Virus record (IMG/VR): IMGVR_UViG_3300037307_000895
Length of the DNA: 36,056 nt
Origin: an uncultured virus (IMG/VR IMGVR_UViG_3300037307_000895)
Lineage: Duplodnaviria; Heunggongvirae; Uroviricota; Caudoviricetes
Strand: one strand, 5' to 3'
Shown here one piece after another: positions 1 through 36,056 of this stretch. The translations under genes were made by a program, and so were the position numbers. Under the pieces are notes generated by a model that did no database searches, was not told the DNA's origin, and saw only the letters and a list, made by a program, of their open reading frames with translations. Position 1 is the stretch's first letter. Each line of letters starts with the position of its first letter.

Positions 1-489
1 AAACCTGGTGGTGGTGTGAAAACTGGCGCCATGGCTCAAGAAGAGGAATTAGCAAGGAGGTCAAATTTAATGTGGGGATTAAATTCAGAATATTACCCAC
101 TTTCTGAAAACGAATTCATATATACATATGATGTTGACTTTTTTAAAGATTCTGATTATAATGAAATAGACCCATTCATTTGTGATGTTATTACTATGCC
201 AGCTGTTAATATAAATGTGGGTAAACCATCTAATTATAAATATTTGATGTTAGAAAAAATAGAAAACATACTATCATATCCATATACAAAAGGTTGTAAG
301 AATTTGGTATTAAGTGCTTTTGGATGTGGAGTATTTAAAAATGATCCTAAGTATGTATCTGGCTTATTTAAAGAATTGATATATAATAAGTATGGTGGTT
401 TATATGATAATATAATTTTCTCTATAATTAATGATAGAAATTCTGTTGGTAGTAATTATTCAGTTTTTAAGGAAGTGATAATAAATTAA
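1..489 (+). CDS. Microbial-type poly(ADP-ribose) glycohydrolase (TIGR02452/DUF2263 macrodomain), 5'-truncated by the window edge
   Basis: Frame is open from base 1 (KPGGGVKTGAMAQEEELARRSNL), matching the PARG signature GGG-x6-8-QEE; later LVLSAFGCGVFKNDP. The GTG at 16 is internal. Confidence 0.85.
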   Translation, partial: KPGGGVKTGAMAQEEELARRSNLMWGLNSEYYPLSENEFIYTYDVDFFKDSDYNEIDPFICDVITMPAVNINVGKPSNYKYLMLEKIENILSYPYTKGCKNLVLSAFGCGVFKNDPKYVSGLFKELIYNKYGGLYDNIIFSIINDRNSVGSNYSVFKEVIIN

Positions 490-501
490 TCTTTCATAAT
501 C

Positions 502-510
502 AATATATAG
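502..510 (+). promoter_or_regulatory. Putative late promoter (AATATATAG)
   Basis: Same motif recurs upstream of five other gene blocks; 14 nt before ATG 525. Confidence 0.5.
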
Positions 511-524
511 AAATAAAAATTGAC

Positions 525-1076
525 ATGAAAGATTTTATATCGTCTCTAATTTCTAATAAATGGTTCAAAATTATAAGCCTTGTTTCAGTTCTTATAATAG
601 TTATTTTTGTTATAGGTAAATTTGATACCGAAGATAACCCCTTTAATAAAATTCAGCTATCTGAAAATAACTTAGTTTTATCAACAGACGGCACTTGTGA
701 TACGATACTGAGAGTGGGATTAGATGTCGCAAATTTAAGTGGATTAATAGTCAATATTTTACCTCTTTCAGAATCAGCTAAATCCTCTTTTAATGGGGAT
801 TTGAATGCACATTTAAGACTACATGATGGAACATATTATCTATTTATAAATCATAATAATTCTAGAGAAGAACTCATTAGAATAATATCACACGAAATCA
901 TACACATACAACAATATCATTCAAAAAGGCTTATTTATGAGAATGGATCTGTTATGTGGGAAGGTGCTGAATATGATTTAAATTCAATATCATATGAAAA
1001 TCGCCCATGGGAAAATGAAGCATTTTCGGGACAGAATGAAATATATCAAAAAATTTATAATATTTTATATAAATAG
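525..1076 (+). CDS. Membrane-anchored HEXXH zinc metallopeptidase-like protein
   Basis: N-terminal hydrophobic helix (IISLVSVLIIVIFVIG), ISHEIIHIQQY, downstream PWENEA. Confidence 0.7.
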   Translation: MKDFISSLISNKWFKIISLVSVLIIVIFVIGKFDTEDNPFNKIQLSENNLVLSTDGTCDTILRVGLDVANLSGLIVNILPLSESAKSSFNGDLNAHLRLHDGTYYLFINHNNSREELIRIISHEIIHIQQYHSKRLIYENGSVMWEGAEYDLNSISYENRPWENEAFSGQNEIYQKIYNILYK

Positions 1077-1139
1077 TTGATTATCAATTATATTTTTTAA
1101 AATCCTTGTCCTGCTTGAAAAAAATTTAATAAAATTTTA

Positions 1140-1166
1140 AAACCTTTGGTTTTCTAAGGAATATAA
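1140..1166 (+). promoter_or_regulatory. Bipartite promoter motif AAAC-N17-ATATAA
   Basis: AAAC 1140-1143 and ATATAA 1161-1166 upstream of HU; recurrent motif. Confidence 0.6.
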
Positions 1167-1199
1167 TATCTATAATTTAAACAATTAAAAATTAAAACT

Positions 1200-1475
1200 A
1201 TGAACAAAGCAGATTTAATCAATGAGGTTTCTACCACTACCGGTCTTACTAAGACAAAATCAGGTGAAGTTATTGACGCCGTAACAGAATCAATGAAAAA
1301 CGCCCTATCTAAGGGTGATAAGGTAACTTTGGTTGGTTTTGGATCTTTTACTCCTTCTAAGAGAAAGTCTCGTAAAGGTCGTAATCCTAAAACTGGACAG
1401 GTAATTTCAATTCCTGAAAAGGTGGTTGTTAAGTTTAAGTCAGGATCATACCTTTCTGATTCTGTTAATTCTTAA
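1200..1475 (+). CDS. hup: HU family DNA-binding protein
   Basis: MNKADLI...GDKVTLVGFGSF...RKGRNPKTG...KFK signature, 91 aa. Confidence 0.95.
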   Translation: MNKADLINEVSTTTGLTKTKSGEVIDAVTESMKNALSKGDKVTLVGFGSFTPSKRKSRKGRNPKTGQVISIPEKVVVKFKSGSYLSDSVNS

Positions 1476-1492
1476 TCTTAATTGACGGTAAT

Positions 1493-1525
1493 AAAAAAAG
1501 TCGGGTTTATTCCGACTTTTTTTTT
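1493..1525 (+). terminator. Intrinsic terminator after HU
   Basis: A7-GTCGG / CCGAC-T9 hairpin. Confidence 0.85.
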
Positions 1526-1553
1526 GTTTTTGTATATAAATTTAATATATTTG
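1523..1553 (+). promoter_or_regulatory. Bacteroidota primary-sigma type promoter
   Basis: TTTG (1523-1526), 19 nt spacer, TATATTTG (1546-1553); matches the -33 TTTG / -7 TAnnTTTG consensus. Confidence 0.65.
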
Positions 1554-1571
1554 TAATTAAATTCTATTGTA

Positions 1572-2090
1572 ATGCATTTAGAAATCGAAAGGAAATTTTT
1601 ATTAAAAGCAATACCATCAAAGGAACCTGATGAAGTAATTAATATAGATCAATATTATTGGAAAAATAGTAAAGGAATATGGGAGAGAGTTAGAAAGTAT
1701 GAATCAATCAAAGAAAAAAGATACATACATACAATTAAAAAGGCTGTTGCTAAAGGAATTAATATAGAAGATGAAAAAGATATTAATTCAAGTGATTTTG
1801 AGAAATTTTTAGAAAAATGTTTTAAAGATGGATCACAATCTAAATTTATATCAAAGGATAGAATCATATACAAGGTATCGGATGAAATAAAGTGGGAAGT
1901 AGATGTATTTGATAGTGGATATAAATTAATAATAGCAGAAGTCGAGATACCTAAGAAAAATTATAAATTAGATATACCTGATTTTATCAAAGATGTACTT
2001 CTAATGGAAGTAACTAACTTAAAACAATTTAGTAATAGAAACCTATCAATTGATATAAAAGAAATTGGAAAATATAATGGAAGGATATGA
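1572..2090 (+). CDS. CYTH domain protein (triphosphate tunnel metalloenzyme)
   Basis: N-terminal EIERKFL (ExExK), WEVDVF, IAEVE, EVT...SN motifs. Confidence 0.88.
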   Translation: MHLEIERKFLLKAIPSKEPDEVINIDQYYWKNSKGIWERVRKYESIKEKRYIHTIKKAVAKGINIEDEKDINSSDFEKFLEKCFKDGSQSKFISKDRIIYKVSDEIKWEVDVFDSGYKLIIAEVEIPKKNYKLDIPDFIKDVLLMEVTNLKQFSNRNLSIDIKEIGKYNGRI

Positions 2091-2595
2091 ACTTAGAATG
2101 TATGGATTGGTACCATACAATATATCACCTATTCAACAAGCAATTCAATTTGGTCATGCTGTTGTTGAATATGGTTTAGAAAATTTTAATGAAGAAGAAT
2201 ATCAAAATTGGGCAAAGAATTGGAAAACATTTATTATTTTAAATGGAGGAACGACTAATGTTAGTTCTAATTACAACGGAACTCTTAATTTACATTTAGA
2301 AACCCTTAAACAAAATGGAATTAAAGTTGCCACATTTTATGAGCCTGATTTGGGTAATCAATTAACTGCTATAGTTTTTATAGTCGATGAAAGAGTATTT
2401 AATAAAAAGAAATATCCTAATTATGTTCCAGAGAAAGGTTTTAATAATCTTTGGAATTATGTTTTAGAATTTTTTCAAACAAAGACTACTCAAGATGAAT
2501 ATAATAAATGGAAAGAAAATTTTAATGACACTGAAGAAAATGTTAATAAAATAATATTTCTCAGAGAATTTTTAAATCAATTTAAATTAGCTTAA
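2077..2595 (+). CDS. Peptidyl-tRNA hydrolase 2 (PTH2)-like protein
   Basis: QAIQFGHAV...W..KTFIIL...F.EPDLGNQLTAI pattern; ATG 2077 preferred over TTG 2065. Confidence 0.65.
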   Translation: MEGYELRMYGLVPYNISPIQQAIQFGHAVVEYGLENFNEEEYQNWAKNWKTFIILNGGTTNVSSNYNGTLNLHLETLKQNGIKVATFYEPDLGNQLTAIVFIVDERVFNKKKYPNYVPEKGFNNLWNYVLEFFQTKTTQDEYNKWKENFNDTEENVNKIIFLREFLNQFKLA

Positions 2596-2596
2596 T

Positions 2597-4693
2597 ATGA
2601 ATCAAGAAAAAATCCGAACACTAGATGTTAAAAATGCTATCAGCGACGACGATGATGATGACGCTGATAATAAGTTTAGTAGTGGTAAGAAAAATGTTGA
2701 CCCTAAATCAAAAACACCCATCTTAGATACTTTCAGTCGTGATTTGACAAGAAATGCACAAGATGGAAAAATTGACCCGATAGTAGGTAGAGAGAAAGAG
2801 ATAGAAAGAGTCTCTCAGATACTATCAAGAAGAAAAAAGAATAATCCAATCTTAATAGGAGAACCTGGTGTTGGTAAATCAGCTATTGCTGAAGGACTCG
2901 CGCTGAGAATCAGTCAAAAGAAAGTATCAAGAGTTCTTTTTGATAAAAGAATTGTGATGCTTGATTTGGCTTCTATGGTTGCTGGCACTAAATATCGTGG
3001 CCAATTCGAAGAAAGAATAAAGGCCTTAATGGCTGAATTGGAAAAAAATCCAAATGTTATTCTCTTTATCGATGAAATACACACGATTATTGGGGCCGGT
3101 GGTTCATCTGGATCTTTAGACGCTTCTAATATGTTTAAACCAGCTTTGGCTAGAGGTGAAATACAAATTATTGGAGCAACTACAATTGATGAATATAGAA
3201 AATATATTGAGAAGGACGGTGCTCTTGAAAGAAGATTTCAAAAAGTGGTAGTTGAGCCAGCAACTGAAGAAGAAACACTACAAATAATTAATAATATTAA
3301 AGATAAATATGAATCACATCATAATGTTGAATACTCACCTGAGGCTGTAGAAGCTTGTGTTAGATTGACATCAAGATTCATGACGGATCGTTTTCTTCCT
3401 GATAAAGCAATTGATGCTTTAGATGAGGCGGGAGCAAGAGTACATATTTCAAACATTACCGTTCCAAAAGAAATAACAGATATTGAAGCAAAAATTACCG
3501 AAACTAAAGACAGAAAAAATGAAGTTGTTAGAAGTCAAAGGTATGAAGAAGCTGCTACTTTAAGGGATGTTGAAAAAAAATTAATCACTAATCTTGAGGA
3601 AGCTCGTAAAAAATGGGAAGAAGAACAAAAAAATCATCGTCAAAAAGTTACAGAAGATAATGTAGCAGAAGTAGTATCTATGATGACAGGAATTCCTCTT
3701 CAAAAAGTAGGACAAAAAGAAACTGAAAAACTTTTCAAGATGTTAGATTCTATGAAAGGTAGGGTCATCGGTCAAGATGAAGCTGTATCTAAAGTTGTTA
3801 AAGCTATACAAAGAGGAAGAGTAGGTTTGAAAGATCCTAATAAACCAATTGGTACTTTCTTGTTCTTGGGACCAACAGGAGTTGGTAAAACACAATTGGC
3901 TAAAATGTTGGCTAAATATCTTTTTGATTCGGAAGATTCATTAATCAGAATTGATATGAGTGAATTTATGGAGAAATTTACTGTTTCAAGATTGGTGGGA
4001 GCTCCTCCAGGATATGTAGGACACGATGAGGGTGGTCAATTAACAGAAAAAGTTAGAAGGAAACCTTATTCAGTTGTCTTATTAGATGAAATTGAAAAAG
4101 CACACCCAGATGTATTTAATATTTTATTACAAGTATTAGACGATGGTCAACTAACTGATTCCTTGGGTAGAAAAGTTAGTTTTAAAAATACTGTGGTTAT
4201 TATGACTTCTAATACTGGATCAAGACAATTGAAAGACTTTGGAACAGGTGTTGGATTCATGACTAAGACAAAAGAAAAAAGAGCAGAAGAAGATACAAAA
4301 GCTGTCATTGAAAAACAGTTAAAGAAAACATTTTCTCCTGAATTTTTGAATAGAATTGATGATATTGTAACTTTTAATTCACTTGATAAAGAAGATATTA
4401 ATCAAATTATTAATATTGAACTTGAAGGATTAATGGTTAGAATTAGATCACTTGAATATGATTTGGAATTATCAGAATCCTTAAGAAATTATATTGTGGA
4501 TAAAGGATATGATCCTGATTATGGTGCTAGACCTTTGAAAAGGGCATTACAAAAATATATTGAAGATGTATTAACAGAGGAAATAATCACTAATAACCCC
4601 GAAAAAGGTAGTAAAATTTATATGGATTATGACTCTACGAATGACAAAGTAATAGTTGTGAATAAAAAGAAAAAAATTAAAAAGAAAGACTAA
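2597..4693 (+). CDS. clpC: ClpC-type AAA+ chaperone lacking the N-terminal Clp-repeat domain
   Basis: Two Walker A ([16 protein letters not shown]), two Walker B (FIDEIH, LLDEIEK), UVR-type middle domain (YEEAATLRD), GVGF ClpP-binding loop, YGARPL. Confidence 0.93.
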
Positions 4694-4705
4694 TTTTATA
4701 TTGAG

Positions 4706-4741
4706 AAAAAAGAGGAAAGAAAAAACTTTCCTCTTTTTTTT
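4706..4741 (+). terminator. Intrinsic terminator after clpC, overlapping an AAAC-N17-TTATAA motif (4723-4749)
   Basis: AAAAAAGAGGAAAG / CTTTCCTCTTTTTT perfect inverted repeat with T tail. Confidence 0.85.
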
Positions 4742-4773
4742 CTTTATAAAATTCAAGAATTTATGTAAATAAT

Positions 4774-5499
4774 ATGAACAGATTTGTTTTTGTAATCCCA
4801 TTTTACAATGTAAGAGCCTTTATTAAAGATTGTTATACATCTTTACTCAATCAGAGAAATCAAAATTGGATAGCTATTTTCGCTGATGATCAATCAACAG
4901 ATGGTACAACTGATTTAATTCCACAAGATAGTAGATTTATTATTAAAAAGACACCTCACAGAATGACCGCACTTCCTAATATACATTATGCTATTACGGA
5001 TAGTAATTTGAATGATGATGATATCATCTGTATTCTAGATGGTGATGACTTTTTATTGAGGTCTGATGCTATAGATATAGTTGATAATTTATACAAAGAC
5101 GGTGCTTTATTAACATACGGTCAGTATATGTGGCCTAATGGAAATCCAGGTCATTGTCAAGGTTATAATGCTTATACTTTTTTAAAATTAAGAAATGGTG
5201 GGTATGTAGCATCACATCTAAGGACATTTAAATATAAATTGTATAAAGAAATATTAAATCAAGATCCTGATTTAAATTGTTATAAAGATTCTAATGGTGA
5301 ATATTACACCACTTGTTATGATATAGCTATAATGACTCCACTTATGGAAATGGCGGGCTTGGAAAATATAAGATTTAATCCAATACCTATTTATTACTAC
5401 CGGTTGCACCCTAATAATGACCATTATTTGTACGCCGATTTACAAAAAAAGACAGAACATGAAATTTTTGCTAAGTCTCCTTTTAGAAAGGTTTTTTAA
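4774..5499 (+). CDS. Glycosyltransferase family 2
   Basis: VIPFYN, DDQSTDGT, LDGDD, YYYRLH. Confidence 0.9.
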   Translation: MNRFVFVIPFYNVRAFIKDCYTSLLNQRNQNWIAIFADDQSTDGTTDLIPQDSRFIIKKTPHRMTALPNIHYAITDSNLNDDDIICILDGDDFLLRSDAIDIVDNLYKDGALLTYGQYMWPNGNPGHCQGYNAYTFLKLRNGGYVASHLRTFKYKLYKEILNQDPDLNCYKDSNGEYYTTCYDIAIMTPLMEMAGLENIRFNPIPIYYYRLHPNNDHYLYADLQKKTEHEIFAKSPFRKVF

Positions 5500-5517
5500 G
5501 AAAAAAGAATAAATGAA

Positions 5518-7068
5518 GTGAAAGTTAAAAAGAAGAATAATTTAAAGGTAGGTGTAATTTTTTATCACAGTAATATAACTAATTTATATCCTTTAGAATG
5601 GATAGAAGAATGCTTTAATTCCATTGTTAATCAAACTTATAGTGAGTTTTCTATCTATGAGTTAAATTATGGAGATGATGATTTTAGATTAAGTAGAATG
5701 TTTGATTTTGATAAAGAATATCATTATTACAATGATAAATTTTCTAATCATGCAGATGCTATGAATTATATTCTCAATAAAGCTATTGAAGATGGATGTG
5801 ATTATGTGTTTAACACGAATATGGATGATAATTATCATCCTGATAGGTTTAAAATACAATTATCTAATGCTTTGAAGGGATATGATATCGTTTCATCAAA
5901 CTTTATTTATATAGATGAAAATGGAGAAAAGAAGAAAGAATTTATTTTTTCTAATATTGATATTAAAGAAGAATTGGATAAAGATCATAATGTTATAGCT
6001 CACCCGGTTGTTTGTTATAGCAAAAATTTTATTACAAATAATAAATATGAAAGTAATAGAATACCAAGGGAAGATTTAGATATGTGGAAAAATACCATAG
6101 ATAAATATCAGTTTTATATTTGTGAAGAATTTCTTTTAAATTATAGAATTCATCAAAATCAGGTATCTGGTAAAAATAAAAAGGAAAAAATTTCTAAAAT
6201 AAAACCAAGAAATATAGGATTATTGATAATAGCAACTAATAAATATATTGATTTTATACAACCACTTATATCAAGTGCTGATGAATATTTTTTAACCAAT
6301 CATAAAGTTAAGTACTTTGTATTCACAAATGAAGATGTTAAAATAGAGACCAATAGGGACTATCAGATAATTAAAGTAGAACATAAAGATTGGCCATGGA
6401 TGACAATGGGTAGATATCATATTTTTTATAATAATAGAAATATTTTATCTAAAATGGATTATTTATACTATTGTGATGTCGATATGAAATTTGAAAATGT
6501 TGTCGGGGATGAAGTAATTGGAGATTTGGTAGCTACATTACACCCAGGATTTTACGAACGTCAAAAAGTAGGAACTCCAGAGAGAAATCCAATATCTACA
6601 GCGTATATAAGTGAAAATGAGGATAATTTGTATTATGCTGGTGGATTTAATGGTGGGAAATCATCTAATTTTTTAAAAATGTCAAAAATATTATCTAAAA
6701 ATATTGATAAAGACTTATCAAACGATATAATAGCAATATGGCATGATGAATCACATTTAAATAAATATTTTCATTATATAAAACCATCCATTATATTATC
6801 ATCAAGTTATTGTTATCCTGAAAATAAAAAAATACCATTTGATAGAAAGTTAGTAGCTTTAGATAAAAACCATAATTTATTGAGAGAAATCGAAAAGGAG
6901 AAAGAAGAAAGTGATGAAAAGGAAAAATTAATTGATGATAAAAAAGAAATATTAGTTGAAGACATCTATGTACCCCCACCAATAATCAGACCAACTGTTT
7001 GTAGATGTGGAACACCAATAGATCGTGTTAGATATAACTTTTGTCAAAAATGTGGAAACCTTTATTAA
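5518..7068 (+). CDS. GT2-like + GT6 (ABO-type alpha-1,3-Gal/GalNAc transferase) fusion with C-terminal zinc-ribbon-like tail
   Basis: N-half NMDD...HPDRF..Q, HP, EDL, YRIHQNQVS. C-half IGLLIIATNKY, CDVDM, HPGFY, YYAGGFNGG, WHDESHLNKYF. Ends CRC...CQKC. GTG start uncertain. Confidence 0.88.
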   Translation: MKVKKKNNLKVGVIFYHSNITNLYPLEWIEECFNSIVNQTYSEFSIYELNYGDDDFRLSRMFDFDKEYHYYNDKFSNHADAMNYILNKAIEDGCDYVFNTNMDDNYHPDRFKIQLSNALKGYDIVSSNFIYIDENGEKKKEFIFSNIDIKEELDKDHNVIAHPVVCYSKNFITNNKYESNRIPREDLDMWKNTIDKYQFYICEEFLLNYRIHQNQVSGKNKKEKISKIKPRNIGLLIIATNKYIDFIQPLISSADEYFLTNHKVKYFVFTNEDVKIETNRDYQIIKVEHKDWPWMTMGRYHIFYNNRNILSKMDYLYYCDVDMKFENVVGDEVIGDLVATLHPGFYERQKVGTPERNPISTAYISENEDNLYYAGGFNGGKSSNFLKMSKILSKNIDKDLSNDIIAIWHDESHLNKYFHYIKPSIILSSSYCYPENKKIPFDRKLVALDKNHNLLREIEKEKEESDEKEKLIDDKKEILVEDIYVPPPIIRPTVCRCGTPIDRVRYNFCQKCGNLY

Positions 7069-7082
7069 AAAACACATTATAA
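7056..7082 (+). promoter_or_regulatory. Bipartite motif AAAC-N17-TTATAA
   Basis: AAAC 7056-7059 and TTATAA 7077-7082 upstream of ATG 7102. Confidence 0.5.
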
Positions 7083-7101
7083 TTAAAAAATAAAACACAA
7101 A

Positions 7102-8400
7102 ATGAATTTAGAAGAAATATTACTCAAAATAGATGAATATTTAACCGAAAATAGTCCCAAATACCTTTATAATAAAAATTTTATAGAGGGTAAAGACCAA
7201 GTGCTTTATTCTGGTCCTTACTGGGATAATAGTGAAATAACATCATCGATAAAGGCTCTACTTTCTGGTAAATGGTTAGTTTCAGGAGAAAATGTTCACA
7301 AATTCGAAAGTCAATTTTCAAAAAAATTTGGAGTTAAATATTCACATATGGTTAATTCCGGCAGTTCTGCTAATCTTGTTATGGCAACTGCTTTAAAAAA
7401 ATATTTTAATTGGGAAGATGGTGACGAAATAATTGTTTCTCCTGTTGGATTTCCAACTACGATATCACCTATATTACAAAATAATTTAAAACCAATATTT
7501 ATAGATATTGAGTATGAAACTTTAAATTTTAATATAGATAAAATAGAAGAAAAAATAACTTCTAGAACTAAAGCTATAATAGTTTCACCCGTATTAGGAA
7601 ATCCTCCTGATATGGATAAACTCAAAGAAATATGTGAAAAACATAATTTAAAATTGGTCGGAGATAGCTGTGATAGCATTGGAACTACATGGAATGGTAA
7701 AGACCTAAATGAGTATTATGTAGCTTGGTCTACTTCATTTTATCCTGCTCATCATATAACAACAGGGGAGGGCGGAATGATATCCACTAATATTGAAGAG
7801 TTAAAAAAATTGTTCGTTAGTATATCTTGGTGGGGTAGAGATTGTTATTGTGTTGGGTCGGCAAATTTATTGTCATGTGGAACTTGTGGTAATAGATTTG
7901 ATAAATGGTTAGAGTCTTATAATGGAATAATCGATCACAAATATGTTTTTACTAATATTGGGTATAATTTAAAGCCGATGGATTTACAAGGTGCAATGGG
8001 TATTGAACAATTAAAGAAGTTTGACACCATATCTAAAAACAGAAAGGAAAGTAAGCGCAGAGTAACAGAAATTTTATTAAAATATGTTGATGGATTACAA
8101 AGTGTAAAAATGTTAGAAAAAGCAGAAACTTGTTGGTTTGGAACGCCATTTATTTGTGTTGATAAAAAACAAAAAGATAAGTTAGTATCTTTCCTTGAAG
8201 AAAATAAAATTCAAACTAGGAATTATTTCGCTGGTAATATACTATTACACCCAGCATTTAAAGGATTAGATGATTTGTCAAAGTATCCTAATTCAAATAC
8301 AGTTTTGGATAGAGTATTTTTTGTTGGAGCATCACCACACTATAATGAAATAATATTTAATTATATTGAAAATGTATTTAAAGAAAAATGGAACAATTAA
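7102..8400 (+). CDS. rfbH: DdhC/RfbH-like NDP-4-keto-6-deoxyglucose 3-dehydrase (DegT/DnrJ fold)
   Basis: VNSGSSANL, SFYPAHHITTGEGG (His in place of the Schiff-base Lys), WGRDCYC...CGTC Fe-S motif, DHKY..GYNLKP. Confidence 0.85.
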   Translation: MNLEEILLKIDEYLTENSPKYLYNKNFIEGKDQVLYSGPYWDNSEITSSIKALLSGKWLVSGENVHKFESQFSKKFGVKYSHMVNSGSSANLVMATALKKYFNWEDGDEIIVSPVGFPTTISPILQNNLKPIFIDIEYETLNFNIDKIEEKITSRTKAIIVSPVLGNPPDMDKLKEICEKHNLKLVGDSCDSIGTTWNGKDLNEYYVAWSTSFYPAHHITTGEGGMISTNIEELKKLFVSISWWGRDCYCVGSANLLSCGTCGNRFDKWLESYNGIIDHKYVFTNIGYNLKPMDLQGAMGIEQLKKFDTISKNRKESKRRVTEILLKYVDGLQSVKMLEKAETCWFGTPFICVDKKQKDKLVSFLEENKIQTRNYFAGNILLHPAFKGLDDLSKYPNSNTVLDRVFFVGASPHYNEIIFNYIENVFKEKWNN

Positions 8401-9065
8401 AGGTATTAATACTTGGTGATGGTTTATTAGGTAGTGAGATAGTTAAACAAACTAATTGGGATTACATATCCAGAAAAAAAGATGGTTTTAATATTTCAGA
8501 TCCTTCTTCATGGAATTTTAATAATTATAATATTATTATAAATTGTATCGCCAATACTGATACCTATTCTACAGACAAACAGAAACATTGGGATGTAAAC
8601 TATAAATTTGTTTATGATTTGGCTAATTATTGTAATGATAATAACATTAAATTAGTTCATATATCTACCGAATACCTATACAGTGGATCAATTAGTAATG
8701 CCACTGAAGAAGATGTTCCAGTTCATTGTAATAATTGGTATGGATATACAAAATTATTAGGAGATGGTATAGTACAATTAATATCTAAAGATTATTTACT
8801 TATAAGGTGTATGCATAAGCCAAATCCTTTTCCTTATGATAAAGCTTGGATAGATCAAATTGGAAATTTTGATTATGTTGATGTAATAACATCTATGATA
8901 ATTAATCTTGTTAAAAGAGGTGATTGTGGATTATATAATGTTGGAACAAAATTAAAATCAATTTATGATTTAGCTAAAAAAACAAATATTGGTGTCCTCC
9001 CAATATTATCGCCACAAAATGCTCCTAAGGATATAACTATGGATATATCTAAACTAAAAAATTAA
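8388..9065 (+). CDS. RmlD-like NDP-4-keto-sugar reductase (short SDR)
   Basis: ILGDGLLG, INCIANTD, HISTEY, YGYTK. Confidence 0.8.
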   Translation: MEQLKVLILGDGLLGSEIVKQTNWDYISRKKDGFNISDPSSWNFNNYNIIINCIANTDTYSTDKQKHWDVNYKFVYDLANYCNDNNIKLVHISTEYLYSGSISNATEEDVPVHCNNWYGYTKLLGDGIVQLISKDYLLIRCMHKPNPFPYDKAWIDQIGNFDYVDVITSMIINLVKRGDCGLYNVGTKLKSIYDLAKKTNIGVLPILSPQNAPKDITMDISKLKN

Positions 9066-9073
9066 ATATAATT

Positions 9074-9919
9074 ATGATAAATTTAAAAGATACTACTTTT
9101 GTTATAACACTTAATTTAGAATCATTCGATCGTATTAGGAATGCATATGTAGTATTAAATTACCTACTCAATAATTTTGATACAAACGTAATAGTTAAAG
9201 AAGTTGATAATATATCTAAATTTGATGAAGTGCTCAGTAAATTACGGATAAGTGTTTCTAATAATAATATTATCAATTTAAAGCACATATTTGAACAGAT
9301 ACCAAGTAATAACATATTCCATAAATCTAGGTATGTTAATGATATGGCAGATATGGTAACTACAGAAGTTATCTGTACATATGATATAGATGTTATATTA
9401 CCAATTGATTCTTATATTAAGGGTCAAGAAATGTGTAAGGGTAATTATGATATGGTTTTTCCATTTGAAATAGGAGATAACCAAATTATGGTTTATTTAG
9501 ATAACGTGGACATCTTAATGAATAAACAGGAACAATTAAAAACATTTGATGGTATATTAAATTTGTCATTTTATAATAGAGAATGGGCCTCAACATATGG
9601 TCATGTTCAATTTTATAAAAATGTATCTTTCAGAAGTGGATTCATGATGAATGAAAATTTCTCATCTTATTCGCCGGAAGACATTGAAATTGGAACTAGA
9701 TTTGATAAACTTGGATATAAAATAGGTAGGATAAATAATAAAATTATACACATAGAACATTCAAGGGGAATGAATAGTAGTGAAAATACTCCCTGTGCTT
9801 ACACAAACAATTATATATGGAATACTCTAAGTGGATTTGATAAAAATCAATTAATAGACTATTATTCTAATCAGGAATATTATAAAAATAGAGTGAATAA
9901 CTATGTTGGAACTAAATAA
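9074..9919 (+). CDS. GT-A fold glycosyltransferase with GT7 C-terminal-like domain
   Basis: YDIDV (DxD), MNENFSSYSPEDIE..RF..LG (variant of WGxED), HIEHSR. Confidence 0.7.
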   Translation: MINLKDTTFVITLNLESFDRIRNAYVVLNYLLNNFDTNVIVKEVDNISKFDEVLSKLRISVSNNNIINLKHIFEQIPSNNIFHKSRYVNDMADMVTTEVICTYDIDVILPIDSYIKGQEMCKGNYDMVFPFEIGDNQIMVYLDNVDILMNKQEQLKTFDGILNLSFYNREWASTYGHVQFYKNVSFRSGFMMNENFSSYSPEDIEIGTRFDKLGYKIGRINNKIIHIEHSRGMNSSENTPCAYTNNYIWNTLSGFDKNQLIDYYSNQEYYKNRVNNYVGTK

Positions 9920-10556
9920 TATAACACTAATTGCGGTTACAGATGTAGATATTGAAGCAACGGTTAAAGCTTTGGAATATAGTTGTAGAGGTATAAAATT
10001 TGGCTCAGTTAAATTTGTATCTTGTTATAAACCCAAATATTTGCCGGACCATATTGAGTATATAGTTGATACTCCAACTTTAAATATAGACAATTGGAAT
10101 TATAAAATGGTATTCGAATTGGGTGGATATATTGATACTGAATTTGCTATGTTAATTCATGATGATGGATTTATTGTTAATCCAGATCAATGGAGATCAG
10201 AATTTTTAGATTATGATTATATAGGTGCCCCATGGCCAGCTGATAATCAATTGTTAAGAGATATAAATGGAGAGCAAATTAGGGTTGGGAATAGTGTTTC
10301 GATTAGAAGCAAAAGATTGATGGATTTGCCCAAGAAGATTGGAATGGAATGGAGATCATTTAATGGTTATACAAATGAAGATGGTTGGATATGTATAAAC
10401 AACAGGCATATCTTTAAAGAACACGGTATGAAATTTGCAGATATAGATATAGCAAAATATTTTTCACACGAATCTATGGTACCAGAAATTGTTGGAATTA
10501 AACCATTTGCGTTTCATAAATGGAACGGAACAAATTCTATTTATCCAAGATTTTGA
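9903..10556 (+). CDS. DUF5672-like putative glycosyltransferase
   Basis: HDDGF, YDYIGAPW, VGN..S.RSK, NED, FSHE, FAFH. Confidence 0.75.
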   Translation: MLELNNITLIAVTDVDIEATVKALEYSCRGIKFGSVKFVSCYKPKYLPDHIEYIVDTPTLNIDNWNYKMVFELGGYIDTEFAMLIHDDGFIVNPDQWRSEFLDYDYIGAPWPADNQLLRDINGEQIRVGNSVSIRSKRLMDLPKKIGMEWRSFNGYTNEDGWICINNRHIFKEHGMKFADIDIAKYFSHESMVPEIVGIKPFAFHKWNGTNSIYPRF

Positions 10557-10583
10557 TAACTTTTTAAGATAAAAAATATATAA
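10557..10583 (+). promoter_or_regulatory. Bipartite motif TAAC-N17-ATATAA
   Basis: One mismatch to the recurrent motif; upstream of ATG 10593. Confidence 0.5.
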
Positions 10584-10592
10584 ATTTAAATT

Positions 10593-11492
10593 ATGATAGC
10601 ATCTAATATAGGCGGAAATTTAGGTAACCATATGTGGCATTATACCATATGTAGGTCAGTTGCTCAAAAAATAGGATACGAATGGGGTGTTGATCCAATT
10701 CCCATTAAAGGTAGTGATTACTTCAATGGTATGAATCAAATGTATTTTATGGATGTAGATTTTGGCAAAGAAATTTCCGGAATTGAACATACTTATAAAG
10801 ATACAAAAAGGATGCACAATTTCATGGGACAAGATTATTGGTTCAATAAATATGATCCAGGTGTCATGGAGATAAAGGATAATACACATATACAAATGAT
10901 AGCTCAGACGGAAGATTATTTTCTTGATATAAGAGAAGATGTTCTTAATTGGTTTAAAATAAAAGATGAATATGATGTCTTATATAAAAATAAATTAAAT
11001 GAATTAGGTATATCGTTAGATGACAATATGTGTATTATAAACTTTAGAGGAGGTGAATATAGAGGTGTTCCTAATTTGATTTTAAATAGAGAATATTGGA
11101 AAAATAGTATTGATCATATGTTGTCTATCAATAAAGATATGAAATTTATAGTTATCACGGATGATCCAGCTTGTGCTCAGTTATATATGCCTTATGGAAT
11201 AAGTTGTTTACACATTGACATTGGCTTTGATTTTTATGTGGTTAACAAAGCTAAATATTTAATATTATCTAATAGTAGTTTTGGATGGTGGGCAGGATGG
11301 TTAAATACTAATTCAAAGCTAACAATTGCTCCTAAATATTGGATATCACATAATGTTAGTAATGGATTTTGGTCATTAGGAGATTCATATACCAGCACAT
11401 TTAGTTATATGGATAGGAATGGTAAATTATCTACTTACGATGAGTGTAAAGAAGAAGCATTAGATTTTTATAAAAAAAATAATTTGGTATAA
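10593..11492 (+). CDS. GT11 alpha-1,2-fucosyltransferase-like protein, divergent donor motif
   Basis: GNLGNHM, NFRGGEY (in place of HxRRGDY), TDD, SNSSFGWWAGWL, APKYW. Confidence 0.8.
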   Translation: MIASNIGGNLGNHMWHYTICRSVAQKIGYEWGVDPIPIKGSDYFNGMNQMYFMDVDFGKEISGIEHTYKDTKRMHNFMGQDYWFNKYDPGVMEIKDNTHIQMIAQTEDYFLDIREDVLNWFKIKDEYDVLYKNKLNELGISLDDNMCIINFRGGEYRGVPNLILNREYWKNSIDHMLSINKDMKFIVITDDPACAQLYMPYGISCLHIDIGFDFYVVNKAKYLILSNSSFGWWAGWLNTNSKLTIAPKYWISHNVSNGFWSLGDSYTSTFSYMDRNGKLSTYDECKEEALDFYKKNNLV

Positions 11493-12406
11493 TGAAAGTT
11501 TATGATTGTTTTCAATTTTTTAATGAATTAGACTTATTAGAAATAAGATTAGAATTATTGTATGATGTTGTTGATCACTTTGTAATAGTTGAAAGCAATA
11601 AAACACACTCCAATGATAATAAAACACTATATTTCATGGATAATAGAGAAAAGTACATTAAGTATCTCGATAAAATTATTCATGTTGTGTCTGATTTTCC
11701 ATCAGATATGTTGAATGTTTCATTATCAAAAAGGAACACCAATACACAATATGATATTGTGTATAATAGTATTTTAGACTTATTTGATAAGACACAAACT
11801 AATCTTAAAAATGAACCTAGTTTTGCTAGAGATTATTTTCAAAGGGATTTTATAAAATTAGGATTATTAAATTGTGAACCAGATGATATGATTTTAATTT
11901 CAGATTTAGATGAAATACCAAATCCATCTATAGTTGAAATGATAAAAAATGAAAAGCTATTTAATCATGTTGTTTTAATGGATTGTCATAACTATTATAT
12001 CAATAATCTATTGCACACCAATTGGTTTGGAACATACGCAGTTAAATATTCAGATATTGAAGGAAACTCTTTTTCTGGACTTAGAGATAAAAGTTCAAAA
12101 GAATTCAGTAGAATAGAAAATGGAGGATGGCACTTAAGTTTTATGGGAGGTGAAGAAAGAATTAAAAAGAAAATTCAAAGCTATGCTCATCAAGAGTTAA
12201 ATAACCAATATGTTTTGAACTCTGTGAAAAATAGAATGGAAAATAATACTGATGTTTTTGGAAGAAGTGATGGTTACTATGGACAAAATGGACTTCAAAA
12301 ATATTATTTCAATCAATTACAATCAAAAGATATTTCTAATGGATATTATCCAGAAAAAATGATGAGACTTATAAATGAAAAATATAGTTATCTAATTAAA
12401 AAATAA
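11492..12406 (+). CDS. GT17 (MGAT3-like beta-1,4-GlcNAc transferase) family protein
   Basis: YDCFQFFNELDLLEIRL, VES..TH, FQR, SDLDEIP, GWHLSF, SYAHQE. Confidence 0.88.
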   Translation: MKVYDCFQFFNELDLLEIRLELLYDVVDHFVIVESNKTHSNDNKTLYFMDNREKYIKYLDKIIHVVSDFPSDMLNVSLSKRNTNTQYDIVYNSILDLFDKTQTNLKNEPSFARDYFQRDFIKLGLLNCEPDDMILISDLDEIPNPSIVEMIKNEKLFNHVVLMDCHNYYINNLLHTNWFGTYAVKYSDIEGNSFSGLRDKSSKEFSRIENGGWHLSFMGGEERIKKKIQSYAHQELNNQYVLNSVKNRMENNTDVFGRSDGYYGQNGLQKYYFNQLQSKDISNGYYPEKMMRLINEKYSYLIKK

Positions 12407-12414
12407 AAAATAAA

Positions 12415-14970
12415 ATGAAAAAAATAGTTATAACAGGTGGAATAGGATACATAGGAACTGAATTATGTAAATTATATTCTGGCGAAGCTAGATATAAAGA
12501 AATAGTTGTTATGGACTCAAGATTTGTATCAGAAAGAGTTAAACAGATAACAGATTGGGGTATGAGATTCATACACGGTAGTATTCTAGATGAAAAATTA
12601 ATGGAGAATCTTTTAAAAGATGCTGATTTAGTATATCATTTAGCAGGGGTTACTGATGTTGCTTACACTAAAACACAATCTAATGAAGAAAAAGATAAAG
12701 AAATAAGAGAATACGGCATTACCGGAACTAAAAATGTTTTAAAATATGTACCTAAACAATGTAGAATAGTATTCCCATCTACCCACGTTGTATATGAAGG
12801 ATTAGAAACAACCAAGTTTGATATTGAGGAAGATTATCCTGTTTGTCCTGTTTTAACTTATTCAACCGGAAAGGTTCAATCTGAAAAAGATTTAAGAGAA
12901 TCTGGAATAGATCATATAATCGTTAGGTTAGGATCTGTTTATGGGTATTCAACAGATACTATGAGAATTAATATTATGCCTAATTTATTTTCTAAAATAG
13001 CTTCTCAAAATGGAACTATTAGTCTGTTTTCAGGAGGACTACAATACAAGAGTTTAGTAAACTTGATTGATGTTGTTAGAGCTATGAAGTTTTTGGCTGA
13101 ATCTGAATATCATAACGAAACATTCCACTTGACAAATGAGAACATGACTATTAAAGAGGTTGCGGAACTATGTAAAAAATATAATCCAAAAGTTAATATA
13201 ATTGAAACTAATGATGAAATTCCAAATCTTGGATATACATTATCTAATAAAAAATTACTTTCAACGGGATTTAAATTTTTATATAATATTGAAACATCGG
13301 TTAAAGAAATGATTGAAAACTGGTCTCAAAAAGACCAACCAGAGGATTTGGAATATATCGTTAGAGGTGGTAAAGAATATATTGATTCAAGAGGTAAAAT
13401 ATCTAACTTCGAATTGACTGAACCTATAAATTTAATTGGATATATCGAATCAAAAGCTGGAACAGTTAGAGCAAATCACTACCACCCAATTCAAGAGCAA
13501 AAATGTTTGCTTATAACAGGTAAATATATTAGCGTGACTAAAGATTTGTCTGATCCTAATGAGCCAATTGAAACAAGAATGATACAAGCGGGTGACTTGG
13601 CAATTATCAGACCAAATGTTGCTCACACAATGGTATTCTTAGAAGATTCTATATTTTTAAATTTAGTAAGAGGTGAAAGGGAACATGATAATTATGGAAT
13701 AACACACACTATACCTTATATTCTTGTTGATGATAACTTTAGAGAAAATCTTATTAAGAACTATAAGTGTGAATGTAGATCTTGTGGTAGTAAGGATCTA
13801 AAAGATGTATTATCTTTAGGAATGTCACCATTAGCTAATAATCTATTAAATAATGGAACAAATAAAGCTGATATGTATCCTTTAGAGATTAAATATTGTG
13901 AGAAGTGTCATAATGTTCAATTGTCTTATGTTGTTGAACCATCTAAGATGTTTGATAATTATTTATATGTTTCTTCAACTGCTGCATCTTTTAGAAAACA
14001 TTTCGAAGAAGCCGCCCAAAAATATTATAAAGAATTTAATTTAGATTCAGAATCACTAGTTGTTGATATCGGCAGTAATGATGGTGTTTTCTTAAAACCG
14101 ATGAAAGATTTGGGAGTTCAAGTAGTTGGTGTAGAACCTGCAAAAAATGTATCTCAAATCGCTAATGATAAAGGAATTGAAACTATAAATTCTTATTTCA
14201 ATATAGATTCAATTAAAAAAATTATGAGTAAATATGGGAAGGCAGATATTGTTACTGCTTCTAATGTTTTTGCACATTCTGATGAGTTGGTTGAAATAAC
14301 ACACAATACTTTTAAATTATTAAAAGAAGATGGGAGTTTTATTGTCGAAGTCCAGTATTTGCTTGACACTATAAGTGATATGACATTTGATAATATTTAT
14401 CATGAGCATGTTAATTATTGGTCAGTTACTTCTATGAATAATTTTTTTAATAAGTTAGGATATCATGTTTACAAAGTAGATCATGTTAATACACATGGGG
14501 GGTCAATTAGAGTTTATGTTAATAGAAATGGTAAAAATGTAGATAATAGTGTTTTAGAATTTCTATCAAAGGAAAAAGATTTTGGAATAACTGAATATAA
14601 GACATATCGTGATTTTGCAAAAAGAGTCAATCAAATTAAATCTAATGTCAATAAAAATATTAGAGATTTGAAAGAAAAACATGGTAAAATTGCTGCTTAT
14701 GGATCACCAGCAAAAGCAACAACAGCTCTTAATTTTTTTGGAATCAATAGTGATATTATCGAATACACAATAGAGGATAATGAATTAAAAAATAATAAAT
14801 TTATTCCGGGTGTTAATATCCCAATTAAAAATAAACAATATGCTTTTGATAATTTACCAAACGTAATAATCGTATTAGCATGGAATTTCTTTGAAGAAAT
14901 TAAGAAAAATAATCAAGAATTAATTGATAGTGGAGTTAAATTCATATCAATAAAAGATATACAAAATTAA
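12415..14970 (+). CDS. Fusion of NAD-dependent epimerase/reductase, cupin isomerase/epimerase and NDP-sugar C-methyltransferase
   Basis: TGGIGYIG and YSTGK (SDR); DSRG...RANHYH...AHTM (cupin); CRSC...PLAN...CEKC..VQL, DIGSNDG, IYHEH, HGGS, YGSPAKA (TcaB9/NovU-type C-methyltransferase). Confidence 0.88.
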   Translation: MKKIVITGGIGYIGTELCKLYSGEARYKEIVVMDSRFVSERVKQITDWGMRFIHGSILDEKLMENLLKDADLVYHLAGVTDVAYTKTQSNEEKDKEIREYGITGTKNVLKYVPKQCRIVFPSTHVVYEGLETTKFDIEEDYPVCPVLTYSTGKVQSEKDLRESGIDHIIVRLGSVYGYSTDTMRINIMPNLFSKIASQNGTISLFSGGLQYKSLVNLIDVVRAMKFLAESEYHNETFHLTNENMTIKEVAELCKKYNPKVNIIETNDEIPNLGYTLSNKKLLSTGFKFLYNIETSVKEMIENWSQKDQPEDLEYIVRGGKEYIDSRGKISNFELTEPINLIGYIESKAGTVRANHYHPIQEQKCLLITGKYISVTKDLSDPNEPIETRMIQAGDLAIIRPNVAHTMVFLEDSIFLNLVRGEREHDNYGITHTIPYILVDDNFRENLIKNYKCECRSCGSKDLKDVLSLGMSPLANNLLNNGTNKADMYPLEIKYCEKCHNVQLSYVVEPSKMFDNYLYVSSTAASFRKHFEEAAQKYYKEFNLDSESLVVDIGSNDGVFLKPMKDLGVQVVGVEPAKNVSQIANDKGIETINSYFNIDSIKKIMSKYGKADIVTASNVFAHSDELVEITHNTFKLLKEDGSFIVEVQYLLDTISDMTFDNIYHEHVNYWSVTSMNNFFNKLGYHVYKVDHVNTHGGSIRVYVNRNGKNVDNSVLEFLSKEKDFGITEYKTYRDFAKRVNQIKSNVNKNIRDLKEKHGKIAAYGSPAKATTALNFFGINSDIIEYTIEDNELKNNKFIPGVNIPIKNKQYAFDNLPNVIIVLAWNFFEEIKKNNQELIDSGVKFISIKDIQN

Positions 14971-14979
14971 AATATATAT

Positions 14980-15555
14980 ATGAAAATATCTGAAATATTA
15001 TTGAAATATAATACCGATAAAAATAAAGGGTCTCTAAGAATGGGACCTGGAACAGGACATTTTTATGGTGAGACTTATGATAGAATTTTCGAAGAGTTTG
15101 ATAAAGACTCTGAGGTTTGTGTTATAGAAATAGGAGTAGAAAAAGGAGGAAGTCTATTGGCGTGGAAAGAATATTTTAAAAACGGATTTATAGTGGGTAT
15201 TGATATATCAGATAATAGAATAGATGAATATAAGAGCGATGAAGTTTATTACATATTAAGTGATATAAAAGATCCATCTTTAAAGGATAATTCACTAATA
15301 AAGAATAATCAATTTGATATTATAATAGATGATGGGAGCCATTATTTCAATGATGTTTTTTATTTAATTTCAAACTATTTGGATAAATTAAAAATTAATG
15401 GTTATTTGATAGTAGAAGACTGTCAACAACCTGAAATGTGGTTATCGAATATTTCACCGATAATTACTAATGATTATATAATAACCACACAAGATCTTCG
15501 TAATATAAATGGTAATTATGATGACTATTTAATAATAATTAAAAAAATAAGATGA
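14980..15555 (+). CDS. Class I SAM-dependent methyltransferase, probable sugar O-methyltransferase
   Basis: TDK...H.Y, EIGVEKGGS, GIDI, DIIIDDGSH, VED. Confidence 0.8.
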   Translation: MKISEILLKYNTDKNKGSLRMGPGTGHFYGETYDRIFEEFDKDSEVCVIEIGVEKGGSLLAWKEYFKNGFIVGIDISDNRIDEYKSDEVYYILSDIKDPSLKDNSLIKNNQFDIIIDDGSHYFNDVFYLISNYLDKLKINGYLIVEDCQQPEMWLSNISPIITNDYIITTQDLRNINGNYDDYLIIIKKIR

Positions 15556-16295
15556 TATCCAAGAGTATAGTATTCATCACTACAACATTACATACCAAAT
15601 GGTTGGGTTATCAATCAAAAATAATTAAGAATTTTTTCCCCGATTCTTTACATATAGTAATAGATGGAAGAACAAATTGGCCAAATTCATGGTTTTGGTG
15701 GATAAATGAAGTTAAAAAAACAAATTGTGACTATTATATTCACATCGATGAAGATTTCTTTATAACAAATCCTGATGAGATATGGAAAGTTATTGAAAAA
15801 ATGGAGAATGATAATGTTAATATTATGGGTTGTCCGGATGGATACCACCAATATAGAGGAGCTAATCCAATCGCAATAAATTCCTTTTTACTGTTCGGTC
15901 GAGTTGATGATTTAAGAAAAGTCGATTTTAATGGGATTATGTTTTCGTATACTAATATTGGGTGGGTTAATAATATGGGGTTATCTTTTAAAGAGTCTTA
16001 TAAAAAAGATTATAATTATCGATTTGATATAAATGGTGGATCCGATTTTAATTTTGAACAAGAACCTTATTATGCATTTATGTGGAAAATGAAAGAAATG
16101 GGTTTAAAATTTGATTACTTATATCCACATTTCGATAATAAATTTAAATCAACTAACCCAAGAATAGAAGAAGATTCTAAAGATATCGGAATACATATGT
16201 GGTATGTTAGAGATTGGTTTAGAAATAATATAGTTCACGGAATGAGTAATATCGAAAGGTATTCTCTACTTGAAAAGGAGATAGAAAATATATGA
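15552..16295 (+). CDS. Putative GT-A fold glycosyltransferase
   Basis: YYIHIDEDFF (DxD), C-terminal HMWY.R, position inside the GT cluster. Confidence 0.55.
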   Translation: MISKSIVFITTTLHTKWLGYQSKIIKNFFPDSLHIVIDGRTNWPNSWFWWINEVKKTNCDYYIHIDEDFFITNPDEIWKVIEKMENDNVNIMGCPDGYHQYRGANPIAINSFLLFGRVDDLRKVDFNGIMFSYTNIGWVNNMGLSFKESYKKDYNYRFDINGGSDFNFEQEPYYAFMWKMKEMGLKFDYLYPHFDNKFKSTNPRIEEDSKDIGIHMWYVRDWFRNNIVHGMSNIERYSLLEKEIENI

Positions 16296-17068
16296 TAATT
16301 ACTAAATTACAAGGAGGTTTAGGAAACCAACTATTTCAATGGGCTACCACTATGTCTTATGCTCAGGATAATAATATTGATTATAAATTTGAAATATCTT
16401 TTTATTTTACACAAAATTTGAGATATCCAAAATTAAATGAATTTCCAAATATAAAATTCAATATAGCCAATGAATATGATATACAAAATAAAACCATGAT
16501 ATTTCTCAAAGATGAATTTACATATAAAGAATTTAAAAAAATAAATCAAAATGAGGTCTTATTTTTAAATGGATATTGGCAAAGTGAAAAATATTTTATT
16601 AACAATAGGGACATCATATTAAATGACTTATCAAATTCACAATTGACATCAAAGTTAATAAACACACCTTTCTTAGATTATGATGTAACATCAATGCATA
16701 TAAGAAGAACTGATTACCTTGACTCAGGCGGATATCATCCGGTACAAACATTAGAATATTATAAAAATGCGGTGGATGAAATCGGTGATTATGATTATTT
16801 ATTTATTTTTTCAGATGATATTAATTGGTGTAAAAATAATTTAAAATTTAAAAATATGATATTCATGAGCGGATTTAGTGATATTGAAGATTTATATTTG
16901 ATGAGTATGTGTAAAAATAATATAATAGCCAATAGCTCATTTAGTTGGTGGGGAGCATGGATGAACCAGAACATTAATAAAAAAATTATTTCACCCTCTA
17001 AATGGTTTGGAGATCATGTTACTATAAATCAATCTGATATAATTCCAGAAAATTGGATTAAATTATAA
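16292..17068 (+). CDS. GT11 alpha-1,2-fucosyltransferase
   Basis: GGLGNQLFQ, GYWQSEKYF, HIRRTDY, FSDDINW, ANSSFSWWGAW, P..W. Confidence 0.93.
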   Translation: MIITKLQGGLGNQLFQWATTMSYAQDNNIDYKFEISFYFTQNLRYPKLNEFPNIKFNIANEYDIQNKTMIFLKDEFTYKEFKKINQNEVLFLNGYWQSEKYFINNRDIILNDLSNSQLTSKLINTPFLDYDVTSMHIRRTDYLDSGGYHPVQTLEYYKNAVDEIGDYDYLFIFSDDINWCKNNLKFKNMIFMSGFSDIEDLYLMSMCKNNIIANSSFSWWGAWMNQNINKKIISPSKWFGDHVTINQSDIIPENWIKL

Positions 17069-17662
17069 TTTTTGTATAATTATTGGCAACTCACCTAACT
17101 CCATAACTTTAGACTTATTCAATAAGAATTCGATTTCAAACCAGTTAAATTTAAAAGTCATTGTAAATTGTTTAGCATTCACTTTTTGTTGTGAATAATC
17201 AAATGTCATCTCACCTATTGACAAAGCTATTAATTCAAAATATTTGATAGTATAAATCGCATCTCTATGAATATCAACCGCTGTTATCATAAATGGATTA
17301 ATATACAAATTAATAACATCTAAATAATGTTTTGCAAAAATATCACAGGCTAGCCAATAATTTAAATCAGAATCTACAGACCTAAAAATAACTTGAAATT
17401 CCCTAGATGATACAATATCATTCACATTTGTTGCTGGTTTATATGCTCTTTTTTTACCATGCCATAAAGTTTGCTCTGGGGTATCTATACTTAATCCAGG
17501 AAAATTAACTGATATTATGGTAGAATTTAGATAGTCAATAACATTTTCATATTGTATCCAATTTTTACTTAATATTGGATAATAGGTATTTATTATTTCT
17601 TGTGGTAAGAAATCTGATGGCAAATTAAATACAAATTGTGATGATTGACTGGATAATCTCAT
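17063..17662 (-). CDS. T4 gp3-like tail completion / tail-tube-fold protein
   Basis: SVNFPGLSI...V.FRSVDSDLNY...F..S...FD...F.MTF.F pattern, 199 aa. Confidence 0.55.
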   Translation of the reverse strand: MRLSSQSSQFVFNLPSDFLPQEIINTYYPILSKNWIQYENVIDYLNSTIISVNFPGLSIDTPEQTLWHGKKRAYKPATNVNDIVSSREFQVIFRSVDSDLNYWLACDIFAKHYLDVINLYINPFMITAVDIHRDAIYTIKYFELIALSIGEMTFDYSQQKVNAKQFTMTFKFNWFEIEFLLNKSKVMELGELPIIIQKL

Positions 17663-17676
17663 TTTAATTTTAATTT

Positions 17677-19530
17677 TTAAGCATCACCTTCTGATGGTGT
17701 TTCTTGTATATCAACATTTATATTAGTACCACTAGGAGACGATGGAATCAATGTGTTGTTGACATTTACTCTTCTTGTTGCTATTGCTACATCATTATTT
17801 GATCCATCAACTTGAGGTATAACTTCAACTGGTTCAATTGGTAAGACTTCATTAATAGCAGTTTGATTTAATGTTGTTATATTTTCAGCAGAATCATAAA
17901 TTCTATACAATCCACTATAAATAACAGTTGATGTATTTTGTTGATTGGATGTTATATAAAAAACATTTGATCCCGATTCATATATCTTTTTAATATCATT
18001 TATTTTACCTGAAGTAATTTTAAATGAAAGAAAACCCTTTGAAAGATCTATCTCTCCAGTTTCGTTATATAAATTTGATTCTATAGTTAGATTTTGATTT
18101 TTAATTACCATTTTTATTTCACCCATATTTGTCAAATCCATATAATCTACTGTTCCGTTATCATTTATTTGTTTAGCAATAATTATTTTAAAAATATTAT
18201 CAAATGGGTAAATAACTATAACAAGTTTCCCAATTCCATAAAAAACACTATTACCATTAATAGCACTATCAGATTTAGCAACTACATTGTGCCTATCTAT
18301 CAAAACTGGATAAGGAACCTTCACTGTTTCAACAACAACATTTCCTTGTGATGAAACATTATATTGCATGGTTCCAACATTTAATATATTTTTTTGATTG
18401 TATATTTTTGGTTTAGAAGCATTGGATAAATTTATCTTCATTAATCTTAAACTATACTTAGAAACCTGATCCTGCAGCATACCATAAGAAGCCCTTCTAG
18501 TTATTCTTGAATTGTCTACCGCATCTACCAAATTCATTTCAACATCAATTATTGCCGTTGTGGTAGAATATTTGATAATTGGCCTAAATTCAACTTTACT
18601 TAGAAAATCGTCTAAAACAACAATCTTTTGTGATTTACCTCTAATGTTTTGTTCATAAAGGGTTATATCGTACTCGACATAATATCTATTTCCAAGAGAT
18701 ACACTTTTATTAATAAAATCATTAAATTCTCCTATACTGTTATTATACATAGCGTATATTTCAAAAAAATCACCATTTACCGATTCTTCTATCTTAACCC
18801 CCATATTTTCAAATTCGGGTGATTGTGAAACGCTGATAGTTTTTTTAGGTGTTAGTGTATAAGTAACTAATGAATTAACCGTAGATTTACTTTCTATAAA
18901 GTGAAAATCTATAAATAAAGGAGCACTTAAATCTAATCCTACACCGTTGGTTAAATTATAATTAATGCTATTCTGTTTAACAACATCTGAACCTCTTTGA
19001 TTAGCAACCGCGTAAATTGATGGAATATTAAGTGATATAGTTTTTCCCCATAATTTTTCTAAGAAATATAAAGGGGGATTAGTATAATTTAATATCTTTG
19101 TATTTTCTGTTTGGTCTATATTTGATATATCATAATAAAAATTAGATAAATCACAGGTTTTTCTTCCGGTCGAATCAAATGCATATGCTCTTATATAAAT
19201 TCCAAGATATTCACCAAATGTGTAATTTATAGGTAAATGTATTTTTATTATATCATGCCTTGTAGGAAATCCCGAAGAATAATCTTTTACTTGTAAAAAT
19301 GAATATTTTGTAGTATCATATACACCATATGTATTGGCGATAGGATCTATTATAAACAACGAATTAGATATAGTATTTAATGTGGCGCTATTATCACCCG
19401 CCATGTAATTATAATTCTTGTCTTTAATATTAACCCCTATTTTATAAGATTCGCCTATTAAATTACCATCATCATATATGTATTCAATTAAAATATTTTT
19501 ATCTATATTGATATATTTAGATACCCTCAT
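17677..19530 (-). CDS. Hypothetical beta-rich protein, probable virion component
   Basis: 617 aa ORF co-oriented with the gp3-like gene and preceded by the late-type motif. Confidence 0.55.
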   Translation of the reverse strand: MRVSKYINIDKNILIEYIYDDGNLIGESYKIGVNIKDKNYNYMAGDNSATLNTISNSLFIIDPIANTYGVYDTTKYSFLQVKDYSSGFPTRHDIIKIHLPINYTFGEYLGIYIRAYAFDSTGRKTCDLSNFYYDISNIDQTENTKILNYTNPPLYFLEKLWGKTISLNIPSIYAVANQRGSDVVKQNSINYNLTNGVGLDLSAPLFIDFHFIESKSTVNSLVTYTLTPKKTISVSQSPEFENMGVKIEESVNGDFFEIYAMYNNSIGEFNDFINKSVSLGNRYYVEYDITLYEQNIRGKSQKIVVLDDFLSKVEFRPIIKYSTTTAIIDVEMNLVDAVDNSRITRRASYGMLQDQVSKYSLRLMKINLSNASKPKIYNQKNILNVGTMQYNVSSQGNVVVETVKVPYPVLIDRHNVVAKSDSAINGNSVFYGIGKLVIVIYPFDNIFKIIIAKQINDNGTVDYMDLTNMGEIKMVIKNQNLTIESNLYNETGEIDLSKGFLSFKITSGKINDIKKIYESGSNVFYITSNQQNTSTVIYSGLYRIYDSAENITTLNQTAINEVLPIEPVEVIPQVDGSNNDVAIATRRVNVNNTLIPSSPSGTNINVDIQETPSEGDA

Positions 19531-19552
19531 TTAATCTTAAGATATTTTAAAG

Positions 19553-19563
19553 GTATATATAAA
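19553..19563 (-). promoter_or_regulatory. Putative late promoter (TTTATATATAC)
   Basis: Variant of the TAATATATA motif, between a terminator and ATG 19530. Confidence 0.5.
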
Positions 19564-19591
19564 AAAATAAAACCTTTCAATGTGAAAGGTT
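19561..19591 (-). terminator. Intrinsic terminator
   Basis: AACCTTTCA / TGAAAGGTT hairpin followed by a T-rich run on the minus strand. Confidence 0.75.
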
Positions 19592-19967
19592 ATAATCTTC
19601 TTTGAATTTCTATTTTTATTTCATCATCCGTTAGTGATGGGTATCTTCGTTTTATTAAATGATACAATTCCAACTCTTCATTTTTGAGCTTTTCAATCCT
19701 TTCATTAACCTCTTTTATTTTGCTACTTACCTTATTGGTTTCTTGTTCTAGTTCGGTTAATTTATCGATAACAGATTTTTTAATTGAATGTATTGATGTT
19801 TCCTTTTTTAAGGCTTCTTCATTTATTTCACCTAAATCATCAGAAATTTTAAAAAAGAAATCAGCTAAATTTTTTATATCATCTTCATATGAGGATAATG
19901 ATTTATTTAATCTCTCAAATTCATTTTTTATTTGTCTTGCGCTGTCTATTAAAGGTTGTGATATCAT
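19590..19967 (-). CDS. Coiled-coil hypothetical protein
   Basis: 125 aa heptad-rich E/K/L ORF, in operon with the upstream gene. Confidence 0.7.
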   Translation of the reverse strand: MISQPLIDSARQIKNEFERLNKSLSSYEDDIKNLADFFFKISDDLGEINEEALKKETSIHSIKKSVIDKLTELEQETNKVSSKIKEVNERIEKLKNEELELYHLIKRRYPSLTDDEIKIEIQRRL

Positions 19968-19975
19968 TATTGGTT

Positions 19976-20914
19976 TTATTTTTTTGGCTCTGGCATACCA
20001 TTCATAATTTTTGCAGTAGGTGGCACAGGAACCTCACCTTCTTTAAGTATCCTATCTGGAGGTGGAGGAGGTGGCGGAACACTTTTAGTTTTAGGTGTTG
20101 ATTTCTTTTTAGCAACTTTTTTAACAACGGGCTTATTTGTCGTTTTTGTTGTATCTTTGGTTGATCTCACTGGGTTTGCCCCTAGCTTCTTTTTATATAC
20201 TATATCTTCAATTGCCTTTTTAACTTTATTTTTTATAAAATTAGGATCTTCCAGTAATTTTTTTGTAAAATCATCCGCAAGAAAATCAATAATACTTATT
20301 TCGTATGAATCTTCCATCAATTCTATAAATTCTGGCTTAGGTATCTTATCTTCTATTTCAAAAGATATTTTAAAATCGGTATTTCTCTTAGCATTCTTAA
20401 ACATAGTTATCATTGGGTCATCTTTGATAACCGTTTGAGGTGGTGGTGTTCGATTAATAAATTGATTATTCATTTGATGATTTTCAGTATTTTGAGTTTG
20501 AACGACTTGTGTAGGTGTTACAACTGGAATATCATCATCGATTAAATTTTTGAATTTATCCATTTGATTTTGTAAAGCATTAACTGGACTCATAGCCCTA
20601 GCTTTTTCCATAAGTATTCTTTTTTCTTCTTCGGGATCATACTCCATTATCAAACTTTCATTTTTTTCTTCCATTTTTTGCAAAACTTCATCAGGAATAG
20701 ACTTGATCTTTTCGGTGAATATTTGATAATTTTGTTGGTTAAAAAATTCTTTCGGATCTATATATTCATCATAAAAAGATTTATCTAATAGTCTTTTTAC
20801 ATCTATTCTACTTTTATCGTCTAATATAGCAATATTTTCAAATTGGTCTATTACATTAATAACTCTTCCAGAGGATACGTCTAAGAATTTTTTATTTTTT
20901 AATTGTGGAAACAT
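19976..20914 (-). CDS. Hypothetical protein with K-rich and poly-Pro C-terminus
   Basis: 312 aa ORF, ATG start. Confidence 0.75.
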   Translation of the reverse strand: MFPQLKNKKFLDVSSGRVINVIDQFENIAILDDKSRIDVKRLLDKSFYDEYIDPKEFFNQQNYQIFTEKIKSIPDEVLQKMEEKNESLIMEYDPEEEKRILMEKARAMSPVNALQNQMDKFKNLIDDDIPVVTPTQVVQTQNTENHQMNNQFINRTPPPQTVIKDDPMITMFKNAKRNTDFKISFEIEDKIPKPEFIELMEDSYEISIIDFLADDFTKKLLEDPNFIKNKVKKAIEDIVYKKKLGANPVRSTKDTTKTTNKPVVKKVAKKKSTPKTKSVPPPPPPPDRILKEGEVPVPPTAKIMNGMPEPKK

Positions 20915-20985
20915 ATTAAATAATATATTTTTATATCTATACTTATTTTTTATTATATTATAGTTAGAAAGTTTAGAAATAAATT

Positions 20986-21013
20986 AAAAACCCACACCTA
21001 TCGATGTGGGTTT
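20986..21013 (-). terminator. Intrinsic terminator after the SSB gene
   Basis: Minus strand AAACCCACATC-GATA-GGTGTGGGTTTTT. Confidence 0.8.
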
Positions 21014-21034
21014 AAATTTTTAATTAATGATAAT

Positions 21035-21991
21035 TTAGAAATCTTTGAAGAAATCGTCATCATCATCACTTGATGCTGATGAAGAGCTAGATTCGAATGA
21101 CTCTTCAAAATCGAAATCATCTGAACTTGCTACTGATTCTTTCTTAGGAAAATTTCCAGAAGATTTACCAGTTAAGTAAGCGATAATCTCATTAATTTTT
21201 CCTTGTTGTTCATCACTTAATTTTTTTGGAGAAAAATCTTCTAAATCATGTTCTCTTTTCATAAGAAAATCTTTAACCATTTGTTGTGCTTTAGAGTCAA
21301 CTTTACCATCAGAAGTCGGAACATTTTTAAATGTGCCCTTTTCTTCAAAATAAATAGGTAAAGAAGTTGTTTCAGGCTTAAACATTGAGTTTTTGTAATC
21401 AGGATATGTCTCATCTCCAGTTTGAATTTCTTTAACCAACATAACAAAATCTTTACCTGCCGCCAAATCAAAAACATTACAAGGAACGCCAGTGATTTCA
21501 CCATTTTTTTCAGCTAAGATTTTATCCTTAATAGTTTTTCCATATTGGAAAATCATAATTTTACCAACTAATTCTGGTTGTTGTTCGTCTTCTAAAACAA
21601 GAACATAAGAGTAATATTTTTTAGAATACTTTAAACACTTTGCCTTTTCCTGAAGAATTGCATTTTTAGAATTAATCATGTTGTAGTAAAGATCAGTTAA
21701 AGGACATTTTTCATTAAAATTCTTTGGAGAATCGAACCAACCGGATAATTCTTTTGCATTTTTAATATCAACATAGTGAGTAATTTTCTCAATTGCTGCT
21801 TGTCCAACTTTTCCTTCTTTAGTTAAATTTGGGAGAAATCTGATTACAGACCTGTAACCTTTCTTTTTGTCTTTAACTTTTGTTAAGTCTACTCTGTAAA
21901 TGCCATCTGCATTTACTGCTTTTTTTTCATTCAAAAAATCCATTTTTGAATCTAAATTGCCACTAAATAAATCATCAAATTCATGTGCCAT
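21035..21991 (-). CDS. T4 gp32-like single-stranded DNA-binding protein
   Basis: VIRFLP, CP, YYSYVLVLED..PELVGKI.IF.YGK.I.DKI, FD...G.DF, YPDY..S.F, Ser/Asp-rich tail ending DDFFKDF. Confidence 0.88.
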   Translation of the reverse strand: MAHEFDDLFSGNLDSKMDFLNEKKAVNADGIYRVDLTKVKDKKKGYRSVIRFLPNLTKEGKVGQAAIEKITHYVDIKNAKELSGWFDSPKNFNEKCPLTDLYYNMINSKNAILQEKAKCLKYSKKYYSYVLVLEDEQQPELVGKIMIFQYGKTIKDKILAEKNGEITGVPCNVFDLAAGKDFVMLVKEIQTGDETYPDYKNSMFKPETTSLPIYFEEKGTFKNVPTSDGKVDSKAQQMVKDFLMKREHDLEDFSPKKLSDEQQGKINEIIAYLTGKSSGNFPKKESVASSDDFDFEESFESSSSSASSDDDDDFFKDF

Positions 21992-22039
21992 AAATTGCCG
22001 TTAATTTTTATATATCAAGATTTTATTCCTGATTAAACT

Positions 22040-22095
22040 TTATATGTGTATTAGTAATAAAAGTTTTATAAACATTTAGCAAATTTTTCTTATAT
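22040..22095. promoter_or_regulatory. Back-to-back divergent bipartite motifs
   Basis: Minus: AAAC(22066-22063)-N17-ATATAA toward the SSB gene. Plus: AAAC(22070-22073)-N16-TTATAT toward ORF 22103. Confidence 0.55.
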
Positions 22096-22102
22096 TTACA
22101 TT

Positions 22103-22615
22103 ATGGAAACATACAATTTAAAAGAAGTAATTAGGGATATTCAGATAAACTCTGTTATGAAAAAAATGATACTAACCCCTGATATTAAAAAAATCAAAAA
22201 AGGTGATAATATTTTTTTCAATAAACCATATTGGAAAATAATTGAAAAGTATAAAGATGACTGTATAATAACCGGGTCAATGGCATTGTTTGCTTTTGGA
22301 TTAATAAAAAGAATACCCAAAGACATTGATTTAATAGTGTTTACACCAGAAATTAAACTACCAAAATTATATAAAAGTTCTTATCCTGAGGAAAATCATG
22401 TGAATTTAATAGGTACACATGAAGATAGTGGATATATAGTAGATTTCTTTGAAGAAGAAAATCCAATATACATTGAATGTGACGGTTATAAGTTTGAGCA
22501 TCCATTACAAATAATACTCAAAAAATCTAAAATGAGTAGAAATGTATCAGGATATGTCAGTAAAGATATAAATGATATATTAGAATGTTATAAGAACATA
22601 AAGTATGAAGATTAG
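22103..22615 (+). CDS. Pol-beta superfamily nucleotidyltransferase-like protein
   Basis: IITGSMAL..FG...R.PKDIDL, VDFF, K...KD..D. Confidence 0.7.
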   Translation: METYNLKEVIRDIQINSVMKKMILTPDIKKIKKGDNIFFNKPYWKIIEKYKDDCIITGSMALFAFGLIKRIPKDIDLIVFTPEIKLPKLYKSSYPEENHVNLIGTHEDSGYIVDFFEEENPIYIECDGYKFEHPLQIILKKSKMSRNVSGYVSKDINDILECYKNIKYED

Positions 22616-22865
22616 ACGCAAACTTAGATGTAAAGGGGGTATGAAAGTTACTGACTCATTAGAGTCACCTTGGGTAGATATCTTTATTCAAGATAAATGG
22701 TATTGTGTGGATTTTGATTACGACGATAAATTGACTTCTTTTTGTGAATACTCTGCTATAGATGAAACAGGAAATATTCGGAAATTAACTAAGGCTGAAT
22801 ATAATGTGGTGTTTTATAGTGTAGAAGAAATTAGGAATTTTTTAATTGATGAAGTAATATCATAA
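22605..22865 (+). CDS. Small hypothetical protein
   Basis: 86 aa, overlaps the upstream stop; ends IRNFLIDEVIS. Confidence 0.65.
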   Translation: MKIRRKLRCKGGMKVTDSLESPWVDIFIQDKWYCVDFDYDDKLTSFCEYSAIDETGNIRKLTKAEYNVVFYSVEEIRNFLIDEVIS

Positions 22866-23405
22866 TTTGAATTCTATCTTATCTCCATTTGTCATTGAGT
22901 AAACAATCTTATCTATATCTGAAAATGTTTTTTTCCATTTATCAGATAGATATTTATCAGCTTCACCCTTTTTAACATAGGATATAGTCATATGTGGTTT
23001 ATAATCAGGGTAGTCGGTGGTATGTGGAAGTTTGGTTAATTCTTTATTTATTTCAAATAGTATAGGTGAAACAACATTAAATTTAACTACACTATATTCT
23101 TCATTATCAAACTTGCCTATTCCATCAATTTGAATATCTATGGTTCTATTTCTAAATTTATCAATTACATTTGCGACATCTTCTTTACTTACATTATTGT
23201 GCAGCCCATATAATAGTGTAACATGAGGACTTGTTTCTAAACCACGTGATTTGTCATCAGGTAAGTATATGTCTTCTTTCTTAATCATTGATGTTATATC
23301 TTTCCAATTAGATATTCTTGGGTATATCATAACACACCCATAGTCATATAAGTCACCTCTTTTTTCCACTATAAATTCATTAAATTTCCTAATCAAGATA
23401 CTCAT
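22860..23405 (-). CDS. 2H phosphoesterase (T4 57B/Acb1-like)
   Basis: Two HxT motifs, PHVTLLYG and YKPHMTISY; N-terminal leader MSILIRKFNEFIVE. Confidence 0.85.
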   Translation of the reverse strand: MSILIRKFNEFIVEKRGDLYDYGCVMIYPRISNWKDITSMIKKEDIYLPDDKSRGLETSPHVTLLYGLHNNVSKEDVANVIDKFRNRTIDIQIDGIGKFDNEEYSVVKFNVVSPILFEINKELTKLPHTTDYPDYKPHMTISYVKKGEADKYLSDKWKKTFSDIDKIVYSMTNGDKIEFKL

Positions 23406-23929
23406 TTATCTTTTATTTCTTTTCCTTTAAAAGGTTTTATATTTTTTAAATTCCAATTCGGTTGAAATTTTTTCTTCTTTTTCTCAAAATCTTGATAAGA
23501 TTCTATTCCTGTATCAATTGGATTTTTGATGTAATGAATATTGGCACCTTGTTTATTCATATCACTTATTTTATCACCAATATCAGTGCCCTTTGAAATT
23601 TTTCTAACTTTATTTAATTGATCAACAGAGTGTTGTTGGGGCAAAGCTCCTTCATTTTGGGAAACTAATATCACCGTACCATCTTCTTCCTCAATTATTT
23701 CTGCAATATAATTATCATCAATAATATTCACAACCTCACCCAATAGTTCCTTTACGTTTTGAATATATTTGTTGCCACCCTCATCAATTAAGAAGTCGTA
23801 ATCACCAAAAGGATCGGCGTTAATTATGTGAACAATTTTATTTTGAACAGTTCCTTCTGAACCTCTAATAAACTGTTCCCTCTTAAGAGGATCTTCTGAT
23901 TTTTTTCTTATACTAATTATCTTTTTCAT
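23402..23929 (-). CDS. Hypothetical protein
   Basis: 175 aa, 4-nt ATGA overlaps with both neighbours. Confidence 0.7.
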   Translation of the reverse strand: MKKIISIRKKSEDPLKREQFIRGSEGTVQNKIVHIINADPFGDYDFLIDEGGNKYIQNVKELLGEVVNIIDDNYIAEIIEEEDGTVILVSQNEGALPQQHSVDQLNKVRKISKGTDIGDKISDMNKQGANIHYIKNPIDTGIESYQDFEKKKKKFQPNWNLKNIKPFKGKEIKDK

Positions 23930-24291
23930 TTTTTTGATTTATAAGATTTTCCTACAATACTATTGGTATCAGATAATATTTTCTCTACTTTAAATCCAGC
24001 TTTTATACAGTGGTTCCAAAGATTATCAAAAAGTTCTTTTTCAATTTTAATATTTTCTGTATTATTGCCTGTATTTTTGTCAAATACTTTAATGAGGCTG
24101 TCATTAGAAATGCATCTAACTGAAATTACATATTTATCTGTTTGAAATACAATAGCTTTGAGTTTGAAAATACCCATTCTCAATTTAATTGTTTTATTTT
24201 TAGCAAATACATTGTCTTTAGTAATTTCTACTATAGACTTTTCAGATTTCTTAAACGGATTCCACTTTTCAAATTTCATTATATGTTCCAT
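23926..24291 (-). CDS. Hypothetical protein with leader MEHIMKFEKW
   Basis: 121 aa, first gene after the TAATATATAG motif. Confidence 0.7.
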   Translation of the reverse strand: MEHIMKFEKWNPFKKSEKSIVEITKDNVFAKNKTIKLRMGIFKLKAIVFQTDKYVISVRCISNDSLIKVFDKNTGNNTENIKIEKELFDNLWNHCIKAGFKVEKILSDTNSIVGKSYKSKK

Positions 24292-24308
24292 AATTATATT
24301 GAATTTAT

Positions 24309-24318
24309 CTATATATTA
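24309..24318 (-). promoter_or_regulatory. Putative late promoter (TAATATATAG)
   Basis: Exact copy of the motif at 35729. Confidence 0.6.
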
Positions 24319-24357
24319 AATGGTGGAAATAAATATTCGTAATGCAAAGATACAAAT

Positions 24358-24388
24358 AAAAAATGAGAGTTAAAAATAACTCTCATTT
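24358..24388 (-). terminator. Intrinsic terminator after nrdB
   Basis: 12-bp perfect stem AAATGAGAGTTA / TAACTCTCATTT with 4-nt loop. Confidence 0.8.
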
Positions 24389-24412
24389 ATCATTAATTAT
24401 AAGTCTATTATG

Positions 24413-25369
24413 TTAAAAATCATCAGAAAGATTACCAAAGTCAATATTTCTATCTTGTACCTTTTGATATTCACCAACTCTCTTCTCGAAGAAGTTAGTT
24501 TTTCCTTGAAGTGAAATCATATCCATGAAGTCAAAAGGATTTGAAACATTATAAACCTTTTCACATCCTAGTTCATTTAACCAAAAATCAGCTACATATT
24601 CAATATATTGCATCATTAAGTTGTTGTTCATACCAATAAGTGAAACCGGTAATGATTCAGTGATAAATTCTCTTTCAATTTCAACTGCTGAACAAATAAT
24701 TTCTTTAATCCTTTCTTCAGGAAGCTTGTTCTTAATATAATTATTGTATAGTAAACAAGCGAATCTACAGTGTAAACCTTCGTCCCTTGAAATTAACTCA
24801 TTGGAGAAACTCAATCCAGGCATTAGTCCTCTTTTCTTTAGCCAAAAAATTGAACAGAATGATCCTGAGAAAAATATACCTTCGACAGCAGCAAAGGCAA
24901 TCAGCCTTTCTGCGAATGATTCAGAGGATATCCATTTCAAGGCCCAATCAGCTTTCTTCTTAATTGAATCGTAATTATCAATAGCGTGAAATAATCTATT
25001 TCTTTCTTCTTCATCTTTGATGTAAGTATCAATTAAAAGAGAATATGTCTCAGAGTGAATATTCTCAATAGCTACCTGAAATCCATAGAAGCTTCTTGCT
25101 TCAGGATACTGAACTTCTTTTAAGAAGTTCTCTGCTAGATTTTCATTAACAATCCCATCTGATGCAGCAAAGAATGCTAATACCATTTTGATAAAATGCT
25201 TCTCATCATCATTTAATTTTTCTTCCCAGTCTGTTAAATCTTGTGCTAAATCAATCTCCTCTGCAGTCCAAAAAGAGTGCTCTGCAGTTTTATACATTTC
25301 CCAAATGTCATGATATTTTAAGGGAAACATCACAAATCTGTCTTTGTTTTCTTGTAGTATATGTTCCAT
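24413..25369 (-). CDS. nrdB: Class Ia ribonucleotide reductase small subunit
   Basis: [56 protein letters not shown]. Confidence 0.97.
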
Positions 25370-25384
25370 ATTAGTATTTTAATG

Positions 25385-25411
25385 TTATATAGTGTAAAAT
25401 AAAAAATGTTT
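25385..25411 (-). promoter_or_regulatory. Bipartite motif AAAC-N17-ATATAA
   Basis: Upstream of nrdB. Confidence 0.6.
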
Positions 25412-25424
25412 ATATAGAAGAGAC

Positions 25425-26171
25425 TTAAAAATCTTTTCTCCAAATAGTAGCAAAGTTTTGATTATTATAAATATTTACCATCCCACATTTTTCTAAAATC
25501 CTAAATACTTTATTTATATCAACATTAAAATGCATCGGCATTATTTCTTCTTCGCCAGCCAAATCAACGATTGATATTAACAATCCTCCTTTATTTAAAT
25601 ATTTACATAATTGATAAAAATAATCTTCTTGTTGTTGAGGTAGTAAATGTTCTATAACAGCGTCAGTGAAAATTATATCATATTTTTCTGGTAAAGAAAA
25701 ATGGTCCTGAGGAATTATTATTGTCTTGATATCTATTTTATATTTATTGAATCTCCATTGAGCAAAATCAGAAATGTACCCTTTTATATCAACATAAGTA
25801 ACATCTTTGCCAGTATATTCTTTTACAATTTCACAAAATACTCCTAATCCTCCTCCAAATTCCATAAAATTTTTACCACTATGTTCTTTAATTAGTCGTA
25901 AAGCTGTTGGTAAGAATAAATTTACTTTATTGGAAACTCTAAATTTATGCCAATTATTATTTAATAAATCATAAATGTAATTCTTTGAATTTTCATAGAA
26001 ATCTTCTTTAGTATCTCTTTGGTTAAAATCTTCTGCATTTATAGATTGGTGATTCACCATTTTAAAATGAATTTCATCGATAGATAATCCAGAAAATTCT
26101 GAAAAATCTTTGATAATAGAACTATTTGGAAATTCTTCTAATATCGGTATTTGTATACTATAATCTATCAT
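25425..26171 (-). CDS. Class I SAM-dependent methyltransferase
   Basis: MEFGGGLG, YVDI, YDIIFTDAVIEHL, LNKGG. Confidence 0.85.
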   Translation of the reverse strand: MIDYSIQIPILEEFPNSSIIKDFSEFSGLSIDEIHFKMVNHQSINAEDFNQRDTKEDFYENSKNYIYDLLNNNWHKFRVSNKVNLFLPTALRLIKEHSGKNFMEFGGGLGVFCEIVKEYTGKDVTYVDIKGYISDFAQWRFNKYKIDIKTIIIPQDHFSLPEKYDIIFTDAVIEHLLPQQQEDYFYQLCKYLNKGGLLISIVDLAGEEEIMPMHFNVDINKVFRILEKCGMVNIYNNQNFATIWRKDF

Positions 26172-26176
26172 GAAAA

Positions 26177-26203
26177 TAATATTATTTAAAAAGTCAAAAG
26201 TTT
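26177..26203 (-). promoter_or_regulatory. Bipartite motif AAAC-N17-ATATTA
   Basis: Ends 5 nt before ATG 26171. Confidence 0.45.
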
Positions 26204-26215
26204 GCTTTATAAAAA

Positions 26216-26225
26216 TAATATATAT
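26216..26225 (+). promoter_or_regulatory. Putative late promoter (TAATATATAT)
   Basis: Directly upstream of the lysin and neck genes. Confidence 0.5.
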
Positions 26226-26228
26226 TAT

Positions 26229-26831
26229 ATGAATTTAAATAAATTAAGAGGTATAATACCTGATAATGTTTTACAACAAATACCATTTATAATGGAGACA
26301 TTTAAAATAAATACTCCATTAAGATTAGCACACTTTTTATCACAGTGTATGCATGAATCCGGAAATTTTAAATTTTTAGTTGAGAATTTAAATTATTCAG
26401 AAAATGGATTATTATCCACATTTCCTAAATATTTTGTTAGTGGAGGAGCTGCTCAATATGCAAGAAAACCCGAAAAGATTGCTAATAGGGTTTATGCAAA
26501 CAGAATGGGAAATGGAAATGAATGGAGTGGTGATGGGTGGAAATATAGAGGAAGGGGATATATTCAATTAACTGGAAAGTCCAACTATGCTCTTTTTGCA
26601 CAGGCAATTAGAGAAGATGTTGTGACATATCCAGATTTAGTGGCCACAAAATATCCATTAGCTTCAGCAGCTTGGTTTTTTCACAGAAACGCATTGAATA
26701 CAATTGCTGATAAAGGACCATCAGTAGATGTTATAACAGCAGTAACGAGGAGAATTAATGGGGGAACCAAAGGATTAAGTGATAGGATATCAAAATTTAA
26801 TCAAATATATCCTTTGTTACTAAAGCCTTAA
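26229..26831 (+). CDS. GH19 chitinase-like endolysin
   Basis: AHFLSQCMHES, ENLNYS, ANRVYANRMGN, YRGRGYIQLTGKSNY, RRINGG..GL.DR; ATG 26229 preferred over TTG 26202. Confidence 0.92.
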   Translation: MNLNKLRGIIPDNVLQQIPFIMETFKINTPLRLAHFLSQCMHESGNFKFLVENLNYSENGLLSTFPKYFVSGGAAQYARKPEKIANRVYANRMGNGNEWSGDGWKYRGRGYIQLTGKSNYALFAQAIREDVVTYPDLVATKYPLASAAWFFHRNALNTIADKGPSVDVITAVTRRINGGTKGLSDRISKFNQIYPLLLKP

Positions 26832-26847
26832 AAATTAATCAATTTAC

Positions 26848-27606
26848 ATGGCGTCATATGCGATAGAAGAATTAATAGATTTTGTACAAAATGAAATAAC
26901 AGTTGGGTGTTCTTTACCTAAGACTTTACCAGATACTGAGATAAGAAGATTTGCTGAAACGAGAGCCACTAAATGGTTTTATCAAAATTATCAATATGCA
27001 GTATCAAAAGTGTATTATTTTGTTGATAAAGCAGCTTTTTCTACTGAAGAATTTACAATGTATAGTTATATAACTCTTCCTTGTGAAATTCAATCAGTTA
27101 CCTACATATATCAAGTTAGAGGAGAATCTTTGATGCAGTTAGGTATAAATACTCCTAATTTATCTGTAAACCTTGGTGTTACTAACCAACCATATCTGTC
27201 ATCATATGTTACAACCATTGGTGAATTGGGTGTTTATAAAACTTTAATTGACTCATTATCTGATATGATGAATCAATTAAATAAATATACTGTTAAATAT
27301 CACTATAATCAGTTAATGAATAGGTTAAATATTTTAACTAATATTAAATATGATTTAATTTTAGAGACATATGCAAATATACCTGCTGAAAATTTATATA
27401 CCGATCCTTATTTCTTAAAATATGTTACTGGGTGGGCTAAACAACAAACTGGAATGTTATTAGGTAGATATGATTTTACACTTCCTGGTGGAGTTAAGTT
27501 TAATTCAGCGGACCTTGTATCTCAAGGCAAAGAGGAAATGAAAGAAGTTGAAGAAGAAATCAAGAACATGAGTCAGAGTGCGTGGTTTTACATGGTTAAG
27601 AAGTAG
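26848..27606 (+). CDS. T4 gp13-like neck protein
   Basis: C-terminal KY...AK...G..LG....LPGGV.FN...L...G.EE...EEE pattern. Confidence 0.78.
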   Translation: MASYAIEELIDFVQNEITVGCSLPKTLPDTEIRRFAETRATKWFYQNYQYAVSKVYYFVDKAAFSTEEFTMYSYITLPCEIQSVTYIYQVRGESLMQLGINTPNLSVNLGVTNQPYLSSYVTTIGELGVYKTLIDSLSDMMNQLNKYTVKYHYNQLMNRLNILTNIKYDLILETYANIPAENLYTDPYFLKYVTGWAKQQTGMLLGRYDFTLPGGVKFNSADLVSQGKEEMKEVEEEIKNMSQSAWFYMVKK

Positions 27607-27635
27607 GTTACCATTTTTAAAATATGTTCACTCCT

Positions 27636-27661
27636 AAACAAATAATTCTCATTTAATATAA
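27636..27661 (+). promoter_or_regulatory. Bipartite motif AAAC-N16-ATATAA
   Basis: Ends 5 nt before ATG 27667. Confidence 0.5.
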
Positions 27662-27666
27662 AATAA

Positions 27667-28533
27667 ATGAGAGCCCGATTAGTTATTGATTGTTTCACTT
27701 TTTTTAATGAACTCAAAATGTTAGAGTTCAGATTATCCGAGATGTATGATTTTGTAGATTACTTCGTTTTGGTGGAGTCTACTAAAACATTTAGTGATAA
27801 AGATAAACCTTTATACTATCAGAATAATAAACACCTCTTTGAAAAATGGAGGGATAAAATACTTCATGTTATTGTTGATGATATTGATATGCCTAAAGTA
27901 AAAGATCCTGATGACTTTGAGATAATAGGGAATCAATCCAACGATGAAAATTGGACTAGAGAAAGATTTCAAAGAAATTCTTGTATGAAAGCTCTTAAAA
28001 AACTTGATCTGAGAAATGATGATGTTATTTTAATCAATGATGTCGATGAAATTATAAACCAAAATGTTCTTGATTATTTTAAAAGAATGGGTGTCTCTGG
28101 TTTATATGTTTTAGCATTGGATGCTTATTTATATTCTCTTAGATATAAAGTAAACGATACATATCCTGCTAGAATATGTACAGGTGCTAGAGCAATTGAT
28201 TGGGAAAGTTTGTTGGAAATAGGAACGCCAGATAAAGTCAGAAATACATTTTTACATAATAAAGAATATTATCCTAATGGAGCTAAAAATGATAGACTAT
28301 ATGCGTGGATAATTCCAAACTGTGGTTGGCATTTTTCATACTTTGGAACTAAAGAAGATATAATAAAAAAGATAAATAGTTACTCTCACCAAGAATTAAA
28401 TAATGATGTAACCATAAATAACTTAGATGATTTCATCAATAGTGGTAAATATATTTCTTCTGAGTATACTACTTCAATAATTGAGATTGGAGATAATAAT
28501 AACTTACCAAATAATTATAGAATATTATTGTGA
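27667..28533 (+). CDS. GT17 family glycosyltransferase, second paralogue
   Basis: DCFTFFNEL.ML..RL, VEST.TF, RERFQRN, NDVDEI, GWHFSYF, SYSHQE. Confidence 0.88.
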   Translation: MRARLVIDCFTFFNELKMLEFRLSEMYDFVDYFVLVESTKTFSDKDKPLYYQNNKHLFEKWRDKILHVIVDDIDMPKVKDPDDFEIIGNQSNDENWTRERFQRNSCMKALKKLDLRNDDVILINDVDEIINQNVLDYFKRMGVSGLYVLALDAYLYSLRYKVNDTYPARICTGARAIDWESLLEIGTPDKVRNTFLHNKEYYPNGAKNDRLYAWIIPNCGWHFSYFGTKEDIIKKINSYSHQELNNDVTINNLDDFINSGKYISSEYTTSIIEIGDNNNLPNNYRILL

Positions 28534-28539
28534 TATTTT

Positions 28540-28549
28540 TAATATATAA
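28540..28549 (+). promoter_or_regulatory. Putative late promoter (TAATATATAA)
   Basis: 3 nt before ATG 28553. Confidence 0.5.
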
Positions 28550-28552
28550 TTA

Positions 28553-29632
28553 ATGAAATATATTAAAGAATATCATGTTTTCATAGACGACGACACTTTT
28601 GATTTGATATATTCTGATATAAAAGATATTATGTCGGATATTAATCTTGAATTAAAAGAAGAGCATGATGATATTCAAAAAAAGAGAATAAACTTGGGAT
28701 TGCGCCCTTTCCCATCAAGTCCACAACTTTATATTAATATAAATACTTTATCTTTAAATTTATCAATTAATTTTAGTCAGAAATACAATGAAGATATTGT
28801 TTCTATGAATTGCATAGGAGATGTCACAAAAGCTGAAAATAAAATTAAAAGAATGATTAAGTTTATATCAGCGAAGTATGGTATAAGTCTATCTTATGGA
28901 ATATTCTTTGGTCATCAAATATTAATTTCCAAACCAGAAATAGTTGATAGAATTAAATTCTTATATAATTTCGAAAGAAAAGAAGAACAAGAATTTTTTC
29001 TATATTACGAAACAATTGATTTAGAATTGGATTCTAAATATAATATGATATCAGAAGAAATTGTGAGTGAATATGATATTAAATTTATATCAATGGATGG
29101 TGATGTTGGACTAAAGGGGTTTAGATTAGTGATTCATTCAAAGGTTGATAAAATATCATATGTATATGATTTTCAAAGAGGCAATTATTTAGAAAATGAT
29201 AATATTGAATATCTTGTTGATATTTATAAATCAAAATTCATATATAGTAGTGATGTTAAGGCGGTTAGTATTAAATCAAAAATGTTAGACTCCGGAGCAA
29301 ATTTAATAGACAGTTATAAATTTACTTGTAATATACATGATGATAAATGTATAGAATTTTATGAGTTATTTATGGATAACTTTATTAAAAATTCTGGAAT
29401 GTCAAAATCAAAACTATTATTAGATTTATTGAACAAATTATTAGAAAACACTTTTTTTGAAATAGAAGAGTATGATATTGAAAATGGTGAAATTGTTTTA
29501 TATATAAATGATAAAATAATTAAAATATCAGTAAATAATGATTTAAAAATTAAAGTTGATGGAATAAAAGTAGAAGAGAACGATGTGATAGAAGAAATAT
29601 ATTTAAAATTAACTGATAAAAATGCCATATAA
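28553..29632 (+). CDS. Hypothetical protein with leader MKYIKEY..F
   Basis: 359 aa ORF. Confidence 0.75.
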   Translation: MKYIKEYHVFIDDDTFDLIYSDIKDIMSDINLELKEEHDDIQKKRINLGLRPFPSSPQLYININTLSLNLSINFSQKYNEDIVSMNCIGDVTKAENKIKRMIKFISAKYGISLSYGIFFGHQILISKPEIVDRIKFLYNFERKEEQEFFLYYETIDLELDSKYNMISEEIVSEYDIKFISMDGDVGLKGFRLVIHSKVDKISYVYDFQRGNYLENDNIEYLVDIYKSKFIYSSDVKAVSIKSKMLDSGANLIDSYKFTCNIHDDKCIEFYELFMDNFIKNSGMSKSKLLLDLLNKLLENTFFEIEEYDIENGEIVLYINDKIIKISVNNDLKIKVDGIKVEENDVIEEIYLKLTDKNAI

Positions 29633-30113
29633 ATATATAAAATTATTTGAGGAATTTGTGAAAACTAACAATTACACATATGAGTTTAAAGAAGCTGATA
29701 TAAATTATCAGGTCTCCTTTGAAGAATTAGAAGAAGGAAAATTTAATATTACCTATGGTGTTTTGGATTCAGAAGACTCCGTGAAGTACACAACCTTAAA
29801 TAAGAATAATGTGTATAGGGTTGTAAATAATGTTGTTAATTGCATCAAGGATTTTATTATCTCAAATCCTCAGGTTAGTTATATAGAATTTTTTGGAGTA
29901 CCAGATAAAAAAAGTAAAACTGATTGGATACTTAAATTGTTTGGTAAAAATATGTATTTGGACTATATGGTTGTTTTATTATATGATATTGTTACAAAAA
30001 GAGTTATAGATACCAAAAGAACACGAATATTCACAAGATGGGCCGAAAGAGAATCTAAAAAGATGAATTGGAATATTAAAAAATTAGGTAATAAAATAAT
30101 ACTTACTCGATAA
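29622..30113 (+). CDS. Hypothetical protein with leader MPYKYIKLFEEF
   Basis: 163 aa ORF overlapping the upstream stop. Confidence 0.75.
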   Translation: MPYKYIKLFEEFVKTNNYTYEFKEADINYQVSFEELEEGKFNITYGVLDSEDSVKYTTLNKNNVYRVVNNVVNCIKDFIISNPQVSYIEFFGVPDKKSKTDWILKLFGKNMYLDYMVVLLYDIVTKRVIDTKRTRIFTRWAERESKKMNWNIKKLGNKIILTR

Positions 30114-30471
30114 TTTTATCAATTTTTTCCTCTCTCATTTTTCTATACGCCACACCATCATAATCAATATAAGCTCCTCTAACATAAGTTATTCCATTTT
30201 GCGAACTAAATCCATATAATACAAAACATTTTGGAAAAGGACTTGTTTTTACATCCTCTAATCTTAATGTCATGCATGAAACTGATTGTGATAATATTTT
30301 CTCTTCCTTTAAATAATAATTAACGAATATCGGCTGGTCAACTAAATATCTAACAGAGGACAATTCAGATAAGTATCTGATATATCTATCTTCTTCTCCG
30401 GCAAATCTTTGTTGTAGGATTTTATATCTTTCTTCTACATCTATAGGTAATTCGTGTAATATTTTATTCAT
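30103..30471 (-). CDS. Hypothetical protein ending MREEKIDKIIE
   Basis: Start moved to ATG 30471 (MNKILHELP), 10 nt after the guaC stop, which removes the overlap. Confidence 0.7.
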   Translation of the reverse strand: MNKILHELPIDVEERYKILQQRFAGEEDRYIRYLSELSSVRYLVDQPIFVNYYLKEEKILSQSVSCMTLRLEDVKTSPFPKCFVLYGFSSQNGITYVRGAYIDYDGVAYRKMREEKIDKIIE

Positions 30472-30481
30472 TTTAATTATA

Positions 30482-31426
30482 TTATTTTGTATGTGCAATC
30501 CACTTAACAGAATTAAAACAAGATAAATCTTTCCCCCCACCATAAGATATAGCACTTTGTAAACACTCTTTTAAATATTGATATCCATCTAAAATCGACC
30601 TATCTTTATATTCAACTAATATTTTTTTACCTTCAATTCGATTTGTCTTATTAGACTGATGTGCTGAGGCGCTTCCCCAAAACTCTTTAAAATATTTACC
30701 ATCAATAAAAATTTTGTGTCCAGGTGAATCATCGTATCCTGATAACATGCCACCTATCATTACCATAGTCGCCCCCATTACTAAACTTTTAGCTATGTCG
30801 CCAGGCTCTTTTATACCACCATCTGCAATAATAGGAACTTTAGAGACCGATGAACATTCTAATATAACGGAAGCTTGACAATTTCTACTACCAAATCCGG
30901 TCGCTGGGTAAGTAGTACAGGCGCTACCAGGACCAATTCCAACCTTAATAGCATCTGCTCCCCAATTTTGTAGGTCATAAACTGCGTCTTTTGTTGAAAC
31001 ATTTCCTGCTATAATAAAAGAACTAAACTTAGATTTTAAATAGGTTATCATTCTTTCCATAGAAATTGCATGGCCATGTGCTATGTCTATTGTTATAAAA
31101 TCTGGTATAATATTTTCTTTTAGCAATTGTTCTAACAAATCATAAGAATCTTGATTCACACCAACCGATATAGATACCAACAAATTTTCTTTTTTCATTT
31201 CTCTACAAAATTCAAGTGTGTTTCCAAATCTATGCATTATGTAAAAAAATCCATTTTTAGCCAAGTTTTTAGCTATATTTATATCTATTACTGCTTCCAT
31301 GTTCGCTGGAACAACAGGCATTTTAAATTCATGTTTACCAAAAGTTAGAGATGTTTCAATCTCTGATCTAGAATCAACTAAGCATTTTTTTGGCACTAAA
31401 TTAATATCATTAAAATCAAATTTCAT
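30482..31426 (-). CDS. guaC: GMP reductase (GuaC, short Bacillus-type)
   Basis: PVVPANM, ITIDIAHGH, IAGNV, KVGIGPGSACTT, IADGGI, GSAS, LQSAISY.GG; no CBS domains; start at MKFDFNDI. Confidence 0.9.
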   Translation of the reverse strand: MKFDFNDINLVPKKCLVDSRSEIETSLTFGKHEFKMPVVPANMEAVIDINIAKNLAKNGFFYIMHRFGNTLEFCREMKKENLLVSISVGVNQDSYDLLEQLLKENIIPDFITIDIAHGHAISMERMITYLKSKFSSFIIAGNVSTKDAVYDLQNWGADAIKVGIGPGSACTTYPATGFGSRNCQASVILECSSVSKVPIIADGGIKEPGDIAKSLVMGATMVMIGGMLSGYDDSPGHKIFIDGKYFKEFWGSASAHQSNKTNRIEGKKILVEYKDRSILDGYQYLKECLQSAISYGGGKDLSCFNSVKWIAHTK

Positions 31427-31439
31427 ATAATTAATTTTT

Positions 31440-31742
31440 TTAATAAAATGAATATTTATCATGTTCAATTATGCAATAAATTGAACATGGATAAAGCTCA
31501 ACATGAGTATCATGTTCATCCACCACAAATCGGCATGTCCCATCAATAATTTCTTCATTCATAATTCTAATGGTCATGTTATTTAATCCCCTTAATATAA
31601 TATAAATCGGATCTTCTTTTTCTATTCTAATAGATTCTTTTTTACCAACTAACTTACCATTATTATCCTCGAAATATGACTTTTCTATAACTCTTTTTAA
31701 TTCTTTAGATTTGTCATATTCTATTTTCATCTCGTACTTCAT
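31440..31742 (-). CDS. Hypothetical protein
   Basis: 100 aa ORF within the minus-strand operon. Confidence 0.65.
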   Translation of the reverse strand: MKYEMKIEYDKSKELKRVIEKSYFEDNNGKLVGKKESIRIEKEDPIYIILRGLNNMTIRIMNEEIIDGTCRFVVDEHDTHVELYPCSIYCIIEHDKYSFY

Positions 31743-31749
31743 ATATTGA

Positions 31750-32745
31750 TTATTTTTTCCAGAATGAGTATATTCCCTTTTCTATCTCATAATTGCCCCA
31801 ATGAAACCTATCTCTGTTTGGTTGCTTTTGGGCCCAATCCCACATTTGTTTTAATCCATCATGTAATGATGTTTTATCATAATACCCTAAAAGTCGCATT
31901 GATTTTATCCAAGTTGGATGAGCGTCTTTAACTTCGTGTCTGGATTCTTTATAGATAACATCCCCTCCATTTATTACTTCTCTTAAAATTCTATTGGCCT
32001 CATTTATGCTATAATGAGTTGTGCCGCCTAGATTAATAATTTCTTTAGAACAATTTTCTTGAACGGCCGCTTTCCAAAGTGGTTCTAAGCAATCGTCAAT
32101 GAAGCTGAAAGCCCGGGTTTGTTCACCATCACCAAATATAGTCATTGGTTCATTATTCATATATTGATACATCCATATACCTAAGACATTCCTATATCTA
32201 TCCCATATATTTTGATTAACCCCATAAACATTATGTGGTCTAATTATACACCAATCTAAACCATGTTGTTCACCAGCTACTTTTATATCCATTTCACAAG
32301 CATATTTAGCGATTCCATATGGGTCAACTGGTTCGGGAATATGTAATTCATCAAATGGTGGGGTTCCGTGTCCGTAAACAGCCATGGTAGATGTGAAAAC
32401 TAATCTTTTTACATCATATTTTATACAATTATTTATTACGTTTGCGGTGGCTACTAAATTATTTTGATAATTAAATTTTCTAATAAATGGGGATAATCCT
32501 TCTGCCGCATATGCTGCTAAATGATATACATAAGTTGGTAAGTTTTCTTGAAATATTATATCAAGATTTCCTGAATTTATATCCATGTGATAGAATTTAA
32601 CCTCTTTAGGAACATTCTCAATGTATCCACCACTCAAATCATCAACACCTATTACCTCATATTCAGTTTGATTTTTTATTATCCACTCAGCTAATCTCGA
32701 TCCTATTAATCCGGCTACACCTGTAATCAAAATAGTTTTTCTCAT
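31750..32745 (-). CDS. NAD-dependent NDP-sugar epimerase/dehydratase (4-epimerase-like)
   Basis: TGVAGLIG, DDLSGG, HLAA, YGIAK, RPHNVYG, GDGEQTRAF. Confidence 0.92.
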   Translation of the reverse strand: MRKTILITGVAGLIGSRLAEWIIKNQTEYEVIGVDDLSGGYIENVPKEVKFYHMDINSGNLDIIFQENLPTYVYHLAAYAAEGLSPFIRKFNYQNNLVATANVINNCIKYDVKRLVFTSTMAVYGHGTPPFDELHIPEPVDPYGIAKYACEMDIKVAGEQHGLDWCIIRPHNVYGVNQNIWDRYRNVLGIWMYQYMNNEPMTIFGDGEQTRAFSFIDDCLEPLWKAAVQENCSKEIINLGGTTHYSINEANRILREVINGGDVIYKESRHEVKDAHPTWIKSMRLLGYYDKTSLHDGLKQMWDWAQKQPNRDRFHWGNYEIEKGIYSFWKK

Positions 32746-32770
32746 TTATTTTAGATTATTTTTACTTTAT

Positions 32771-32796
32771 TTATATCATCAAATATCAATATGTTT
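32771..32796 (-). promoter_or_regulatory. Bipartite motif AAAC-N16-ATATAA
   Basis: Upstream of the epimerase-guaC operon. Confidence 0.55.
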
Positions 32797-33817
32797 ATAT
32801 TACTTGCTTGAGCTTATTAAATACCTTAAATTGTTCATCATTTAATATCTTTGGTATTTTAATATTTACTTTTATAAGTAAGTCCCCATATCCACCTACA
32901 GTCCCATTGTGACTAAGCATAGGTATTCCTTTTTGTTTAATATTAAATACTTTTCCACTATCACACCCATTTGGAATTTTTAATTTGACCTTACCTGTTG
33001 GAGAATTTATTTCTATTTCTGTTCCGAGAACTGCATCTGGTATACTTATCCACTCTTCGTAAACTAAATTAACACCTTCTCTTCTAAATTTAGGATCTGG
33101 TATGTCTTCTATTACAATGTATAAGTCACCATTGATGCCGTTTTTAATTTGGTTCCCGTATCCTGCCATAGTCATCTGCATTCCATTTATTGCACCAGGT
33201 GGTATGTTGATATCAATGATTTCTTCTTTACTTTCGGTTCCAACACCATGACATTTTCCACAACGATGTTTGACAGTTGTTCCTTCACCATGACAATCAT
33301 TACACATCATAGTTTGTTGTATTCTACCGAACGGGGTTGACTGTACTATAGTTTTATGTCCGGTTCCGTTACATCCATGACAACTCACTACATCTTTTCC
33401 ACCAGTTCCATTACAAGACGCACAATGAACTTGTCTGTTATATTTTATTTTCTTTTGTGTGCCATTAATTACCTCATGAATCATCAGTGATGATTTTATT
33501 CTCAAATCTGATCCTCTTTTTTGAGGTTTTCTATTATTGAAACCGAAAGCTCCTCCAAATATATCTCCAAATTGAGAGAAGATATCATCCATATTAAATC
33601 CGCCTCTTCTATTGTCAGTAGTCCCAAAAGTATCATAATTTTTCCTTTTTTCTGGGTCAGAGAGAACTTCGTAAGCTTCGGCCGCTTCCTTAAATAAATT
33701 TTCATCACCTCCTTTGTCCGGGTGATGTTCTATTGCTTTTTTTCGGTATGCTTTTTTTATTTCATCTTGTGAGGCGGTTTTACTAACCCCCAATATATCA
33801 TAATAATTTTTACTCAT
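32795..33817 (-). CDS. dnaJ: Chaperone DnaJ (class A)
   Basis: J-domain with HPD, G/F region with DIF, four CxxCxGxG repeats, GDLY and GDLL C-terminal domains. Confidence 0.96.
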
Positions 33818-33836
33818 ATCTATTATTTATTAGTTT

Positions 33837-34523
33837 TTAGTTCCACCATTTTGTTCCTATTAAATAGTTTTCAACCAACCCTTGTTCAACATATTTTTTC
33901 ATATTCATCATATCTTGGTTTTTAATTGGACCTAGCTCTAATTCTAGATCTTTGTCATCTAAAGTAGCAGATAAACTTCCTTCAATTTTTAATCCTTCTA
34001 TTAAATAATTTGGTTTTTTACTTCTATAAAATAACCAATCATCTCCGGCCCACAATTTCAAATCGTCAGGAATTTTATCCCAGTTTTTTTTATGCACAAA
34101 AAAACAGCAAGCAAAACCAGTAGGTCTATAACCCATTGTAGTTTTACCATCTGGTAAAGGAGAAGAAAATTTAAATTCACTTATTGGTTTTTTATAGTTA
34201 TCTGTGGACATACCTACAAACCCAACATCTTCAGTAATAAAATTATCTATGTTTTTTAAATAAGACCAATCAAACCACACATCATCATTCATAAAACAAA
34301 GTTTATCAAATGTAGCCATTTCTGCTCCTTTATTCCAAGCAGGATTTATATAAGTGTTTTTACCTTCACATATATGCTTTAATTTAGGAACATGCATTTG
34401 CACAAAATTATCACTATTGTCAATCAATATTATTTCACCCACTGTTTCACAATTGGATAATTCCTGTATTGTATCGTATATTCTCTGAATTCGCATCAAA
34501 GATGGTATAATAACACTAATCAT
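33837..34523 (-). CDS. GT2-like glycosyltransferase
   Basis: ISVIIPS, IILIDN, NPAWN.G, MNDDV, WAGDDW. Confidence 0.85.
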   Translation of the reverse strand: MISVIIPSLMRIQRIYDTIQELSNCETVGEIILIDNSDNFVQMHVPKLKHICEGKNTYINPAWNKGAEMATFDKLCFMNDDVWFDWSYLKNIDNFITEDVGFVGMSTDNYKKPISEFKFSSPLPDGKTTMGYRPTGFACCFFVHKKNWDKIPDDLKLWAGDDWLFYRSKKPNYLIEGLKIEGSLSATLDDKDLELELGPIKNQDMMNMKKYVEQGLVENYLIGTKWWN

Positions 34524-34540
34524 AAGTCAAATATTTTAAT

Positions 34541-34567
34541 ATATATGTTTAAATTTGTTTTAAGTTT
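34541..34567 (-). promoter_or_regulatory. Bipartite motif AAAC-N17-ATATAT
   Basis: Upstream of the GT2-dnaJ operon. Confidence 0.5.
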
Positions 34568-34608
34568 TAATAGATATTTATTATATTTACATAAAATACA
34601 ATTGTTAA

Positions 34609-35382
34609 ATGATATACGAAAAAATATATGACTTCTGTAAAGTCAGAAATAGTGGAAATTGTTTCAGAAATGGAACAGAGCCTACACCCAGAGTTAAATT
34701 CTTGATGAACCTATTAGAAGAAGAAGGAATAGATTATGAATTAGACGAATTTGAAGAAGAAAAAGGATTAAAGAGATATAATGATTCTGAAAATAAATAT
34801 TTTAATATCATTTTAAGAGGAAATTCTAATAAAATGATAGTAGCTCATCATGATGTCAACAACGCTAATATTGATAACGCAAATGATAATTCCGCTTCTG
34901 TGATTAATTTAATTGCTACAAAAAAATTAAAACCAGAAATACATGCTGTAATTTTAGATGGTGAAGAATTTGGAGGAATTGGTTCTCATAGACTATCTAA
35001 ACAAATTAAAAATGGTGATTTTGGAGAAATAGAATGGGTATTAAACTATGAGTTAACCGGGAAAGGAGGAAAATATTTCTTCATAGGTGACTATCCAGGC
35101 CCTTTAAGTGACAAAATAAAATCACTGTTCAATTGTCCTGTAGTTAGAACCCCATTTAACGATTCAGTTATTCTAAGAAGATACGGAATAGATTCTACTG
35201 TAATAAACCCAGTTCCTCCAATGCCAAATGGAAAAAAATCTGATGTTGTATTTAGTGATGGTACTTTTCTCGACACATCAATTTTGTGGAATTGTCATTC
35301 ACCAAGAGATACTGTTGGAAGTATCTCTGTTGATGATATGAAAGAGTTTGTCGAAACAGTGGCTTTAAAAATATTAAATTAA
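34609..35382 (+). CDS. M28 family metallopeptidase
   Basis: VAHHD, ANDNSASV, DGEEFG..GS, LNYELTG, HSPRD. Confidence 0.85.
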   Translation: MIYEKIYDFCKVRNSGNCFRNGTEPTPRVKFLMNLLEEEGIDYELDEFEEEKGLKRYNDSENKYFNIILRGNSNKMIVAHHDVNNANIDNANDNSASVINLIATKKLKPEIHAVILDGEEFGGIGSHRLSKQIKNGDFGEIEWVLNYELTGKGGKYFFIGDYPGPLSDKIKSLFNCPVVRTPFNDSVILRRYGIDSTVINPVPPMPNGKKSDVVFSDGTFLDTSILWNCHSPRDTVGSISVDDMKEFVETVALKILN

Positions 35383-35383
35383 T

Positions 35384-35731
35384 ATGGATTATATAGTTTC
35401 CAACGAAACTATTAAAAGACAGATAATAGTTTCTACAAATAAAGTGGATGGTAGAATGATATACAATGGACATAAAATGGGCATTCCTGATTCATTATTG
35501 CCTATCATTCTTAGACATCATCATGAAAGGTATAATAGTACTTTTATATTCTTTGATTATAAAAAGTGGTCGGAAATATATGACATGGAAAAGATAACAC
35601 CAACTATGACTGAATGTTGGTTTAGAAATGCTGATAGCTCAAAAGGATTATTACAATCCTATGATACATTACTCAATCTAATAGAAGAAAAATTCGGCAA
35701 ATTTAAAAATATTTATATAGCTGAGAATTAA
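35384..35731 (+). CDS. Hypothetical protein
   Basis: 115 aa ORF starting 1 nt after the upstream stop. Confidence 0.65.
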   Translation: MDYIVSNETIKRQIIVSTNKVDGRMIYNGHKMGIPDSLLPIILRHHHERYNSTFIFFDYKKWSEIYDMEKITPTMTECWFRNADSSKGLLQSYDTLLNLIEEKFGKFKNIYIAEN

Positions 35732-35738
35732 TATATAG
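35729..35738 (+). promoter_or_regulatory. Putative late promoter (TAATATATAG)
   Basis: 3 nt before ATG 35742. Confidence 0.55.
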
Positions 35739-35741
35739 ATT

Positions 35742-36056
35742 ATGTCTATAATAAAGAAATATCAAACCTATATTGCGGAAAAACAAGAGTTGGTTGGTGG
35801 AAAAGCCGATGATTTAACTTTAATGGAAATCGCTAAAAAGCATCAAGGTTCTGACTCTAAATATATGTTAAATCATCTAAAATCCCAATTAGAAAAAGGA
35901 GTTAAGGTTGAAATGGAACACACTTCTGATATTTCAAAATGTAAAGAAATAGCGATGGATCATTTAACCGAAGATCCTAATTATTATGATAGACTTTCAG
36001 AAATGGAAAAAGATGCCGAAGATGTTGTAACAATACCTAAATGGAATACTTATTAA
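35742..36056 (+). CDS. DUF5661-like protein with leader MSIIKKYQTYIAE
   Basis: GVKVEMEHT...EIAMDHLTEDPNYYDRL motif. Confidence 0.75.
   Translation: MSIIKKYQTYIAEKQELVGGKADDLTLMEIAKKHQGSDSKYMLNHLKSQLEKGVKVEMEHTSDISKCKEIAMDHLTEDPNYYDRLSEMEKDAEDVVTIPKWNTY

Follow-up and report, generated by a model that had tools for sequence, protein, structure and literature searches.

A probable T4-like capsid-targeting leader that appears greatly expanded in a huge Bacteroidota-type phage

Peptides that direct proteins into phage heads

In phage T4, a short N-terminal leader, the capsid targeting sequence (CTS), is carried by the internal proteins IPI, IPII and IPIII, with a short propeptide on Alt, and is removed by gp21 (parts of PMC3012670, PMC5694885 and bioRxiv 10.1101/2022.04.14.488369). 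The giant phages phiKZ, 201phi2-1 and SPN3US have a gp21-related protease (gp175/gp245) that cuts propeptides after Glu. They are believed to guide proteins to the prohead, and ejection into the host involves many of the head proteins; most of the propeptides exceed 100 residues, their motif is A/S-x-E, and processing affects only about 8 of the roughly 50 head proteins of SPN3US (parts of PMC5694885). In phage P1, an N-terminal peptide of the anti-restriction protein DarB suffices for capsid entry, also of a reporter (parts of PMC9024508). A further, experimental example from outside the T-even phages comes from T4-like cyanophages: purified S-SM1 virions contain the putative cytidylyltransferase T4-GC190 (PMC3037559, section 26, Suppl. 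Table 8), an enzyme whose N-terminus is a T4-like leader, MKKFSAFLNEA (File S2 of the same paper), and which has short orthologues without it. The leader is not discussed in PMC3037559. The Syn9 orthologue has the same leader, and the protein is listed as undetected in Syn9 or S-PM2 virions in Suppl. Table 8, where the PDF columns were possibly misread for Syn9.

We analysed 36,056 nt of an uncultured virus (IMG/VR IMGVR_UViG_3300037307_000895), referred to as the window. Judged by its proteins (~70% identity with the 635-kb record LR745206), it is part of a huge phage of the Bacteroidota type. The predicted host is Bacteroidota (parts of PMC7162821), and the genome has 27–29% G+C. Five of its late proteins open with a peptide that has much in common with the T4 CTS: a short N-terminal leader with Glu at its end, on unrelated, fast-evolving proteins of the late class. 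The core aromatic-x-Glu-aromatic-hydrophobic-x-Glu is also the same (MKTYQEFIAE in T4 IPII/IPIII; KKYQTYIAE and RKFNEFIVE in the window). The differences concern the host, about three extra N-terminal residues in the commonest megaphage leader (MK[YH][LI] ahead of a K-K-[FY] core), the number of tagged genes per genome (114 or more, compared with a handful in T4), the mostly acidic cargo that includes enzymes, and a scaffold that is fused to the protease and made of tandem leader-like repeats. Unlike the propeptides of phiKZ and its kin, the leader has only 10–14 residues, belongs to a common sequence family and has a hydrophobic-x-E site. The DarB signal differs in its 30 residues, in which we saw no sequence likeness, in the stepwise Dar assembly pathway, and in serving one large protein rather than a genome-wide family; T4-GC190, too, is a single protein. 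We found no published description of such leader tags in huge phages in the literature.

The leader family in the window and in LR745206

A sequence-only reading of the window had listed five leader-bearing N-termini, and all of them are present (Table 1). It had also named a sixth protein, but this one has no leader: its IESYQDF sits in the C-terminal domain. Conservation between this protein and its LR745206 orthologue is confined to the C-terminal 93 residues, and the orthologue does have an N-terminal leader, MNHLKKFNEN. Past the leader, comparison of the five proteins gave no pairwise match at E<0.1, in agreement with the claim that they are unrelated. Pfam identified a 2H phosphoesterase/Acb1-like domain in one and DUF5661 in another, and neither Pfam nor PHROG gave a family for the remaining three (cargo genes 2, 3 and 4). 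BLAST found no homologue in LR745206 for four of the five, cargo genes 2 and 3 among them. The syntenic locus of the relative (446–458 kb) contains 13 leader genes. Such cargo turnover is the hypervariable pattern known from T-even internal-protein loci (parts of PMC3012670).

Table 1. Leader genes, late-type motifs and neighbouring genes in the window
Feature	Position	Strand	Leader or spacing	Matches and scores
Cargo gene 1, 2H phosphoesterase (Acb1/LigT-like), 181 aa	22860..23405	-	MSILIRKFNEFIVE	Pfam 2_5_RNA_ligase2 1e-9, Acb1 9e-8
"Sixth" protein, 175 aa, in minus-strand unit 24291->22860	23402..23929	-	no leader	PSSM 1.9 bits
Cargo gene 2, 121 aa	23926..24291	-	MEHIMKFEKW	PSSM 8.8 bits at residue 3
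TAATATATA, late-type promoter-like motif	24310..24318	-	19 nt upstream of ATG at 24291	
TAATATATA motif	26216..26224	+	4 nt upstream of endolysin gene	
Endolysin gene	26229-26831	+		phrog_181 endolysin 9e-75
Neck/adaptor gene, next after endolysin	26848-27606	+		phrog_211 adaptor 3e-14
TAATATATA motif	28540..28548	+	4 nt upstream of ATG at 28553	
Cargo gene 3, 359 aa	28553..29632	+	MKYIKEYHVF	PSSM 9.8 bits
Cargo gene 4, 163 aa	29622..30113	+	MPYKYIKLFEEF	PSSM 16.2 bits, top leader score in window
TAATATATA motif	35729..35737	+	4 nt upstream of ATG at 35742	
Cargo gene 5, DUF5661 protein, incomplete at window edge	35742..36056	+	MSIIKKYQTYIAE	Pfam DUF5661 1.6e-12; heptad match

The motif proposed earlier, I-[KRM]-x-[FY]-x-x-[FYW], has six matches in the 44 called window proteins (11,549 residues). 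Five of these begin at residue 4–6, the other at residue 20 of a methyltransferase. Since this motif was post hoc, being derived from the five sequences, we used an independent PSSM made from N-termini of the relative alone. At ≥8 bits it matched four of the 44 window N-termini (308 start positions) versus 6 of 10,845 internal positions (odds ratio 24, p=1e-4), which bears out the claimed N-terminal enrichment; the fifth leader (cargo gene 5) scored 5.6 and ranked 7th of the 44. The heptad [FY]x[EQDT][FY][ILVM]xE occurs twice across the six window frames, both times at a leader N-terminus. A clean I-x-E end is seen in only two of the five leaders, namely I-V-E in cargo gene 1 and I-A-E in cargo gene 5, the latter like the leader of T4 IPII/IPIII.

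In cargo gene 1 the leader comprises residues 1–14 (nt 23364–23405). The AF2 model (mean pLDDT 88.6) falls below 50 in residues 1–10 and has its first strand from residue 23; its Foldseek matches are phage and viral 2H phosphodiesterases. A hydrophobic-x-Glu lies 3–11 residues ahead of the domain in 99 of 107 homologues versus 18% of control windows, but these homologues are mutually related and therefore are not independent observations. Among the DUF5661 homologues, judged by eye, some have a leader and others begin at the domain itself.

The leader is far more widespread in LR745206. There, 31 of 916 N-termini contain the proposed motif, versus 0–2 per internal 14-residue window, and the PSSM at ≥10 bits matches 114 of the 916 N-termini versus 33 of 169,988 internal positions, several of which follow Met and look like mis-called starts. 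This proteome scan, suggested by the sequence-only reading, thus gives an about 100-fold N-terminal enrichment and at least 114 leader-bearing proteins. Their leader has 10–11 residues, beyond which the information content drops to about zero. Substitutions within it are conservative (L/I, K/R, F/Y), and the peptide rather than the DNA is under selection, because within the leader columns the choice among synonymous codons follows the ratios of the whole genome. When the first 12 residues are trimmed, the 114 proteins fall into 106 BLAST clusters (99 singletons and 7 small clusters). Their domains include NUDIX, Zn protease, NFACT-R, DUF5856, a 2H phosphoesterase-exonuclease fusion and an Rnl1 RNA ligase, and the 2H enzyme and DUF5661 also exist in leaderless versions. 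The leader is thus a modular tag on unrelated proteins.

Three properties of the family count against a T4-like role. A genome with more than 100 cargo species exceeds the T4 number about 30-fold. Most of the proteins are acidic (median pI 4.9; pI <5.5 in 74%), which is electrostatically unfavourable in a DNA-filled head, and T4 IPII and IPIII are basic. Finally, the commonest leader of the relative ends in [FY]-N-E, with an aromatic residue where T4 has Leu or Ile.

Late motifs, head machinery and other lineages

The position of TAATATATA ahead of the endolysin gene, followed by the neck/adaptor gene, indicates that this motif may drive late genes within the window itself. It is not enriched over the whole window (6 sites versus 5.4 expected), and its placement is specific, directly ahead of three leader genes (4, 4 and 19 nt). 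The other two are same-strand downstream genes: cargo gene 2 heads the minus-strand unit that ends with cargo gene 1, and cargo gene 4 belongs to the unit of cargo gene 3 because it overlaps the end of that gene. All five therefore lie in units headed by the motif, as had been claimed. In the relative, TAATATATA is found within 70 nt upstream of 42 of 114 leader genes versus 78 of 712 others (37% vs 11%; p=7e-11), and also ahead of the portal and head-protease genes, with a variant ahead of the capsid gene. TATATTTG precedes none of the 114 leader genes versus 64 of the 712 others (p=9e-5). We take it, though without certainty, to be the host-type "bipartite" motif under which the sequence-only reading had seen no leader gene. 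All computational predictions of the sequence-only reading were thus positive, and both the N-terminal enrichment and the late-promoter link on which it depended were found.

The resemblance to the T4 signal was recovered by a model built from megaphage N-termini alone. With the two N-terminal columns of the 9-column PSSM removed, ipI ranked 2nd, ipIII 4th and ipII 5th of 265 T4 ORFs; the best match was gp61.1, which is not annotated as a virion protein, and with the full 9-column model the T4 internal proteins were not among the top 20. The relative also encodes T4-type head genes. Its capsid protein is of the gp23 type (Pfam Gp23 1.8e-26), with an N-terminus that can be aligned to the beginning of the T4 gp23 propeptide, and its gp20-type portal is phrog_213. 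A 707-aa protein aligns to the T4 gp21 protease over the GE-x-x-HP and VSSR motifs. Its C-terminal extension has about 11 tandem 14-residue repeats containing the leader-like YSEY[IL]AE and lies at the 99.8th percentile of the proteome in [LI]-x-E density. We infer the head machinery of the window phage from this relative, at about 45–76% protein identity.

Similar correspondences are seen in other phages. Phage PAU has leaders of the form MKT[LI]SKLYE[AS], matched by sites LYES, LNES and LLES in the portal, protease, scaffold-like and capsid proteins, and its leader genes lie interspersed among the genes for these. In phage MA9V-2 the leaders end in FINE[SA], and x-N-E-[SAG] sites occur 17 times in the 1207-aa protease-scaffold and twice in the capsid-protein N-terminus. 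Leader ends thus appear to co-vary with head-protein sites across three lineages, by site patterns that were drawn up by eye after the sequences had been seen.

Proposed role of the leader and alternatives

We consider it likely that the leader, like that of the T4 internal proteins, serves as a propeptide for targeting to the capsid (prohead). As the leaders closely resemble the T4 head-loading signal, the five window proteins probably are carried in the virus particle. Late in infection, the TAATATATA promoter class would express head proteins together with varied small, mostly acidic proteins and enzymes, each opening with a 10–14-residue peptide of the pattern basic-hydrophobic-basic-aromatic-x-Glu-aromatic-hydrophobic-x-Glu. 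The scaffold of the phage would be the C-terminal extension of its gp21-type protease. The leader resembles the repeat unit of this extension, and we therefore propose that it binds to and co-assembles with the scaffold core in the growing prohead. The protease would then cut after the leader-terminal Glu, as in the scaffold and the capsid-protein propeptide, and the mature cargo would remain in the head alongside the DNA. Injection with the DNA into the next host would then be expected, and of all the steps this one is the least certain.

It is also conceivable, though rather unlikely, that the leader targets the prohead and is clipped, but that accessory parts of the core or scaffold make up most of the tagged proteins, to be degraded or expelled at maturation like T4 gp67/gp68. 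In PAU, leader genes are found among the genes for portal, protease, scaffold and capsid, a position that in T4 belongs to genes 67 and 68 of the prohead core. In LR745206 several of them lie on either side of the capsid gene, and small acidic proteins suit scaffold-like roles better than DNA-associated cargo. However, 2H phosphoesterase, NUDIX and RNA ligase have no obvious assembly role, most leader genes are far from the head module, and unrelated proteins with quick turnover between relatives fit conflict genes better than structural parts.

Somewhat less probable is a tag for another late-protein process, such as recognition by phage chaperones, delivery to a compartment or an assembly site, or degradation at a set time. 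Both the window and LR745206 encode ClpB, DnaJ and GrpE, basic and hydrophobic residues alternate in the leader, and with more than 100 clients one would think more naturally of a chaperone or sorting system than of a capsid. Of the 33 internal PSSM matches, about 9 lie at extreme C-termini, suggesting a position-flexible recognition peptide. This explanation nevertheless does not account for the match to the proven capsid signal of T4, the leader-like repeats in the protease-scaffold, the co-variation in three lineages or the conserved hydrophobic-x-Glu just ahead of the domain.

We regard it as very improbable that what the N-termini share reflects the nucleotides or the translation initiation of late, possibly leaderless, AT-rich mRNAs rather than a protein signal. 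In the relative, TAATATATA most commonly ends 4–6 nt ahead of the ATG (67 of 150 gene-proximal sites), so that many late mRNAs may be leaderless, no Shine-Dalgarno sequence is visible, and the G+C content is low. Yet the codon ratios and conservative substitutions described above speak for the peptide, 63% of the leader genes have no TAATATATA within 70 nt, the highly expressed capsid, portal and endolysin genes have no leader, and we found no DNA repeat common to the five window leaders.

Chance likeness in a proteome rich in I, K, F, Y and N through AT-rich coding, or descent of paralogues from an ancestral N-terminus, can hardly be credited, for although the first motif was post hoc and a few tandem paralogues form the 7 small clusters, it conflicts with the enrichment over internal positions of the same proteins, the 106 clusters, the unrelatedness of the five window proteins and the occurrence of the same enzyme family with and without the leader.

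Leaders in the window and in a 635-kb relative

A common short leader had been claimed from the sequence for five window proteins, and all five N-termini are present (see the table). The motif proposed for them, I-[KRM]-x-[FY]-x-x-[FYW], has six matches in the 44 window proteins (11,549 residues), five of which begin at residue 4-6. Since this motif had been defined after the fact, it was tested on W01 (LR745206), a 635-kb uncultured phage related to the window phage and used in place of the latter's own genome for the head genes and the proteome scan. Among the 916 W01 ORFs (from a crude caller: ATG start, at least 50 aa, greedy non-overlap, 93% coverage), 31 N-termini had the motif in their first 14 residues, against 0-2 matches per internal 14-residue window at five offsets, which bears out the claim of N-terminal enrichment.

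The window is syntenic with W01 421-461 kb. Its neck protein shows 70% identity to the uncultured phage records LR745206 and LR756502 (642 kb); more distant kin are found in 735-kb records, Lak phages, Sphingomonas phage PAU and the Chryseobacterium phages MA9V-1/2. These genomes of >634 kb are described as the 'Mahaphage' clade, with Bacteroidetes as predicted hosts (PMC7162821). A megablast search with window 22860-30113 against phage records gave no match.

A nine-column leader PSSM was then derived by EM from the W01 N-termini. At a cut-off of at least 10 bits it matched 114 of the 916 W01 N-termini, compared with 33 of 169,988 internal positions, several of which directly follow a Met and are likely to be mis-called starts. 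When the W01-derived PSSM was applied to the window, four of the five claimed leaders headed the ranking with 16.2, 12.3, 9.8 and 8.8 bits, and the fifth came 7th (5.6 bits); the comparison of N-terminal with internal matches gave an odds ratio of 24 (p=1e-4). Translated in six frames, the window contains the heptad [FY]x[EQDT][FY][ILVM]xE at two places, each of them a leader N-terminus. A sixth protein (23402-23929, minus strand), which had been counted in because of internal motifs, does not carry the leader: it scores 1.9 bits, and its IESYQDF is part of a conserved C-terminal domain. Its W01 orthologue does begin with a leader.

The W01 leaders follow the consensus M-K-[YH]-[LI]-[KR]-[KTS]-[FY]-[NEK]-E-[FS], with a shorter class of the form M-[IL]-K-K-[FY]-x-[QE]-F-[IL]-x-E, and their information content is near zero past 10-11 residues. 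A Glu lies within four residues past the aromatic in 101 of the 114. Some nine of the internal matches at 10 bits or more lie at the extreme C-termini of W01 proteins, in the last ~15 residues just ahead of the stop codon; these may represent a C-terminal version of the tag.

Coordinates of leaders, promoter-like motifs and head genes
Feature	Genome	Position
Starts of the five leader-bearing proteins	window	23405 (-), 24291 (-), 28553 (+), 29622 (+), 35742 (+)
TAATATATA ending 4-6 nt ahead of ATG	window	26216-26224, 28540-28548, 35729-35737
TATATTTG	window	upstream of 1572
TATATTTG	W01	upstream regions
gp21-type head protease with 500-residue repeat-bearing extension	W01	198546-200669
83-aa ORF adjoining the neck gene, three similar repeat units	W01 (piece L001)	11481-11732
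Proteins with C-terminal leader-like motif (examples)	W01	genes at 83716, 103750, 372203, 125966, 615382
Leader family	PAU	106051-113735
Leader family	MA9V-2	162897, 166687, 216401, 217850

Promoter context of the leader genes

The late-type promoter-like motif TAATATATA occurs 191 times on both strands of W01, and 150 of these sites stand no more than 100 nt ahead of a called ATG. Their spacing to the start codon is bimodal, with 67 sites at 4-6 nt and 63 at 17-29 nt. Were TAATATATA to act as a -10-like element, many late mRNAs would have little or no 5' leader. In W01 it stands upstream of the genes for the portal, a baseplate wedge subunit, a head-decoration-like protein, the endolysin and the head protease, and also upstream of UvsX, Dam methylase, PhoH and Rnl1; a variant, TTATATATA, is found upstream of the capsid gene.

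The co-occurrence of leader and late motif, claimed for the window, holds in W01 as well, where TAATATATA lies at most 70 nt upstream of 42 of the 114 leader genes vs 78 of 712 non-leader genes (OR 4.7, p=7e-11). Also over-represented upstream of genes is a second word, TATATTTG (extended TATATTTG(TA)), which precedes none of the 114 leader genes vs 64 of 712 (p=9e-5). It resembles the Bacteroidetes -7 promoter element, and we take it, with some uncertainty as to identity, for the bipartite motif under which the sequence-only reading had found no leader gene. In the window, TAATATATA stands directly ahead of three leader genes and of the endolysin-neck unit, and the other two leader genes lie downstream in such units. 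As a word, TAATATATA is not over-represented there (6 occurrences vs 5.4 expected), and its placement alone is informative. Together, these promoter motifs suggest that the leader genes may be expressed late, along with the head genes.

Head proteins, putative scaffold repeats and the T4 signal

The W01 capsid protein matches Pfam Gp23 (1.8e-26), aligns at its very N-terminus with the beginning of T4 gp23, and has ...SINE-N at residue 42-45. The portal belongs to phrog_213. A 707-aa protein aligns in its N-terminal part with T4 gp21 over the GE-x-x-HP and VSSR motifs. Its extension includes a strongly acidic stretch and ~11 tandem copies of a 14-residue repeat with the pattern NIAYSEY[IL]AENLDK. 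Each repeat amounts to a leader-like heptad with the end [IL]-A-E, and the [LI]-x-E density of the C-terminal part lies at the 99.8th percentile of the proteome. This protein and one 83-aa repeat ORF beside the neck gene account for 14 of the 30 internal heptad matches in W01. By sequence, W01 encodes a protease of the gp21 type, a capsid protein of the gp23 type and a portal of the gp20 type, together with a putative scaffold core. We infer that the protease extension is a scaffold fused to the protease, and that the leader is one copy of the scaffold repeat unit. The match between leader and repeat suggests a concrete and testable loading mechanism.

Gp23-type capsid proteins are also encoded by PAU and MA9V-2. 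The W01-type leader model found only one N-terminus of at least 8 bits in each of these phages; both have leaders of their own sequence type. In PAU, the family reads MKT[LI]SKLYE[AS], and its genes are interspersed among those for the portal, protease, scaffold-like and capsid proteins. The pattern L-[YNL]-E-[SA], set by eye post hoc and thus illustrative, has 21 matches within the first 16 residues of PAU proteins and 25 elsewhere, 10 of the latter in the portal, protease, scaffold-like and capsid proteins. The MA9V-2 family, MK[TN]FFxFINE[SA], ends in FINE[SA]; here the equally post hoc and illustrative pattern x-N-E-[SAG] is found 11 times at N-termini and 54 times elsewhere, including 17 times in a 1207-aa protease-scaffold and twice in the capsid-protein N-terminus. 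PAU and MA9V-2 would be practical systems for packaging tests; no virion proteomics for MA9V phages was found in the literature searched.

The likeness of the leader to the T4 signal, part of the original claim, depends on which columns of the PSSM are used. The full nine-column W01 model left the T4 internal proteins outside the top 20, while columns 2-8 only ranked ipI 2nd, ipIII 4th and ipII 5th of 265 ORFs. The internal proteins surface only without the two N-terminal columns because the T4 leader is shorter at its N-terminus. Rank 3 was a spurious ORF over tRNA genes and rank 1 was gp61.1 (NC_000866 18966-19130), a 54-aa hypothetical protein that begins MKTFKEFIKE and whose record has no virion-protein annotation. 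The consensus cleavage site of T4 is Leu/Ile-x-Glu, and two of the five window leaders end in I-x-E. IPII and IPIII begin MKTYQEFIAE, compared with ...KKYQTYIAE-K and ...RKFNEFIVE-K in window leaders.

The T4 internal proteins are reported to have only the conserved capsid targeting sequence (CTS) in common, which encapsidates them into the scaffolding core (PMC3012670); the CTS is described as a 10-20-residue propeptide taken off by gp21 (PMC5694885). The same source states that Glu precedes the cleavage site of the T4, phiKZ, 201phi2-1 and SPN3US proteases alike, and gives ITE-6 and LTE-619 as the sites in Alt (PMC5694885). The head-protein propeptides of phiKZ and SPN3US are mostly longer than 100 residues and are cut at A/S/G-x-E. 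The leader described here differs on both counts, with 10-14 residues and a hydrophobic or aromatic residue two positions before the Glu.

Outside the T-even phages, the one experimental hint of packaging comes from a T4-like cyanophage, S-SM1. Its purified virions yielded 41 detected proteins, including the putative cytidylyltransferase T4-GC190 (Sullivan et al. 2010, PMC3037559); Suppl. Table 8, in which the PDF columns are possibly shifted, gives it 25 counts in the first proteome and none in the other two. The T4-GC190 orthologues of S-SM1, P-SSM4 and Syn9 and other long ones in File S2 begin MKKFSAFL-x-E-A, an extension that is absent from the short orthologues of P-HM1, P-HM2 and Syn1 (PMC3037559). 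Read together, these data place one leader-bearing enzyme in the virions of one phage; the leader-bearing Syn9 orthologue went undetected.

Putative cargo proteins and the probable function of the leader

No Pfam domain was found in ~90% of the W01 leader proteins. The others include NUDIX, Zn protease, NFACT-R and DUF5856 proteins, a 2H phosphoesterase-RNase T fusion and a T4-type RNA ligase 1, in a list that also holds some false-positive regex matches (e.g. methyltransferases). Leader proteins are acidic (median pI 4.9 vs 5.6), and their genes are clustered along the genome, with 38 adjacent pairs vs 14 expected. Four of the five window cargo proteins have no BLAST homologue in W01, and their flanking genes are 45-76% identical; the syntenic stretch of W01 (446-458 kb) carries 13 different leader genes.

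One window cargo protein (22860-23405) belongs, by its motifs and predicted fold, to the 2H phosphoesterase superfamily. Pfam assigns it to 2_5_RNA_ligase2 and Acb1, and Foldseek retrieves, among others, the Burkholderia phage phosphodiesterase 9q2y, the poxvirus cGAMP PDE and Acb1 7t27. In the AF2 model (63-sequence alignment, mean pLDDT 88.6), residues 1-10 and 14-16 fall below 50, the domain runs from about residue 21, and the first strand comprises residues 23-29. H61, T63, H138 and T140 of the two H-x-[TS]-x motifs are fully or almost fully conserved among the 63 sequences. Among the best 120 of 241 homologues, a Y-G-C anchor marks the domain start in 111; the N-terminal extensions are mostly 16-25 residues long, and a few proteins begin almost at the domain. 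A hydrophobic-x-Glu lies 3-11 residues ahead of the domain in 99 of the 107 homologues that have the anchor and an extension of at least 12 residues, vs 317 of 1796 control windows (18%) in the same proteins, although these homologues are related and not independent. The N-terminal extension was defined from the homologue set and the AF2 model, since the BLASTP alignment to T4 57B (Acb1) was confined to the H-x-T motif regions. The leader is an add-on: DUF5661 homologues, too, inspected by eye, include both leader-bearing proteins and others that begin directly at the domain. The W01 orthologue of the 2H enzyme (448257-449573, 438 aa) carries an additional, fused exonuclease domain of the RNase T type. 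Gene 57B of T4, which is of the Acb1 type, adjoins ipI, and T4 nudE adjoins ipII/ipIII.

We think it likely that the leader is a capsid targeting sequence of the T4 type. This would account for its N-terminal position and modularity, the likeness to T4, the scaffold repeats, the co-varying sites, the late linkage and the hypervariability. Counting against it are the very large number of tagged proteins, their acidity, the fact that three of the five window leaders have imperfect sites, and the use of head genes from a relative. Injection into the host would be its least secure step. It seems unlikely that the leader proteins instead have an accessory role in the core, and quite unlikely that the leader serves some other targeting or chaperone function. 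A nucleotide-level signal is very improbable. In the leader columns, synonymous codons match the genome-wide ratios (AAA:AAG 58:20 vs 74:26, GAA:GAG 36:17 vs 72:28, TTT:TTC 40:16 vs 71:29) and replacements are conservative (L/I, K/R, F/Y), which places selection on the peptide. Chance likeness or paralogy can practically be dismissed, since the 114 W01 proteins form 106 BLAST clusters (99 singletons) once their first 12 residues are cut, and no pair of the five window proteins matches past the leader at E<0.1.

If capsid targeting holds as in T4, the proteins carried in the head and delivered at infection could be read from sequence alone. It would tell what more than 100 'hypothetical' genes per megaphage genome do and when, help to account for part of the oversized gene complement and perhaps of the oversized capsid, and point to a deployment of enzymes such as Acb1-like phosphodiesterases ahead of any phage gene expression. 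The tags might also be used as portable packaging signals for protein delivery by Bacteroidota phages. T4 head-delivered proteins include anti-restriction factors (PMC3012670; bioRxiv 10.1101/2022.04.14.488369), and IPIII is reported to be required on one E. coli strain (bioRxiv 10.1101/2022.04.14.488369).

With rather more doubt than belief, we propose a wider scheme, in which at least an eighth of the genes of Mahaphage-type huge Bacteroidota phages would form a capsid-delivered arsenal. More than 100 unrelated proteins per genome would be tagged with a single copy of the repeat unit of the protease-fused scaffold, among them Acb1-like cyclic-nucleotide phosphodiesterases, NUDIX hydrolases and RNA-repair ligases. 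These proteins would polymerise into the prohead core, be clipped at the scaffold's own site and be injected ready-made as a first-strike kit against host defences. The very large capsid would then serve to deliver proteins as much as to contain DNA, and the tag would provide a sequence-only listing of injected effectors in uncultured phages.

The packaging mechanism of T4 internal proteins is textbook knowledge. The logic here would be the same as in T4; new are the different class of leader sequence, the match to the scaffold repeat and the ~30-fold expansion. No account of leaders of this kind in huge phages turned up in the literature on the terms capsid targeting sequence, jumbo phage and Mahaphage, and 'internal protein' does not occur in the main text, as distinct from the supplements, of Al-Shayeb et al. 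2020 (PMC7162821).

The 36-kb window, with a G+C content of 26-33% and no visible Shine-Dalgarno sequences, encodes a gp32-type SSB, the RNR small subunit, ClpB, DnaJ, an endolysin and a neck/adaptor protein. It also holds a large sugar-modification island of 12 kb (4774-17068) with several glycosyltransferases (GT2, GT6, GT11, GT17), a DegT aminotransferase, epimerases/reductases and an 851-aa epimerase-C-methyltransferase fusion. The chaperones are a ClpB-type disaggregase and a full-length DnaJ (2597-4693, 32795-33817), and GrpE is encoded in W01 (piece L026, 2780-3475). Other unusual window genes (1-489, 30482-31468, 34609-35382) encode a microbial-type PARG fragment at the window edge, an enzyme of the GMP reductase/IMPDH family and an M28 peptidase.
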